Shown: positions 1 through 64,000, counted from the stretch's first letter. The stretch is 64,000 nucleotides of DNA from Polyangiales bacterium (GCA_049645265.1 JBARTN010000008.1:33036-97035), one strand, 5' to 3'. The notes: generated from the sequence alone by a model not told the origin. Made by a program: numbers and translations.

Positions 1-62
1 TGAAGAAGATCGTTGACGGGGCCAAGAGCTGAGCCTTGGCCGTCGTGTGCTAGCGTAAGGAC

Positions 63-1433
63 ATGGTGGCCGCGACGATTCTCGTCGTCGACGACGAACG
101 AAACATTCTGACGTCCGTTTCGCGCGCGCTCGGCCTCGAAGGCTACGAGGTCGAGGTTGCCGGAAGCGCCGAGATCGCACTCCAAAAGCTCGCCAAGCAG
201 AGCTTCGATGCGATTCTGCTCGACGTGCAGCTTCCGGGGATCGACGGGCTCACGATGCTGGACGAGCTGCGCAAGCGGGAGATCATGGCTCCGGTGATCA
301 TGATGAGTGGGCACGCGACCATCGAGGTCGCGATGGAGGCGACAAGACGCGGAGCCGACGATTTCATCGAGAAACCGATCGGTAGCGATCGCCTGGTGCT
401 TTCGCTCAAGCGAAGCCTCGAGCTACGCGAGCTTCAACAGGAGAACCGGGAGCTCCGGCGACGGTATGGGCCGGGCGAATCCTTGCTCGGGCAGAGCCCA
501 TCGATGGGCAGGCTTCGAGAGCAGATCGAGCTGGCCGCGCGCTCGACTGCACCGGTCCTGATTCTGGGTGAGCGGGGCACGGGCAAGGAGCTGGTGGCCG
601 CGGCCATTCACGGCGGCTCCACGCGAGCCAGCGGGCCGCTCGAAAAGCTCAACTGCGCGGCCGTCCCGGAAGGCCTGATCGAAAGCGAGCTCTTCGGGCA
701 TGAAGCGGGCGCGTTCACCGGCGCGACCAAGCAGCGACGCGGCAAGTTCGAGCGGGCACACGGGGGAACCCTCTTCCTCGACGAGGTGGGTGACATGCCG
801 CCACAAATGCAGGCGAAGCTCTTGCGGGTCCTGCAAGAAGGCGAGGTCGAGCGGGTTGGCGCAGGGTCGATCGTAAAAGTCGATGTGCGGGTCGTCGCCG
901 CCACGAACAAGTCTCTCGAAGCGGAAATCGACGCGGGCAGATTTCGTGCAGACCTCTTCGACCGGCTCAATGTCGTGCCCCTGAAGGTGCCGGCGCTGGC
1001 GGAGCGGTCCGACGACATTCCACTTCTCGTGGAGCACTTTCTGGGCTTAGCCTGTGAGGCGCACGACCGTCCAGGCAAGGAGATCACGCCCGGGGCCCTG
1101 CAGGTGCTGGAAGCGTATCGCTACCCTGGCAACGTCAGAGAGCTTCGTAACCTCGTCGAGCGCTTGGTGATCCTGACCCCGGGGGAGATCATCACCGAAG
1201 CGGAGGCCCGGGCACTGCTTCCAATCGACGCGGCTGAGGCCTCAGGCACCTATTTTCAACCGGCAGCGCCCCTTCGTGAGATGCTTGAAACGGCCGAGCG
1301 GGACCTGATCAGCCAGGCGCTCGAGTTACGCGAGGGGCATGTGACGAAGACCGCCGCCGACCTCGGCCTCGAGCGCAGCCACCTCTACAAGAAGATGCGC
1401 GCCCTCGGAATCCGCAAACCCGGATCAGAGTGA
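63..1433 (+). CDS. sigma-54-dependent response regulator (NtrC-family enhancer-binding protein)
   Basis: Receiver domain (ILVVDDE...LLDVQLPGIDG). AAA+ core with Walker A GERGTGKE, the sigma-54 contact motif GAFTGA and Walker B LFLDEVG. C-terminal Fis-type HTH (TKTAADLGLERSHLYKKMRALGI). Confidence 0.93.
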   Translation: MVAATILVVDDERNILTSVSRALGLEGYEVEVAGSAEIALQKLAKQSFDAILLDVQLPGIDGLTMLDELRKREIMAPVIMMSGHATIEVAMEATRRGADDFIEKPIGSDRLVLSLKRSLELRELQQENRELRRRYGPGESLLGQSPSMGRLREQIELAARSTAPVLILGERGTGKELVAAAIHGGSTRASGPLEKLNCAAVPEGLIESELFGHEAGAFTGATKQRRGKFERAHGGTLFLDEVGDMPPQMQAKLLRVLQEGEVERVGAGSIVKVDVRVVAATNKSLEAEIDAGRFRADLFDRLNVVPLKVPALAERSDDIPLLVEHFLGLACEAHDRPGKEITPGALQVLEAYRYPGNVRELRNLVERLVILTPGEIITEAEARALLPIDAAEASGTYFQPAAPLREMLETAERDLISQALELREGHVTKTAADLGLERSHLYKKMRALGIRKPGSE

Positions 1434-1487
1434 CATTGCGTTCTGCTTCGGGGCCGCATACAGATCCCGGGACCAGCCGAGGCCGAG

Positions 1488-2324
1488 TTGCTCGATAATC
1501 TACTCCCAGTCGACCCCGAAGTCGCCGCCCGTATCGAGGCGCTCGATCTCCAATTCAACAAGTTTGGGATCGATCCATACGGCATCGACAAGAACGACTT
1601 GACCCGATTCGTCTCGGCGTTCGCTTGGATCTATCGCTACTACTTCAAGGTCGACGTCTACGGGCTCGACAACGTGCCCTCCAAGGGGAGGGCAGTGCTC
1701 GTAGGAAACCACTCGGGCGGCGTGGCGATCGACGGCGCGATGGTCATGGGTTCGATGCTGCTCGACGCGGAGCCGCCGCGACTCCCCCATGCGATGCTCG
1801 ACAAGTTCATCCACCAGTTTCCAGGGGCATCGCAGCTCATGAGCCGAACGGGGCAGTTCACGGGGAACCCGGATCAAGCCAAACGCCTCCTGAGGGCCGG
1901 GCGCCTCATCCTCGCCTTCCCAGAAGGGGCCCGTGGAACGGCAAAGCTCGCAAAAGACGCGGATTCATTGGTCGGGTTCGGCACCGGATTCATGCGACTG
2001 GCGCTCGAAACCAAGAGCCCAGTCGTGCCCTTCGGCTTCGTCGGGGGCGGAGACGCACTACCCACGGTGGCGAATCTCAAACGGCTCGGCCGGCTCTTCG
2101 GCGTCCCGTACATCCCAGTCACGAAGTGGGGTCTGCTCATCCCCAAGCCCACACGCTTTCAACTGCTCTATGGAAAGCCGATGTTCTTCGAAGGCACCGG
2201 GCATGAGCGCGACGAAGTGGTGTGCGCAATGGTCGAGCAGGTGAAAGAACGAATTGCCGATTTGATTCGACAAGGGCGTCAGCTCCGTGAAAAGCAGATC
2301 TCGGAAGAAGAGCTGGTGCTGTGA
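1488..2324 (+). CDS. PlsC-family lysophospholipid/1-acylglycerol-3-phosphate acyltransferase-like protein
   Basis: Acyltransferase blocks [13 protein letters not shown] and [10 protein letters not shown]. Non-ATG (TTG) start as in the ORF track. The stop overlaps the next start (ATGA at 2321-2324). Confidence 0.7.
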
Positions 2325-3238
2325 TGAAGGTTTTGGTCACAGGTATCGCGGGGACGCTCGGACGCCTGGCTGCGCTGAAGCTACTTCGACACGGGTACGA
2401 AGTGATTGGCATCGACCGACGACCTTGGCTCGAAGCCCCCGAAGAGATCGAAATCGTCGAAGCCGATATCCGCAAGCGGCCCGCAGAAGACGTGTTTCGG
2501 ACCCATCGGCCCGACGCCGCAATCCACATGGCCACGGTCACCCACCTCGTGACACAAAGCCCGGACCGGATGCGCGTGAACCTCTACGGCACCCGCGCCT
2601 TCATCCATCACTGCGATAGCTATGGGGTGAAGCAGGCGGTTTTCGTCGGGCGACACACGTTCTATGGCGCGGCGGCCGACTCGCCGCTCTACCACACCGA
2701 AGACGAGCCCCCGATGTCGGCTCACACTTTCCCCGAGTTGGCCGACCTGGTCGCAGCGGACCTCTACGCCGCCTCGGCGCTATGGCGCTACCCGGAGATC
2801 GCGACTTCGGTCTTGCGAATCGTCTACACGCTCGGCCCGAGCAAGCATGGGACACTCGCCTCGTTCCTGCATGGCCCGAACGTGCCGCTGATCATGGGCT
2901 TCGACCCGCTCTTTCAGTTCATCCACGAAGAAGACGCCGCCGAAGCGATCGTCTGCGCCCTCGCCCACAAGCTCCACGGCATCTACAACGTCTCGGGCCC
3001 AACGCCCGTGCCGCTCTCGACCATCGTGCGGGCGGCCGGCCGCCGACCACTCCGCGTGCCCGCAACGGTTTTCAAGTTGGGCGTGGGTCGGCTCGGGCTC
3101 CCCCACATTCCGGCCGGCGCGGTCGATCATTTGAAGTACCCCATCGTCGTCGACAGCGATCCATTCCGCCGAGCCACCCGCTTCACCTACCAATACGACG
3201 AACGCGAAACCATCAACAGCTTCCGCACAGCGCGCTGA
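2321..3238 (+). CDS. NAD-dependent epimerase/dehydratase (extended SDR) family protein
   Basis: N-terminal Rossmann motif [12 protein letters not shown]. Its 305-aa size is typical of the family. Translationally coupled to the acyltransferase gene. Confidence 0.75.
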
Positions 3239-3274
3239 GCACGCCGAACGCGAACCGCCGGGCTCGGCATAGAC

Positions 3275-3310
3275 GCTGGCACTGGCGCTGGCACTGGCGC
3301 TGGCGCTGGC
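3275..3310. repeat. hexanucleotide microsatellite (RCTGGC) x6
   Basis: Direct reading gives gctggc actggc gctggc actggc gctggc gctggc, in the 146-nt gap between the epimerase and kinase genes. Confidence 0.9.
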
Positions 3311-3319
3311 ACGTCCACG

Positions 3320-3332
3320 CCCCCCCCCCCCC
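3320..3332. repeat. homopolymeric C13 tract
   Basis: I counted 13 consecutive C residues, starting 52 nt upstream of the Ser/Thr kinase ATG at 3385. Confidence 0.9.
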
Positions 3333-3384
3333 GGAATTGCACCTTTTTTGACGGAACCAGCCGGCCCGTCCGATCGTCCCGAAG

Positions 3385-4353
3385 ATGTCGGCATCGGCTG
3401 AGCGCAGTGAGCTTCGGGGTCAGATCCTCGACGGCCGCTATCTAATCGGAAACGCGATTGGCATTGGCGGCACCGGAATTGTCTTCGAGGCCGAGCGCTT
3501 GGCGACCCTCGAACGGGTCGTCATCAAGATGCTCCGGCCGACTCACTCCGGCAATCCAGACTTGATGAGCCGCGTTCGGCGTGAAATCGAGGTCGCTCGC
3601 CGCGTTTTCCACCCGGGCATCGTCCCGGTGATCGATCACGGCACCCTCCATGACGACTCGCCATATCTGGTGATGAAGCACATGCGCTCTGAAAGCTTGT
3701 CGTCCTACCTGCGGCGCTGCGGCCCGCTGAACGGACCCGAGATTTCGGTGATCATGGCGCGGCTTGCGTCGATCCTGCACAGCGTGCACCGACACGGCTA
3801 CGTCCACCGCGACATCAAACCCGAGCACATCCTGCTCAATAGCGGCGGTTATGGCGAGCTCGACGTACATCTTCTCGACTTTGGCGTCTGCGCGGCGGAC
3901 TCCGCGCCTGCCGACGAGCGCGCCAGGGAGCGCGGCCGCGTCTACGGCACCCCGAGCTATTCCTCACCCGAGCAGGCCGCCGGCAACCCATATGTCGACG
4001 CGCGGGCTGACCTCTTCGGTGTCGGCATCACGATGTTCGAGGCCCTCACCGGCAAGCTCCCGTTCACCGGCTCCGACGTAACGGCGGTCCTCCGCCGGAT
4101 CATCCGCGAAGATGCGCCGCGCGCGAAGGTTCTATCGCCCTACGTCGACGACGGGATGGACTGCCTCGTCGCGAAGCTCCTGAGCCGCACGCCAGCAACC
4201 CGTTACCCTTCGGCGCGCGCCCTGATGCGTGCGCTCGACCCCTGGCTCGCGGACCGAATCCAGACGGAGCGCGCCCTCGCGGCGACGCTGCATGTCGCCG
4301 CGGACACCAGCAGCATTCGTCCGACCGCGCGACACGAGATGGTCGCCGCCTAG
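3385..4353 (+). CDS. Hanks-type Ser/Thr protein kinase
   Basis: Gly-loop GIGGTGIVF, VIKM lysine, catalytic loop HRDIKPEHILL, DFG, and GTPSYSSPEQ in the activation/P+1 segment. Confidence 0.9.
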   Translation: MSASAERSELRGQILDGRYLIGNAIGIGGTGIVFEAERLATLERVVIKMLRPTHSGNPDLMSRVRREIEVARRVFHPGIVPVIDHGTLHDDSPYLVMKHMRSESLSSYLRRCGPLNGPEISVIMARLASILHSVHRHGYVHRDIKPEHILLNSGGYGELDVHLLDFGVCAADSAPADERARERGRVYGTPSYSSPEQAAGNPYVDARADLFGVGITMFEALTGKLPFTGSDVTAVLRRIIREDAPRAKVLSPYVDDGMDCLVAKLLSRTPATRYPSARALMRALDPWLADRIQTERALAATLHVAADTSSIRPTARHEMVAA

Positions 4354-5282
4354 TCTTCGACGCCACTTCGACTGAGCGCGTCGATCAAGCCACCGACGTC
4401 CGCGGGCGCCGCCATCGCGTGGTAGCCCTTGTCGACGTAGAGAACGGTGCCGGTGATGCCGCTGGCCAGCGGGCTGCACAGGAACGCCGCAGCGTTTCCC
4501 ACTTCTTCGGCGCGCAGCGCATCGGGCAGAGGCGCGTTCATCTCATAGTACTTGATCATCTTGTCGATGAAACCGATCGCGGACGCGGCTCTCGATGCAA
4601 AGGGACCGGCCGAGATCACATTGACCCGATGCCCCCACTCGCGGCCCAACTCGAGAGCCAACATGCGCGCATCGGTTTCGAGCGCAGCTTTGGCGGACGC
4701 CATCCCGCCACCATAGTCGGCGATGACTCCCTGACTCGCGAGATACGAGAGCCCCAAAAATGCGCCTTCGCTACGCATGAGGGGTCGCAAGCGTTGCGCG
4801 AGCGAGATGAACGAATACGCGCTGGCACCGTGCGCTGCGAGATACCCTTTGCGGCTGGTCTGCATCAGCGGCTTGTTGACCTCGGGGCCGTTCGCGAGGC
4901 TGTGCACGACGATATCGAGGCAGGAATCGCCGAAGTCCTCGCGGAGCTTCTGGACCACGCCGTCTACGCTGAAATCGCCCCGGTCGCGGTAGCGCTTCTG
5001 CGCGCGAAGCTCTTCGGGCGCGTCCTGGAGTGAATCGTACTCGGCGTCGAGCGCGTAGATCTTTTCGAGCTCGAACTTGCTGCCGTCGGGCATCCGCAGT
5101 GAAGCGTCGAGCTTCCCACGCCGGAGCAGGGTCTCGAAGATCCCGAGCGCCGGCGGCCAGGTGCCCACGCAGACCGAAGCTCCAGCCATGGCAAGCGCCT
5201 TCGCAATCGCAAAGCCGAAGCCGCCATCGTCGGCCACACCTGCAACGAACGCTCGCTTCCCCGAAAGGTCGATCGGCAACAT
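4350..5282 (-). CDS. fabI: enoyl-[acyl-carrier-protein] reductase (NADH), long plant/chlamydia-like FabI type
   Basis: N-terminal AFVAGVADDGGFGFAIAK dinucleotide motif. Active-site string DYGGGMASAKAALE (Tyr...Lys). Its stop shares the tetranucleotide CTAG with the convergent kinase stop. Confidence 0.85.
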   Translation of the reverse strand: MLPIDLSGKRAFVAGVADDGGFGFAIAKALAMAGASVCVGTWPPALGIFETLLRRGKLDASLRMPDGSKFELEKIYALDAEYDSLQDAPEELRAQKRYRDRGDFSVDGVVQKLREDFGDSCLDIVVHSLANGPEVNKPLMQTSRKGYLAAHGASAYSFISLAQRLRPLMRSEGAFLGLSYLASQGVIADYGGGMASAKAALETDARMLALELGREWGHRVNVISAGPFASRAASAIGFIDKMIKYYEMNAPLPDALRAEEVGNAAAFLCSPLASGITGTVLYVDKGYHAMAAPADVGGLIDALSRSGVED

Positions 5283-5329
5283 GCGCGGAACCTTATCGCC
5301 AGACTCGACAAACCGCTACACTCCGCGCC

Positions 5330-6790
5330 ATGGAGAAGAAGGACCAGGGGGTCGAGTACGATCGAGTCGCCGACGAGTACTTTGCGAACCGTGGTTTGCG
5401 GCGCTATGCCGGGGTCTGGTCCCTCTGGGCTCTCGGCGTCGGCGCCGTGATTTCCGGGGACTTTTTCGGATGGAACTTCGGCCTGGCCGCCGGTGGTTTC
5501 GGCGGGCTTCTCATCGCCACCCTCCTCATCACGGTCATGTACGTCGGCCTGTGCTTCAGCATCGCCGAAATGGCCGCCGCCCTTCCCCACACGGGCGGTG
5601 CCTACTCGTTTGCCCGCTCTGCCATGGGTCCCTGGGGCGCGTACATCACCGGCCTCGCCGAGAACATGGAGTACATCCTGACGCCTGCGGTGATCGTCGT
5701 CGGCATCGGTGGTTACCTCGGCGCGATTTTCGGCACGTCAGAAAGTATGGAGCCCCTCTGGTGGCTCGCGGCCTACGCGGCGTTCGTCGGCCTCAACGTC
5801 GTCGGGGTCGAGACGACCTTCCGCTTCACCGTCTTGATTACGGCCTTGGCCCTTGGGATCCTCGTCGTGTTCTGGGTCGCGGCGATTCCCCACTTCGATC
5901 TCGACTGGGCACTCAACATCGAGCCTGAGGCCGGTCAGACCCGCTGGCTTCCGTACGGCAGCGCAGGCGTTCTCTCGGCGCTGCCGTTCGCAATTTGGTT
6001 CTTCCTCGCGATTGAGCAACTACCTCTTGCCGCCGAAGAAGCGCACGCACCGGCTCGCGACCTACCCCGTGGCTTGCTCTATGGCTTGCTTACCTTGATC
6101 ATAGCAGCGTTTCTCACGCTCTTTCTGAACAGCGGCATCGCTCCGGGCTCTGCCCAACTCGGCTCATCCGCAGAGCCGCTATTCGATGGCTTCCAGACGA
6201 TTTTCGGCGCGGGCCTCGGCGCGAAGCTTCTCGCTCTGGTCGCCGTGACCGGCCTGATCGCGAGCTTTCACAGCATCATCTTCGCCTACGGCCGGCAGAT
6301 TTTTTCCCTCTCGCGCGCAGGTTACTTCCCGCGATGGCTCTCCCGCACGCACCCGCGCCGCAAGACGCCGCACATCGCGCTCTTGTCCGGCGCCTTCCTC
6401 GGTTATCTGGTCGCATACGGCATCCATGCGCTCGGCCCCGAGCATCCGGTTGGCGCCGTGCTGCTCAACATGGCGGTCTTCGGCGCAGTGATCGCCTACG
6501 TGCTCCAAATGGTTTCATACATCTTGCTGCGGCTTCGCCTGCCCGACATCGAGCGCCCTTACAAAAGCCCGATCGGGGTGCCGGGTGCGGTCGTGGCGTT
6601 GCTGATTGCCTTGGTGACCCTGGTCGCGCTCTTCGTGACCGACCCCATCTACCAGAGGGTCGTGATTGGCGCAGCGGTTTGGTATGGCCTAGGCCTTCTC
6701 TGGTTCGCAGTCTACGCACGGCGCAGGCTCGTGCTGGCACCCGAAGAATCTTTCGCGGTTTCTGCGCACGATTCTCGGGACGAGCCTTAG
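5330..6790 (+). CDS. APC-superfamily permease, ethanolamine-permease-like
   Basis: Multi-TM protein with LWALGVGAVISGDFFGWNFGLAAGG near the N-terminus. I moved the start to ATG 5330 (MEKKDQG) because the first 100 codons of track ORF 5030.. are Arg-rich and lie antisense to fabI. Confidence 0.8.
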   Translation: MEKKDQGVEYDRVADEYFANRGLRRYAGVWSLWALGVGAVISGDFFGWNFGLAAGGFGGLLIATLLITVMYVGLCFSIAEMAAALPHTGGAYSFARSAMGPWGAYITGLAENMEYILTPAVIVVGIGGYLGAIFGTSESMEPLWWLAAYAAFVGLNVVGVETTFRFTVLITALALGILVVFWVAAIPHFDLDWALNIEPEAGQTRWLPYGSAGVLSALPFAIWFFLAIEQLPLAAEEAHAPARDLPRGLLYGLLTLIIAAFLTLFLNSGIAPGSAQLGSSAEPLFDGFQTIFGAGLGAKLLALVAVTGLIASFHSIIFAYGRQIFSLSRAGYFPRWLSRTHPRRKTPHIALLSGAFLGYLVAYGIHALGPEHPVGAVLLNMAVFGAVIAYVLQMVSYILLRLRLPDIERPYKSPIGVPGAVVALLIALVTLVALFVTDPIYQRVVIGAAVWYGLGLLWFAVYARRRLVLAPEESFAVSAHDSRDEP

Positions 6791-6811
6791 CCAACGTGCC
6801 AAGCTCCGGCC

Positions 6812-7297
6812 ATGCAGGTTCTGCTGGTGCGGCATGCGAATGCGGTCGACACGGGGTCCGCGCGGACGGACTACGAGCGCTGGCTGACCGACGGCGGCCG
6901 ACAGACGATGACCAGGGTCGGCGAGGCGCTCGCGAGAATGGATCTGCGATATTCCTGGATCTACACGAGCCCGCTAGTGCGCGCGGTCCAAACCGCCGAG
7001 ATTCTAGCCGCCACCCAGCCAGGGTTCGACGGTCCGCTCGAAGTGCTGAGCGCCCTCTCGTCGGAGGAAGGCAGCGCCGCACAAGCCCTCGAACCGCTCG
7101 ATCATGCGGCGGCTGACGATCTCATCGTCATGGTCACCCACATGCCCAAGGTGGGTGTCCTCGCAGCGCATCTCGGCCAGCTCGCCACGGCCCCTTCGTT
7201 TCGAACAGCCTCTGCCTGCTTGCTGAGCCTCGAAGACGGCAAGGGCCGCTTGGAGTGGATGCTGGATCCGGACACCTGCGAGCTCAGGCAGGCTTGA
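6812..7297 (+). CDS. sixA: phosphohistidine phosphatase SixA-like (histidine phosphatase superfamily)
   Basis: MQVLLVRHANA (RHG-type motif), YTSPLVRAVQTAEI and VTHMP. The size is about 160 aa. Confidence 0.75.
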   Translation: MQVLLVRHANAVDTGSARTDYERWLTDGGRQTMTRVGEALARMDLRYSWIYTSPLVRAVQTAEILAATQPGFDGPLEVLSALSSEEGSAAQALEPLDHAAADDLIVMVTHMPKVGVLAAHLGQLATAPSFRTASACLLSLEDGKGRLEWMLDPDTCELRQA

Positions 7298-7319
7298 CGC
7301 CCTGGGCGTTCCGAGCCGG

Positions 7320-9407
7320 CTAGACGGTGCAGACCTGGTTGCGGCCGCGGTTCTTCGCTTCGTAGAGCGCCTTGTCCCCTTGGACGAACAGGTCCGGCGC
7401 GGTCGACGCGTGGTCGGGAAAGGTCGCCACGCCAAGCGAAGCCGTCACCCGCAACGGGCCGAGCTCGGTCTGTAGCTCGGTGCCCTCGAGCTCCTCCCGC
7501 ACACGCTCAGCAAGCAGTTCAGCGCCCCGCGAGTCGGTTTCCTCGCAGAGCACGCAGAACTCTTCCCCGCCAAATCGGGCTACGATGTCGGTTTCCCGCT
7601 TCACCCGCCGGAGCAGCTGGCCGAGCTCCTGGAGGACTCGGTCGCCCGCGGCGTGCCCATAAGTGTCGTTGACAGCCTTGAAATGGTCGAGGTCGGTCAC
7701 GATCACCGAGAGCTTTCGGCCGAATCGCTGCGCTGCGAGGAGCTTTTGTTCCATCTGGTCGAGAAACGCACGCTTGTTCAGACAACCGGTTAGCCCGTCG
7801 GTGGTCGCGAGCTCTTCGAGCTGGCGAACGAGGCGCGCATTCGCCATCGCTACCGCAAGATGGTTGGACAGCGCTTGGAGCGTGGCGCGTACCGGCGCTC
7901 CAAACGCACCGGGCCTTTTCGCTGCAACGATCAAAGTCCCGATCGGTTCCTCGCGAACCACCAAGGGCAAGACCAGGAGCGACTCCATCCCCTTGAGCTT
8001 GGCCTTCTTGGTGAAGAGCACCTGCTGCTTCGAATCGAACTCGCCGCGGTACGGCAGGTAGTGCCGGTTCTTGACCACCATGGCGGTGAGCGAAGTGTTG
8101 TCGCGAAACCGAAGGCCGTGAAAGTCGAGGGCGCGCTCCCCTGATGCGCGCCGGACCGTGTGCCGCCGGCCCTCGGGCTGATACTCGGTGATCGCGGCAA
8201 AGTCGTGTGGCGCGATCTCCTTCGCTGCTTTCAAACCCACTTCCATGACTGCGTCTTGCGTTCGCGCAGTGCTGAGGTCCTGAGAGACGCGGTACAGGAT
8301 CTCCTGCTCGACCTTCGAGCGTTCGAGCTGCACGAAGACGCGTTCGTTTTCGAATGCGCGGAGGACGTGCGAGGTGCTGTCGCGAAGGAGCTCTTCTTCC
8401 TCGGGGCTAAACCCGCGGTCGACGACTCGGTCGGCGCAGAGCACGGCCCGAAGATGACCCCGCTCGAGAACCGGAACGGCAATGAAGGATCGCACGGTCG
8501 CGGGCCCACGATAGTAGCAAATCCCAAGATATCCTGCGCGAATCTCCGGAAGGTTGGTGGTCAGCTTACGGCGGACGGCCGCGCCCACGGCGCCCGCTCC
8601 TAAGGAGAATGGGCCGTCGGCCAGGTCGTCACTCTTCGACACCAACTCGACGATCCGAAGCTGTTCGGGCTCGTCGGTCGGCATCAGGAGCACACAAGTA
8701 TGGAGGTCGAGCGTCTGATGGAGCAGCTGCAGCGCGTGGTAAAGCGCCTGGCGAACCTCCTGGACGCTGGTCTGGTAGAGACGGTCCTCATCCCTCGCCC
8801 CGCCCGACGAAGGTGCGACTAAACGAAAGAGCCGGGTATCGTCGCGCACCTTTGCGTTTTGGGCTTCGAGCTCGAGTGCCGACTTGCGGCGAACGCGAAC
8901 AATCTCGGCCCGCGTGAACAAGTAGCTGAGCACGCCAAAGCCAGCCGTGAAGAGCGCATTCAGCCCGAGGAGCAGAGGATCGCGAACTTGCTCGCCGAGG
9001 AACGCCGTGGCGAACCCCAGCACGAGTGCGAAGACGACGAGACCGATGCTGGCTCGCCCTGTCGCAAACGAGGCGACGAGCGCGACGGCGACGTAGCTCA
9101 ACGGATAGAGCTCGCTAGCGACGCCGCCGCGAAGCTGAATCAGGGCCTGGACGCCGACGATCAGAAAAACGCCGAGCTCGAATGCCGACTTCTCGTCGGT
9201 GTCGTGCCGATGCGCGTTTCGTGCACGGTAGCCGAAGAGAGCCCCCCAGCCGGCGAGCCAGGCCAGGTGCCCCCATCCGAGGGCCCGGCTTCCCGGAAGA
9301 AAGAAGCCCCCGAGCAAGAAGGCGGCGAGCAGAAACGCCGCGGCCAATCCCCATGTCGACCGCGCTGTGCGCCTTACGCGAAGCGCTGCCTGGACCAGGG
9401 CCGTCAT
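7320..9407 (-). CDS. membrane-bound GAF-domain diguanylate cyclase (GGDEF)
   Basis: Hydrophobic N-terminal third and central GAF-like regions. The C-terminal GGDEF domain has active site RFGGEEFCVL, with an RxxD I-site (RETD) five residues upstream. Confidence 0.88.
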   Translation of the reverse strand: MTALVQAALRVRRTARSTWGLAAAFLLAAFLLGGFFLPGSRALGWGHLAWLAGWGALFGYRARNAHRHDTDEKSAFELGVFLIVGVQALIQLRGGVASELYPLSYVAVALVASFATGRASIGLVVFALVLGFATAFLGEQVRDPLLLGLNALFTAGFGVLSYLFTRAEIVRVRRKSALELEAQNAKVRDDTRLFRLVAPSSGGARDEDRLYQTSVQEVRQALYHALQLLHQTLDLHTCVLLMPTDEPEQLRIVELVSKSDDLADGPFSLGAGAVGAAVRRKLTTNLPEIRAGYLGICYYRGPATVRSFIAVPVLERGHLRAVLCADRVVDRGFSPEEEELLRDSTSHVLRAFENERVFVQLERSKVEQEILYRVSQDLSTARTQDAVMEVGLKAAKEIAPHDFAAITEYQPEGRRHTVRRASGERALDFHGLRFRDNTSLTAMVVKNRHYLPYRGEFDSKQQVLFTKKAKLKGMESLLVLPLVVREEPIGTLIVAAKRPGAFGAPVRATLQALSNHLAVAMANARLVRQLEELATTDGLTGCLNKRAFLDQMEQKLLAAQRFGRKLSVIVTDLDHFKAVNDTYGHAAGDRVLQELGQLLRRVKRETDIVARFGGEEFCVLCEETDSRGAELLAERVREELEGTELQTELGPLRVTASLGVATFPDHASTAPDLFVQGDKALYEAKNRGRNQVCTV

Positions 9408-9461
9408 ACCAGAGCGGTGTTACGCTCCGACCCATCCGTTCAGCAAGAAATCCGCCGGAGT

Positions 9462-9478
9462 GTGGGCTTTGGGCCCAC
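9462..9478 (-). terminator. hairpin immediately downstream of the ftsB stop (weak terminator candidate)
   Basis: gtgggc-tttgg-gcccac forms a perfect 6-bp stem with a 5-nt loop next to the stop at 9479-9481. There is no clear U-tract. Confidence 0.3.
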
Positions 9479-9781
9479 CTAGGGGCGCGGGAACTGAAAG
9501 ACGAACTCCTCGGCCCGAACCATCCCCAGCTCGTCCCTGGCGATGTGTTCGACGTAGCTGGGGTCGCTGCGGAGGGCGTCGATCTCGGCCTTGAGCGTGG
9601 CGATCTCGCGGACCAGCTCCTCATTGGATTCTCGGAGCTCCTGAAGCTCCGCGCTGAGGTGCCGGTAGCGGGGCAGGCCCTGCTCATCGAGGACCAGCGT
9701 GGGAACGGTCATCACGGCCATGACCATCAAGGCAAATGGAAGAAGCGCTGCGCTTGGTCTCACGGGCTGAACCTGCCGCAA
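9479..9781 (-). CDS. ftsB: septum formation initiator FtsB/DivIC-family protein
   Basis: Single N-terminal TM segment (AALLPFALMVMAVMTVPTLVL). A coiled coil follows, then the C-terminal SDPSYVEHIARDELGMV motif. TTG start. Confidence 0.7.
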   Translation of the reverse strand: MRQVQPVRPSAALLPFALMVMAVMTVPTLVLDEQGLPRYRHLSAELQELRESNEELVREIATLKAEIDALRSDPSYVEHIARDELGMVRAEEFVFQFPRP

Positions 9782-9820
9782 TGCGGGTCAGCGGGCAATT
9801 TTCTGCCCAGTTTCGCGGGC

Positions 9821-9848
9821 TTGACAGAACCCGCGCAGCTTCTACTTT
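9821..9848 (+). promoter_or_regulatory. possible sigma-70-like promoter of hrcA
   Basis: TTGACA (9821-9826), a 16-nt spacer, then TACTTT (9843-9848). It ends only 9 nt before the GTG start at 9858. Confidence 0.25.
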
Positions 9849-9857
9849 GCTTAAAGC

Positions 9858-10916
9858 GTGACAGTGACATTGGACGAGCGGCATCGCCGAATCCTGTTCG
9901 CGGTCGTCACCGAGCACATCGCCTCGGGGAAGGCCGTGAGCTCGAGATGCATCGCTAAGCGTTACGCGATCAAGCTGTCGCCAGCGACCATTCGGAACGT
10001 GTTGTCCGATCTGGAAGACGCGGAGCTCCTGCATCAGCCGCACACGAGTGCGGGCCGCGTCCCGACCGATGCAGGTTTCCGATGCTTCGTCGACGCCATG
10101 GCCATGGCCGGAGAGATCTCGGACGCCCACCGGACCGCGTTGCTCCGGCGCCTTCAAGACTTGGAGCCGGGCGAGGACGCCGTACGGGAAACCGGTCAGC
10201 TCCTGAGCCTGCTCACCGGGACGGCGACGATCATCGCGCGGCCGACGATCGTGGAAGCGAGCCTCGATCAGTTGCGGTTCATGCGACTCTCGGGAGGGCG
10301 GACGCTCGCGGTCTTGGTCACGCGCAGCGGCGTGGTCGAAAACCGAGTGGTCGTCACTGAGGTCGCGGTGGATGACCACAGCCTCGAACGCGTGAACAAC
10401 TACCTTGCCGAGCTGGTCAGCGGCCGGACGCTCGCCGCGGTCCGAGATCTACTCGCAGCTCGACTGGCAACCGAAGAAGGCCAGTACCAGCTCCTGCGAA
10501 AGCAGGCACAGCAGATGGTCGAGGCCACGGTCGACGGCCAGATGGAACGAGCGCGCGTCGTCATCGAAGGGCAGGGCGCCCTCTTCGATCGACCCGAGTT
10601 CGGCGACGCGGAGAAGATTCGCCGATACCTCAGCGCCTTCGAGGAGAAGCAGAAGCTTCTCGAGCTGCTCGAACAGACTTTGCGGACCGATGGGGTTCAG
10701 GTCTTCATCGGTTCGGAGGCGGCGCTCGACGACGTGGACGACATCAGCGTGATTTCGAGCCCATACCGCCGGGATGGCGCCCGGGTCGGCTCCTTTGGAA
10801 TCGTGGGTCCGACGCGCATGGACTACAAGAAATACGTGCCTTTGGTAGGATTTGCCGCCGATGTGCTAAGCGACGTCCTCGACGGACGGCTGCCGGGCCA
10901 ATCGAAGGGCCCCTAG
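9858..10916 (+). CDS. hrcA: heat-inducible transcription repressor HrcA
   Basis: N-terminal winged helix with ATIRNVLSDLEDAELLHQPHTSAGRVPTDAGFR. It sits first in an hrcA-grpE-dnaK arrangement. Confidence 0.9.
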   Translation: MTVTLDERHRRILFAVVTEHIASGKAVSSRCIAKRYAIKLSPATIRNVLSDLEDAELLHQPHTSAGRVPTDAGFRCFVDAMAMAGEISDAHRTALLRRLQDLEPGEDAVRETGQLLSLLTGTATIIARPTIVEASLDQLRFMRLSGGRTLAVLVTRSGVVENRVVVTEVAVDDHSLERVNNYLAELVSGRTLAAVRDLLAARLATEEGQYQLLRKQAQQMVEATVDGQMERARVVIEGQGALFDRPEFGDAEKIRRYLSAFEEKQKLLELLEQTLRTDGVQVFIGSEAALDDVDDISVISSPYRRDGARVGSFGIVGPTRMDYKKYVPLVGFAADVLSDVLDGRLPGQSKGP

Positions 10917-10935
10917 AGAAAGACGGTCAGAGAGA

Positions 10936-11559
10936 ATGAGCGAACACGTGGGGGACGAGTCAGAAGACGAACAGACCAATGGCGCGGGTGAAGACGACGA
11001 GGTCATCTTTCCAGAGGAAGCGGATGGCGACGAGGCCGAAGCGGAGCCCAGCGACCTCGAAAAGGCCCGTGCCGAACGCGATCGCATGCGCGATCAACTC
11101 CTGCGCATTGCCGCCGACTTCGACAACTTTCGGAAACGATCACGCAAGGAAATTGAAGAGGTTCGCCGACGAACCATCGAGGACACGCTCCGCGAGGTCT
11201 TGCCGATCGTCGACAATCTGGAGCGCGCGGCCGACGCCATGGCCGGTGCGACCGAGGTGTCCGCGGTTTCGGACGGTGTCCATATGGTCCTGCGCGGCTT
11301 CGAGGACATTGCCAACCGCCTCGGCCTCAAGCGAGTTACGACGGTCGGGAATCAGTTCGACCCAACGTGCCACGACGCCATGCAGCAACAAGAGACCAAC
11401 GAGCATGCGCCAGGCACCATCGTCTCAGAGGTCGTTCCAGGCTATTTCCTCGGGGAGCGCCTATTGCGGCCGGCCATGGTAGTCGTCGCAAAGCCGGTAT
11501 CGGGCACCGATGATCAGCAAGGTGACGAAGACGAGAATGGCGGCGACGGGGATGGATAG
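10936..11559 (+). CDS. grpE: nucleotide exchange factor GrpE
   Basis: Acidic N-terminus, LLRIAADFDNFRKRSRKE, and a C-terminal beta domain GTIVSEVVPGYFLGERLLRPAMVVV. Confidence 0.92.
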   Translation: MSEHVGDESEDEQTNGAGEDDEVIFPEEADGDEAEAEPSDLEKARAERDRMRDQLLRIAADFDNFRKRSRKEIEEVRRRTIEDTLREVLPIVDNLERAADAMAGATEVSAVSDGVHMVLRGFEDIANRLGLKRVTTVGNQFDPTCHDAMQQQETNEHAPGTIVSEVVPGYFLGERLLRPAMVVVAKPVSGTDDQQGDEDENGGDGDG

Positions 11560-11615
11560 TCGCACGTTTGCTGCGTTGGCGCTCCATCTCGGGGTATAAA
11601 GGAGAGTAGGGCGAG

Positions 11616-13453
<1,838 letters not shown>

Positions 13454-13457
<4 letters not shown>

Positions 13458-13858
13458 GCGCCGAGGATAGAGCGTCGGCCGCCGGCGCCGAATGGTTGGC
13501 GCGCATGCGTTGGGGGGCGCTGGCGATTCAAGCGGCGGCGATACTCATCGCCACCGAGGGCCTCGATGTAACGCTACCCGTCATTCCGATGTGGTCGCTG
13601 GTGGCCGTAGGCGTCCTTTCGAACCTCTGGTTGGCGTCGCGCAAGGCGGATGCCGGTCACCTCGGTGCGTTCCTCGTTCTGGACGTCGCGCTCCTCTCCG
13701 GCATGCTCTACCTCTCGGGCGGCCCGACCAACCCGTTCAGCATCATCTACGTCGTGTACATTGCGATGTCTGCGGTGATGCTTGCGCCAAAGTGGACCTG
13801 GACGATCGCCGGACTCTCGATCGCATCGTTCGCCACGACCGTGGCTCGAGCGCGCTGA
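13454..13858 (+). CDS. truncated RegB/PrrB-like sensor kinase: membrane domain only, probable gene remnant
   Basis: GTG start overlaps the dnaK stop (GTGA). Four hydrophobic helices and the string [12 protein letters not shown]. The ORF stops at 13856-13858 before any HisKA or ATPase domain. Confidence 0.55.
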
Positions 13859-14394
13859 CCTTGTCCGAGCAACGTGGCAAGGCACTGTTTTTCGGCGGCA
13901 CCACCGAGGCAGGCGTGCCAGATGCCTTGGAGTGCTTCCACTGTCACGGAGGCTTTCTGCTTTCCCAGGCGGTCGATCACGACGGCAACGAGTTCAATCA
14001 ACAGACGTTCATCAACAACGGCCTCTACAACCTCGACTCGGACGGGAGCTACCCGGAAGGCAATCAGGGGCTCTTCGACAACACGAACGACCCGGCCGAC
14101 AAGGGAAAGTTCAAGCCGCCGAGCCTTCGCAACATCGCAGTGACGGCGCCCTACATGCACGATGGCTCGATCGCCACGCTCGAAGAGGTGGTGGATCACT
14201 ATGCGCGGGGCGGCCGATTGATCGAAACCGGGCCCAATGCGGGCGACGGTTTCGACAACCCCAACAAGAGCAGCTTCCTGAACGGGTTCGAGATCACCGA
14301 GCAAGAAAAACAGGACCTGATCGCCTTTCTTCGCACACTGACCGACGAAGACTTGCTGACCAATCCCTCGTTCAGCGACCCGTTCGCCGAATGA
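13852..14394 (+). pseudogene. C-terminal (second-haem) half of a di-haem cytochrome c peroxidase/MauG-family gene
   Basis: [13 protein letters not shown], haem c motif [25 protein letters not shown] and [11 protein letters not shown]. There is no start codon, signal peptide or first CxxCH domain. The upstream part of track ORF 13492.. is a shadow frame of the kinase fragment. Confidence 0.7.
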
Positions 14395-14395
14395 G

Positions 14396-15442
14396 CTAAA
14401 CCAGCAAGCGCGGCTCGCGTTCGAGGTTGACGCCGAACCGGCCGTGGACGCGGCTGCGGATTTCGTCGGCGAATGCGAGGAGCTCGGCGGTCGTGCCACC
14501 GCCGTGGTGGACCAGTGCCAGCGCGTGCTTGCTCGACACGCCAACCGCGCCCCGCCGGGTGCCTTTTGCAACTCCGGCTTTCTCGATAAGCCAGCCGGCC
14601 GCGAGCTTCACCTCGGCGCCGGGTGCGGGATAGCGGGGTACGTCGTCAGCGGCGCCAACCAGGTTCTCCCGCAGCGCCTGCTCGACCAGGCGGTCGGCAT
14701 CCGCGACGGAAACGAGCGGGTTGAGGAAAAAGGAGCCTGCGCTTCGGCGGTTCGGATCGTCCGGTTCGATCACCATGGACTTCTGGCGGCGAAGCTCGAG
14801 CACGGTGCGCTGAATCTCGGCAAGCGTGGCGTCGCGTCCGATGTTCTTTTCGAGCTCGGCATAGCGAATCGTTCCCAGGCCGTTTGGGCGCAGGGCAAAG
14901 TCGACCGCGGAGACGATGAAGCGATCCGGCTCGCGTTTGAACAGGCTATCGCGATATGCAAAGCCGCAGTCCTCCGGGGCCAGCTCGTCGAACGCGAGGG
15001 TGTCGCGACGAAGGACACGGACCCGCACGATCACGTCGGCGACTTCCGCACCGTACGCTCCGACGTTTTGGATCGGTGTCGCACCAGTGGACCCGGGAAT
15101 ACCCGCAAGGCATTCGAGCCCTGCCCAATTACGGGCGACCGCGCCGTCTACCACCCTCTCCCAAGGGACTCCGGCGCCAGCGGTCACCGTACCGCCCTCT
15201 CGAAAATCGAGATCGGCGATCGACATCTGGATCACCAGGCCTTGGTAACCCTCGTCGGGCACGATGAGGTTCGAACCGCCAGCGAGGATCGCCGATCGCA
15301 GATCTTCGTCGGCCGCCCAACGCAGCGCGGCGACCAGCGTCGCTTCGTCGGGCGCGCGAACGAAATGCTTCGCGGACCCACCGAGCTCCAAGCTGGTGAG
15401 CGGAGCGAGCGGAACGTCGCGCTGAATCTCGAGCGTCGTCAT
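14396..15442 (-). CDS. murB: UDP-N-acetylenolpyruvoylglucosamine reductase MurB
   Basis: MTTLEIQRDVPLAPLTSLELGGSAKHF, ILAGGSNLIV and SAGSFFLNP. I set the start at ATG 15442, since the longer track ORF overlaps serS. Confidence 0.9.
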   Translation of the reverse strand: MTTLEIQRDVPLAPLTSLELGGSAKHFVRAPDEATLVAALRWAADEDLRSAILAGGSNLIVPDEGYQGLVIQMSIADLDFREGGTVTAGAGVPWERVVDGAVARNWAGLECLAGIPGSTGATPIQNVGAYGAEVADVIVRVRVLRRDTLAFDELAPEDCGFAYRDSLFKREPDRFIVSAVDFALRPNGLGTIRYAELEKNIGRDATLAEIQRTVLELRRQKSMVIEPDDPNRRSAGSFFLNPLVSVADADRLVEQALRENLVGAADDVPRYPAPGAEVKLAAGWLIEKAGVAKGTRRGAVGVSSKHALALVHHGGGTTAELLAFADEIRSRVHGRFGVNLEREPRLLV

Positions 15443-15453
15443 CCAATCGTCAT

Positions 15454-16776
15454 TTAGGGCGCTGGGATTCTTTCGAGGCCAGCCATGTAGGGGCGCAACG
15501 CTTCGGGAATGAGCACGCTGCCATCGGCCCGTTGATTCTGTTCCAGAATTGCGACCAGCGTCCGGCCGATCGCAAGGCCCGATCCGTTGAGTGTGTGAAG
15601 GAAGCGCGGCTTGGCCTTTTCTTCGGGTCGGAATCGAGCCTGCATTCGCCGCGCCTGGAAGTCTCCGAACCAAGAACAGCTCGAAATCTCTCGATAGGTG
15701 TTCTGTGCGGGCAACCAGACTTCCAGGTCGTAGGATTTCTGCGCCGCAAACCCCATGTCTCCCGCGCAGAGCTGCACGACGCGATGGTGCAGGCCAAGCT
15801 TCTGCAGGATCGACTCGGCGTGGTGGGTGAGGGCTTCGAGCTGCACCTCGCCTTGGTCAGGATGACAAAAACGGACCAGCTCGACCTTGTCGAATTGATG
15901 GACGCGAATCATGCCACGCGTATCTTTGCCGTAGCTTCCCGCCTCACTTCGAAAGCAGGCGGTGTATCCAGTGTACGCGACCGGCAAGTCGGCTCCGGCG
16001 AGGATCTCGTTCGCATGGAGATTGGTGAGTGGAACTTCGGCAGTCGGTACGAGATACAAGTCGTGCCCCCGCGCCTCGGCCTGCGCTTCCCATTCTTCGT
16101 CTTTTGCCATGCGAAACGCGTCTTTGGCGAACTTCGGGAGCTGGCCGGTGCCGCGCATGGCGCTGTCTTTGACGAGCACCGGCGGCCAGACCTCTTCGTA
16201 TCCATGTTCGGTGCTGTGAACGTCGAGCATGAACTGCATCAACGCTCGATTGAGGCGAGCGCCGAGGCCCTTGAGCACGACGAAGCGCGAGCCGCTGATC
16301 TTGGCAGCCCGTTCGAAGTCGAGGATGTCAAGCTTGGTGCCGATCTCGACGTGATCGACGACGTCGAAGTCGAAGGCCGGCTTGTCACCCCAGACCCGGA
16401 GCTCGACGTTCTCGTCTTCGCTCAGGCCGTCGGGCGTACTGGTATGAGGAAGGTTCGGAAGGTTCAGCAAGATCGATTCGAGCTCAGTCTCCACTTCGCC
16501 TTGCCGCGACTCGCCCTGCTTGATTTGATCGCCGAGGCTGCGGAGCTGCTCGCGCTTCGCCTGAAACTCGTCGGACTTCTTGTCAGCTACCTTCGCCATG
16601 GCCTGGCTGGCTTCGTTCCGCTCTTGTCGCAGCGCCTCGACCCCGGTGATGACGGATCGCCGCTCCGCGGCTAGGGACCCGAGTCGATCTAGCAGCTCAG
16701 CATCGGCGAAACCGCGGCGCGTCAGGGCTGCCTTCACCTCTGGCAGATTCTCGCTCACATGGCGCAGGTCGAGCAT
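15454..16776 (-). CDS. serS: seryl-tRNA synthetase
   Basis: MLDLRHV N-terminus with a coiled-coil arm. Class II motifs FRSEAGSYGKDTRGMIRVHQF and NGSGLAIGRTLVAILE. Start set at ATG 16776. Confidence 0.95.
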   Translation of the reverse strand: MLDLRHVSENLPEVKAALTRRGFADAELLDRLGSLAAERRSVITGVEALRQERNEASQAMAKVADKKSDEFQAKREQLRSLGDQIKQGESRQGEVETELESILLNLPNLPHTSTPDGLSEDENVELRVWGDKPAFDFDVVDHVEIGTKLDILDFERAAKISGSRFVVLKGLGARLNRALMQFMLDVHSTEHGYEEVWPPVLVKDSAMRGTGQLPKFAKDAFRMAKDEEWEAQAEARGHDLYLVPTAEVPLTNLHANEILAGADLPVAYTGYTACFRSEAGSYGKDTRGMIRVHQFDKVELVRFCHPDQGEVQLEALTHHAESILQKLGLHHRVVQLCAGDMGFAAQKSYDLEVWLPAQNTYREISSCSWFGDFQARRMQARFRPEEKAKPRFLHTLNGSGLAIGRTLVAILEQNQRADGSVLIPEALRPYMAGLERIPAP

Positions 16777-16859
16777 GGAAGCGGGTCTACAACAGGAGCC
16801 CCGCGAGCACCAGTCGCGCACTTCTTGGCTCGGCGTGCAAAAGCACCTACGTTGGAGCC

Positions 16860-17528
16860 GTGAGCGAGACGGGCAAGCTCGGCCGGTTGGGGGTGATCGG
16901 CGATGTCCACTGCGAGGCTGAAACGCTGGGCCGCGTGCTCGGTGCGCTAGACTCGATGAACGTCGACGCAATTCTCTGTGTCGGTGATTTGGTCGATGGC
17001 CACGGAGATGCGGATACGACCCTCGGGATGCTGGAGGCGCGAGGCGTCCAGTGCGTCGCTGGCAACCATGAACGCTGGTTCCTGTCGGGCGAGCAGCGGT
17101 CCCTCGAGAACGCCACGCTCGAGATCAGCGACGCATCACGTGCATTCATCGAAGCGCTCCCGCGAACGCGCCGGTACTCCACCGAGGCGGGAGAAACACT
17201 GCTCTGTCACGGCGTCGGCGAAGACGACGAAGCCTGGCTCCTGCCCGACACCCGAGGCTACGCCCTCCAAGACATGCCAACGCTTCGGGAGCTGATGCTC
17301 GACGACGAGGTTCAGTTCATGATCGGCGGTCACACCCACCAGAGAATGGTCCGCGTGTTCCCTGGGCTCACGGTAGTCAATGCCGGAACGATTCACCGCA
17401 AAGACGAGCAGTCGTTCGTGGTTCTCGACTTCGCGGCGATGCGCATGTCGGCCTATTCGGCGGCGGCGGCAACGACCGGTGAGCTCATTGAAGAGCTCGA
17501 GCTACCCATGCCCGCACCCTTCGAGTAG
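16860..17528 (+). CDS. metallophosphoesterase (calcineurin-like) family protein
   Basis: GVIGDVHCE, VGDLVDGHGD, AGNHERW and GGHTH motifs. GTG start. Confidence 0.8.
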   Translation: MSETGKLGRLGVIGDVHCEAETLGRVLGALDSMNVDAILCVGDLVDGHGDADTTLGMLEARGVQCVAGNHERWFLSGEQRSLENATLEISDASRAFIEALPRTRRYSTEAGETLLCHGVGEDDEAWLLPDTRGYALQDMPTLRELMLDDEVQFMIGGHTHQRMVRVFPGLTVVNAGTIHRKDEQSFVVLDFAAMRMSAYSAAAATTGELIEELELPMPAPFE

Positions 17529-17546
17529 AGGGGCGCCCCAGTGGTC

Positions 17547-18821
17547 CTAGCGAGCTTGCCGCCAAAGCTCCGCTAACGACGGCATCGTCCCGGTCAGCAG
17601 GAACCCCACTCGAAACAGCCGCGCCCCCAATCGAATCGACAGCCAGGTCGAGATCAACAAGACCAGCATTGAGCCAACCACCTCCCACCAGGCGATGCCC
17701 GAAGCGTCGACGGAGAGCCGGATGATCACGGTGAGCGGCGAAGTGAACGGAATCCACGTCATCGCTTGGCCGAGGATGCCGTTGGGCTCCTCGAGAAGGA
17801 TCACGAGAACCATCAGCGGAAGGATCGCGAGCATCGCCCAGCCCATGGTGAGCTTCTGACTCTCGGCCGCGTTGGCCCCGAGCGCAGCCGTGGCCAGCAT
17901 CAAGCTTCCGAGAAACAGGTAGCCCAAGACGAACAATAGCGGCGCCACCGCCAACGCTCCCCAGGGGATCGACACGAGCGCCGCAAACGCCGCCGAGGCG
18001 GTAATCGCCACGAAGACGACCATCGACGACCAGGCTGCGAATTGGAGCAGACCCGCTGTGCCGAGACCAACGAGCTTGCCGGCCAAAATTTCCTCGGGCG
18101 TCACCGAAGAGAGCAGAACTTCGACAATCTTGCTCTCCTTGTCGGTCGAAACGGTCTGCACGAGATAGCCCGAAGCGCTCAGCAGCGCAGTGAGCAAGAG
18201 AATTCCCAAGAAAAGGGGGATCATCGTGCGCACGAGGAGGTCGAGGGCCTCATCGACGTCGGCCACTTCGTCGCCTCCGGGGCCGAGGCGGCTGCGCACG
18301 AAATAGGCTGGCGAGAGCACGCGCTTGTGCACCTCGCCGTCGAGGCGTCCTTTGATGAGGGACTCTCGCAAGAGCCTTCGGAGCAGCGGCTCAATCGAGG
18401 TCCCCCGCATGCTCAAGAGGGGGGTCTTCTCCGACTCGACGGCACGCACCTTTCCAGTCGCGAGGTAATCATGTTCGATGACGTACATCGCGCGAAGGGC
18501 ACCAGCTTCGAGGTCCTTGCGGGCTGCGTCGCGATGGTCGTAGAGCAGCACCTCGTCGGCGTTCTCGTTCGCCTTCCAGCGCAGCTCGCCGTCCTGTTCT
18601 ACGAACGACGAACGATCGATGACCTCGGCTTCGTCGACCAAGCCGAACCGCGAGCTCTCTGCGGCGCGCTGCGAAAGAAAATACGTTTGGACACCGAGGA
18701 CAGTGCCCGAAACCGCGGCCAGAAAAAGAGGTAGACCGAACGTCGCCAGCAAGTACGACAAGCGTTTGACGACCGACAGAAACTCGAATCGCGCCACGGC
18801 GGCGATACGTTGGATGCGCAT
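17547..18821 (-). CDS. ABC-2 type transporter permease (NatB-like)
   Basis: N-terminal TM segment, a large loop and a C-terminal cluster of 5-6 TM helices. It lies directly downstream of the ABC ATPase gene, with a 3-nt gap. Confidence 0.75.
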   Translation of the reverse strand: MRIQRIAAVARFEFLSVVKRLSYLLATFGLPLFLAAVSGTVLGVQTYFLSQRAAESSRFGLVDEAEVIDRSSFVEQDGELRWKANENADEVLLYDHRDAARKDLEAGALRAMYVIEHDYLATGKVRAVESEKTPLLSMRGTSIEPLLRRLLRESLIKGRLDGEVHKRVLSPAYFVRSRLGPGGDEVADVDEALDLLVRTMIPLFLGILLLTALLSASGYLVQTVSTDKESKIVEVLLSSVTPEEILAGKLVGLGTAGLLQFAAWSSMVVFVAITASAAFAALVSIPWGALAVAPLLFVLGYLFLGSLMLATAALGANAAESQKLTMGWAMLAILPLMVLVILLEEPNGILGQAMTWIPFTSPLTVIIRLSVDASGIAWWEVVGSMLVLLISTWLSIRLGARLFRVGFLLTGTMPSLAELWRQAR

Positions 18822-18824
18822 ACC

Positions 18825-19715
18825 TCAGCGGCCTCCACTCACGAGATTGACGAAAATCTCATCCATGCGAGCCACCAAGGGTTCGTAGCGATCGACCAAG
18901 ACGCCGTTGCGGACGAGCTCGTTCAAGTATCCCGCAGGAGTGGCGCTCGAGGGCAGCGCCACACACCAGCACCCTGCCTTGCGCTGCGTAGCCTCCACGC
19001 CGAGTGCGACGAGGTCCATCGCCGTCCAGACCATGACTTCGTGCGGTGAGTAGCGACGGCGAATCTCGTCGAGCTGGCCGTACACCACCAGGTTTCCACG
19101 ATGGATGAGCGCAACGCGGTCACAGAGCGCCTCGACTTGGTGCATCATGTGGGTCGACAAGACCGTGGTTCGGCCGCTTCGCCGGCGCTCCTCGATCAGC
19201 TCGGTGACGAGGGCCACGTTGATCGGATCCAAGCCCGAAAACGGTTCGTCCAGAACACAGAGCTCGGGATCGGTCATGAGGCAGGCGGCGATCTGAACCT
19301 TCTGCGTCATGCCTTTCGAGAGGCTTTCGACTCGCTGGTCCGCAACTTCGGTGAGGCCGACGCGCTCGAGCCAATGGTCCCCGGCGTCCCGCGCCGCTGC
19401 ACGCTTCATGCCCTTCAGCCGCCCCAGGTACGCGAGAAGCTCGCGCACCTTGGCGCGACGATACACACCGCGCTCCTCGGGAAGATAGGCTGTGCGATCG
19501 AGGGTCTGCGGAGTTGGCGCGGCGCCAAAGAGCGACACTTCGCCCTCATCGGCACGAAGGATGTCGAGCCCGATTCGGATGAGGGTCGTCTTTCCGGCAC
19601 CGTTCGGTCCGAGAAGGCCGAAGACCTCGCCCGGCCCAACTTCGAGCGACACCCCGTCGAGCACAGTGTGCCGCCCAAAACGCTTGGACACGCGCTGAAA
19701 CGCAAGAACTACCAC
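18825..19715 (-). CDS. ABC transporter ATP-binding protein (NatA-like)
   Basis: Walker A GLLGPNGAGKTT, signature LSKGMTQKV and Walker B LCVLDEPFSGLD. Confidence 0.92.
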   Translation of the reverse strand: MVVLAFQRVSKRFGRHTVLDGVSLEVGPGEVFGLLGPNGAGKTTLIRIGLDILRADEGEVSLFGAAPTPQTLDRTAYLPEERGVYRRAKVRELLAYLGRLKGMKRAAARDAGDHWLERVGLTEVADQRVESLSKGMTQKVQIAACLMTDPELCVLDEPFSGLDPINVALVTELIEERRRSGRTTVLSTHMMHQVEALCDRVALIHRGNLVVYGQLDEIRRRYSPHEVMVWTAMDLVALGVEATQRKAGCWCVALPSSATPAGYLNELVRNGVLVDRYEPLVARMDEIFVNLVSGGR

Positions 19716-19794
19716 CGAGCAAGTGTATCGGTTGGGGGGCCCGGGGGGCTAATCCGCTGCAACCTGAGGGACGGGGACAGCTTCACCGGCATCT

Positions 19795-20841
19795 CTAGGA
19801 AACCGCCACAGCCAAGAGCTTCTTGGTCAATGTGGAAACGCCGACGCTCCCTAGGTCATCGGTGAGGAAAAGCCGTCGCGTCTCCGACGTCTCAGCCCTC
19901 GCCCTCGTCGCCCGAAACACGTCGATCTGCATTCGCCGGTGCGACAGAACGTGGTCCAGCTGTCCAATCGGTTCCCGGCCTAAGCTCGCCGAAATCCTCG
20001 CATCCCGAAGCGCTCCTCGCGCATCGCTCAAATCAAAGGCGCTTCTCGGGATCGTCGGCAAGCCCCAGAGCCCCGCGAACAAGCTCTGCTCGCTTCGAAG
20101 GAGCCACACGCGTTGCTCCGGCCCGCGGCCCTGCGTCGCCACCACGGCGGCTAGTTTCACCTGGCTAGGCGCTTTTCGGACACGCGGAACGGGGAGCGTG
20201 TCGACTTCGCCCTGTGCGCGCGCCTTGCAGTCGTCGGCAACCGGGCAGGACTCGCAACTTGGGTGCTTGGGCGTGCAGACCGTCGCGCCGAGCTCCATCA
20301 AGGCCTGATTGAAGGCGCCAGGTCTTACGCCTGGAACCAAACGCGCGGCCTCTTCCCAGAGGCGTTTGCTGGTTACCGACGAGCCGACTGGAGTGCCGAT
20401 TCGAAAGAGGCGCGTGAGAACGCGGGTGACATTCCCGTCGACGATTGGCTCTTCCTTCTCGAAGGCAATGCTGCCAATGGCGCCCGCAGTGTAGGGACCC
20501 ACACCTGGGAGAGCACGTCGTGCTTCGGCATCCTCGGGGACCTCTCCGCCGTACTCCGCGACGACTTCCCGGACACCCGCGTGGAGCAAACGCGCACGTC
20601 GGTAGTAACCTAGGCCGCTCCAATGCGAGAGCACCGCATCTTCGTCCGCTTCCGCCAAGTCTCTCGGCGTAGGAAAGCTCGCCAGGAAGCGCTCGTAATA
20701 CGGGATGACCGTCTCTACACGCGTCTGTTGAAGCATGACCTCGGACACCCAGATTGCGTACGGGTCCCGCGTCTGGCGCCAAGGAAGGTCGCGGGCCGCC
20801 TCGTCGTACCAGCCGAGCAGCTTCTGCCGAATCGAAGCCAT
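19795..20841 (-). CDS. mutY: A/G-specific adenine DNA glycosylase MutY
   Basis: LPWRQTRDPYAIWVSEVMLQQT, an HhH-GPD region, the 4Fe-4S loop CTPKHPSCESCPVADDC, and a C-terminal NUDIX-like domain. The ATG at 20841 shares one base with the E2 stop codon. Confidence 0.9.
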   Translation of the reverse strand: MASIRQKLLGWYDEAARDLPWRQTRDPYAIWVSEVMLQQTRVETVIPYYERFLASFPTPRDLAEADEDAVLSHWSGLGYYRRARLLHAGVREVVAEYGGEVPEDAEARRALPGVGPYTAGAIGSIAFEKEEPIVDGNVTRVLTRLFRIGTPVGSSVTSKRLWEEAARLVPGVRPGAFNQALMELGATVCTPKHPSCESCPVADDCKARAQGEVDTLPVPRVRKAPSQVKLAAVVATQGRGPEQRVWLLRSEQSLFAGLWGLPTIPRSAFDLSDARGALRDARISASLGREPIGQLDHVLSHRRMQIDVFRATRARAETSETRRLFLTDDLGSVGVSTLTKKLLAVAVS

Positions 20842-22055
20842 CAAAGGTCCCCGTCGAACAGGCGCTCCGGATTCTCCAGCATTTCGATGACGTCGTACGC
20901 GAACGCCGCGCCGACGTGTCCGTCCACGACGCGGTGGTCGAGCGAAAGCGACAGCAACATGACCTTGCCGACGACGATTTCTCCGTCGCGAACGACGGGC
21001 TTCTCCTTGATTCGGTGCACCCCCAGGATGCCCAGCTCCGGATGATTCAGGATAGGCGTCGCAAGAAGGCCGCCCCGTTTGCCGAGGGATGTCACCGTGA
21101 ACGTGGAGCCCCGCAGATCTTCGGGCGCAATGGTTCCGTCCCTCGCCGAACGTGAAAGGCTCTCGATTCGGCTCGCCAGCTCGAAGAGCGCGAGCCGGTC
21201 CGCGTTGTGTACGACCGGAACCATCAGTCCGGCCTCGGTCGCCGTTGCCACACCGATGTTGTAGTACTTCTTGTAAACCAGCTCATTACTGCGCTCATCG
21301 ACCGCCGCGTTGAGCACGGGATGTCTGGGCAACGCATCGGCCACGGCTTTGACGATGAAGGGCAAGTAGGTGAGCCGGACCCCGCGGCGCTCGGCGTCGG
21401 GCAACAGCCGACGCCGCAGCTCCACCAGACCCGACGCATCGCACTCCTCGACGAAGGTGAAGTGCGCCGCCGTCGTCTTGGAGCGGTGCATCCGCTCGGC
21501 GATCGTACGCCGCATCCCGAGGATCGGGCTACGCTCTTCGAGCGCTGCAGGCGTGCGCTCCCCCGTGCCAAGCGAGCGAACGTCATCCTCGGTCACCCGC
21601 CCCTCCGCACCGCTGGGACGTACCTGCCGAAGGTCCACTCCCAGCTCTTGGGCAAGGCGGCGCACGGCCGGAGTTGCAAGCGGCTTCGCGCGAAAGGAGC
21701 TGGTTTCGGCACGGGTCTGAAAGAGCGCCGCCCCCGGCACTTGATCCCGAATTTCCCCCACCGCGGTGGCCGGCGGCCTCGAAGATCGCTGCGCGGCATC
21801 CACGTTCGACGCCAGCGCGGACTCCAGCGTGAGGATCACCTGGCCCACTTGCGCGATGGCGCCCACTTCGAAGCAAATCCGCTCGACTCGCGCTTCGCAA
21901 GGCGCGCCGATCGTGACGGTCGCCTTGTCGGTCATGACCTCCACCATCGGGTCGTCCTCGGCCACGCTGTCGCCCACCGACACGAACCATTCGACGATCT
22001 CGCCTTCGGTCACCCCTTCCCCAACGTCCGGAAGCCTGAAGTCGAGCCGAGCCAT
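20841..22055 (-). CDS. bkdB: dihydrolipoamide acyltransferase (E2) of a branched-chain 2-oxoacid dehydrogenase complex
   Basis: Lipoyl domain with EVMTDKATV, E3/E1-binding domain ATPAVRRLAQELGVDL, and catalytic SLSLDHRVVDG. Confidence 0.9.
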   Translation of the reverse strand: MARLDFRLPDVGEGVTEGEIVEWFVSVGDSVAEDDPMVEVMTDKATVTIGAPCEARVERICFEVGAIAQVGQVILTLESALASNVDAAQRSSRPPATAVGEIRDQVPGAALFQTRAETSSFRAKPLATPAVRRLAQELGVDLRQVRPSGAEGRVTEDDVRSLGTGERTPAALEERSPILGMRRTIAERMHRSKTTAAHFTFVEECDASGLVELRRRLLPDAERRGVRLTYLPFIVKAVADALPRHPVLNAAVDERSNELVYKKYYNIGVATATEAGLMVPVVHNADRLALFELASRIESLSRSARDGTIAPEDLRGSTFTVTSLGKRGGLLATPILNHPELGILGVHRIKEKPVVRDGEIVVGKVMLLSLSLDHRVVDGHVGAAFAYDVIEMLENPERLFDGDL

Positions 22056-22058
22056 CGC

Positions 22059-23033
22059 TCAGTACCTCGCCGTTTGGAGAATCGCCGGAGCGATGCGGTG
22101 AGCCAGCGGAAGATACTCGCGCTCGTGTGTCAATGGGAACGGCGTGTCCCAGCCGGTGACACGAACAGGGGGAGCCTCGAGGTGCAAGAATGCACGCTCG
22201 GTGATCAGCGCCACGAGCTCGCCTCCAAAGCCGCATGTCCGAGGCGCCTCGTGCACGATCACCACCCGGCCGGTCTTCTTCACGCTCGACGTGATGGTTT
22301 CGATGTCGAGCGGCCAGAGGGTTCTGAGATCGATCACTTCGACATCGACCCCCTCCTTCGCCACCTCTTCGGCGGCGGTAAACGCTTCATAGAGCATTGC
22401 CCCCCAGGCCAGGCAGGTTACCTGCTCGCCAGGCCGAACGACCTTTGCCTCGCCGAGAGGCACCCTGTACGTCGTTTCCGGAACGTCCATTTTCACCGCT
22501 CGGTACACGCGCTTCGGCTCGAAGAAGATGACCGGATCTTCGTCGGCGATCGCTTCGAGCAGAAGCCCCTTCGCGTCGTACGGGTTCGATGGACAGACGA
22601 CCTTCAGGCCGGGCGTGTGAATGAACAAGGCTTCGGGCGACTGGGAATGATACTGACCACCGCGAATGCCCCCGCCATAAGGCGTGCGGACGACCATCGG
22701 CACGTGAAACTCGCCGGCTGTTCGATAGCGATACTTCGCTGCTTCGCTGACGAGCTGGTCGAAGCCCGGGTAGATGAAGTCTGCAAACTGAATCTCGGAA
22801 ACCGGCCGAAGCCCGTGAAGCGCCATGCCGATGGCGGTTCCGAGGATCCCGGTCTCCGAAAGCGGCGTGTCGAGCACCCGATCGGGGCCAAAGTCTTCTC
22901 GCAGCCCCTGGGTCACCCGAAAAACGCCACCCAAGGTCCCAAGGTCTTCCCCCATGAGAAGGACGTTCTCGTCCTCTCGAAGCGCGCCCCGAAGCGCGCT
23001 GTTGATCGCCTGAACGAGGTTCATCTGAGTCAT
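22059..23033 (-). CDS. bkdA2: 2-oxoisovalerate dehydrogenase E1 beta subunit
   Basis: Typical transketolase-like E1 beta sequence (LMGEDLGTLGGVFRVT, DTPLSETGILG). It sits between the E1 alpha and E2 genes. Confidence 0.93.
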   Translation of the reverse strand: MTQMNLVQAINSALRGALREDENVLLMGEDLGTLGGVFRVTQGLREDFGPDRVLDTPLSETGILGTAIGMALHGLRPVSEIQFADFIYPGFDQLVSEAAKYRYRTAGEFHVPMVVRTPYGGGIRGGQYHSQSPEALFIHTPGLKVVCPSNPYDAKGLLLEAIADEDPVIFFEPKRVYRAVKMDVPETTYRVPLGEAKVVRPGEQVTCLAWGAMLYEAFTAAEEVAKEGVDVEVIDLRTLWPLDIETITSSVKKTGRVVIVHEAPRTCGFGGELVALITERAFLHLEAPPVRVTGWDTPFPLTHEREYLPLAHRIAPAILQTARY

Positions 23034-24112
23034 GACTCGTCGTCCTCAGCCCGGGCTCGCAGCCCGCCAAGGGATTGCGCTTGCTGCTCGCGAAGATGCC
23101 AAGGCTGCTCGGCGTAGACGTCGGTGAATATCTCGCTGAGCTCGGGCGCCGGTTTCTGCTCTGCACGCCGGACGCAATCTTTCACTTCCAGATCGCAGAC
23201 CGTGCGCCAGTCGCCGTCGAGGTCGTCATCCCAGACCTTTCGATGCTCGATGTGCTTGCGGAGCCTGAGGATGGGATCGGCTTTGCGCCAGGAGTCGACC
23301 TCTTTTTCGCTTCGATACATCCTCGGGTCGTCCGAGGTCGAATGGCCGCCGAGGCGATAGGTCAGGAGCTCGATGAACGTTGGCCCCCCGCCGTTCGCTG
23401 CGCGCTGCACGCCTTCTCGAACGGCCCCTAAGACCGCCAGCGCATCGTTGCCATCGACTCGTGCAGCTGGAACCCGGTACGCGGCCGCCTTTTCGGCCAG
23501 GGTGCGGGTCGCGGTTTGTCGCTCGACCGGCAAGCTGATCGCGTAGCCATTGTTGCGACAAAGGAAGAGAACCGGCGGCTGAAAGACGCCAGCGAAATTC
23601 ATCGCCGCGTGAAAGTCGTTCGAGCTCGTCGCCCCGTCGCCGAAGAAGACGCCGACGCATTCGTCAAGGCCGCGCTTTTTGGCCGCCATCGCCAGACCGA
23701 CGGCGTGGGGAATCTGCGTGCCGATCGGCGCGCTCACCGCGAGGTACCGATGCGACCGACTAAAGGTGTGGTCCGGCATCTGCCGGCCGTGTACCGGATC
23801 GCCCGCGTTCCCGTACATGTGGTCGAGGTATCGTTGCAATGGGTAGCCGCGCCAGAGCAGAGCGCCCACTTCGCGATAACAGGGTACGATCCAATCCCGG
23901 TTGCGAAGGGCGGCCGCAGAGCCGACGATTGCGGCCTCTTCGCCGAGCGAGCCCACGTGAAACGCGATGCGACCTTGCCGCTGAATCTTTTCGAGCCGGT
24001 CATCGACGATGCGGGTGCGAACCATCGCCTTGTACAGCGCGACGATCTCATCGATGGACAAGCCCGGGTCGAGCTTTGGATCGAGGCTTCCGTCGTCCCG
24101 AATGACCTGCAT
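23030..24112 (-). CDS. bkdA1: 2-oxoisovalerate dehydrogenase E1 alpha subunit (TPP-dependent)
   Basis: GRQMPDH, TPP motif FFGDGATSSNDFHAAMNFA, and YRLGGHSTSDDP. Overlaps the E1 beta start by 4 nt. Confidence 0.93.
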   Translation of the reverse strand: MQVIRDDGSLDPKLDPGLSIDEIVALYKAMVRTRIVDDRLEKIQRQGRIAFHVGSLGEEAAIVGSAAALRNRDWIVPCYREVGALLWRGYPLQRYLDHMYGNAGDPVHGRQMPDHTFSRSHRYLAVSAPIGTQIPHAVGLAMAAKKRGLDECVGVFFGDGATSSNDFHAAMNFAGVFQPPVLFLCRNNGYAISLPVERQTATRTLAEKAAAYRVPAARVDGNDALAVLGAVREGVQRAANGGGPTFIELLTYRLGGHSTSDDPRMYRSEKEVDSWRKADPILRLRKHIEHRKVWDDDLDGDWRTVCDLEVKDCVRRAEQKPAPELSEIFTDVYAEQPWHLREQQAQSLGGLRARAEDDES

Positions 24113-24119
24113 GTCCCCC

Positions 24120-25076
24120 TCAGCCGAGCACGTCCAGCTTTCGTTTCTTTCCGTAGCGATTCATTGCAGGCGCCGCTCCGTCATGCACCTCTGCGGCGAG
24201 CGTTCCCGTGAGAAAGACCTCCGCTGCGCGATAGCTCGAGCGAACGAGCGGCCCCGAGGCAACGAAGCGAAACCCCATGTCGAGCCCCACTTTCTCGTAG
24301 TCTTCAAACTCAGCTGGCTCGACGTAACGCTGCACCGAGGCGTGACGCTTGGTCGGCCTCAGGTACTGACCGATCGTGAGCACATCGACGTCCGCGTCGC
24401 GCAGAAGCTGCATGGCGCTGAGCACTTCGTCGCGCTCTTCGCCGAGGCCCACCATGAGCGAAGTCTTGACGATCGAAGCACCGAGCTCCTTCGCGGCGAC
24501 GAGCACATCGACCGAGCGCTCCCAGGAACAACGCACATCTCGAATGCTCCTTTGCAAACGCGGCACGACCTCCACGTTGTGCGCAAAGACATCCGGGCGC
24601 CCCTCCTGCACGACCACCCGAAGGTCGTCGTGTTGGCCTTGAAAATCTCCAACCAAGGTCTCGACGCGAAGCGCTGGGCTATGATGCCTGATGCGCCGAA
24701 CCGTCTTCGCGACGTGCGCGGCGCCGCCGTCCGCGAGGTCGTCGCGGTCGACCATCGTGAGCACGACATAGGCGAGCCCCATTTCGGCAAGCGAGATCGC
24801 CGTGTTCTCGGGCTCGTTCGAATCCACGGCGCCGCCGGGCTTCCCGGTCTGAACCGAACAGAAGCGGCAGCCCCGCGTGCAGGTCTCGCCGAGGATCATG
24901 ACGGTTGCGGTGCCCTGCCCCCAGCATTCGAAAATGTTCGGACAGCGGGCTTCCTCGCACACCGTGTGCAGCCCGCGAGCACGGAACCGGGACTTCAGGC
25001 CGTGGAATTGGTCCTGTTGCGGCCCCGCCGGGAGCCTCACGCGAAGCCAATCAGGTTTGCGAACAGGCAAGGTCAT
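24120..25076 (-). CDS. lipA: lipoyl synthase
   Basis: CEEARCPNIFECW auxiliary cluster motif and the radical-SAM motif CTRGCRFCSV. Confidence 0.95.
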   Translation of the reverse strand: MTLPVRKPDWLRVRLPAGPQQDQFHGLKSRFRARGLHTVCEEARCPNIFECWGQGTATVMILGETCTRGCRFCSVQTGKPGGAVDSNEPENTAISLAEMGLAYVVLTMVDRDDLADGGAAHVAKTVRRIRHHSPALRVETLVGDFQGQHDDLRVVVQEGRPDVFAHNVEVVPRLQRSIRDVRCSWERSVDVLVAAKELGASIVKTSLMVGLGEERDEVLSAMQLLRDADVDVLTIGQYLRPTKRHASVQRYVEPAEFEDYEKVGLDMGFRFVASGPLVRSSYRAAEVFLTGTLAAEVHDGAAPAMNRYGKKRKLDVLG

Positions 25077-25173
25077 CCAACGCTCCCATCGGTCCTAAGG
25101 CAAGCTTTTAGGGGGCGGCACCTCCCCTGTCAATCGCGTCTAACGCTACGAATTGTGGGGCTTTCTTCGGTCT

Positions 25174-25218
25174 GGCGCAATATTTCGATATCCCGGCCGG
25201 TTAGGCGCAATATTTTCG
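25174..25218. promoter_or_regulatory. two direct copies of GGCGCAATATTT(T)CG, a candidate operator pair in the lipA/TetR divergent region
   Basis: Copy 1 is at 25174-25187 and copy 2 at 25204-25218, offset by 30 bp. Each has an AATATT palindromic core. Confidence 0.35.
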
Positions 25219-25297
25219 TGTTTGACCCTTTACCTGGGTCCCACGTGCCCCATAATCCAGCATCGAAGCGGCTCGGTACCCGTTTAGGAGCGACTCG

Positions 25298-25963
25298 ATG
25301 GACGACGAAAGAAGGCCAAGGCGCGCTGGCCCCGTGGAGAGACCCGGTACTTTCGGTGGCAAGCGAGATCTCAACCGCCGCAAGCGCGTCCAAGACCTCA
25401 TCGACGCCGGCCTTTCGCTCTTTCTGCAGCGAGGGATCGAAGCGGTGACCATCGACGAAGTCGCTCGTGAAGCCGGCATGGCGAAGGGCAATTTCTACCG
25501 CTATTTCCGGGATAAAGCCGATCTGGTCGAGGCGGTGGTCTCGCCGGTCGCGGGCACCACGCGCGAAGCGATTCAGGACTGCGAGGCGCAACTCCGCCAA
25601 GCGAGTGATCGAAACGAAGCGGTCGCGGCATACGGACAACTGGGCAATCGCTTAGTCGGCGCGCTCGCCCTCTACCCGGACGCGATGTGCCTTTATCTTC
25701 AGGAGTGCCGAGCACCGGCGACGGTCGCGCGGCAGGCGATCTCCGACCTGGCGAACGAGCTCGACGACAGGGCGATGACCCTGAGCCAGGTCGCCGCGGA
25801 GCGGGGATTCGTGACGGTTTCCGATCCGCGTGTGAGCGCGCTCGCGGTCCTCGGGGCGGTCGAGGCGCTCGCCCTGGCTTCGGTGCGCAAACAAGTGCAG
25901 ATGGACCCCATCGAAACCACCAAGAGCCTGATTTCGATCGTGCTCGAAGGGCTGCGAAACTAG
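25298..25963 (+). CDS. TetR/AcrR-family transcriptional regulator
   Basis: N-terminal HTH VTIDEVAREAGMAKGNFYRYFRDKADLV. Confidence 0.9.
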   Translation: MDDERRPRRAGPVERPGTFGGKRDLNRRKRVQDLIDAGLSLFLQRGIEAVTIDEVAREAGMAKGNFYRYFRDKADLVEAVVSPVAGTTREAIQDCEAQLRQASDRNEAVAAYGQLGNRLVGALALYPDAMCLYLQECRAPATVARQAISDLANELDDRAMTLSQVAAERGFVTVSDPRVSALAVLGAVEALALASVRKQVQMDPIETTKSLISIVLEGLRN

Positions 25964-26039
25964 CCCCCCTGGGCCAGCTAAACAGCTGTCCAGCCCGAAA
26001 CTACCGTTGCGGGAGCTTCTTCTTCACAATTGAGCGGAT

Positions 26040-27380
26040 ATGGCGGGGAGGCTGATCTTGACCGCAGTGGCGCTCGTCTGGGCGACATTGCCCGGCGTCG
26101 CATATGCGGCGAGCGGATCCGGTGAGCCCGGGGTCGCGGGCGAGCTCGGCACGGTCGTCTTGCTCGTCTGCGTGATCGGCGTGGCGTACGTGCTCGCCCA
26201 CAACGTGGTGGAGCGTTTGCAACGTCGTTTCCTCGTCGTGAGCGGCGCCGAGTATCTCCTGCTCGGATTCCTGCTCGGTCCGGCCTTCCCTGCGATCCAC
26301 GCCTTCGATAACGTGACCGGCTTGCTACCGATCATCGCACTCGCGGCCGGTTGGGTCGGCCTGCTGCGGGGCACGGACTTCGACTTCACGAGTCTTCAAA
26401 AGCTCGACCCGGCGACGTGGCGCGTGGTCTTCCTGCATCACCTGCTGCCCGGCCTCGCCGTCGGATTCGGCGCGTACTACTTCTTCACCGTAGGTGGCTG
26501 GCTGGAGACGACGGCGCGCGGCGCAGCACTGAGCGCCGCAGCGCTGGCCTGCTTTGCGGCCGCAGATTCGACCGAACCGTTCGACCTCCTCGCTAGGCGC
26601 TACGAGATCAGCGGTCGGCTCGCTTCGCTGCTTCGAAACGGAACGCGCCTCGGCGACATCGCGGTCATCCTCGCCTTTGGCCTGATTTTTTGCGTGTTTC
26701 ACGAGAATGCGCCCGACGCGCAGGACTATTCGCCAGCCCTCTGGGCCTGGGTCACCATCTTGCTCGGCGCCGCGCTGGGCTTCCTGTTTTCGCTCTTCTT
26801 GGCAGGCGACGAATCGGACAACTCCCGCTTCTTGGCGCTGGTCGGAATCATCGCCTTCGCATCGGGCGGGGCATATTTTCTCGAGTTGTCGCCCTTGGCA
26901 GTCAATCTTTCGATGGGCTTCGTGCTGGTGAATTTCGCCCGCGGTGGCCAGCTCTTACACACGACGCTCGAATCGACCGAGCGCCCGATGGCGATCGTGC
27001 TGCTGGTCTTTGCCGGTGCGCTTTGGCAACCCACCCCGATCGTGCCGACTTTGGTCGCGCTCGCTGGTTTCCTGGCCGCACGCACCGGGGCGAAGTGGAT
27101 CGCAAGCCTGATCGCAGGCTGGGGGACCACGTTGCGAAGAGACTTGTTCCGCGGCCTCTTGGCACACGGCGACGTCACACTGGCGATGGCTGTCTCGTTT
27201 CGCCTCGTCTATGAAGGAGAGGCGGCGAACGTCGCGTACTCGGTGGTGCTGGGCTCGGTCATCATCAACGATCTAATCGCACCGCGACTGCTCCGGGGCT
27301 TGCTCGCAGACGAGGGTGAGATCCAGCGCGAGCTCAAGGACAGCGATTCCCAAACATCGATCGAGGTGAGTGCCAAATGA
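26040..27380 (+). CDS. cation:proton antiporter (Na+/H+ exchanger / CPA family) membrane protein
   Basis: Signal-like N-terminus, then about 11 TM helices. GAEYLLLGFLLGPAF is typical of Kef/NhaP-type exchangers. ATGA overlap with trkA. Confidence 0.8.
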   Translation: MAGRLILTAVALVWATLPGVAYAASGSGEPGVAGELGTVVLLVCVIGVAYVLAHNVVERLQRRFLVVSGAEYLLLGFLLGPAFPAIHAFDNVTGLLPIIALAAGWVGLLRGTDFDFTSLQKLDPATWRVVFLHHLLPGLAVGFGAYYFFTVGGWLETTARGAALSAAALACFAAADSTEPFDLLARRYEISGRLASLLRNGTRLGDIAVILAFGLIFCVFHENAPDAQDYSPALWAWVTILLGAALGFLFSLFLAGDESDNSRFLALVGIIAFASGGAYFLELSPLAVNLSMGFVLVNFARGGQLLHTTLESTERPMAIVLLVFAGALWQPTPIVPTLVALAGFLAARTGAKWIASLIAGWGTTLRRDLFRGLLAHGDVTLAMAVSFRLVYEGEAANVAYSVVLGSVIINDLIAPRLLRGLLADEGEIQRELKDSDSQTSIEVSAK

Positions 27381-28717
27381 ACATCGTCGTCATAGGTTTG
27401 GGCGAAGTCGGTCGTCACTTGTTGAGCGTCCTGGACAAAGAAGGTCACGACATCATCGCCGTCGATTCGAGCGCCAAGGCGGTGCAATACGCCGAGGAGC
27501 ACTACGACGTGGCATCGATCATCGGCTACGGCGCGAGCGAAACCTTGCTGAAGATCGCCGGCGTGGGTCGCGCCGACCTGGTCGTTGCCGTGACCAACCA
27601 CGATGAGATGAACCTGATCGCCGCGCTGGCGTCCAAGCAACTGGGCGCAAAGCACGTCGTCGCTCGCGTCCAAGGGACGGCCTGGTCCGAGTGGACTGAG
27701 GGCATCCGCTACGGCTTGCTCGGCGTCGACGTCGTGATCAATCCGCGTGTTCTCGTCGCGCAGGAGCTCAGCCGCATCGCCCGGTCTTACGGCGCCTCGG
27801 ACGTCGTCGACCTCGCACAAGATCGGGTCGAGCTCGTGCAGATCGACCTCGACGAATCCCGCGTGCTCAACAAGCCGCTTTCCGCGGTCGAGCTTCCGCC
27901 ACACACGCTGGTGAGCGCAGTGGTCCGTGACGGCGAGCTCTTCGTCCCTGGCGGCGCCGATGTGTTGGTCAAAGGCGACCGCGTGTATTTGATTGGTCGA
28001 CCGGAAGGCGTGCTTGCCGCGGAGCGACTCTTCAGCAAGGAACGCGAGGCGCGCCGGGTCTGCATCGTCGGTGGAGGCGTGGTCGGGAAGGCGCTCGCGC
28101 GCGACCTGCTGCAGCAACAGGCCACGGTCATGATGATCGAAAGCGATCTGGACGTCGCAGAAGAGATCAGCGCTGAGTTTCAGGCCATCGAAGTCGTGCA
28201 CGGCGACGGTACCGACGGGGCGCTTCTCGACGAGGAGGAGGTCGGCACCTACGACTTGTTCGCTGCGGTGACCAAGCAGGACGAAATCAATCTCATGGCA
28301 GCGCTCCTCGCTCAGCGCGCGGGCTGCAAGCGCACCGCCACGATCGTGCAGCGGGCCGACTACGCATCGATCTATCGTCAACTCGGCATTGACATCGTTC
28401 TGTCGCCTCGCACCGTGGCTTCGGACCAGATCCTTCGCTTCTCGCGAGGCGGCGGCCTTCACAGCTTGACCGTGCTCGAAGACGGCCAGGCTGAGGTCGT
28501 CGAGCTGACCGCAAGCGCGAAGTGCCGCGCCGTGAACAAGCCTCTGCACCGCATGAACCTGCCCCGCGGTTCGCTGCTGGCGGCGATCGTGCACGGCGAC
28601 GACGTGATCATTCCGCACGGCAAAGACGTCGTTCACCCGGGCGACCGCGTCATCCTGATGACCACCAAGGAAGCGCGCGCAACCGTCGAGCGGCTCTTTC
28701 GACCGAGGGGTGAGTGA
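27377..28717 (+). CDS. trkA: Trk system K+ uptake protein TrkA
   Basis: Duplicated RCK architecture with two Rossmann motifs, IVVIGLGEVGRHL and VCIVGGGVVGKAL. Confidence 0.93.
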   Translation: MNIVVIGLGEVGRHLLSVLDKEGHDIIAVDSSAKAVQYAEEHYDVASIIGYGASETLLKIAGVGRADLVVAVTNHDEMNLIAALASKQLGAKHVVARVQGTAWSEWTEGIRYGLLGVDVVINPRVLVAQELSRIARSYGASDVVDLAQDRVELVQIDLDESRVLNKPLSAVELPPHTLVSAVVRDGELFVPGGADVLVKGDRVYLIGRPEGVLAAERLFSKEREARRVCIVGGGVVGKALARDLLQQQATVMMIESDLDVAEEISAEFQAIEVVHGDGTDGALLDEEEVGTYDLFAAVTKQDEINLMAALLAQRAGCKRTATIVQRADYASIYRQLGIDIVLSPRTVASDQILRFSRGGGLHSLTVLEDGQAEVVELTASAKCRAVNKPLHRMNLPRGSLLAAIVHGDDVIIPHGKDVVHPGDRVILMTTKEARATVERLFRPRGE

Positions 28718-30204
28718 GCACGCAATCGAGAGACTTTCGCGGCGTGATCCGACCCGTCGGAGCCGTTGTTCTCGGGATCGGTGTGATGATCGCCCTTTGC
28801 GCTGGGGTTGGCATGCTCTGGGACCGGTTTGCGCCCGACCCGGGTCGGCCACAGGGCGGCGCTGCGGAGATGGCGCTCTCGGCGATCATCGTCTCGATCG
28901 TCGGCCTGGTAGCCTTTCTTTACGGAAATCGGTTCGTGTCGGAGCGAATCTCGCGTCGCGAGGCGCTCCTTGCCGTGAGCTTGATTTGGGTTGCCGCCGG
29001 GGCCTGCGGCGCGGTTCCATTCATCCTCGGAGCGGGAATGTCTGTTGACGATGCGTTCTTCGAATCGGTCAGCGGCCTGACGACCACCGGCGCAACGGTA
29101 ATCGCAGACATCGAAGGACGTTTGTCGCGGCCGCTCCTGCTCTGGCGTTCCCTGATTCAATGGCTCGGGGGCATGGGCATCGTCGTCCTGTTCGTCGCGG
29201 TCTTTCCGAATCTCGGCGCGGGCGGCAAGCATTTGTTTCGCGGAGAGGTGCCGGGAACCACATCCGAGGGCCTGAGACCTCGCATCGCTGAGACCTCATT
29301 CGCTCTTTGGAAGCTCTACGGCGCGCTCACCATCATCGAGATCGCCCTCCTCAAGATCCTCGGCCTCGATCTGTTCGACGCCGTCTGCCACGCGTTCACG
29401 ACGATGTCGACCGGTGGATTCTCGACACTCGACAGCTCGGTCGGCGGCTTCGATAGCGCCGCCGTCGAGTACGTGATCGCCTGCTTCATGCTGATAGGAA
29501 GCGTGAACTACGCGCTCTACTACGGCCTCTTGCGTACCGGCAACTGGCGGTCGCTCGTACGCAACATCGAGTTCCGCTGGTACGTCGCGATCGTCTTTGC
29601 GGCGGTCATCGTATTGACGATCTTGAACCTCAGCGTGCACGACGATCTTCTGACGTCGTTCCGCTACTCCTTTTTCATGGTGGCGACGACGGTCTCGTCG
29701 ACCGGATACGGCACCGACGACTCCAGCGTGTACAGCTCGACTGCGCTCACCATCGTGATCCTATTGATGTTCGTCGGGGGATGCTCCGGCTCGACAGCGG
29801 GCGGCATCAAGATCGAACGCGCCGTATTGATGGGCAAACAGGCGGTCGCGCAAATCCAGAAGAGCTTCCGGCCCGCCACGGTGCAGCTCGTTCGCATGGG
29901 GAGAGCAGCGATCAGCAATCAGGTTCTCTCTGACGTCGCTTCTTTCTTTCTGATTTACATGGGATGCATTGGATTTGGTTTGCTCTTCGTGACGCTCGTC
30001 GAAGGCGTGCCCGCACCCACGGCTTTCGGGGCGATGTTGACTTGCTTGTCCAACATGGGGCCCGCACCCTTTCACCTGGGGCCCGACAACTTCGCCGCGT
30101 ACTCGGCGGGTAGCAAATTGTTCTTCTCGATGGCCATGCTGCTCGGACGACTCGAGTTCTTCACCCTCTTCGCGCTCATCTTGCCAGGTTTCTGGAGGCG
30201 TTGA
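28714..30204 (+). CDS. trkH: Trk system K+ uptake protein TrkH
   Basis: Four pore-loop glycine motifs: GLTTTGA, TMSTGGF, SSTGYG and GSTAGG. GTGA overlap with trkA. Confidence 0.92.
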   Translation: MSTQSRDFRGVIRPVGAVVLGIGVMIALCAGVGMLWDRFAPDPGRPQGGAAEMALSAIIVSIVGLVAFLYGNRFVSERISRREALLAVSLIWVAAGACGAVPFILGAGMSVDDAFFESVSGLTTTGATVIADIEGRLSRPLLLWRSLIQWLGGMGIVVLFVAVFPNLGAGGKHLFRGEVPGTTSEGLRPRIAETSFALWKLYGALTIIEIALLKILGLDLFDAVCHAFTTMSTGGFSTLDSSVGGFDSAAVEYVIACFMLIGSVNYALYYGLLRTGNWRSLVRNIEFRWYVAIVFAAVIVLTILNLSVHDDLLTSFRYSFFMVATTVSSTGYGTDDSSVYSSTALTIVILLMFVGGCSGSTAGGIKIERAVLMGKQAVAQIQKSFRPATVQLVRMGRAAISNQVLSDVASFFLIYMGCIGFGLLFVTLVEGVPAPTAFGAMLTCLSNMGPAPFHLGPDNFAAYSAGSKLFFSMAMLLGRLEFFTLFALILPGFWRR

Positions 30205-33200
30205 TGACCGGCTCGTACAGCTTGCCACCGCCCGGCGAAGAGACCCACGCGCGGCGGCAGATCACCGTCATCGTGTTGCTGCTGTTTGGAATGGTGGCGC
30301 TCTACCAGTTCGAGCAGTTTGCCCAGCATCCCTTCGATCCGAGCGGGATGCTTGCGTTCGGATTCGTGGTCCTCGCGAGCTACACGATCGGCGGACTCGT
30401 TGGTCAGATCCGCTTGCCGCACATCACCGGATACCTGATCGCCGGTCTGGTCTTCGGCCCTTCACTGGCCAAGGTCCTGAGCGGCTTGGGCCTTCCGGCG
30501 CCGTTCGATCGAGGCATTCTCAATGACGAGGTGATCGAGCAGCTCAGCCTGTTCGACAACCTCGCCGTAGCGCTGATCGCGCTCACTGCAGGCGGCGAGC
30601 TCAAGCTCGAGGGACTCAAGAAGGGGCTCCGCGCGATCAGCTCGATCCTCGCTGCGCAGTTCGTGTCGATCGCGGTCCTCGTGACGGCGTTTTTCTGGCT
30701 GATCTCGGGTGCTGTCCCCTACATCGGCCTGCCCGGGGTCGCTGGGCTGCCCATGGCAGCGGCCCTCGCCGTAGGCGCAATGGTGGCCTCGGTGTCCTTG
30801 GCGACCTCTCCGGCCGCGACGATCGCCGTCATCATGGAGTCGAGGGCCGCGGGCTCAATGACCCGGGACGTTTTGTCCGTCGTCGTTCTGAAGGACGTGA
30901 TCGTCGTCGTGGCGTTCGCCGTCGCCCAGGTCATCGTGGCCCAGCAAGTCGGCATGGGCGCGCTGGAGAGCGGAATTGGGTCGTACCTGCTCCAGCACAT
31001 CGTCATCTCGATCCTCTTTGGAGCGGTGGTCGTGGGCGGCCTGATGGCGCTCTATATCCGTTACGTCAATCAGGAGCTGCTGATCTTCGTCGTCGGCGTG
31101 GTCTACCTCGTCGCCTTCATCTCCGACCAGCTCGGCTGGGATCCAGTGCTGGTCTTCCTCGCCGCCGGCTTCGGTGTTTCGAACTTCTCGAAGACGGGGC
31201 ATCGGCTCATCGAAACGGTCGAGCGCCTGTCGCTGCCGGTCTACGTCGTCTTCTTCACGCTCGCCGGCGCCAAGCTCCAGCTCGACCAGCTACGCCAGGT
31301 CGCTCTCTTCGCGATGGGGCTAGTCGCCGTCCGCGGGTTCGCGATCTATTCGGGGACCAAACTCGGCGCCCGCATCGGCAAGGCGGATGAGGCGACCCGC
31401 GACTTCGGCTGGATGGGCTTCGTATCCCAAGCTGGCGTGTCGATCTTGCTGGCGGCGATCATTGGCAGAGAGTTCGGTGAGCTCGGTCGCTCCCTCGAGA
31501 CCTTGATCATCGGCAGCGTTGCGATCAACGAGCTCGTCGGGCCGGTGATGTTCAAGCTCGGCCTTAGCCTCGCGGGCGAAACCCGGACGGGCCGCAAGTC
31601 GATCAGCCCGGCTAGGCACTTGTCGGTGCGGCCGCCTTCGATGCGACCCGAAGGAGAGGATGGCGCCGCCAAACGACTCGAGCCCTGGCCGGAGCACGTT
31701 GGCGCGAAGAACCTATGGGGCGATCCGCTGCAGCTGAAGAGTGCGGAGCTCAATAGTCGCACGCAGGACCTGGCTGGAGATCTGCAGAGCATCGTTCGTG
31801 AGGTCTCGACCGGACCTCTTCGAGATTTCCAGCTCGATGCCGGGAAGTACCTGCGAGACCTCCGACGCGAGTTCCTTCGCCATCACCGGCGCTTGACGGT
31901 TCAAGCCCGTGCCGAGGACCGCGCCGAACGCGACGAGCTGGTGACGCTGCTACGCTCCGCACAATCCGATTTGGCAGCGCATTGGCGCGGGATCGTACTC
32001 GGCCGGTCGGTCACGCTCGCCAAGCTCACTTGGACGCCCGAGACCATGCTCGAGAATGTGGATAGCCTCGTCGACGAGCTTCCGCTGGTCGTCGTGACGC
32101 CCTACGAAGACGCCAGCTACCAGAGCAAGGAAGGCGATTCGCTCTGGAAGCGGCTCCGGCGTGGTTTGCTTCGGCTGAGGCGAGGCTGGCGCAGGACCGT
32201 TGGGCAAAGCCCGCCGACCCGCGACGTTCGGCTGCGCGCTCTGGGACGTTTCCATCTTTCCTATGATGCGCCGGCTCGACTCGAGGCCCTCGCTGCGCTT
32301 TTCGTCGAAGCCGATCGGCACCTCGCGGCTCGCACGAGGAGTCTCTTCGACGGCGTGATCGCTGGGTACGATGACATCGTAGATATTTCGGTCAACCCCG
32401 AAGCCGACCTCGAAGGTCAGCTGGTTCGCCTTCGACACGACGTCGAAGAGGAGCTCGCTCTCGCGCTGGACGAAACGGTGCGAATCACGGGGGACGGCAC
32501 TCATCGCGCCGCCACCGCCCTTGCAACCGGTTTCGTCGGGTTGAAGGAAGACCTGCCGACGTTTGGAACCCTCGACCTGCGCACGAGCGAGCGACGCACG
32601 AGCCGCCGATTTGCGAACCGAATGCGAGCCATGGAGACGCTCACCAAGGACGTGTCCAACCTTCGGAAGGCAAGCTCGGCGGAATACTCGTCGCTGGCCA
32701 TGGAGCTCGAGCTGCTCGGCCTGGAAGCGCGCATCAAGGATAGCGTCACCGAGTACGCTCTCAGGCTCACCAATACGGTGCAGCGCCGGGCGATCTCTCA
32801 GGTCGAACGAGTGAGCGACACGCTTCATAAGGCGCTTGCCCGGCTGAACGAGGAGCTCGAGAGCGACTACTCCGGAGAGCAGCTGGCGGCCGCTCTTCGC
32901 ACGTCGACCGAAGCGACAAGCAAGGCCACCGGCGAAGCCGCGCGTGTGACGAACGAGCTCTACGAAGACTTGAGCGACGACACGAAGATCGCGCCTCTCC
33001 TCGATACCTTGGTCGACGCCTGCCGCGCACTGACGCCGCGCTACCGAGTGACCGTGGGTCAACGTCAAACCGGCGAGTGGCGCCTGCCGGCTGCGCTCCC
33101 CGAGGTCGAAGTCCCGTTCCGGGAGATCGTGCTCACGTACATCGACAGCCGAGTGGCCCCTAAGCTACTCGCGAGCCGGCAAGAGTTGGCCGAGCGCATC

Positions 33201-34718
33201 CAGCCACTGGCCAACCTGCTGCAAGAGTTGGAGCGCGTCGTGGCGTTCAACGTGGAGCTGGCAACAGCGGAGCTCGAAATCGTCCACGACGAAGCGGTCC
33301 CCGAAGAGATGCACACGTTGCTTCGCGAAATGGTCTACGGCCAGCTCGAACGCAGCTACAACTCGCTCGAGGAGATTCGCGCCGAAGCGAAGGGCTGGCC
33401 GGCGATCATCGAACACGAGATGCGTGACGCGGCGCTCGGAACGCTGGAAACGTTGCGCGGGGAGCTTGCCGAAGGCTCCTTCAGTAGGTCACGCCTCGAA
33501 GCGATGCGCCGCGCCGCGAGCGGGCTACGAATCATGAGCAAGGCGGAGCGATTGCCCCGAATGAAGCGGCTCAAGGCGCAGCTTCGGGGCGGTCTCCGTG
33601 CCTTGTTTGGCGAGGAACGGCTCGAGCGTTGGAGCGAGCGTCTTGGCCTGACCCAAGCATTGCCAACCGAGGCGTTGTCGGCCGGGGCCTTTGCAGCGCC
33701 CGACGTAGCGACCGAGCTACCGCTGGTCTACCGGCGCCTTTTCGCTGCGGACACCATGGAGGCCGGCGACGTGCTCACCGGCCGTGACCAGGAAATTCGC
33801 CGCGCGGAATCGGTACTATCGAGTGAGGTAAGAGGGCGCCTACGCTCCGTTGCGCTGATCGGTGTCGATGGCGTTGGAAAGGCGGCTGTGTCGAGCGCGA
33901 TCGTGCGAAGCAGGCGTTGGAAGAACGTGAAGCGCGTGGTCTTTACCGCGCCGGTGACGGTCGCAGATGTCGACGCGATCTTCCAAGACTCACCTGAAGG
34001 GCAGCTGGTCGTCGTCGACGGTCTCCACTGGATGCTGTCGATGGCTCCCGGAGGCTTCAACCCTCTTCGCCGCTTTGTAAAAGGCATCATCGAGGAGGGC
34101 GGGCGGCGGCGTTGGCTCGCGCATGGGGCCGTGCTCTTCTGGAACTTCGCCTCGACGGTGGCGCCGCTGCGGGACGCGTTCCCAGAGGTCGTCCGACTCG
34201 ATCCGTTGAGCGAGGAGGAACTGCAGGCCGCCGTGATCGCCAGGCATCGCTTGAGCGGTTTTGAACACTCCTTCGACCGCGGGGACGGCTCGCCGATCGA
34301 AGGCCTGTTCGCCCGGAGCGCCAGCCGGATTCGACGGCCCTACGATCAGTACTTCCACGAGCTCCACGAAGCCACCGGCGGCCTCGTGCGGGATGCGCTT
34401 CGGCTTTGGCTGGCTTCCATCCGAGGAATCCGGGACGACATCGTGCACGTCGGACCGATCCCGGCTTCTTCGTACACGCGGGTGAGGCGCCTTCCAGACG
34501 ACATCCTGGTCAACCTCTACCAGATCGCCCGCGAGGGCTGGATGGACGCCGCCGGCCAGGCGAGGTTATTCAGGCTGGACGTGAACACCGCACAGGCGCA
34601 GCTCAGCAGGCTCGCGCACCTGGGCTTGCTCGACGAAAGCGAGGGGGCGTTCGTGATCGCGGTACATTTGCGCGGCGTCCTGGGTCGCGTATTCGCAGAA
34701 CGGGGCTGGGTGCTGTGA
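30204..34718 (+). CDS. giant fusion protein: CPA2-type cation/H+ antiporter domain, about 700-aa helical region, ORC/STAND-like P-loop NTPase and a winged-helix-like tail
   Basis: Uninterrupted 1,504-codon ORF. The N-terminal TM domain carries HITGYLIAGLVFGPS. The C-terminal region has TGRDQEIRRAE, LIGVDGVGKAAV (nt 33861-33884), LVVVDGLHW (nt 34005-34031), VVRLDPLSEEEL and LSRLAHLGLLDE. The start could be ATG 30204 or TTG 30201; both overlap the trkH stop. Confidence 0.8.
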   Translation: MTGSYSLPPPGEETHARRQITVIVLLLFGMVALYQFEQFAQHPFDPSGMLAFGFVVLASYTIGGLVGQIRLPHITGYLIAGLVFGPSLAKVLSGLGLPAPFDRGILNDEVIEQLSLFDNLAVALIALTAGGELKLEGLKKGLRAISSILAAQFVSIAVLVTAFFWLISGAVPYIGLPGVAGLPMAAALAVGAMVASVSLATSPAATIAVIMESRAAGSMTRDVLSVVVLKDVIVVVAFAVAQVIVAQQVGMGALESGIGSYLLQHIVISILFGAVVVGGLMALYIRYVNQELLIFVVGVVYLVAFISDQLGWDPVLVFLAAGFGVSNFSKTGHRLIETVERLSLPVYVVFFTLAGAKLQLDQLRQVALFAMGLVAVRGFAIYSGTKLGARIGKADEATRDFGWMGFVSQAGVSILLAAIIGREFGELGRSLETLIIGSVAINELVGPVMFKLGLSLAGETRTGRKSISPARHLSVRPPSMRPEGEDGAAKRLEPWPEHVGAKNLWGDPLQLKSAELNSRTQDLAGDLQSIVREVSTGPLRDFQLDAGKYLRDLRREFLRHHRRLTVQARAEDRAERDELVTLLRSAQSDLAAHWRGIVLGRSVTLAKLTWTPETMLENVDSLVDELPLVVVTPYEDASYQSKEGDSLWKRLRRGLLRLRRGWRRTVGQSPPTRDVRLRALGRFHLSYDAPARLEALAALFVEADRHLAARTRSLFDGVIAGYDDIVDISVNPEADLEGQLVRLRHDVEEELALALDETVRITGDGTHRAATALATGFVGLKEDLPTFGTLDLRTSERRTSRRFANRMRAMETLTKDVSNLRKASSAEYSSLAMELELLGLEARIKDSVTEYALRLTNTVQRRAISQVERVSDTLHKALARLNEELESDYSGEQLAAALRTSTEATSKATGEAARVTNELYEDLSDDTKIAPLLDTLVDACRALTPRYRVTVGQRQTGEWRLPAALPEVEVPFREIVLTYIDSRVAPKLLASRQELAERIQPLANLLQELERVVAFNVELATAELEIVHDEAVPEEMHTLLREMVYGQLERSYNSLEEIRAEAKGWPAIIEHEMRDAALGTLETLRGELAEGSFSRSRLEAMRRAASGLRIMSKAERLPRMKRLKAQLRGGLRALFGEERLERWSERLGLTQALPTEALSAGAFAAPDVATELPLVYRRLFAADTMEAGDVLTGRDQEIRRAESVLSSEVRGRLRSVALIGVDGVGKAAVSSAIVRSRRWKNVKRVVFTAPVTVADVDAIFQDSPEGQLVVVDGLHWMLSMAPGGFNPLRRFVKGIIEEGGRRRWLAHGAVLFWNFASTVAPLRDAFPEVVRLDPLSEEELQAAVIARHRLSGFEHSFDRGDGSPIEGLFARSASRIRRPYDQYFHELHEATGGLVRDALRLWLASIRGIRDDIVHVGPIPASSYTRVRRLPDDILVNLYQIAREGWMDAAGQARLFRLDVNTAQAQLSRLAHLGLLDESEGAFVIAVHLRGVLGRVFAERGWVL

Positions 34719-35734
34719 TTTCGAATCTCCAATGCTCCAGCTTGTCGTTTCTGCTCATCGCCCTCATCGCGGCGCCGGGCGCAGCGCAGCCTCTCGACCG
34801 CACGAACGAAACGACCAGCCAGCCGGACACGCAAAACGAAGCGGCGCAGCAGGACGAAGCCTGGACCGAACCGCCTTCACAGGACCAGCCACGCTCGATT
34901 GCCAGGCGCGCATCGGATAGCGGTCAGGGCGAAGAGGCCCTCCCCGCAGGAGACCACAGCCCAGTGTGGACCCTAGTCCTCTGGTTGCTCGCCGTGGGCC
35001 TGGTCTTGTTCATCGCGGAGCGCGGTCGCAGTTGGATTACCCAAAACATTCCGCTGCGGCGTGCACTCGGCGCGCTGGTATTCGTTCTCCGCATCGCGGC
35101 CTTCTTTTTGCTGCTGGCGATCATTTTCCCCTTGGTCCCAACCGACCAACCTTGGATTCTCTGGACGCTGGCTGTCCTTGCGCTCGTCGTCGGTTGGTCC
35201 GTCCGAGATCTGTTCGCAGACCTGGTTGCCGGCGGAATACTCGCAGCCGAGCGCCGTGTGAAAAAGGGGATGTGGGTTTCCGGCGACGGCTTTCAAGGGA
35301 CGGTCGAAGGCCGGTCGCTCCGTGCGACCTGGCTGCGTGACGGACAGGGCCACCGTCTCACGGTGCCCAATCGCGCGATGGTCGGCGCGCCGATGGTGTA
35401 CGACGTTGGCGCGGATGCCGAGCACGAGGTGGTGGTGCGACTCGAAGGCTACCGGGACGCTGGCAAGGTGCGCATGGCTCTGGGCGACGCGATTCTCAGC
35501 TCCCCCTGGGTGCTCGCTGGTGCCACGCCGGTCGTTCTACGTGATCCCTCAGACCCAGTCGTCTGGCGTGTTCGAACGAAGCTGCTCGAGCCTCGCTTTT
35601 CGGTGCACTTCGAAGGTGAGTTGCTCGAGCGCGTCGAAGACTTGCTGCGCCACGAACCGCCGCTCGACGAGCGCGAGACCGCCCCGGTCCTCGTTGAGCC
35701 CGAGGCCGTGACCGATATCGAGATCGAAGATTGA
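34715..35734 (+). CDS. MscS-family mechanosensitive ion channel
   Basis: GTG start overlaps the upstream stop (GTGA). Signal-like N-terminus and three TM helices. The MscS beta-domain pattern is AGGILAAERRVKKGMWVSGDGFQGTVEGRSLRATWLRDGQGHRLTVPN. Confidence 0.75.
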   Translation: MISNLQCSSLSFLLIALIAAPGAAQPLDRTNETTSQPDTQNEAAQQDEAWTEPPSQDQPRSIARRASDSGQGEEALPAGDHSPVWTLVLWLLAVGLVLFIAERGRSWITQNIPLRRALGALVFVLRIAAFFLLLAIIFPLVPTDQPWILWTLAVLALVVGWSVRDLFADLVAGGILAAERRVKKGMWVSGDGFQGTVEGRSLRATWLRDGQGHRLTVPNRAMVGAPMVYDVGADAEHEVVVRLEGYRDAGKVRMALGDAILSSPWVLAGATPVVLRDPSDPVVWRVRTKLLEPRFSVHFEGELLERVEDLLRHEPPLDERETAPVLVEPEAVTDIEIED

Positions 35735-35745
35735 CGGAGAACGAA

Positions 35746-36786
35746 TCAAGCGATCCAATCGCGAAGCTCCCCGGTGACCACCCGCGGAGCCTGCTGAAGC
35801 TCTTCGATCGTCTTCGCGCCAGAGAGCAACATCACTGAACGCAGCTCGCGCTCGATGCGCTGCAAGAACGAGCGGGCGCCGTTCACGCCGCCTTCGAGGA
35901 AGGCTTGATAGACGTTGCGCGCGATTCCTGCGCAGCTTGCACCGAGGGCAATTGCGCGCGCGACGTCCATGCCGGTTCGGATGCCGCCGGTGGCGATCGT
36001 CGTCATTCCAGCCTCGACGCAGTATCGGACCGAGGCCGCAGTCGGAACACCCCAATCCCAGAGCGCCTCACCGAGGGCTCTGCCGTCGGCGTCCGCGCGC
36101 AAGGTCTCGACACCGACCCAGGAGGTGCCGCCCGCTCCCGAGGTATCCGCGTGACGAATGCCAATCGCCCGCAATCGGGCCGCTACCTCCCGGCTAATCC
36201 CACTGCCGGTTTCTTTGGCGATGACCGGAACGCCGAGCTCGGCCCAAAGACGCTGGAAGGTCTCGAGGCCTCTACTGAAGTCGCGATCGCCTTCGGGCTG
36301 AACGAGCTCCATGGCGGGGTTCATGTGCACACAGAGAGCGTCGGCACCGACCTCGGCCAGCATTTCGGCGATCACCTCGGTGGAGAGATCTCGTGCCTGA
36401 ACCACCCCGACGTTGCCAAAGAGCAGCGCATCGGGCGCATGCTTGCGCACCTGGTAGGTCCAACTCGTCTCCGGCCTTTGCTGCATGGCGCGCTGACTTC
36501 CCAAGCCAAACGCATAGCCGAGCTCGTCGGCGATCGACGCCAGGGCCTGGTTGATCTCGGCAGCGCGTGCATGGCCGCCGGTCATCGCAGCGATCAACAG
36601 TGGGGCGCGAAGCTCCTTCCCGAGCAATCGGACCCTGGTGTCGATCGAGTCGAAGCTGGTTTCGGGGAGCGACTGGTGAACGAGCCGAACGCATTCGAGA
36701 AGGGTCGTGCGCTGCCGAAACGCGACCTCGTCGGTCGCGCACAGATCGAGATGATCGGCCTTTCTCTTCTCAATGTCTGCGCTCAT
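35746..36786 (-). CDS. fni: type 2 (FMN-dependent) isopentenyl-diphosphate delta-isomerase
   Basis: KADHLDLC, LIAAMTGG, SGAGGTSW and ATGGIRTGMDVA. Start set at ATG 36786 (MSADIEKRK). Confidence 0.9.
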   Translation of the reverse strand: MSADIEKRKADHLDLCATDEVAFRQRTTLLECVRLVHQSLPETSFDSIDTRVRLLGKELRAPLLIAAMTGGHARAAEINQALASIADELGYAFGLGSQRAMQQRPETSWTYQVRKHAPDALLFGNVGVVQARDLSTEVIAEMLAEVGADALCVHMNPAMELVQPEGDRDFSRGLETFQRLWAELGVPVIAKETGSGISREVAARLRAIGIRHADTSGAGGTSWVGVETLRADADGRALGEALWDWGVPTAASVRYCVEAGMTTIATGGIRTGMDVARAIALGASCAGIARNVYQAFLEGGVNGARSFLQRIERELRSVMLLSGAKTIEELQQAPRVVTGELRDWIA

Positions 36787-36862
36787 CGCATCGCTTGCTC
36801 GGCGGCGTCCTGCCGTGTACGTAGCTCGGAATAAGGACACTGACACCGTGGCGCAAGGGCAA

Positions 36863-37885
36863 ATGGATCTCGAGTCTTGGATGGGAGGCATCCGCCAGCA
36901 GGTCGATGCCATCCTCGAACGGTTTTTCGAGTCGAAGTGCGAGGAAGCGAGGAAGCTTTCCCCTAAGGCGATCGAGCTGGTCTCGGAGGTTCGCGACCTC
37001 ACGATGCGCGGAGGAAAGCGCCTGAGGCCTATTGTGACGGCTGCTGCGTATGGGGCAGCAAGCGGAGCCAGTGACCTCGGCCCCACGTTCGAGGTCGGCG
37101 CGGCGCTCGAGCTACTGCAGACGTATCTGCTGATTCACGACGACTGGATGGACGAGGACCGCGAACGCCGCGGTGGACCCGCCGTCCACTACGCGTTCCA
37201 GAAGAAACACGGGCACGACCACCTCGGTGCAAGCCTCGGAATCCTCGCAGGCGACTTGGCTTCGACCTTTGGATGGGAGCTCTTGCTCGAGGGTCGCTTT
37301 CCAGAGGGAAGACGGGAGGAGGGCTTCTCACTCTTCGTGAGAATCCAAAAGGAAGTATTTGCCGGGCAGCAGCTCGACCTCATGACGTACGGGGACGTCG
37401 AGCGCATGCACGACTTGAAGACAGGGAGTTACACGACCCGCGGGCCCGCAGAGCTCGGAGGCATACTCGCCGACGCCGACGCGGCCGCTATGCGTGCGCT
37501 CCGTGACTGGTCGATGCCGCTCGGGGTCGCGTTTCAACTTCGCGATGACCTGCTCGGGACATTCGGAAGCGCGCGTCAGACGGGAAAGCCCGGCGACGAC
37601 CTGCGGCATGGGAAGCACAATGCCGTCGTCGCTGCGTTTCGTGGACTCGAGCCTAGCAACGCAGAGCAAGCCTTGCTGCAAGGCGTTTGGGGACGCGCCG
37701 ACGCAAGCGATGAAGAAATCGCGGGGGCGACGGAGGTGCTCTTTGAGGCAAAGGCCGAGGTCGAGGCGCGACTCGGCTTTCTTGCCAACGAGGCCCGGAG
37801 CGCGCTCGCTGCGAGCCCATTCGACGAACGAGGCAAGCGAATACTAGGAGAAGTCACGCGGCAGCTCACCAATCGGGGGAGCTGA
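36863..37885 (+). CDS. polyprenyl diphosphate synthase (FPP/GGPP synthase family)
   Basis: First Asp-rich motif LIHDDWMDED and second Asp-rich motif FQLRDDLLG. Start set at ATG 36863, because the track start at 36773 would overlap divergent fni. Confidence 0.88.
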   Translation: MDLESWMGGIRQQVDAILERFFESKCEEARKLSPKAIELVSEVRDLTMRGGKRLRPIVTAAAYGAASGASDLGPTFEVGAALELLQTYLLIHDDWMDEDRERRGGPAVHYAFQKKHGHDHLGASLGILAGDLASTFGWELLLEGRFPEGRREEGFSLFVRIQKEVFAGQQLDLMTYGDVERMHDLKTGSYTTRGPAELGGILADADAAAMRALRDWSMPLGVAFQLRDDLLGTFGSARQTGKPGDDLRHGKHNAVVAAFRGLEPSNAEQALLQGVWGRADASDEEIAGATEVLFEAKAEVEARLGFLANEARSALAASPFDERGKRILGEVTRQLTNRGS

Positions 37886-38781
37886 TGGGCTTCGGAAGAG
37901 GCAAGGTCATCCTGCTCGGCGAGCATGCGGTCGTTCATGGTTGTCCGGCGATCGCGGTCGGCATCGAACGGGGCGTCACCGCCGCGGCACGCCCGGCCGA
38001 GCGCGACATCTTGCGGCTCTCGCCCTGGGGCTTGGCGCTCGGGCCGGACCCCCTAGGAAGCGAGCCTCTGGAGCGCGCCTTTGCGGCAGTACTCGCGCTC
38101 TATCCAGAGCGTCCCGCACTCGAGGTGAGCGCCGAGGTCGAGCTTCCGGCCGGAGCTGGGCTCGGCTGTTCCGCTGCGATCGGCGTGGCCGTGCTCGACG
38201 CAATCGATGAGGCTCTGAGCATCAAACGCTCTCGAACGGAGCTGGCAGAGGCGGCGCTCGTCTGGGAGAGGATCTTCCACGGGAATCCGTCGGGGATCGA
38301 CAACGCAATGTCGGCGGTCGGCGGTGTCGCGCTCTATCGCAAAGGGGATCCGCTTCGGCCGCTGCGCTCGAACAAGCCGCTTCATTTGGTGATCGGCTAC
38401 AGCGGCGAGTCCTCCAGCACCAAAGAGATGGTCGCGTCGGTGGCGCGGCAGCTCGAAACCGACCCCGGGCGCGTGAACAAGGCCTTCGAAGCGATCGAGG
38501 TGTTGGTGCGCAACGCGAAGCTCGCGATCGAGGCCGGTGATCACATCGCGCTTGGGCAACTGCTCGATCTGAATCACAGCATCCTCAGCTCCCTGATGCT
38601 CTGCACGAGCAAGCTGGACGAAATGTGTCAGGCCGCGAGGGCGTCGGGAGCCTTGGGCGCGAAAATGACGGGCGCAGGAGGTGGAGGCTGCATGTTTGCG
38701 CTCGCACCCAAGCAGGACCAAGCGCTGCGCCTTTGCGAGGTGCTCGGACCAGGCGCGTTCGTGGCGGAGGTGAGCACGTGA
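37885..38781 (+). CDS. mvk: mevalonate kinase
   Basis: GKVILLGEHAVVHG and the GHMP motif PAGAGLGCSAA. Confidence 0.9.
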   Translation: MGFGRGKVILLGEHAVVHGCPAIAVGIERGVTAAARPAERDILRLSPWGLALGPDPLGSEPLERAFAAVLALYPERPALEVSAEVELPAGAGLGCSAAIGVAVLDAIDEALSIKRSRTELAEAALVWERIFHGNPSGIDNAMSAVGGVALYRKGDPLRPLRSNKPLHLVIGYSGESSSTKEMVASVARQLETDPGRVNKAFEAIEVLVRNAKLAIEAGDHIALGQLLDLNHSILSSLMLCTSKLDEMCQAARASGALGAKMTGAGGGGCMFALAPKQDQALRLCEVLGPGAFVAEVST

Positions 38782-39767
38782 GCGGGCCGCCCATGGAAGC
38801 AAGCGCCCGGGCCTGCGCGAACATCGCGCTCGCCAAATACTGGGGGAAGGCCGACCTGAAGCAAAACATCCCGGCGGTGCCGAGCATCTCGCTTACGCTC
38901 GACCAGCTCGTGACCGAAACCCGAGTTCGCTTCGATGCTTCCCTTTCCTCGGACCTGGTGAGGCTCGACGGCAGGCGTGCGACGGAGGCCGAGGCCGATC
39001 GGGTCGTAGCCATGCTCGACCGCGTTCGCCGGGAAGCGCGGCTACGGGTGAAGGCGCACGTCAGCAGCCACAATCACTTTCCGACGGCCGCCGGGCTCGC
39101 CTCGAGCGCCTCTGGCTTCGCCGCCCTTGCGGCTTCGGCCTCGGCGGCCGCTGGGATCCGATTCAATGCCCGCCGGCTCAGCGCTTTGGCGCGGGCATCG
39201 AGCGCGTCGGCGGCTCGATCGATCTACGGCGGCTTCGTCGAGCTGCCTGCGGGCAGCCGAGGCGATGCCGACCTCGCAGCCAGGCCGATCGCGCCTCCTG
39301 GGCATTGGAATCTCAGGCTGGTCGTCGCGCTGACCGATCACGGCAACAAGAAGGTCGGATCCACCGAAGGGATGGAGCGCTCACGAAAGACTTCGCCCTA
39401 CTACGAGGCCTGGCTCGACCAGGCGCCCAAGTGGTCGCGCAAAATCAAACGCGCGATCAAGGAGCGCGAGCTCGACACGCTTGGCGAGGCGATGGAGCAG
39501 AGCACACTTGCGTTTCATTGCTGCGCGATCACATCCAAGCCGCCGATTTTCTACTGGGCACCCGCGACCCTGGCCGCCCTCGCCACGGTACGTGGGCTTC
39601 GGGACCGCGGTGTTTCGGTCTGGGCGACGATGGACGCCGGGCCGCACGTGAAGGCACTTTGTGGAGTCGGTGATGCGAGCCGTGTTCGCCAGGCACTCGA
39701 CCGAACGCAGGGCGTGACACGAACTTGGGTCGCCAAGCCAGGGCCCGATATCGAGGTGCATCGGTGA
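38778..39767 (+). CDS. mvaD: diphosphomevalonate decarboxylase
   Basis: ANIALAKYWGK and FPTAAGLASSASGFAAL. A GTG at 38778 overlaps the mvk stop (GTGA). The alternative ATG is at 38793. Confidence 0.9.
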   Translation: MSGPPMEASARACANIALAKYWGKADLKQNIPAVPSISLTLDQLVTETRVRFDASLSSDLVRLDGRRATEAEADRVVAMLDRVRREARLRVKAHVSSHNHFPTAAGLASSASGFAALAASASAAAGIRFNARRLSALARASSASAARSIYGGFVELPAGSRGDADLAARPIAPPGHWNLRLVVALTDHGNKKVGSTEGMERSRKTSPYYEAWLDQAPKWSRKIKRAIKERELDTLGEAMEQSTLAFHCCAITSKPPIFYWAPATLAALATVRGLRDRGVSVWATMDAGPHVKALCGVGDASRVRQALDRTQGVTRTWVAKPGPDIEVHR

Positions 39768-40696
39768 CGCCGACGGGCGCCAGCGCCCCAGGCAAGGCGC
39801 TCCTTTGTGGAGAGTATGCGGTGCTCGAAGGCGCGCCGGCGGTCGCCGCGGCAGTCGATCGACGCGTCCGCGTCGCTTGGACGAACGAGCGAGTAGCGAT
39901 GCCTCCAGAGGTCGAGGCCACGCTTCGCCGTGCTCAGGCCGAGCTCGGCCCCGCAGGTCGCTCACTGCGTTTGGACGCGAGCGAGCTGCATCAGGATCGC
40001 ATCAAGCTCGGCCTCGGCTCATCTGCTGCCGCCGCCACCGCAGCGGCAGGCGCCGTATTCGCCTCCCACGGACACGATCTTGCGGATCGAGACACTTTGC
40101 AGCGACTCTTCGCCTGTGCATTCGAAGGCCATGCGTCCATCGCTCCGCAGGGCAGTGGCGTCGACGTTGCAGCTTCGACCTTCGGAGGTTTTCTGCGCTT
40201 CGAACGCAACGACGATCGGGTGGACACGCGCGCGCTCGCGGCCCCGGACGAGCTGCACATTCGGTTGATCTGGACGGGTCAAGCCGCGCGGACCAGTGAG
40301 CTCGTGAGACAGGTGAAGGAACTTCGGCGCAACGACTCGAATCGGTACCAAGCTTGCATGGAGCTGCTGGTCGGGCTCTCCGATCGATTCGCCTCCGCCT
40401 TCGAGGTTGGGAACGCTCGGAGTGTGGTTGCAGAGGCCGCCGCATACTGCGCTGCCATGAAAACGCTGGGAAACGCGGCAGGAGCTCCGATCCTCGAGGA
40501 GCGCCTCGAGCGCGTGGCTGAGCTTGCAGCCACGTTTTCGGGGAGTGCAAAGCCATGCGGTGCAGGCGGCGGCGACGTTGCGATCGCGTTCTTCGTCGAG
40601 CTGGCAGCCGCCAACAGCTTTGAGCTGGCCTGCAAGGACGAAGGGTTGCATCCTATCGACGTCTCTTGGGGTGCAAGCGGCGTGCAGGCCTGTTGA
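39764..40696 (+). CDS. phosphomevalonate kinase (GHMP family)
   Basis: APGKALLCGEYAVLEG and KLGLGSSAAAATAAAG. The GTG start overlaps the mvaD stop (GTGA). Confidence 0.8.
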   Translation: MTPTGASAPGKALLCGEYAVLEGAPAVAAAVDRRVRVAWTNERVAMPPEVEATLRRAQAELGPAGRSLRLDASELHQDRIKLGLGSSAAAATAAAGAVFASHGHDLADRDTLQRLFACAFEGHASIAPQGSGVDVAASTFGGFLRFERNDDRVDTRALAAPDELHIRLIWTGQAARTSELVRQVKELRRNDSNRYQACMELLVGLSDRFASAFEVGNARSVVAEAAAYCAAMKTLGNAAGAPILEERLERVAELAATFSGSAKPCGAGGGDVAIAFFVELAAANSFELACKDEGLHPIDVSWGASGVQAC

Positions 40697-40712
40697 CGGG
40701 AGGAAGCTACAG

Positions 40713-41066
40713 ATGCTCATCAATCTCTATATCCTGTCGCTCGTGCTTGGAGCCGTGCTCCTCGGCGCCTCGCTCTTCCTCGGCGAGAAACGCGTCGACG
40801 CTGACGAACAGACGCGTGCGCATGACGACACCACGCGTGCAAGTCAGTTCGGGCAGCTCGACGGCGTGGCAGGTGGCGACTACTTTGCGCGGACCGTGCG
40901 ATCGCGCAGGTTCTGGACCTTCTTCGTTTCGTTCTTCGGCATGACCGGGCTCATTCTCGATGGACTAGATCTGCTGAGCCCCATGGTCGCGCTCATCGTG
41001 GCGGTGGCGGTCGGGTCGGTCGCCGGCGCGGGAGCTTCGGCAGCGATGCGGATTGCTTCTAGCTGA
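40713..41066 (+). CDS. small membrane protein of unknown function (117 aa, about 3 TM)
   Basis: The ATG is preceded by GGGAGGA. Hydrophobic N-terminus (LINLYILSLVLGAVLLGASLFL) and two C-terminal helices. It starts 16 nt after the pmk stop. Confidence 0.55.
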   Translation: MLINLYILSLVLGAVLLGASLFLGEKRVDADEQTRAHDDTTRASQFGQLDGVAGGDYFARTVRSRRFWTFFVSFFGMTGLILDGLDLLSPMVALIVAVAVGSVAGAGASAAMRIASS

Positions 41067-41081
41067 GCCTGAAGCTCAGCT
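41061..41081. terminator. hairpin spanning both convergent stop codons (bidirectional terminator candidate)
   Basis: agctgagc-ctgaa-gctcagct forms a perfect 8-bp stem with a 5-nt loop. No U-tract on either side. Confidence 0.35.
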
Positions 41082-42029
41082 CGGGTAAGAGCGGACCTTC
41101 TCTTCGAGCCGATCGATGACGACCGCAGAAAGGTTCTCCCCGACGAGCCGTGACATCTGTTGAAGCAGTGTCGGGCTGGTGACGTTCACCTCGATCAGCT
41201 TACCGCCGATCACGTCGAGGCCAACGAAGAAGAGCCGATCGGCGAGCAGGCGTGGAGCGATGGTTTCGATGATCTTCCGATCTGCGTCAGCCACCTCAGC
41301 GGGCGTGGCCGACCCTCCGACGTGCACGTTGCTCCGGTGGTCACCTCTGCTTGGAAGGCGCCCGACCACACCGAGAAGCTCGCCGTCGACGAGCAGAATT
41401 CGCTTGTCCCCTTCGTCGTACACCTCGGGAATCAACGCCTGCACAATCGCATTCCGCGAGCCCAAGTGGGTCACCGATTCGATGAGGCCGTTGAGGTTAC
41501 TGTCTCCATGGCTCAGCAGAAACACGCCTTCGCCGCCGTGACCGTCGATCGGTTTGATCACGGCCTTGCCGCCGATGTCACTCAGGAAACGAAGGATCTC
41601 GTCTTTGTGACTCGTCATGATCGTCGCTGGGACGATTTCCGGGAAGTGGTGAGCGTAGAGCTTCTCGTTCGCTTCGCGCAGGCCTCGCGGGTCGTTGACC
41701 ACCAAGGTAGAGCCCTCGAGGTGATCCAGAACCAGCGTCAACCAGAGGTACGCATCGGTGAACGGTGGATCTTTTCGGATGAAGACCGCATCGACATCCA
41801 CCAGGTCGATGTCTTCGGGCTGGTCCAAGCGGATCGGTTCACGGGCATCGAGCAGCATCGTGGCCTGACGAACCCTGGCGACGACTCGACGGCCCCGCAG
41901 CCCTACGTCGCTACCCAAGCAGTGATCGACGCGATGGCCGCGTGCCTGCGCCTCGAGCATCAGGGCGAAGCTGGTGTCTTCATCGACGATGACCGTCGAC
42001 ACTGGGTCCATGACGAAGACGAAATGCAT
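41076..42029 (-). CDS. gshB: glutathione synthetase (ATP-grasp)
   Basis: MHFVFVMDPVSTVIVDEDTSFALMLEAQARGH parallels the E. coli GshB N-terminus. Also IKPIDGHGGEGVF and GDKRILLVDGE. Start set at ATG 42029. Confidence 0.9.
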   Translation of the reverse strand: MHFVFVMDPVSTVIVDEDTSFALMLEAQARGHRVDHCLGSDVGLRGRRVVARVRQATMLLDAREPIRLDQPEDIDLVDVDAVFIRKDPPFTDAYLWLTLVLDHLEGSTLVVNDPRGLREANEKLYAHHFPEIVPATIMTSHKDEILRFLSDIGGKAVIKPIDGHGGEGVFLLSHGDSNLNGLIESVTHLGSRNAIVQALIPEVYDEGDKRILLVDGELLGVVGRLPSRGDHRSNVHVGGSATPAEVADADRKIIETIAPRLLADRLFFVGLDVIGGKLIEVNVTSPTLLQQMSRLVGENLSAVVIDRLEEKVRSYPS

Positions 42030-42068
42030 GAGACTCTGCGGTAGCATCTGCGCTGGTTTGGAGGCAAG

Positions 42069-43787
42069 GTGGGAAGGATGAAACGCTGGCTTTCGATGGT
42101 GCTTTATTGGGTTTCGGCGTTCCTCATCACCGGCCTCACCGTAGGCTTCCCGACGGAACACGCCGCTGTTTTCACCCGTGAAGCGGTCGCGGCCGATCAT
42201 GCCGAAGCTTCGAAGGCCGGCGCTGAAGTCCTATCGGCGGGCGGAAACGCCGCGGACGCAGCTGCCGCCACCATGCTCGCCCTGGGCGTGGTCAATCCCG
42301 CCAGCAGCGGCCTTGGCGGTGGCGGATTCGCCCTTTACTACCGCGCAAGCGACCATTCGCTGACTTTCCTCGACTTCCGCGAGCGCGCCCCCCGCGCCGC
42401 GAGCCAGACGATGTTCGAGGTCGAAAGGGGCCAAGCCGAAGGCCCTGCAAGCTCTCCGTCACAGCTCGGCGGCCTCGCAGTAGGGGTTCCCGGAGAGCCG
42501 GCCGGCATCGAGGCCCTGGTCCAACGGTTTGGGAAGCTCTCGCTGCGTGAGATCATCGGCCCAGCGCTTCGCCTTGCCGAGCAGGGCTTCGAAGTGAGCG
42601 AGGCGCTCGGCGCGATGGGCAGCTCCTTCGCCATTCAATTGCGCAAGGATCCCGTCATGGCGGCGTGGGATCTGCGAGCCGGCGCGACCTTGCGCCGTCC
42701 GAGCTTGGCCCGTGTGCTCCGCGCCTTTGCCGAAAAGGGCGCGGCGGTAATCTACGGCGGGGTCATCGGTCAGGAAATCGCCGCTGCGGTTCAAGAACAC
42801 GGCGGCATCATGACCTTGCAGGATCTGCGTGCCTACCGGGTCCGGACGCGGGAGCCGCTCGAGACGAACGCCTTTGGATACCGCTGGGTCACGGCGCCTC
42901 CGCCGAGCGCCGGTGGATTCACGATGATCCAAAGCCTCTCGATTCTCGAGCAGGCGGTCGGCCCCAAACCAAGCTACGGCGGACCGCTGCTGCATGCGAT
43001 GGCCGAATCCTGGAAGGGGCCGTTTCTCGATCGACAGCGCTACTTCGGTGACCCCGACCAGGTGATCTTACCACTCGACAAAATGTTGGAAGGTTCCCGG
43101 ATCAACGCGCGAGCCAAGCTCGCCGCGGACGGCAAGGCCCATCCGAGCGCGGACTACGATCTGCCGATCGAGTGGACCGGGACCAAGGTCGCCGCACCTG
43201 ACAACGCGGGGACATCTCACCTATGTGTCGTCGACGCCGAAGGAAACGTGGCCTCGGTGACGACGACGGTGAACCTTCCCTTTGGAGCCCGCTTCACGGG
43301 CGGGGGTGTCGTCATGAACGACGAGATGGACGACTTCGCGAGCGGCATCGGCAAGACCAATGCCTTTGGCCTCGTAGGGGGCGCCCGAAACCTACCGGGG
43401 CCCTGGAAGCGTCCGGTATCGACGATGTCCCCGACCATCGTGCTCGAGAATGGCAAGCCCGCCCTCTGCGTGGGCGCGTCGGGTGGAAGCCGCATCGTCA
43501 CCGCAACACAGCAGGTGGCGATGAACGTCTTGATTCACGGAATGAGCGCCGCAGCGGCCGTGGCGGCGCCTCGCATTCACCACCAGGGGGTACCTGAAAC
43601 ACTTCGCGTGGAAAAGGTCGCTCCTTTGGACGCGGCGCTGCAAGGTACGCTCGTCGCCCTCGGTCATCGGGTCGAGCCGATTCACAACGTCGCAAACGTA
43701 CAGCTGATCTACATCGAGCAGTCCGCCGAACGGAAGCTCGAAGCCGCCAGCGATCCCCGCAAAGGCGGACGCCCAGCTGGCCGCTAG
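42069..43787 (+). CDS. ggt: gamma-glutamyltranspeptidase
   Basis: Signal/TM N-terminus, GGNAADAA, the autoprocessing/catalytic Thr in NAGTSHLCVVD, and MNDEMDDF. The start is GTG 42069 or ATG 42078. Confidence 0.93.
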   Translation: MGRMKRWLSMVLYWVSAFLITGLTVGFPTEHAAVFTREAVAADHAEASKAGAEVLSAGGNAADAAAATMLALGVVNPASSGLGGGGFALYYRASDHSLTFLDFRERAPRAASQTMFEVERGQAEGPASSPSQLGGLAVGVPGEPAGIEALVQRFGKLSLREIIGPALRLAEQGFEVSEALGAMGSSFAIQLRKDPVMAAWDLRAGATLRRPSLARVLRAFAEKGAAVIYGGVIGQEIAAAVQEHGGIMTLQDLRAYRVRTREPLETNAFGYRWVTAPPPSAGGFTMIQSLSILEQAVGPKPSYGGPLLHAMAESWKGPFLDRQRYFGDPDQVILPLDKMLEGSRINARAKLAADGKAHPSADYDLPIEWTGTKVAAPDNAGTSHLCVVDAEGNVASVTTTVNLPFGARFTGGGVVMNDEMDDFASGIGKTNAFGLVGGARNLPGPWKRPVSTMSPTIVLENGKPALCVGASGGSRIVTATQQVAMNVLIHGMSAAAAVAAPRIHHQGVPETLRVEKVAPLDAALQGTLVALGHRVEPIHNVANVQLIYIEQSAERKLEAASDPRKGGRPAGR

Positions 43788-44278
43788 CGCAAGCTGGCCA
43801 AGTAGTCGTTCACGAGCGCCGCATTCTTGGCGTACTGCGCACGTGTCGTCGCCGCGAAATACGTTTCGATGAGGCCGCCCAAGCCCAGAACGTGCGCACC
43901 GATTTCAAGGGTCACGCGGCGCTCGCACTGCTGCGTCGAGACGGGTTCGATGCTCACGGTCCCCGTGACTCGAATCCGATCCGCGATGGTCGAGGGAATG
44001 ACGACGAACCGGTAGTTCCGGGTCAAGGCGTCGAAATTGCCCTCTTCGATGTAGCTGAAGCGATCGCCCAGGACTCTTGCGACCGCGCGCGGCATCTGCT
44101 GCGCGGGCCAGACCCTAGCCCGCCGGTAGCCGGTCTCAGGATTCCATTCCTCGAGCTCGTACTCAAAACCGAGGCCCTCATACAGGTAGTGATTGAACTT
44201 TTCGCAGCGGAAGATTCGGTCCCAGAATTCCTGTTCCGAGCAGTCCAGCAATTGCCGAATCGCGAGATTTTTAGGCAT
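43784..44278 (-). CDS. SRPBCC-fold (DUF2505-like) protein, function unknown
   Basis: 164-aa soluble ORF with good coding look. The family assignment comes from my recollection of the general sequence pattern only. Its stop shares CTAG with the ggt stop. Confidence 0.45.
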   Translation of the reverse strand: MPKNLAIRQLLDCSEQEFWDRIFRCEKFNHYLYEGLGFEYELEEWNPETGYRRARVWPAQQMPRAVARVLGDRFSYIEEGNFDALTRNYRFVVIPSTIADRIRVTGTVSIEPVSTQQCERRVTLEIGAHVLGLGGLIETYFAATTRAQYAKNAALVNDYLASLR

Positions 44279-44280
44279 GA

Positions 44281-45054
44281 TTATTCGGATATTTGGACGA
44301 CGACGACAGTGATGTTGTCTTCGCCACCGTTCTGATTGGCTTGAGAGACCAGGGTTTTAGCAGCTGTTTCCACGTCCGGCCCGGCGTTCTGGATGATTTC
44401 GCGAATGCGCTCGTCTCCGACCATCCCGTTAAGGCCATCGGAACAGAGGAGGTACACATCCCCTGGCGCGACGTCATCGACGGACACATCGACCGCAACC
44501 GCCTGCTGCATGCCAAGTGCGCGCGTGATGACATTGCTCGGTAGTCGCTCTTTTTGCGCGTCCGACAGGTTTGGCATGACGAGCAAGTAGTCGTTCAAGA
44601 GGGAATGGTCCCTCGTGAGCTGAGTGATGTCGTCCGCGCGAACACGATAGGCCCGGCTGTCGCCGACGTGGGCGACGTTGATCTTGCGGTCATCCCGGTT
44701 GAACAACGCACCGACGACCGTTGTACCCATGCCTTGGACCGAACGGTTGTGAATCGACGTTTGAAAGATTCGCTGGTTGGCGAGCTTCACTGCCGACACG
44801 AGGCGGCTTTGGTCGGGCGTCATTCGTGGGTCGTTCTTGCTTGGCCATTCGACGCCTTCACCATCTGCGTTGGTTGCGTCGAAGTATGCGGTCATCTCTG
44901 AAGTCGCCATCCGGCTTGCAACATCGCCGGCGCGGTGGCCGCCCATGCCGTCGGCAACCACGAACAGGCGATGCTCCGACAAGATGCAGTAGCTATCTTC
45001 GTTGTGCTCTCGCTGAAGTCCGACGTCAGAGAGCCCTGCAGCTGTGAAGTTCAT
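44281..45054 (-). CDS. PP2C-family Ser/Thr protein phosphatase
   Basis: GLSDVGLQREHNEDS, VADGMGGH, LLCSDGL and GGEDNITVVVV. Start set at ATG 45054. Confidence 0.9.
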   Translation of the reverse strand: MNFTAAGLSDVGLQREHNEDSYCILSEHRLFVVADGMGGHRAGDVASRMATSEMTAYFDATNADGEGVEWPSKNDPRMTPDQSRLVSAVKLANQRIFQTSIHNRSVQGMGTTVVGALFNRDDRKINVAHVGDSRAYRVRADDITQLTRDHSLLNDYLLVMPNLSDAQKERLPSNVITRALGMQQAVAVDVSVDDVAPGDVYLLCSDGLNGMVGDERIREIIQNAGPDVETAAKTLVSQANQNGGEDNITVVVVQISE

Positions 45055-45164
45055 CCGTGTTCTCAGGCCCGGAGAGAAAGTCCGACCATCTATTGGCCTT
45101 CGACCCCATCCCGGGCAACCCAAATCGTTGAAAACAGTCTATCGAACGAGGGAAGCGTGGCAAA

Positions 45165-47279
45165 TCAGGGGTTAACGAAGGCGGGCAGCTCTGGCCAACC
45201 CGACTCCGGGTCGTCCAGGTACTCGTAGCGAGCGTAGTGCGTGCTGACGCGCCGCACATAGTTGCGCGTTTCGTCGAAAGGGATGCGCTCGACGAAGCGA
45301 TCGAGCTCCATTCGCCGGCTTTCCTTGAGCCAGCGTTTCACTCGACTCTTGCCTGCATTGTAGGCAGCGATGCTCAGCGGGTAGACCCGATCGAATTCCA
45401 CTGCGAGCGCGGCCATCTCTTCGAGCCCGAGGGCGATGTTCGTCTCCGGGACGCGAAGCATCGGCCGCCCGACCGCCTTGCCGGTTAGCTTGCTTGCCAG
45501 CTCCGGCATCATCTGCATCAGCCCAACGGCGCCCGCTCTACTGACGACCTCCGGACGGAATCCGCTTTCCTGACGCATCGTCGCGTAGATGAGTGCGCGC
45601 GGCAGCTCTCCGCGATGCTCATCGACGACAGACCGCCAAGGCGTCGGGTATGCAGCATCCCACCACCAGCGATGCTTGGACGGGTCGCTTTGGAGATAGA
45701 CCATGCGCCGACGTGCGACCACGAGCGCTTCTCGATAGGCACCTGCATCGCGATACAGCCCGGTCAAGAGCGGGATGCGTTGTGGCCTGGGCCGGTCTGC
45801 CACCAGCGCGTTTTCGTCCGTTTTCAGCCAGGCGATGCCGTCGAGGTCGAGGCCGAGACTGCGATAGACCTCGAAGGTCTGGGGCAGCGGCAGCGGCTCG
45901 CTCGGAACATCGACCAAGACCGGAGAGACTGCGTTCTCAAACGGCTTCGGGGGCTCGACTTTGAGTTTCTTGAGGCGCGCCGCGGCCAAGACGGCATACC
46001 AATGCAAGGGCTCGACCGCGATCGCTTCGCGGTAGGCGTCGACCGCTTTGGGGCCACGGCGATACGCTCGGCCGAGCCAATAGTAGCCCCGCGCTTCATC
46101 CATCGCGTCGGTCGCGAGCGGCGTGTACTGGCTCAGAAATCGGGCGGCCCGCGCGTATCGTCGCGTTTCAAAGGCACGAAAGCCAAGCTCCCAGAACGCG
46201 GCGCGACGCCATCGACCGCGCACTTGGGACGTCCCGCGCACGAGTCGCTCCATCTGCTTCTCCCCGTTGGCGCGGCCGAGCCGAATCTCGAGCCAGGCCG
46301 CGAGGAAGCGCGCCTCGGCCGCGCGCTTGTGGCGGGGGTAGCGTTGTGCGAAACGCCGGTACGCTCGGATCGCCCGAGCGTCCTGATCCGCTCGCGAAAG
46401 GGCCCGCGCCGAATGGAATGCGTCCTCGATTTCGTGCTCGCCACCGAGCAATGCCGAGCGGTGAAGCGTACGCGCCGCATCGAGGTAACGGTTGCGCGTT
46501 CGAAATAGCGCCATCCCGTAGACGTGGTGCCAGCGTGCTGCGAGCGCCGAGTCCGCTTCGAGATCGATCGCTTCGAGCTCTTCGACGGCTTTTTCGAAGC
46601 GCAGCGCAGCGATCATGGCCTCCGCACGCTCAATGCGATCGGTAACGCTTGGCGAGGCGCGCTGCTGCAATTCGCGAGCGGCGGCTTGTTGGCCCGGCTG
46701 AACGGCGGCAATCCAAGCCTCGAGCGCCGCATCGTGGGCGTCCTCGGGACGCTGGAGCTCGACGTAGACGTCGGACATGATCGCAAGAAGAGCGACTCGG
46801 TTACTGACGCCGAGCTTCGATCGTGTGAGGCTCTGGAGCTCTTCGGCGGCCGTCTCGAGCTCGCCGAGCTGCACCGCACAAGTGGCAGCGATGGCGCGAT
46901 TGCGGCGGCTGATCTCGACGCTGGCCGAGCTGGGGCGTAGGAGCAGCGGTCGCGCTTCGGCACAGTTTCCGCATTGTGCGGCGGCAATCGCCCATCGGCT
47001 CAGCGAATCGTCCCGAATCGACTCCGGAAGGGTCGACGGGGTTCGCGCCAACGTGGCCATCGCCTCGCAAGAGCGGCCGACGGCCAAGAGCAGACGACCC
47101 TCGAGATAGCGCACGGCATCCTCGTCGCTCCGCTGCTCGGGTAGGAGAGCGATCTCCCTGAGCGCTCCGCGCTCGTCTCCGGTTCGGACCAAGGACGCAA
47201 GACGCTCGAGTCCGTCCTCGGCCAGCGCCCCAGCGCCGACCAAGAATGTGCACCCCACCCCGAGCCAAAAACGTCGCAA
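45165..47279 (-). CDS. soluble lytic murein transglycosylase (Slt70-like, superhelical N-domain plus SLT domain)
   Basis: Signal peptide and a long Ala/Arg-rich helical-repeat region. The C-terminal SLT domain has catalytic Glu in ATMRQESGF, plus GLMQMMP and AAYNAG. Confidence 0.85.
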   Translation of the reverse strand: MRRFWLGVGCTFLVGAGALAEDGLERLASLVRTGDERGALREIALLPEQRSDEDAVRYLEGRLLLAVGRSCEAMATLARTPSTLPESIRDDSLSRWAIAAAQCGNCAEARPLLLRPSSASVEISRRNRAIAATCAVQLGELETAAEELQSLTRSKLGVSNRVALLAIMSDVYVELQRPEDAHDAALEAWIAAVQPGQQAAARELQQRASPSVTDRIERAEAMIAALRFEKAVEELEAIDLEADSALAARWHHVYGMALFRTRNRYLDAARTLHRSALLGGEHEIEDAFHSARALSRADQDARAIRAYRRFAQRYPRHKRAAEARFLAAWLEIRLGRANGEKQMERLVRGTSQVRGRWRRAAFWELGFRAFETRRYARAARFLSQYTPLATDAMDEARGYYWLGRAYRRGPKAVDAYREAIAVEPLHWYAVLAAARLKKLKVEPPKPFENAVSPVLVDVPSEPLPLPQTFEVYRSLGLDLDGIAWLKTDENALVADRPRPQRIPLLTGLYRDAGAYREALVVARRRMVYLQSDPSKHRWWWDAAYPTPWRSVVDEHRGELPRALIYATMRQESGFRPEVVSRAGAVGLMQMMPELASKLTGKAVGRPMLRVPETNIALGLEEMAALAVEFDRVYPLSIAAYNAGKSRVKRWLKESRRMELDRFVERIPFDETRNYVRRVSTHYARYEYLDDPESGWPELPAFVNP

Positions 47280-47363
47280 TCCGGAGGGAATCTAACACTC
47301 ATTTGGGTAGACGCAGAGCGATTGGCGATCGTTGAACGGGTCCCGTATGCTCCGCCGCTGACG

Positions 47364-47819
47364 ATGCGACACGCCACGATCTCATTGCTTGCCTTTCTCG
47401 CGCTATCCGGCTGTAAACAGCACATCGGAGACGCCTGCGGGAACTCCGTCGATTGCTCGGTCACCGGAGAGCGGCAGTGCGATCTGTCCCAGCCCGGCGG
47501 CTACTGCACGGTCTTTGCCTGCAACGCCGACACCTGTCCCGAAGGGGCCTGCGTCGAGTGGCGCTTCATCCCGAGCCGCACCGCGGAGACCTGGTGCATG
47601 AAGACCTGCGACAACACTTCGAACTGCCGCTTGGACTACAGCTGCGTGTTCCCGGAAAACATCACGCAAAGCGGCGGCTTTAGCGAGAACCTCCCAGTGG
47701 AGGAGCGGGTTGCGCGCATCATCGACCTCGACCTCTTCAAGGCCGAAGCGAAGATCTGCGTAGCCCTGACACCAGAGCTCGACGCGGGCATGGAGCCAGA
47801 GCTCGACGCGGGCATGTAG
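47364..47819 (+). CDS. Cys-rich lipoprotein, function unknown
   Basis: Lipobox LALSGC and 13 further Cys residues. The C-terminus carries the duplicated peptide PELDAGME/PELDAGM. Confidence 0.65.
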   Translation: MRHATISLLAFLALSGCKQHIGDACGNSVDCSVTGERQCDLSQPGGYCTVFACNADTCPEGACVEWRFIPSRTAETWCMKTCDNTSNCRLDYSCVFPENITQSGGFSENLPVEERVARIIDLDLFKAEAKICVALTPELDAGMEPELDAGM

Positions 47820-47843
47820 CAGAGCCCGACCCGGGCATGTAGC
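47773..47843. repeat. tandem repeat of about 24 bp, three copies (third degenerate), spanning the lipoprotein stop codon
   Basis: cagagctcgacgcgggcatg occurs at 47773-47792 and again at 47797-47816. A degenerate copy follows at 47820-47839 with two substitutions and a 1-nt deletion. Confidence 0.85.
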
Positions 47844-47886
47844 CCCGCTCGACAGGAAACCGACGCGGACGAGGATTGGGCGTACT

Positions 47887-48840
47887 ATGGTCCGGATGAT
47901 GTCTCCGGGCCTCTTGCGGTACCTGGCGAGTCGCCTCGTGCGCGCGCTGCTGACCGTCGTGGGCCTCGTGACGATTGTCTTCTTGCTGGTGCGCCTGATC
48001 CCAGGTGACCCGGTCGAAGCGATCTTGGGCGACCAGGCCGGCCCAGAAGAGAAAGCCGAGCTTCGGCGCGCGCTCGATCTCGACCGGCCCGTGGGGGAGC
48101 AATACCTGTCCTTCCTCGGCAGCATGGCCGACGGCAGTATGGGTACCTCGTTTAGGCGGCCCGATCGCTCGGTCTGGTCGATGATGAGCGACGTCTTGCC
48201 GTACACGATCGTGCTCGCGATCGCCGCGCTGCTGGTGGCCTGGTTCGTAGCGATACCCCTCGGCACGATCGCCGCAGCCCAAGCTGGCAAAGGCTGGGAC
48301 AAGATCGCCTCGACAGTCGCGGTCGCCGGCCTGGCCATCCCGAACATCTGGCTCGGGCCTCTTCTGATCCTCGCGTTCGGCGTAAAGCTTCGTTGGCTGC
48401 CCTTGCCCGGGGACGACTTGGCGGGCCCCGAGGCCTTGATCTTGCCCGCGATCACGATTGGAACCGCGCTTGCCGCCGTGCTGACGCGGCAGACACGCGC
48501 CGCGATGATCGAGGTGCTCGCGCAGCAATACATCACCGCTGCCCGCGCCAGGGGTGTCCCTTCGGTGGCCTTGTTGCTCCGCCATGCGCTTCGAAACGCG
48601 CTACTGCCGGTCATGACCATTGGCGCGGCCCAGCTCGGTGCGCTGCTCTCCGGGACGGTCGTGACCGAGAAGATTTTCGAGAGGCCCGGGCTCGGGACAC
48701 TCTTTCTCGACGCATTTTTCGCACGCGACATTCCAGTGGTTCAGGGCTGCGTGTTGGTCATTGCGGTGATCTACGTCGGCGTGAACCTGATCGTCGACCT
48801 TGCGTACGGGCTGGTCGACCCGCGGGTGAGGCTGTCGTGA
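47887..48840 (+). CDS. ABC transporter permease, DppB/OppB family
   Basis: N-terminal LLRYLASRLVRALLTVVGLVTIVFLLVRLIPGDPV and EAA-loop region ITAARARGVPSVALLLRHALRNALLP. Confidence 0.88.
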   Translation: MVRMMSPGLLRYLASRLVRALLTVVGLVTIVFLLVRLIPGDPVEAILGDQAGPEEKAELRRALDLDRPVGEQYLSFLGSMADGSMGTSFRRPDRSVWSMMSDVLPYTIVLAIAALLVAWFVAIPLGTIAAAQAGKGWDKIASTVAVAGLAIPNIWLGPLLILAFGVKLRWLPLPGDDLAGPEALILPAITIGTALAAVLTRQTRAAMIEVLAQQYITAARARGVPSVALLLRHALRNALLPVMTIGAAQLGALLSGTVVTEKIFERPGLGTLFLDAFFARDIPVVQGCVLVIAVIYVGVNLIVDLAYGLVDPRVRLS

Positions 48841-49670
48841 GAAAGCTTCGCGTGAGCAAGGTTCGCGCCAGCCTTCGAAAGACGCCGCTCGGTTTGGCGA
48901 TCGTGATCGGTTTCTTCCTCCTCGGGCTCATCGGGCCCTGGGTCGCACCCTACGACCCGCTCGCGATCGACCTCTTGCACGAGTACCAACCTCCATCCTG
49001 GACGCATCTGCTGGGCACTGGGGACAATGGGATCGACATCTTGAGCGCCTTACTTCACGGCGCACGGCTCGCTGCGATCGTGGGGGTCGTCGTCGTCGGG
49101 GTGTCGGTGATCATCGGCACCTTGCTCGGGACCTGGGCAGGTTACGCAGGGCGCCTGACCGATCACACCATCACCGGGGTCGCGGACCTCGTGCAAGCGT
49201 TTCCCGCAATCGTGCTGAACATCGCCGTGCTTGCACTGGTCGCCCGGCCTGGCCTGATGCACTTGATCGTCGCGCTCGCGGTCAATGGTTGGGTGCTCTA
49301 TGCGCGACTGGCGCGTGCCGAAACACTGACCCTGAGAGAGCGCGAGTTCGTCGAAGCGGCGCGCGCGCTCGGCGTGCCGACACACGAGGTCCTGCTCCGG
49401 CACGTGATTCCAAACCTGCTCGGTCCGCTCGTCATTCAAGCGACGACCGGCCTAGGGGTGGTGATCTTGGCGGAATCGACGCTTTCGTTTCTCGGCCTCG
49501 GGCCTGGAAAAGCAGTATCCTGGGGCGCATTGCTCGACCAGGGGACGAGTGTGCTGCTCCGCTTTCCACACGTGGCCCTCTTCTCTGGCGGAGCGATCGC
49601 GCTCAGTGTGCTTGGCTTCAATCTCACGGGCGACTGGTTGCGAGACCGGCTCGACCCTCGGTTCCGATAA
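48837..49670 (+). CDS. ABC transporter permease, DppC/OppC family
   Basis: The GTG start overlaps the upstream stop (GTGA). HLLGTGDNGIDILS and EAA loop FVEAARALGVPTHEVLLRHVIPNLLGP. Confidence 0.88.
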   Translation: MRKLRVSKVRASLRKTPLGLAIVIGFFLLGLIGPWVAPYDPLAIDLLHEYQPPSWTHLLGTGDNGIDILSALLHGARLAAIVGVVVVGVSVIIGTLLGTWAGYAGRLTDHTITGVADLVQAFPAIVLNIAVLALVARPGLMHLIVALAVNGWVLYARLARAETLTLREREFVEAARALGVPTHEVLLRHVIPNLLGPLVIQATTGLGVVILAESTLSFLGLGPGKAVSWGALLDQGTSVLLRFPHVALFSGGAIALSVLGFNLTGDWLRDRLDPRFR

Positions 49671-49672
49671 GC

Positions 49673-50572
49673 ATGCCCGAGTTGCCCGACGTCGAGCTCT
49701 ACCTTCACGCGTTGCGGCCCCGTGTGCTCGATAAAACGCTCCAGGGCGTACGGATCACGTCCCCGTTCGTTCTCAGAACGGTGAATCCTTCAGTCGACGA
49801 GCTCGCGGGGAAACGCGTGCTCGACTTGCGCCGGCTCGGAAAACGTATCGTACTCGGTCTCGAGGATGAGCTCTACATCGTGGTTCATCTGATGATCTCG
49901 GGCCGGTTTCGCTGGAAACCAGCGGGGCACGAGATCCCCAGCCGCCTGGGTCTTGCGGCTTTCGACTTCGAGGACGGATCACTTCTGCTGACCGAGGCGA
50001 GCAAGAAGAAGCGCGCCGCACTGCACGTCTGCCGTGGTGACGTGGCCGTCGTCGAGCACGACCCTGGCGGCATCGAGCCGCTTGGAATTGACTACCTCGA
50101 TTTCAAGGCCGCTTTGCTCGAGCGAAATCACACCGTGAAACGCGCGTTGACCGACCCGCGGATTTTCAGCGGAATCGGCAACGCGTACTCGGATGAAATT
50201 CTGCATCGCGCCAAGCTCTCCCCTCTCCTTTGGACGACTCGAATGACGGAGGAACAGCTTCAGCGATTGCACGAGGCGACCGGTCAGGTGCTCTCGGAAT
50301 GGTTGGCGCGTTTGATCGAGCAGCACGGCAAAGCCTTTCCGGAGAAGGTGACCGCGTTTCGGCCTGAAATGGCGGCGCACGGTAAGTACGGTCAACCGTG
50401 CCCGACCTGCGGCGACCCGATTCAGCGAATTGTCTTCGCGAGTCGCGAAACTAACTACTGCGCGACATGCCAAACCGGTGGCAAGCTTCTCGCCGACCGT
50501 GCGCTCTCGAGGCTCCTCAAAGGCGACTGGCCGCGCTCGATCGAAGAGCTGGAGTCGCTGCGTCGCGGTTAG
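49673..50572 (+). CDS. Fpg/Nei-family DNA glycosylase/AP lyase
   Basis: Catalytic N-terminus MPELPDVE, H2TH region GIGNAYSDEILHRAKL, and C-terminal zinc finger CPTCGDPIQRIVFASRETNYCATCQ. Confidence 0.88.
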   Translation: MPELPDVELYLHALRPRVLDKTLQGVRITSPFVLRTVNPSVDELAGKRVLDLRRLGKRIVLGLEDELYIVVHLMISGRFRWKPAGHEIPSRLGLAAFDFEDGSLLLTEASKKKRAALHVCRGDVAVVEHDPGGIEPLGIDYLDFKAALLERNHTVKRALTDPRIFSGIGNAYSDEILHRAKLSPLLWTTRMTEEQLQRLHEATGQVLSEWLARLIEQHGKAFPEKVTAFRPEMAAHGKYGQPCPTCGDPIQRIVFASRETNYCATCQTGGKLLADRALSRLLKGDWPRSIEELESLRRG

Positions 50573-50645
50573 CCCACTTGTGCAGCGCACTCAACACACT
50601 AGAAATGTGCTTGTGCCTATTTTGAAGATACGTTGCGACTGAAAC

Positions 50646-53297
50646 ATGCGCTTTGCCGTTCGTCGAGAGGATCGCAGGAACCTGGCCGTGGGCTTCATCG
50701 GCTTGCTGGCGATCATGGCTGCGCATTCGGTCATGGAGACGGCGCGCGACACGCTGTTTCTGACGAGCTTGCCGGCGGACCATCTGCCACGCGCCTATCT
50801 GGCCATTGCCGTGCTCGCGATCCTCGAGCTGAAGTTCCACGAGCAGGTGCTTCGTCACGTGCGGGATCGAAGACTGCTTTTGTCAGCGTCCCTCGTTTTC
50901 GGCGCCATCGTGACGCTTGGTTTCTGGGCGCTCCTCGATGAGCTTGGCGCCTGGGCGCCATTCGGCTTTTATGTTTGGACCGGGTTGCTGATCACGGTCG
51001 TGCTGATCGAGTTCTGGCTTCTGCTCGACGACGCGGTGACCGTGACGCAGGCGAAGCGCATTTTTCCCGCGATTGCAGCTGGCGGCGTGACCGGCGCCAC
51101 ACTGGGGTCCCTGCTTTCGGAGAGCGTGCTCCGACTCGCTCCGCCCGTCGCGCTGGTCTTCACAGCCGCAGTGGTTTTGGCGCTAGCCGCAACGACGCCG
51201 ATTCTCTGGAAGACGTCGAACGCGCCGATTGCGGAACCTCCCAGTTCCGAACGAGGGCCCGCTCTGCGCTGGCTACTTCGGGACAGTTATCTCACCCGCG
51301 TCCTTGCCTTCGTCTTGATGGGGACGATCGCGCTCACCATCGTCGACTTCATCTTCAAGAGTACGGTCGCTGCCCAGATCGCACCGGCAGGGCTCGGCCC
51401 GTTCTTCGCGCGCTTCTACCTCGGCTTGAACAGCGTGGCGTTGCTGGTGCAGCTCATCGGCGCGGGCTGGCTCTTGCGGGCCTTCGGCGCCCACCGGAGC
51501 TCTGCCCTGCTTCCAGTATTGATCTTCGGCGGCGCGCTCGGCCTGGTGCTCGGTCCGATTCTGCCCTTTGCGGTGGCACTCAAGGCGGTCGATGGGAGCC
51601 TGCGGCACACGCTCTATCGAAGCGCGATCGAGGTGCTCTATCTGCCGCTCGACAGCCGGCGGCGCGAGCGAGCCAAAGGCCTCATCGAGGTGTTCGGACA
51701 TCGCGTCGGGCAAGCGCTGGCATCTTTGCTCATCATCGCGGCGGTCGGCGTAGGCTTAACGACCCGCCAGCTTGCTCTGTCACTGCTGTTTCTCGTGGTC
51801 GGCTGGCTCGTAGCGATCATGTCGACGCGCCGTCAGTATGTCGATCAGTTTCGCGCTCGCCTCCGGCACGGCGTCATCGATACGCGGCTCGAGCTCGAGG
51901 AGCTGGATCGGCATTCGCTCGACGTTCTGCTCAGCGCCTTGAACAGCGATCAAGATGCGGAAGTCCTCGCGGCGATTGACATCTTCGATCGACACGGAAG
52001 AACCGACTCGATGCCGGTCCTGCTCCTCTATCATCCGTCGGTCGAAGTGCGGAGCCGTGCGCTCGAAGCGTTCGTAGAAGCCTCGGATCTGCGATTCATT
52101 CCGGTCGCGCGACGCATGCTCTCGGACGAGGAGCCGGACATCCGGGCGGCAGCGCTCCGCGCGCTGACCGCCGCCAATCCGAATCGAAAGCTCCTCGAAG
52201 AAAATCTCGATGTCGAAGCCTCGATCGTTCAGGCCACCGCGCTGGTTGGTCTGCTCGGAATGAACGATGGACAGGGAAATGGCAGCGGGGTGTCGGCAGC
52301 GAAGTTGGACGAATGGATCGGCTCGGGAAACCCCCACACGCAGTCATCCCTTGCTCGCGCGATTCGACACGAGGGCGGGCCAGTCTTCCACGAAACCCTG
52401 ATCAAGCTCATCGCGAGCGATGACGACTCGGTACGCTTGGAGACCCTGCGCGCCATGGAGGGAAGCCCAGATCCCCGATATTTGCCACATCTCCTGCCGC
52501 TGTTGGGAAGCTCCGATCTGCGTGCACAGGCGCGCAAAGCCGTGCTGGCGATTGGACCCAAGGCCTTGGCAGCGCTCGAAGAGGCGCTTGCAGACCCGTC
52601 CACGCCCCGGAAGGTACGCCGTCGAATTCCACATACGATCATCCTCTTCGATCCGCAGGAAGCTGCCGACATTCTGCTGCGACAGTTGGAGCTGGAGCGC
52701 GAAGGCGGTGTTCGCTTGAGGATCCTTCGCGCCCTGGGACGTTTGCAAGCAAGCCACCCGTCGACGGTTCTCGACGACGCGCTCTTGCAGGAACAGCTTC
52801 GCGCGAGCTTGATGCGGGTCGTGCACATTCTTCAGTGGCGCGCGGCAATCGAAGGTGACGGCAACATGGAAACGTCCGATGCCGAGCTCTTGCGTGTCGC
52901 GCTTCAAGACAAGGAACGGGCAACCCTCGAGCGGGCATTCTCGCTGATGGGCCTGAGGCATCCCCAAGAGAACTTCGCCTTGGTTTGGCGAGGGGTGACG
53001 AGCGAGAACAACAGGCTACAAGCGGCGAGCTACGAAGTGTTGGAAGCGACACTGCCTGGCTCTTTTCGTGAAGCCGTGCTCGTCATCGTCGACGACGGAG
53101 AGCCGCCTGCGCGACGAGCGCGGCTTGCGGCAGCTGCGCTCGGCGCAACGCTCCGCTCGACGTCCCGGCAGGAAGCGATGGAGCAGATGATGCAGGACCA
53201 GAGCGAAGTCATCCGCGGGATCGCGACGCACCATGCCGCAGAGCTTGGCGAGCGCGTTCCTTCGAGCGCAGCGCAGGAGGCGCAGAATCGTGTCTGA
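50646..53297 (+). CDS. TLC/MFS-like (ATP/ADP-translocase-type) transporter fused to C-terminal HEAT repeats
   Basis: About 400 aa with 11-12 TM helices; the N-terminus reads LAVGFIGLLAIMAAHSVMETARDTLFLTSLP. About 480 aa of HEAT-like repeats follow (DAEVLAAIDIF, SVEVRSRALEAF, EPDIRAAALRAL, DDSVRLETLRAM). Confidence 0.72.
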   Translation: MRFAVRREDRRNLAVGFIGLLAIMAAHSVMETARDTLFLTSLPADHLPRAYLAIAVLAILELKFHEQVLRHVRDRRLLLSASLVFGAIVTLGFWALLDELGAWAPFGFYVWTGLLITVVLIEFWLLLDDAVTVTQAKRIFPAIAAGGVTGATLGSLLSESVLRLAPPVALVFTAAVVLALAATTPILWKTSNAPIAEPPSSERGPALRWLLRDSYLTRVLAFVLMGTIALTIVDFIFKSTVAAQIAPAGLGPFFARFYLGLNSVALLVQLIGAGWLLRAFGAHRSSALLPVLIFGGALGLVLGPILPFAVALKAVDGSLRHTLYRSAIEVLYLPLDSRRRERAKGLIEVFGHRVGQALASLLIIAAVGVGLTTRQLALSLLFLVVGWLVAIMSTRRQYVDQFRARLRHGVIDTRLELEELDRHSLDVLLSALNSDQDAEVLAAIDIFDRHGRTDSMPVLLLYHPSVEVRSRALEAFVEASDLRFIPVARRMLSDEEPDIRAAALRALTAANPNRKLLEENLDVEASIVQATALVGLLGMNDGQGNGSGVSAAKLDEWIGSGNPHTQSSLARAIRHEGGPVFHETLIKLIASDDDSVRLETLRAMEGSPDPRYLPHLLPLLGSSDLRAQARKAVLAIGPKALAALEEALADPSTPRKVRRRIPHTIILFDPQEAADILLRQLELEREGGVRLRILRALGRLQASHPSTVLDDALLQEQLRASLMRVVHILQWRAAIEGDGNMETSDAELLRVALQDKERATLERAFSLMGLRHPQENFALVWRGVTSENNRLQAASYEVLEATLPGSFREAVLVIVDDGEPPARRARLAAAALGATLRSTSRQEAMEQMMQDQSEVIRGIATHHAAELGERVPSSAAQEAQNRV

Positions 53298-54225
53298 AGA
53301 AGCCCTCCAAGCAGAACAAATGGACCGTTTTCAGCGTTTCTTGTTCCTTCGAACCATGCCGGCGCTCGCCGAGGTGCCCGCCGAAGTCACGCAGGTCGTC
53401 GCGGCCAACACGCGTGAACGCTTATTTGCAAAGGGAGAATACCTCTACCGAACGGGGGTTCCCGCGATGGAGGTTCAATACGTGGTGAGCGGCGAGTGCG
53501 AGATCATCCGCAATGGAAGAGCGGTGCGCCGTTTGGGTTCGCGTAGCGTGGTCGGTGGCGTGAGCGCACTTGCAGGTGATGAGCTCGGTTACGATTGTGT
53601 TGCCCTCGAAGACATGGTCACGCTCGCCATTACGGTCGAAGACTCACAAGAGATCTTCGAGGATCATTTCGTCTTGTTGAAGCGCGTGCTCCGAGGAACG
53701 AGTCGTGAGGTGTTGGAGTCGCGACGCAAGCTCGGCACGACCGCGGGTTTTGGGCCCGTGTCGGAGCCTTTTGCCTTTCCGGATCGACCTTTCGATCTCG
53801 TCGAACGGATGGCGTTTCTCCGAAAGACGTTTTCGTTCGGCGACAGCGAGATCGACGCAATCGCCGACCTGGCCCGGGACGTACAAGAAGTTCACCTTCC
53901 GAAAGGCGAAGTTCTCTGGAACATCGGCGATCGAAGCAGCTATTTTCTGCTCCCGCTCCGTGGCATCGTGGATTGCCGCGCTACAGATCCGGATCAGCAG
54001 TTCCAGTTGGGTCCCGGCGACTCCGTAGGCGCCATCGACGCCATGGCCGACGAGCGCCGCTGGTTCCGCGCCGAAGTCGCCGAAGACCTGGTCGCCTTCC
54101 GCATCGACCTGGAGCTCCTCCTCGAAGTCCTGGAGGACCACTTCACCATGTCCATGTCCTTCCTCCGAGGACTCGCCAGTGGCATCCTCCACCTCTACGA
54201 TCAGGGACTCTCTCTACCCCCCTAA
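53290..54225 (+). CDS. tandem cyclic-nucleotide-binding-like (CAP beta-barrel) domain protein with no output domain
   Basis: Two repeats follow the CAP-family pattern: (1) LFAKGEYLYRTGVPAMEVQYVVSGECEI and (2) LPKGEVLWNIGDRSSYFLLPLRGIVD. The start is GTG 53290 (overlapping the upstream stop) or ATG 53320. Confidence 0.72.
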   Translation: MSEEALQAEQMDRFQRFLFLRTMPALAEVPAEVTQVVAANTRERLFAKGEYLYRTGVPAMEVQYVVSGECEIIRNGRAVRRLGSRSVVGGVSALAGDELGYDCVALEDMVTLAITVEDSQEIFEDHFVLLKRVLRGTSREVLESRRKLGTTAGFGPVSEPFAFPDRPFDLVERMAFLRKTFSFGDSEIDAIADLARDVQEVHLPKGEVLWNIGDRSSYFLLPLRGIVDCRATDPDQQFQLGPGDSVGAIDAMADERRWFRAEVAEDLVAFRIDLELLLEVLEDHFTMSMSFLRGLASGILHLYDQGLSLPP

Positions 54226-54256
54226 CCCCCCGGGATCACAGCGCTCCCCCGGCAAA

Positions 54257-54293
54257 GATCGCAACCATTGATTGTGATCTTTGTTTTGTTTTC
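54257..54293 (+). terminator. rho-independent terminator after the cNMP-domain gene
   Basis: Stem gatcgcaa/ttgtgatc (8 bp, one G-U pair), 7-nt loop ccattga, followed by tttgttttgtttt. Confidence 0.6.
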
Positions 54294-54340
54294 CTTTTGT
54301 TTTCAGAGGGTTGGGAGGGGGGAGAGTGTCCCTCTTGTAA

Positions 54341-54363
54341 CTGGTTTTTTGTTCAGTATACTG
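54341..54363. promoter_or_regulatory. candidate SOS (LexA-type) operator upstream of imuA
   Basis: CTGgttttttgttCAG has CTG-N10-CAG spacing and contains GTTCAG. It overlaps the perfect palindrome CAGTATACTG at 54354-54363. It lies 10-32 nt upstream of the imuA ATG. Confidence 0.3.
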
Positions 54364-54372
54364 GGTGGTCCC

Positions 54373-55005
54373 ATGGCTTTCGGGACTGTCATCGATTTCG
54401 AGGCTCGGCATGTTCGAGCCAAAGCTTTGCCGCTCTCGGAGCTCTTGCCTCGGGGACGGCTGGTCGAGGTCTCGGGGCGGCATGCCTGTGCACGGACGAC
54501 GACAGCCGTATCCTGCGTGATCCAAGCGCAGGCGCACGCCGAGTTGGTCGCCTGGGTACAGCCCAAAGACGGCGCCTTGTTTCCTCCCGACCTCGACGCG
54601 GCGGGAGTCGACCTCGGTTCGTTCATCGTGATCCACGTGCCGCGTCATGCAGGTCCGTTCGCATTGGTTCGCGCTGCCGAATGGCTTGCGCGTTCCGGTG
54701 CGTTCGGCTTGACGGTCATCGACCTCAGCGATGCGCTCCCTCCGGGCTCTTCAGTCAACTGGCAAGGTCGTCTTCAAGGCCTCTTGCGTCAGTACGACGG
54801 ACGCATTCTCTTGCTCACTTCAAACGCATGCGAAGAACCTTCCTCGGGTCCTTTGGTTGGCTTACGCGTCGAGCCGCAACGCGGTCCTCTTCACGCCGAT
54901 CGTTTCGAAGTTCACACACATGTTCTCAAAGACAAAGTCGGAATCGCCGCCGAACTTTCATCGATCAACCCAGTCGCTCCATCCGGTTTGCGAGGCAGGT
55001 CATGA
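54373..55005 (+). CDS. imuA: ImuA-like (RecA/SulA-fold) translesion-synthesis accessory protein
   Basis: It is the first gene of an imuA-imuB-dnaE2 arrangement and ATGA-coupled to imuB. RecA-core-like strands LVEVSGRHACARTT and FGLTVIDL. Start set at ATG 54373. Confidence 0.62.
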   Translation: MAFGTVIDFEARHVRAKALPLSELLPRGRLVEVSGRHACARTTTAVSCVIQAQAHAELVAWVQPKDGALFPPDLDAAGVDLGSFIVIHVPRHAGPFALVRAAEWLARSGAFGLTVIDLSDALPPGSSVNWQGRLQGLLRQYDGRILLLTSNACEEPSSGPLVGLRVEPQRGPLHADRFEVHTHVLKDKVGIAAELSSINPVAPSGLRGRS

Positions 55006-56483
55006 AGCGAGTGTGCTGTGTTCTTTTGCCAATGCTGCCATTGCAAATTCTGTTGCGTAAAAAGCCAAACTGGAGCACTGCGCCTGTTGCCGTCGTCGAT
55101 GACGAAGGCCCGAACGGTCGCATCACACACCTCAACGCGCTTTCAAAAAAGAGCCGCCTTCGCATCGGCATGCGTCAAACCGTCGCGCGTGATCTCCTTC
55201 CGAACCTGCACACCGCCGTCGTTTTGCCCGAGGAAGTCTCGGAAGTCAGCCGCGAGCTGATCGGAGCGCTTCAAACCTTCTCGCCCCGGGTCGAAGCGCT
55301 CGATCAGGCCGGCGCGTTTCAGCTCGATCCCGAAGGCCTCCGGCGACTTTATGGCGGCTATCACAACTGGGCGAGCTCCATTCATCGATATTTGCGTGCC
55401 CGGCACTGGCTCACCTCGGTGACGGTAGGCTTTCATCGCCAGCGAGCGCTCGCGGTCGCGATGGCGCAGGTCGGGGTCTGCATCTCGAAGAGCGCCGATG
55501 AGGAGCGCGAACGTTCGAACAAAACCGCACTTCGTGAATTCGATCTACCCGGAGAGCTCTGCGAAAGCCTTGGCGCATTGGGTATCGAAACGCTCAGCGA
55601 TTTTCTCGCCGTGCCTGCAGGAGAGCTGCTGAGCCGTTTCGGCGTGCGTGCAAGCGCGCTTCACGACTCGTTTGCCGACGACATGCAACTCCCGATTCAG
55701 CCACACGTCTTCGACGAGCCAGCCCGCATCTCTTTTCAAGTCGATCCACCCGACAAAGATCAAACCCGCTTGCTGTTTGCAATCAAAGGTGCCTTGCACT
55801 CCTTGCTGCATCAGGTGCGCGCGCGCGGAGAATCCATCCAAGCTCTCGAGCTTTCACTCCATTTGGAACGTGCGCCCCTGCATCAAGAACAAATCGAGGC
55901 GGCTTCGCCGACCTTGGATCTGATGTTGTTGCTCGAGCTCATTCGTCTTCGCCTCGGCGAACGGAGCTTGCAAGGCGCAGTCGAAGAAGTGGAGGTCTTT
56001 GCAAAGACGGTGCGCGCACAGGCGGAGCAAGTTGTGCTCCCCGGTCATCAACCCCGTCGCGACATGAGAGCTGCACATCGTGCGCTCGACCGGGTTCGTG
56101 CAACCTACGGCGAACAGTCCGTGACAAAGGCACGCCTGCGCGAAGCGCATTTGCCGGAGGCCTCCTTTCTTTGGGAGCCCATTCAGCACGCGCGACTCGG
56201 CGAGCAATCCGAGGCAGCGCCAATTTCATCCATGGTTCGGAGGGTTTATGCTCGGCCCAAGCCCCTTCCTCCACGTGTGCCGAAGGAGCCCCAGGCGGGT
56301 CCTTCGCTCGCGAAAGACCATGCGATCGAGCACATGTACGGGCCGTACCGCGTGAGCGGTGGCTGGTGGAAGCGCCTCGTCGAACGCGACTACTACTACG
56401 CCGAAACCGATCACGGCGACTTGCTCTGGCTCTTCTATGACCGTCCGAGGAGGCGCTGGTTCTTGCACGGGGTGCTCGATTGA
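55002..56483 (+). CDS. imuB: ImuB, Y-family-polymerase-like protein
   Basis: N-terminus MKRVCCVLLPMLPLQILLR and IGMRQTVARDLLP. It sits between imuA and dnaE2, and dnaE2 starts immediately after its stop. Confidence 0.8.
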   Translation: MKRVCCVLLPMLPLQILLRKKPNWSTAPVAVVDDEGPNGRITHLNALSKKSRLRIGMRQTVARDLLPNLHTAVVLPEEVSEVSRELIGALQTFSPRVEALDQAGAFQLDPEGLRRLYGGYHNWASSIHRYLRARHWLTSVTVGFHRQRALAVAMAQVGVCISKSADEERERSNKTALREFDLPGELCESLGALGIETLSDFLAVPAGELLSRFGVRASALHDSFADDMQLPIQPHVFDEPARISFQVDPPDKDQTRLLFAIKGALHSLLHQVRARGESIQALELSLHLERAPLHQEQIEAASPTLDLMLLLELIRLRLGERSLQGAVEEVEVFAKTVRAQAEQVVLPGHQPRRDMRAAHRALDRVRATYGEQSVTKARLREAHLPEASFLWEPIQHARLGEQSEAAPISSMVRRVYARPKPLPPRVPKEPQAGPSLAKDHAIEHMYGPYRVSGGWWKRLVERDYYYAETDHGDLLWLFYDRPRRRWFLHGVLD

Positions 56484-59400
56484 ATGAGCACTTACGTTCC
56501 GTTGTGGGTCAAGAGCAACCATAGCTTTTTGGAAGGCGCATCCTTTCCCGAAGAGCTCGTCGAACGCGCACATGCGCTTGGCCTTCCCGCAGTGGCGATC
56601 ACCGATCGCGTCGGAGTATACGGCCTAGTACGCGCGCAGATGCGAGCCAAAGATCTCGGGGTTCGCATCGTGACTGGAGCCCAGATCATGGTCGAGATCG
56701 AAGGGCATGCACAGCATGTCGTGGCGCTCGCCAAGACGCGACGCGGATACGCTGATCTCTGCAGAGTCTTGTCACTCGGGCACGCCCGCTGTGAAAAGGG
56801 CGCTTCTCTCATTCACAGCGAAGAGCTCGATCCACTGCGCGATTTGTTTTTTCTCTCCGAAAGGCCCGAAGCCTTGCGTGCCTTACATTCGAGTCATGGT
56901 CCTTCGTCGGTTTTTGCTCTTTGCGCTCGTCATCTAAGCGATCACGAGAAGCCGAAAGAGAAAGCCCTGCGCTCCGTCGCAAGAGAGCTCGCAGTCCAGA
57001 CGGTAGGCGTCAACGAAGTCCTCTATCACGACAAGCTACGGCGCCCTCTACAAGACGTTTTATCCTGTATTCGATGGGGAAAAGTGCTCTCCGAGGCCGG
57101 GCACACGATCTACGCAAACGCAGAACACGACCTCAAACCCGCTCAGGAGCTCGAACGTCTCTTTGCAGACGACCCTGCATGCCTTCGTCGTACGCTCGAG
57201 ATCGCCGAGCAGTGCACGTTCAGTCTCGACGACCTTCGTTATCGATATCCCGAAGAGAATCTTCCTTCGGGGCACAGTGAACAGGGCTGGCTACGCGAAC
57301 TCACCTTTCGTGGCGCGCGCACACGTTATCAAGGCAAGGTGCCTTCCGACGTTCGTACACAGATCGAACGCGAGCTTCAAATCATCCGCAAGCTGGACTA
57401 CGGCGGTTACTTCCTCACGATGTACGAGATCGTCCAGTACTGCCGTCAGCAAAACATCTTGTGCCAAGGGCGCGGCAGCGCAGCTAACAGTGCCGTGTGT
57501 TTTTGTCTGGGCATCACCGCAATCGATCCCGTGCGCATGGATTTGTTGTTCGAACGTTTCTTGAGCGTCGAGCGAGCCGAGCCTCCGGACATCGATCTCG
57601 ACATCGAGCACGAGCGCCGTGAAGAAGTCATTCAACACGTTTACGAGAAGTACGGACGCCGCCATGCTGCGATGGTCGCAAACATCGTTCGCTATCGCAT
57701 TCGTTCCGCGGTCCGCGATGTCGGCAAGGTGCTCGGCTTGGCCCGAACGGATCTGGAAACCGCGACACGACTGCTGAGGCATCGCGACGACACCTTCAAC
57801 CCCGAGCTCCTTCGTGAAGCTGGCCTCGACAAGGACGCGCCGGCTACTCAACAGCTCTGGTCATTGGCAACGCAAGTGCTCGATTTTCCAAGGCATTTGT
57901 CGGTTCACCCAGGTGGCTTTCTGCTCGGACACCGGCCGGTCGACGAGATCGTCCCGATCGAGCCGGCCAGTATGGAGGCCCGCACCGTCATCCAGTGGGA
58001 CAAGTACGACGTCGACAATCTGGCCCTGTTCAAGGTCGATCTCTTGGGCCTCGGAGTGCTCAGCTGCATTCACCGTACGTTTGATCTGCTGCGCGAGCAC
58101 AAAGGTCAAGACCTCGAGATCGCAACCGTCCCTGCCGAAGACGAAGCCACGTACGAGATGGTGTCTAAAGGCGACACGGTTGGCGTCTTCCAAATCGAAA
58201 GCCGTGCGCAAATGGCGATGCTGCCACGGCTTCAACCCAGGACCTTCTACGACTTGGTGATCGAAGTTGCGATCGTGCGGCCTGGTCCGATTCAAGGTGA
58301 CATGGTGCATCCGTACTTGCGTCGGCGGAAGGGCGAAGAAGAAGTCGACTATCCGCACCCGAAGTTGGAGCGCATCTTGAAGAAGACGCTCGGCGTTCCG
58401 ATCTTCCAAGAGCAAGTCATGAAGCTAGCCGTCGAAGCCGCTGGTTACACCGCGGGCGAAGCCGATCAGTTGCGCCGTGACATGGCCGCATGGCGAAAGT
58501 CCGGTCGCATCGAGAAGCACCGCGCGCGCATGGTCCCTCGGATGCTCGAAGAAGGCATCCCCGAGGAGTTTGCGGAGCGCGTGTTCTCGCAGATTCGCGG
58601 CTTTGGTGAGTACGGCTTTCCCGAGAGTCATGCCGCGTCGTTTGCTTTGCTCGCCTACGTCACCGCCTGGCTGCGACGTCACCACCACGAGACGTTCACC
58701 TGCGCGATGCTGAATGCCCAGCCAATGGGCTTCTACAGCCCGGCCACCCTGGTCGAAGACGCCAAGCGGCACGGGGTCGAGGTCCGGCCGATCGACATCA
58801 ACAAAAGCAGCTGGGACTGCACGTTATTCCCGATAGACAGCAAGAAGGGGCGAAGCCCCGTGGACGACGCAAAGCGTCGTCTTTACGGGGTGCGGATGGG
58901 GCTGCGATACGTGAAGGGGCTCGGAGTGCTCGAGCGCGAACGCATCGAGGCGACGGAGCCGCCACTGCCAAACCTAGCGACCTTCGTTCGCCAGACCGGG
59001 CTCAACAAGAAGGCCCTGCACGCGCTGGCCGAAGCAGGCGCCTTCGAGTGCTTCGGGCTCAACCGGCGCGATGCGATTTGGCAGGTGCGAAGCCTGTCGC
59101 GTTTCGCACAGGATTCCTTGCCGCTCGAACCGGCGTCGAGTCAGATTTCATTTGCCTCCTTGGCAAGCGAGGACGAGGTGATCTGGGATTACCGCTCGAG
59201 TCATCACAGCACGCGCGGCCATCCCATGAGAGGGCTTCGCGGCGCGCTTCGTTCACGAGGCATCCCCGAAGCAAGCCGAATCCACGGCTGCGGACACGGG
59301 GACGAGCTCGATTACGTCGGCATGGTGATCTGCCGCCAGCGTCCGGGCACGGCATCCGGCGTCACTTTCTTCACTCTCGAAGACGAAACCGGCTTCGTCA

Positions 59401-59582
59401 ACGTGGTCGTCTGGAAGCAGGTCTTCGACCGCCACGCTGCGCTCGCCAAAACCGCTGCCTTGCTCGGCGTGACCGGCGAGATTCAAAGAGCCGATGGCGT
59501 CATTCACCTGATCGCGAAGTCGCTATGGGCGCCGGACATTTCACTCGCCGAGCAAACCCATCGCTCCCGAGACTTCCACTGA
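56484..59582 (+). CDS. dnaE2: error-prone DNA polymerase DnaE2 (ImuC)
   Basis: PHP domain N-terminus YVPLWVKSNHSFLEGAS, the pol III alpha core (GRGSAANSAVCFCLGIT, PDIDLDIEHERREEV, GVFQIESRAQM) and a C-terminal OB fold. The length is 1,032 aa. Confidence 0.95.
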   Translation: MSTYVPLWVKSNHSFLEGASFPEELVERAHALGLPAVAITDRVGVYGLVRAQMRAKDLGVRIVTGAQIMVEIEGHAQHVVALAKTRRGYADLCRVLSLGHARCEKGASLIHSEELDPLRDLFFLSERPEALRALHSSHGPSSVFALCARHLSDHEKPKEKALRSVARELAVQTVGVNEVLYHDKLRRPLQDVLSCIRWGKVLSEAGHTIYANAEHDLKPAQELERLFADDPACLRRTLEIAEQCTFSLDDLRYRYPEENLPSGHSEQGWLRELTFRGARTRYQGKVPSDVRTQIERELQIIRKLDYGGYFLTMYEIVQYCRQQNILCQGRGSAANSAVCFCLGITAIDPVRMDLLFERFLSVERAEPPDIDLDIEHERREEVIQHVYEKYGRRHAAMVANIVRYRIRSAVRDVGKVLGLARTDLETATRLLRHRDDTFNPELLREAGLDKDAPATQQLWSLATQVLDFPRHLSVHPGGFLLGHRPVDEIVPIEPASMEARTVIQWDKYDVDNLALFKVDLLGLGVLSCIHRTFDLLREHKGQDLEIATVPAEDEATYEMVSKGDTVGVFQIESRAQMAMLPRLQPRTFYDLVIEVAIVRPGPIQGDMVHPYLRRRKGEEEVDYPHPKLERILKKTLGVPIFQEQVMKLAVEAAGYTAGEADQLRRDMAAWRKSGRIEKHRARMVPRMLEEGIPEEFAERVFSQIRGFGEYGFPESHAASFALLAYVTAWLRRHHHETFTCAMLNAQPMGFYSPATLVEDAKRHGVEVRPIDINKSSWDCTLFPIDSKKGRSPVDDAKRRLYGVRMGLRYVKGLGVLERERIEATEPPLPNLATFVRQTGLNKKALHALAEAGAFECFGLNRRDAIWQVRSLSRFAQDSLPLEPASSQISFASLASEDEVIWDYRSSHHSTRGHPMRGLRGALRSRGIPEASRIHGCGHGDELDYVGMVICRQRPGTASGVTFFTLEDETGFVNVVVWKQVFDRHAALAKTAALLGVTGEIQRADGVIHLIAKSLWAPDISLAEQTHRSRDFH

Positions 59583-59590
59583 GCTTTCGG

Positions 59591-60013
59591 CTAGCTGAAT
59601 CCGAGGAGCCCTAGTTGAACGACCCAGTAGGCCTCGATGCCCAGCTGGACGAGGAGAAGACCCGCGCGAAGAGACACGGCCATCTCACTCGTCGAAATCA
59701 GATGTACGGTCGACTGAGCCACCCGCGCTACCAGCACCCAACGCGCCAGCGAATCGGTGATGCCCGCATTGTCGGTGACCAGGGCGAGAAGAATCAACGC
59801 CGCAAAAATCGGCAGATTCTCGTAGCAGTTGGCGTGAGCGCGGCAGAGCCTGTTGGAGAACGGAGAGACGTCTTCGCCGCTGGGGAGAAAATCATTTGCG
59901 GCGCGCTCCTTTTTGAGCACGAGCACCGTGCGGTAGAGCAGGATCGTCGTCACCAACAAGATCGTCCAAGCGACATAGCCGACGAGCGCAAGTACAGAAG
60001 GGGACATCGTCAT
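59591..60013 (-). CDS. MAPEG-family membrane protein (glutathione-transferase-like)
   Basis: 140 aa with 4 TM helices. RAHANCYENLPIFAALILLAL is typical of the family. Confidence 0.72.
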   Translation of the reverse strand: MTMSPSVLALVGYVAWTILLVTTILLYRTVLVLKKERAANDFLPSGEDVSPFSNRLCRAHANCYENLPIFAALILLALVTDNAGITDSLARWVLVARVAQSTVHLISTSEMAVSLRAGLLLVQLGIEAYWVVQLGLLGFS

Positions 60014-60091
60014 TTTCCTAGTTCCTGTGAGCCGGGCGGACTATACCCAAAGCGCCGTGCGGCGAATAGGGTTTCCGGGGAGGCTGAGCTC

Positions 60092-61069
60092 ATGAAAACG
60101 CTGGTGCTGACACGATCCGATGTCGAACCGCTGGCATCGATGGAGCTGGCGGTCTCCGCGGTGGAAGGCGCGTTCGCTGCATTTGGGCGGGGCGAGGCAA
60201 CCATGCCCCCCAAAGTGTACTTGCCGATCGCAGATCACGACGGTGACTTCCGCGCGATGCCGTCGCGGCTCGGCGAGTCTGCCGGCATCAAGTGGGTGAA
60301 CGTGCATGCGCAGAATCGCAAGCGATATGGTCTGCCAACCGTGATGGCCGTCTACGTCCTCAACGACCCCGCGAACGCCTTTCCGCTCGCGATCATGGAC
60401 GGCACCTTGCTCACCTCGCTACGAACCGGTGCCGCAGGTGCGGTCGCATCAAAGCATCTCGCACAGCGCAGTCCAAAGACGATCGGTTTTGTTGGATGCG
60501 GAGCGCAAGCCTATACGCTGCATGGCACACATCAGGTCGTTTTCGACGGATTTGAGAGTCTCGCCTACGACCGCAACGAAGCGACCGCCGCCGCGTTTGC
60601 CGATCGCGTGGGCGCACGCGTAGTCTCCCTGGCAGAAGCGGCCGGTGCCGACATCCTGTGCACGGCCACGCCATCACGCACGCCTTTGGTGAAGCCAGAA
60701 TGGGTCCACCGCGGCGCGCACATCAATGCCATGGGCGCAGATGCCCCGGGCAAGCAGGAGCTCGCGACCGAGTTGCTCCAGAGCTCGGCCGTCTACATCG
60801 ACGACATCCATCAGGCGACGGGAAGCGGCGAGATCAACGTCCCACTCGCGGCCGGCGACATCGAGGTCGAACAACTGGCCGGCACGCTCGGCGAAGTGGT
60901 TGCGCGCCTCTTGCCCAAGCCGGACGTTTCCACGACGACGATCTTCGACTCCACGGGCCTCGCCATCCAAGACGTTTCGCTAGCGCGGGCGATCTATGAC
61001 GCAGCCCAGACTCAATCGATCGGCCACGAGATCGACCTCCTCGGCCTCGACGCGCAATCCAGCGATTAG
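60092..61069 (+). CDS. ornithine cyclodeaminase/mu-crystallin family protein
   Basis: SMELAVSAVEGAFAAFGRGEATMPPK, LTSLRTGAAGAVASKHLA and Rossmann motif IGFVGCGAQA. Start set at ATG 60092. Confidence 0.85.
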   Translation: MKTLVLTRSDVEPLASMELAVSAVEGAFAAFGRGEATMPPKVYLPIADHDGDFRAMPSRLGESAGIKWVNVHAQNRKRYGLPTVMAVYVLNDPANAFPLAIMDGTLLTSLRTGAAGAVASKHLAQRSPKTIGFVGCGAQAYTLHGTHQVVFDGFESLAYDRNEATAAAFADRVGARVVSLAEAAGADILCTATPSRTPLVKPEWVHRGAHINAMGADAPGKQELATELLQSSAVYIDDIHQATGSGEINVPLAAGDIEVEQLAGTLGEVVARLLPKPDVSTTTIFDSTGLAIQDVSLARAIYDAAQTQSIGHEIDLLGLDAQSSD

Positions 61070-61161
61070 CTCGGGAGGGGTTGCTGGGCGAATTCAAACC
61101 GAAAAATGTGGGTTTCCTGACGGCCGGCAGTAGGCTCCCGCAGGTGCTGCAACTTGCCCGG

Positions 61162-62145
61162 ATGATCGTCTTCGTAGCGCTCCTTTGGCCGTCGCTGGGA
61201 GCTGCAGAGGACGACGGCGCTGCCTTCCTCGGACACCCCGATACCAAGCGAATTCAGGCTCTACGGGCCGCTGAGATTTCCGAAGTGAAGAAAGGCAAAG
61301 GCGGTCGCAGCCTGGCGTTCAAGATCACGCTGACCGACGGCACACGCGGCTACTTCAAACCCAAACAAGCCTTCTCGGCTGCACACTGGTACTCCGAGAT
61401 CGCCGCCTACTACCTGGATCGCGAGCTCGGCATGGGCCGTGTGGCTCCTACGACCGGTCGCAGGTTTCGCTGGAGCGAGCTCCAAGCCGCTGCGGGGACG
61501 GACTCGAGGGTGAGCGAGCTCGGCATTGAAGAGGACGGTACGGTGAAGGGCGCCTTCGTCTGGTGGATCCCCGAGCCTCTCGAACGAGTCCGCATGGGCC
61601 GCAACTGGGAACGTTGGGTACGAGTCCAGAAGTCGCTTCCCATCTCTCCGTACCAACGACCCGTCGACTATCGCGCTGATCTGAATGGCCGCCCTGGGAT
61701 TCGGGAGGCGACGGACCCGAGTCGGCCGATGGCGCAGGCCCCCGACATCGAGGCGCGGCCTGCCGAGCTCTCCGATCTGATCATCTTCGACTACCTCACG
61801 CAAAACGTGGACCGCTGGGGTGGTGACTTCACCAATCTGAGATCTCGGGGAAAGGGCGGGCCTTTGATCTACCTGGACAACGGCGCCGGGTTCTGGCTAG
61901 GCGAGCAACGACTTGGCTTGATGGAGGCTCGCTTGAAGGCTCTCCAACGTTTCCGTCGGTCGACGATCGACGCGGTGCAAAACTTGGATATCGAGCGATT
62001 TGCCTCCAAATTGCGGGAAGATCCGCTCGCTCCCGTCCTGAATGAAAAGCAACTGGACGGCCTCGAACAGCGCCGTCGCGCGGTCCTCGAGCACGTGGAT
62101 GCCATGGTCGCGCGGTTCGGTGAGGCGCGCGTGTTCGCGTGGTAG
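61162..62145 (+). CDS. secreted FAM20/Four-jointed-like (atypical kinase fold) protein
   Basis: Signal peptide MIVFVALLWPSLGAAE. GYFKPKQ, SEIAAYYLDRELGMGRVAPTTGR, LIIFDYLTQNVDRWGGD and IYLDNGAGF parallel the conserved strings of animal FAM20 kinases as I recall them. Confidence 0.55.
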   Translation: MIVFVALLWPSLGAAEDDGAAFLGHPDTKRIQALRAAEISEVKKGKGGRSLAFKITLTDGTRGYFKPKQAFSAAHWYSEIAAYYLDRELGMGRVAPTTGRRFRWSELQAAAGTDSRVSELGIEEDGTVKGAFVWWIPEPLERVRMGRNWERWVRVQKSLPISPYQRPVDYRADLNGRPGIREATDPSRPMAQAPDIEARPAELSDLIIFDYLTQNVDRWGGDFTNLRSRGKGGPLIYLDNGAGFWLGEQRLGLMEARLKALQRFRRSTIDAVQNLDIERFASKLREDPLAPVLNEKQLDGLEQRRRAVLEHVDAMVARFGEARVFAW

Positions 62146-62154
62146 CTTTCGAGG

Positions 62155-63153
62155 GTGAATGAACGACTTCGGCTTCCGGCTGAGTGGGAGCCACATACCG
62201 CCTGCTGGCTCGCGTTTCCGTATCTGCAGGAGGAGTGGCCGTTCAATCTCGGCGCCGCACAATCGTCGATCTCGGCATTGTGCCGCGCCCTCGCAGAGGA
62301 TGGCAACGAGTCGGTACGGCTGCTCGTGAGAAACGAGGAAATCGAAGCGCGCGCGCGATCGTTGATCGGCGAGGTTCGCAATGTTCACTATGTGACCGCC
62401 GACTACGGCGACTGCTGGCTGCGCGACACCACGCCGCTCCTCGGCCACAGGGACGATGGCGAGCTCGGTGGCCTCTGCTTCGAGTTCAACGGATGGGGCG
62501 GCAAGTATGAAATGCCTTTGGATAGGCTCGTCAGCAACTGGCTGACCGATCGGCTGCAGGCCCGGCGCTTCGAATGCCCGGTCGTCCTCGAGGGAGGCGC
62601 CCTCGACACGAACGGCCAAGGGACGATTCTGACCACCGCTTCCTGCGCGCTAAACCCCAATCGAAATCCGGGATTGACGCGCGGTGCTTTCGAAAAAGCC
62701 TTGGGAGACCGGGTGTCGATGGAGCGGCTGATCTGGCTCGATCGGGGCTTGGAGCACGACCACACCGACGGTCACATCGACATGATCGCCCGATTCGTCG
62801 CGCTCGACACCGTCATCTGCATGAAGTCGAACCCGGGCGCGCCGAATGCCGGGGTGCTTCGTTCGATCGAGGAGAAGCTGCGCGCCGCCGGCGTAAAGGT
62901 GCTGGGGATCCCGGCACCGCCGGCCCTTCAGGCTCCCAACGGCGAGCCGCTCCCTGCCAGCTACTGCAACTTCTACATCGCCAACTCCGCCGTGATCGTT
63001 CCCACTTACGGCGTCTCCGAAGACGAGGCCGCGCTCGGAGAGATCGCAAATGCATTTCCAGGCCGAGAGGTGATCGGCCTGCCCGCTGCAGACCTGCTAT
63101 GGGGAGGCGGAGCATTTCACTGCGTCACCCAAGCACAGCCCAGCACGTCATGA
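62155..63153 (+). CDS. aguA: agmatine deiminase
   Basis: LRLPAEWEPHTACWLAFP, HTDGHIDMIARF and the catalytic Cys in GGGAFHCVTQAQP. GTG start. Confidence 0.9.
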   Translation: MNERLRLPAEWEPHTACWLAFPYLQEEWPFNLGAAQSSISALCRALAEDGNESVRLLVRNEEIEARARSLIGEVRNVHYVTADYGDCWLRDTTPLLGHRDDGELGGLCFEFNGWGGKYEMPLDRLVSNWLTDRLQARRFECPVVLEGGALDTNGQGTILTTASCALNPNRNPGLTRGAFEKALGDRVSMERLIWLDRGLEHDHTDGHIDMIARFVALDTVICMKSNPGAPNAGVLRSIEEKLRAAGVKVLGIPAPPALQAPNGEPLPASYCNFYIANSAVIVPTYGVSEDEAALGEIANAFPGREVIGLPAADLLWGGGAFHCVTQAQPSTS

Positions 63154-64000
63154 CCGCCTCTTCACTGTCGATCGGAATCGTCCAATGCGCACTCGGTGAC
63201 GGGCGGGAAGCCAACGTCGCGCGTGTCGAAGGCTTGATTCGCGAGGCCGCTGGGCGCGGCGCAAAGATCATCCTCACGCCAGAGCTCTTCGAAGGCCCTT
63301 ACTTTCCACAAACCGAGGACGAGCGTGCGTTCGACTTGGCAGCTCCTCTCGATTCGCATCCCACCGTGGGTCGCATGCAAGCCCTCGCTGACGAGCTTGG
63401 CGTGGTGCTTCCGATCTCCTTCTTCGAACGCGCAGGGCAGGCCTATTACAACAGCGTCGTGACGATCGACGCCGACGGACGGCAGCTTGGCTCATACCGG
63501 AAAAGCCACATTCCCGACGGTCCTGGCTACGAGGAGAAGTTTTATTTCCGGCCTGGAGACACCGGCTTTCGGGTTTGGAAGACGCGCCACGGAAACGTTG
63601 GAGTGGGCATCTGCTGGGATCAGTGGTTCCCGGAGGCCGCCCGCAGCATGGCCCTGCAAGGGGCCGAGGTTTTGCTCTATCCAACTGCGATCGGCAGCGA
63701 GCCCGAGGCGCCGGAGGAGGACAGCCAGGCGCCTTGGAGACGCGTGATGGTCGGACACGCGGTGGCCAACGCCATGCCCGTTGCAGCGGCCAACCGCATT
63801 GGCGCCGAAGCCGGGTTGGCCTTCTACGGAAGCTCGTTCGTCTGCGATCAGCGCGGTGACCTGCGCGCCGAGCTCGGGCGAGACGAAGAAGGCGTGGCCA
63901 CCGCTTCGTTCGATCGTGATGCGCTTTGCCGTTACCGCGCCAACTGGGGTTTCTTTCGGGATCGCCGTCCGGATCTCTACGGCAGGCTAACCGGAGACGA
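63150..64000 (+). CDS. aguB: N-carbamoylputrescine amidase (3' end outside the window)
   Basis: It is absent from the ORF track because no stop lies in the window. My own translation from ATG 63150 (ATGA overlap with aguA) gives MTASSLSIGIVQCAL.... It shows the nitrilase-superfamily triad contexts TPELFEG, YRKSHIP and GICWDQWFPE. Confidence 0.9.
   Translation, partial: MTASSLSIGIVQCALGDGREANVARVEGLIREAAGRGAKIILTPELFEGPYFPQTEDERAFDLAAPLDSHPTVGRMQALADELGVVLPISFFERAGQAYYNSVVTIDADGRQLGSYRKSHIPDGPGYEEKFYFRPGDTGFRVWKTRHGNVGVGICWDQWFPEAARSMALQGAEVLLYPTAIGSEPEAPEEDSQAPWRRVMVGHAVANAMPVAAANRIGAEAGLAFYGSSFVCDQRGDLRAELGRDEEGVATASFDRDALCRYRANWGFFRDRRPDLYGRLTGD

Follow-up and report, generated by a model that had tools for sequence, protein, structure and literature searches.

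Why would genes for a potassium uptake system, exchanger-like proteins and a mechanosensitive-type channel follow one another without a gap behind a regulator gene? This question is raised by positions 26040–35734 of the window, the 64,000-nt stretch of Polyangiales DNA analysed here (GCA_049645265.1, JBARTN010000008.1:33036–97035). Five genes lie there on the plus strand: g1 (26040–27380; 446 aa), trkA (27377–28717; 446 aa), trkH (28714–30204; 496 aa, GTG start), a gene for a giant protein of 1504 aa (30204–34718) and the MscS-like gene g5 (34715–35734; 339 aa, GTG start). The first-pass annotation had described five ion-flux genes joined without gaps, and both halves of this description hold. 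Every junction coordinate was confirmed on rechecking, with an ATGA overlap between g1 and trkA (27377–27380), GTGA between trkA and trkH (28714–28717), TGATG between trkH and the giant gene (30202–30206) and GTGA between the latter and g5 (34715–34718), all on the plus strand. The recognisable parts are all ion-flux proteins, namely TrkA, TrkH, two CPA-fold domains and an MscS-family channel.

A purine-rich, Shine–Dalgarno-like stretch lies immediately 5' of each of the four junctions, and homologues that align from residue 1 support the GTG starts of trkH and g5. Overlaps of the same lengths, 4 nt and 1 nt, were seen again in about 30 species-level genomes with a giant protein 80–93% identical, and are therefore not a matter of chance. 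The junctions widen to tens or hundreds of nucleotides in distant relatives, so that strict translational coupling would be confined to the clade of the window. Within this clade the five genes are probably translationally coupled and, as we infer from their arrangement, probably also co-transcribed. The block is flanked by minus-strand genes, encoding lipoyl synthase and a 2-oxoacid dehydrogenase on the 5' side and an FMN-dependent dehydrogenase on the 3' side.

A TetR-family regulator gene (25298–25963, plus strand; 221 aa) ends 76 nt upstream of the block on the same strand; its product carries a TetR_N helix-turn-helix domain (64.5 bits; cut-off 24). The only promoter-like site returned by a consensus scan of 24800–36400 lies 5' of this gene: a sigma-70-like candidate, TTTACC-16 nt-CATAAT (25229–25256, plus strand), recognised by consensus match only, at which CTTTAC and CCCCATA are conserved among 40 aligned loci. 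Close by are two 18-nt direct repeats, CGGT(C/T)(T/A)GGCGCAATATTT (25168–25185 and 25198–25215, plus strand), spaced 30 nt apart, each with an AATATT palindromic core. The repeat 12-mer has two matches where 0.08 would be expected by chance, and its core is kept in the alignment of 40 related loci. The repeats form a candidate operator, to which the TetR protein may bind. The same scan bears on whether internal promoters or terminators separate the genes, a concern raised in the first-pass annotation. It found no sigma-70-like promoter within the five-gene block, and terminator-like sites were not above the expectation from shuffled sequence (12 versus 9.0 ± 3.7). The spacer between the TetR gene and g1 (25964–26039, plus strand; 76 nt) contains the conserved blocks CTAAACA..TGTCCAGC..GAAACTACCG..CTTCTTCTTCACAAT and a palindrome (25977–25994), and could be the site of an internal promoter, or may serve as an operator or as ribosome-binding context. 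A TetR gene precedes the cluster on the same strand in all 41 close-clade loci (giant protein at least 59% identical) versus 1 of 27 distant loci; the TetR gene is thus a companion of the cluster in the close clade only.

The gene order itself is widely conserved. Of 53 species-level Polyangiales/Sandaracinaceae genomes in which the flanking DNA sufficed, 51 contain g1, trkA, trkH, the giant gene and the MscS-like gene in this order, with giant proteins 38–93% identical. The same five-gene order occurs in a distant lineage, on one metagenome contig (L087) that is probably acidobacterial; its CPA domain shares 72% identity with the one in a Blastocatellia protein. The conservation of gene order, which the first-pass annotation proposed to check, is thereby found in two lineages.

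At the centre of the block is a recognisable Trk pair. The trkA product contains two RCK units (TrkA_N plus TrkA_C, twice), as in the tandem-RCK TrkA of the Trk system, and exceeds the NCBIfam equivalog cut-off (NF007039, 428.4 bits; cut-off 293; Pfam TrkA_N 155 bits, TrkA_C 84.6 bits). The trkH product matches Pfam TrkH (167.7 bits; cut-off 27), and its gene lies next to trkA, which it overlaps by GTGA. Against the equivalog and subfamily models of NCBIfam for TrkH it scores strongly but below the cut-offs (311 versus 866; 275.8 versus 331), and orthology to the E. coli protein is therefore not established. Adjacent, overlapping genes, a two-RCK TrkA and the TrkH domain are shared with the Trk systems of Vibrio parahaemolyticus and E. 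coli. In contrast to these, the pair in the window forms part of a coupled block of five genes, in which it is flanked by two CPA-fold proteins. To our knowledge, no Trk system with CPA-fold, AAA-like and MscS-like partners has been described, and none was found in the searchable literature, in agreement with the earlier impression that the composition had not been described.

The proteins on either side of this pair are related to each other. Residues 1–469 of the giant protein (30204–31610, plus strand) form a CPA-fold exchanger domain of the NhaA/NapA type, with a Pfam Na_H_Exchanger match of 81.1 bits over aa 59–450 (cut-off 26.2). Its AF2 model (pLDDT 76, pTM 0.76) retrieved SOS1, NHA2, SLC9C1, MjNhaP1, NapA and KefC in Foldseek (E 7e-10 to 7e-7), with TM scores of 0.58–0.66 normalised to the query and up to 0.78 normalised to the target. 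The product of g1, a polytopic membrane protein lacking a cytoplasmic regulatory domain, matched no Pfam or NCBIfam model. It aligns with the N-terminus of the giant protein in BLASTP (27% identity over 205 aa, E 3e-9) and with its CPA domain in hhalign (probability 99.2%, E 5.8e-20, 395 columns), and a partial g1-like ORF at the edge of locus L087 scores above the Pfam cut-off for Na_H_Exchanger (44.3 bits). By profile comparison, g1 thus appears to be a full-length but divergent paralogue, with a CPA fold, of the N-terminal domain of the giant. The first-pass label of CPA antiporter for g1 is upheld as far as profile comparison makes it CPA-like; the domain databases gave it no match. Both proteins have a conserved acidic and a conserved basic residue (D231, near-invariant, and R377, invariant, in the giant; D206 and R348, both invariant, in g1), which, from their motif positions, we take to be the ion-binding Asp of TM5 and the basic residue of TM10. 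The residue preceding the TM5 Asp is unusual in both proteins (Lys in the giant, Gly in g1). The ion specificity of CPA-fold proteins cannot be read from sequence.

Several known exchangers combine a CPA-fold membrane domain with a cytoplasmic regulatory part, as do the Kef K+/H+ exchangers (KefC/KefB with KefF/KefG) and the KhtTU-type CPA2 systems, which have RCK regulators. KefC is among the structural matches of the giant's CPA domain (8bxg, E 2e-7), and in the window an RCK protein, TrkA, is encoded beside the domain-less paralogue g1. However, neither g1 nor the giant has a TrkA_N or TrkA_C match that would indicate a KTN/RCK domain; the part attached in the giant is a helical region of 600 aa with an AAA-like/winged-helix module, and the cluster in the window has no KefF/G-like gene. 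The TM5 motif also differs, with K-D in the giant, G-D in g1, Q-D in KefC and D-D in other CPA2 proteins. By the lack of a KTN/RCK domain, g1 and the giant do not conform to the KefC/KefB type of K+ efflux protein. The best structural matches of the giant's membrane domain are the eukaryotic exchangers SOS1 and SLC9C1 (8jd9, 7y3e, 8otx), with which it may share the principle of an exchanger controlled by a long cytosolic extension. The tails are unrelated: theirs comprise CNBD-like and autoinhibitory domains or a voltage sensor, and the giant's is helical and AAA-like/winged-helix. The resemblance is best regarded as an analogy and not as family membership.

The first-pass annotation had counted the giant as a second antiporter-type protein. 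This is correct for its single CPA domain, but about two thirds of the protein (~1000 aa) consists of the helical region and a degenerate AAA+/winged-helix module. The helical region (aa 514–1114; 31743–33545, plus strand) has 30% charged residues and the conserved motif YLRDLRREFLRHHRRL. AF2 predicts helices of 30–85 residues, mostly at pLDDT 85–95, and no Pfam or PDB sequence match was obtained. The region (~600 aa) also occurs in free-standing homologues of 1000 aa. The module that follows (aa 1174–1504; 33723–34715, plus strand) is predicted to have an AAA+ base, a lid and a winged helix (pLDDT 80–93). It reached no Pfam or NCBIfam model at its cut-off, with AAA_16 matching weakly. In Foldseek it retrieved, with a probability of 1.00, Orc1 (2v1u_A, E 5e-6) and entries for RuvB (E 1e-5 to 1e-3), and also Hda and Cdc6. 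The module is also found in free-standing proteins of ~1000 aa or ~330 aa; a minimal archaeal family of 330 aa aligns with giant aa ~1186–1490 (hhalign probability 98.1%, E 7.8e-14).

Besides the predicted fold and domain order, the module shares with Orc1/Cdc6 and RuvB a 'GR..E' helix before the P-loop; its PL.DAFPE resembles the PLRDRFG motif of RuvB and its G.LVRDAL the sensor-2 region. The catalytic residues, in contrast, are degenerate in the window's clade. Instead of the canonical Walker A motif GxxxxGK[ST], this clade has GxDGVGK[A/G/S/V] (GVDGVGKA in the window; 33861–33884, plus strand), in which Lys is mostly kept and Ser/Thr is absent from most sequences; the motif is lost altogether in locus L081. 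Walker B (hhhhDE) is changed to hhhh[D/S/E/T/R]G, with a near-invariant Gly at the expected Glu. The position that, by motif, we equate with the arginine finger in the PLRDRFG of RuvB is Ala in nearly all sequences (..DAFPE). The gene context, too, is ion transport and not replication or recombination.

The fifth gene encodes a protein with a signal-peptide-like N-terminus, an acidic/Q-rich stretch, about three TM segments (hydrophobic segments at aa 81–105, 114–149 and 148–172 by hydropathy) and a beta domain (35207–35386). The match to the MscS beta domain (MS_channel_2nd 39.4 bits; cut-off 20.2) lies after these segments, as the domain follows the pore-lining TM3 in the MscS family. A TM3b-like G..R/QD...L.AG motif and an N-out, three-TM layout suggested by hydropathy further resemble the MscS, MscK (KefA) and MscM channels. 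We rejected orthology to any of the three, as g5 falls far below the NCBIfam equivalog cut-offs (MscK 33.6 versus 991, MscM 24.7 versus 809, MscS 20.8 versus 321). It differs from the family in its C-terminal domain, which was not recognised, and in that the g5 subfamily is consistently encoded right after an AAA-like/winged-helix gene; no such partner is known to us for the characterised MscS channels.

This adjacency extends well beyond the five-gene block. The AAA-like module lies directly 5' of the MscS-like gene in 59 of 60 Myxococcota loci. Clusters of TrkA, TrkH, module and MscS without a CPA gene occur in locus L083 and the contig of P0149. In L084 the gene before MscS encodes a free-standing module of 1103 aa, and in L085 and L086 it encodes a CPA-module fusion (Blastocatellia). 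The module also directly precedes an MscS-like gene in L088, L089, L090, L094 and L096, and in Methanothrix, Methanoperedens, Desulfobacteria and Bathyarchaeia the two are paired with gaps of 1–2 nt. Taken together, the module is upstream of an MscS-like gene in nearly every sampled context, across Myxococcota, Acidobacteriota, Methanothrix, Methanoperedens, Bathyarchaeia and Desulfobacteria. The partner channels of L083 (36% identity, E 2e-27) and L084 (24% over 364 aa, E 4e-10) are homologous to g5. The minimal pair, too, has ion transporters as neighbours (CorA, CNNM/CBS, P-type ATPase, Na_Ca_ex and further MscS-like genes). In one natural fusion of 1641 aa (P0252), CPA, helical, AAA-like and MscS-like parts form a single polypeptide.

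Because the pair exists in other bacteria and archaea without Trk, CPA or TetR genes, the AAA-like module and the MscS-like channel appear to be the evolutionary core of the cluster, to which CPA domains, TrkAH and TetR are lineage-specific additions. We found neither a curated family nor a paper describing this pairing. An ATPase-like protein paired with an MscS-type channel in both bacteria and archaea is, in our view, undescribed and the main new result of this analysis.

The breadth of these contexts also bears on whether the block is merely a set of independent transporters that share an operon by happenstance, with no physical or regulatory coupling. TrkAH, CPA and MscS proteins each work alone in other organisms, and TrkH, g1 or the Trk genes are absent in some variants (L081, L062, L065, L085/L086), which indicates that the parts have no obligatory mutual dependence. 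However, order and overlaps persist at identities as low as 38% and are met again in a second lineage, CPA-module and module-channel fusions exist, and the module-channel adjacency spans Bacteria and Archaea; we regard happenstance as unlikely. A reading of the giant as a membrane-anchored DNA-binding regulator or 'transceptor', with the CPA domain as a sensor of ion flux and the Orc1-like winged helix as the part that binds DNA and controls transcription, would account for a top structural match to DNA-bound Orc1, a well-predicted C-terminal winged helix and the conserved HLRG...RGW motif at the giant's C-terminus. Yet soluble versions of the module pair with the MscS-like gene and not with target promoters, the module can lie between CPA and channel domains in P0252, AAA+ winged helices often bind proteins, and a separate TetR regulator is already present. 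This role is thus very improbable.

Could the module serve only the biogenesis of the channel, as an assembly or membrane-insertion chaperone of the MscS-like oligomer, with the Trk and CPA genes merely co-expressed? AAA+ folds often remodel or assemble complexes, and both the tight pairing and the canonical Walker A kept in some relatives would suit such a role. It is nevertheless distinctly unlikely: loss of the catalytic motifs in the Myxococcota and in the archaeal clade (EPFAGRTT) fits an energy-dependent chaperone poorly, and permanent fusion, to a CPA domain and in P0252 even to the channel, speaks for an association that lasts. A sensor NTPase combined with a membrane effector also recalls abortive infection, in which a STAND/AAA_16-like sensor would open the channel to kill or arrest a phage-infected cell, and distant relatives weakly match AAA_16, AAA_22 and nSTAND1. 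Against this stand the degenerate NTPase motifs, a conserved chromosomal position among housekeeping neighbours in dozens of species and the consistent association with K+ and cation transport genes. The defence models of PADLOC-DB, moreover, matched none of g1, the giant, g5, P0262 and P0233 (E <= 0.01). We consider an anti-phage function highly implausible.

We favour, at somewhat better than even likelihood, a five-gene operon serving the homeostasis of cations, mainly K+, and of turgor, elaborated from an older two-gene unit of an AAA+-like/winged-helix protein and an MscS-like channel, with the module as the channel's cytoplasmic partner. The roles that follow are all proposed from homology and gene order. 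TrkA/TrkH would take up K+; the giant's CPA-fold domain and its free paralogue g1, which may pair as a heterodimer, would exchange K+ or Na+ for H+; and solutes would be released through the MscS-like channel. In the close clade, a TetR-type repressor would set expression, probably via the two 18-nt repeats beside its own promoter. The helical and AAA-like/winged-helix part of the giant would be a cytoplasmic, dedicated partner of the channel, acting as regulator or scaffold, and the giant may also tether the channel physically to the exchanger. In P0252, the winged helix is separated from the beta domain by two hydrophobic segments, so that both ends would stay cytoplasmic. Since the residues for ATP hydrolysis are lost in the window's clade, the module there would work by binding or conformation and not as a motor. 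The distant relatives P0262 and P0270 retain a canonical Walker A (GSGKTS), which suggests that the module may be an active NTPase in these lineages and that its role need not be uniform.

The first-pass annotation described five overlapping ion-flux genes, a description that fits the predicted ORFs and the four junction sequences exactly. All five lie on the + strand: g1 (26040–27380), trkA (27377–28717), trkH (28714–30204), a giant gene encoding 1504 aa (30204–34718) and g5, which encodes an MscS-like protein (34715–35734). The junctions read, in order, ATGA, GTGA, TGATG and GTGA, and a purine-rich stretch precedes each. A TetR-family gene on the same strand (25298–25963) lies 76 nt upstream of g1. 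Minus-strand genes border this six-gene block on both sides. They are housekeeping genes: lipoyl synthase and 2-oxoacid dehydrogenase E1 alpha, E1 beta and E2 upstream (20841–25076, - strand), and FMN-dependent dehydrogenase, polyprenyl synthetase and GHMP kinase (isoprenoid/mevalonate) downstream (35746–38781). The same upstream genes flank the cluster at a related locus, L002. Long antisense ORFs, such as that at 27209–28852 on the minus strand, were dismissed as high-GC artefacts, as was a TTG start for g5 at 34406; homologues of g5 align from the GTG at 34715.

The transporter parts (TrkAH, CPA exchangers, MscS) are of already known kinds. TrkA scores 428 bits against an NCBIfam equivalog cut-off of 293, TrkH carries the Pfam TrkH domain, and g5 contains the MscS beta domain and scores far under all MscS, MscK and MscM equivalog cut-offs. 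The N-terminal domain of the giant protein (aa 1–469) matches Na_H_Exchanger with 81 bits, and its predicted model, with a CPA fold, aligns structurally with SOS1, NHA2, SLC9C1, NhaP, NapA and KefC; a sequence-profile search of the PDB with this domain returned nothing, even at E ≤ 10. For g1, Pfam and NCBIfam gave zero matches and a sequence-profile search of the PDB with g1 alone gave a chance match only. In a profile comparison, the g1 family aligned to the giant N-terminal domain over 395 columns with 99.2% probability, and a partial g1-like ORF at the edge of a further related locus, L087, clears the Pfam Na_H_Exchanger cut-off. On these two sequence comparisons, g1 appears to be a divergent, domain-less paralogue of the CPA fold. 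Both proteins retain an Asp at the position of the CPA TM5 carboxylate (VLKD in the giant protein, RLGD in g1) and an invariant Arg further along, positions that we presume from CPA motifs rather than from a structure alignment. Because the CPA proteins of the window carry no KTN/RCK domain in cis, they do not belong to the Kef type. SOS1 and SLC9C1 are likewise exchangers with large regulatory tails, but the tail folds are unrelated and the likeness is one of analogy only.

Residues 470–1504 of the giant protein were modelled from a 21-sequence alignment (mean pLDDT 81.9). The predicted model consists of very long helices at ~514–1114, with 30% charged residues, and of an AAA+ base, a lid and a winged helix at ~1174–1504. 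Pfam finds nothing in aa 470–1100; the helical region (~514–1114) has no PDB sequence match, and a fold search with it returned only non-specific long-helix proteins (flagellar doublet protein, dynein). Speculatively, this charged region might sense ionic strength. The best structural matches of the AAA-like/winged-helix module are DNA-bound Orc1, RuvB, Hda and Cdc6, and a search of the PDB with the C-terminal profile gave weak Clp/Hsp104 P-loop matches only. A role of the giant protein as a membrane-tethered DNA-binding regulator was considered as an alternative of low probability. No Pfam, NCBIfam or PADLOC model covers the module, and sequence comparison links it to no solved structure; NCBIfam has no family for the giant protein, for g1, for the distant module homologue P0262 or for the archaeal proteins discussed below.

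Among MAGs of Polyangiales, Sandaracinaceae and other Myxococcota, full-length homologues (~1500 aa) are common. The six window proteins were mapped by tblastn onto 80 loci from a scan of one genome per species. The genes for g1, TrkA and TrkH lie upstream of the giant gene at 65 of the 68 loci with enough upstream flank, and an MscS-like gene follows it at 59 of 60. The first-pass annotation had made its reading depend on relatives keeping the five-gene order, which they do: all five genes occur in order at 51 of the 53 loci for which both flanks are available, where giant identity spans 38–93%. The 4-nt and 1-nt overlaps persist in the whole of the clade at 80% identity or above, and the g1/trkA junction ranges from -4 to +25 nt in all loci. 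Exceptions to the order are two loci without TrkH (L081 and L062) and one with the giant gene alone (L065). L087, from a metagenome scan, has the complete g1-TrkA-TrkH-fusion-MscS order, with a CPA domain 72% identical to a protein labelled Blastocatellia, from which its taxon was inferred; the five-gene arrangement is thus probably not limited to Myxococcota. Nearly all carriers of the cluster are MAGs, and all evidence is computational. The block might alternatively be an operon of independent transporters, a reading against which the depth of this conservation counts, as do the fusions described next.

A profile of the C-terminal 1035 aa of the giant protein was searched against 1.84 billion representative proteins. 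At E ≤ 1e-30 it recovered 264 clusters (50% identity), many of them free-standing proteins of ~1000 aa. On the contig of one homologue (P0149) and at L083, the genes run TrkA-TrkH-module-MscS with 4-nt overlaps and the CPA gene is absent. At L084, a locus of a low-GC organism, an MscS-like gene comes directly after a gene for a free-standing module of 1103 aa, whose Walker A is canonical (GSGKTS); this module is 22% identical to the window giant over 911 aa (E 2e-45), and the channel 24% identical to g5 over 364 aa. In Blastocatellia (Acidobacteriota; L085/L086), a 1552-aa CPA-module fusion precedes an MscS-like gene, with neither Trk nor g1. Two unrelated organisms share a YceI-family gene at a distance of a few genes on the downstream side of the module-MscS pair: it is present on the P0149 contig (8321–8965) and at L084 (14117–14818).

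P0252, from an 18-kb contig (JGI 3300048101), combines CPA, helical, AAA-like/winged-helix and MscS-like domains in 1641 aa; an overlapping g1-like gene precedes it and Trk genes are absent. Its winged helix and beta domain are linked by two hydrophobic segments, as would be needed for both ends to lie in the cytoplasm. P0252 is a Rosetta-stone case in which giant protein and channel are fused. A second candidate fusion, P0145 (2083 aa), was rejected, since the stretch between its AAA-like and MscS-like parts appears to be read through out of frame.

A metagenome scan seeded with a distant-clade sub-alignment added 10 further loci, and in L088, L089, L090, L094 and L096 an AAA-like gene is directly followed by an MscS-like gene. 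At L091 (1296–5206) and L093 (195–3904), a + strand AAA-like gene comes first, and an MscS-like gene and another AAA-like gene on the - strand come after it; two AAA-like genes thus converge on one MscS-like gene, and one copy is therefore without a channel gene of its own. In the minimal pair of L096, the AAA-like/winged-helix protein has 334 aa and the channel 279 aa. The minimal protein has 86 homologues of ~330–345 aa, none with a Pfam domain and every named one labelled 'hypothetical protein', from Methanothrix, Methanocrinis, Methanoperedens, Methanophagales, Methanosarcinaceae, Bathyarchaeia and one Desulfobacteria MAG. Profile-profile comparison aligned this archaeal family to residues ~1186–1490 of the giant protein (98.1% probability, E 7.8e-14, 286 columns). 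In each of four further minimal-pair contexts sampled, the MscS-like gene starts 1–2 nt past the AAA-like gene, and the neighbours are ion transporters: CorA, CNNM/CBS, P-type cation ATPase, Na_Ca_ex and more MscS-like genes. A second MscS-like gene often stands beside minimal pairs, in tandem or divergently (L101/L102, 3396–5253; L103/L104, 5031–6830; L096, 6521–7477; L099, 2982–3851). The contexts outside Myxococcota are a sample of ~20 loci, not a census. An abortive-infection role for the module-channel pair has low probability: PADLOC gave no matches, and the conserved housekeeping location and transport context count against it.

Does the module hydrolyse ATP? Across 31 orthologues of the giant protein, Walker A has the form GxDGVGK[A/G/S] and Walker B the form hhhh[D/S/E/T/R]G, without the catalytic Glu, and an Ala occupies the position that corresponds by motif to the RuvB arginine finger. 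Such degenerate motifs make ATP hydrolysis by the module unlikely in the clade of the window. The module thus shares a predicted fold with Orc1/RuvB-type AAA+ proteins, but departs from them in its catalytic motifs. Walker A is degenerate in the archaeal minimal proteins too (EPFAGRTT). In distant members (P0262, P0266, P0268/P0270 and P0153) Walker A is still canonical, as GSGKTS or GVGKST, and an acidic LED Walker B is kept in P0266 and P0268/P0270, with LES in P0262. With these residues missing from the Myxococcota and archaeal clades, the ATPase motifs appear to have been lost more than once.

From the order and overlaps of the genes, the identities of the domains, the fusions and the lost motifs, we infer that the block would serve as an operon for the homeostasis of cations and turgor. 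Trk would take up K+, both CPA-fold proteins would exchange K+ or Na+ for H+, and the MscS-like channel would release solutes. CPA exchangers function as dimers and g1 is nearly always found beside a fused CPA domain, so g1 and the giant CPA domain could form a heterodimer. The module is kept with the channel gene nearly throughout the sampled contexts and can be fused to either transporter type, for which reason we propose it as a cytoplasmic partner of the channel, as regulator or scaffold; a role as assembly chaperone for the channel was also considered. As such a partner, the module would in the lineage of the window also tether the channel to the exchanger. It would be expected to work by binding or conformation and not as a motor, because the clade of the window and the archaea lack the catalytic residues, which some relatives retain. 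The general proposal, to which we give somewhat less than an even chance, is that the AAA+-like/winged-helix family is a dedicated cytoplasmic partner of an MscS-like subfamily across Bacteria and Archaea, and that in Polyangiales and part of the Acidobacteriota it is hard-wired to a cation/proton exchanger and shares its expression with Trk. In size the family runs from the 330-aa proteins of methanogens up to modules that make up the C-terminal third of CPA fusions of 1500 aa.

MscS-type channels are usually viewed as self-contained sensors of membrane tension, and Trk and Kef-type systems are studied separately; the module-channel partnership is the part of the operon likely to surprise specialists. 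If the proposal is true, these MscS-like channels would not be autonomous tension sensors; their gating or tuning would depend on a sensor in the cytoplasm that responds to nucleotide, ionic strength or another signal, and in Polyangiales and some Acidobacteriota a single machine would balance K+ uptake, K+/H+ exchange and emergency release. The occurrence of the MscS-like/AAA-like pair from methanogenic archaea to myxobacteria suggests an unexamined layer of channel control, a suggestion strengthened by the repeated cases in which the pair is fused to, or shares an operon with, functions of K+ uptake and cation/proton exchange. The first-pass annotation had not recognised the composition of the block as described, and full-text searches of the literature available without subscription likewise found neither a CPA-AAA fusion nor an AAA/MscS pair. 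Several hundred clusters would gain names and testable partners; the members sampled from them go by 'hypothetical protein', 'ATP-binding protein' or just 'cation:proton antiporter'. The archaeal pair, a 330-aa protein and a 270-aa channel, is small and tractable for structure and electrophysiology.

The TetR protein probably sets operon expression in the clade of the window. Its gene lies upstream at 41 of 41 loci with giant identity of at least 59%, and at one of the remaining 27. The sole sigma-70-like site in a consensus scan sits upstream of the TetR gene. A short distance upstream of the -35-like hexamer of this promoter-like site are two 18-nt direct repeats (25168–25215, 30 nt apart) with the consensus CGGT(C/T)(T/A)GGCGCAATATTT, given also as CGGTnnGGCGCAATATTT. 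The repeat core is kept in 40 related loci, and the repeats are a candidate operator. Terminator-like sites showed no excess over shuffled expectation, and an Rfam scan of 24800–36200 found no element at E ≤ 1, and so no riboswitch such as a c-di-AMP element in front of K+ transporters. Within the 76-nt spacer between the TetR gene and g1 (25964–26039), parts are kept almost base for base (CTAAACA..TGTCCAGC, GAAACTACCG and CTTCTTCTTCACAAT), and a small palindrome lies at 25977–25994; the spacer could house an internal promoter or operator. Elsewhere in the window, G+C falls to 0.59 at 54000–58000, compared with 0.62–0.67 in the rest.
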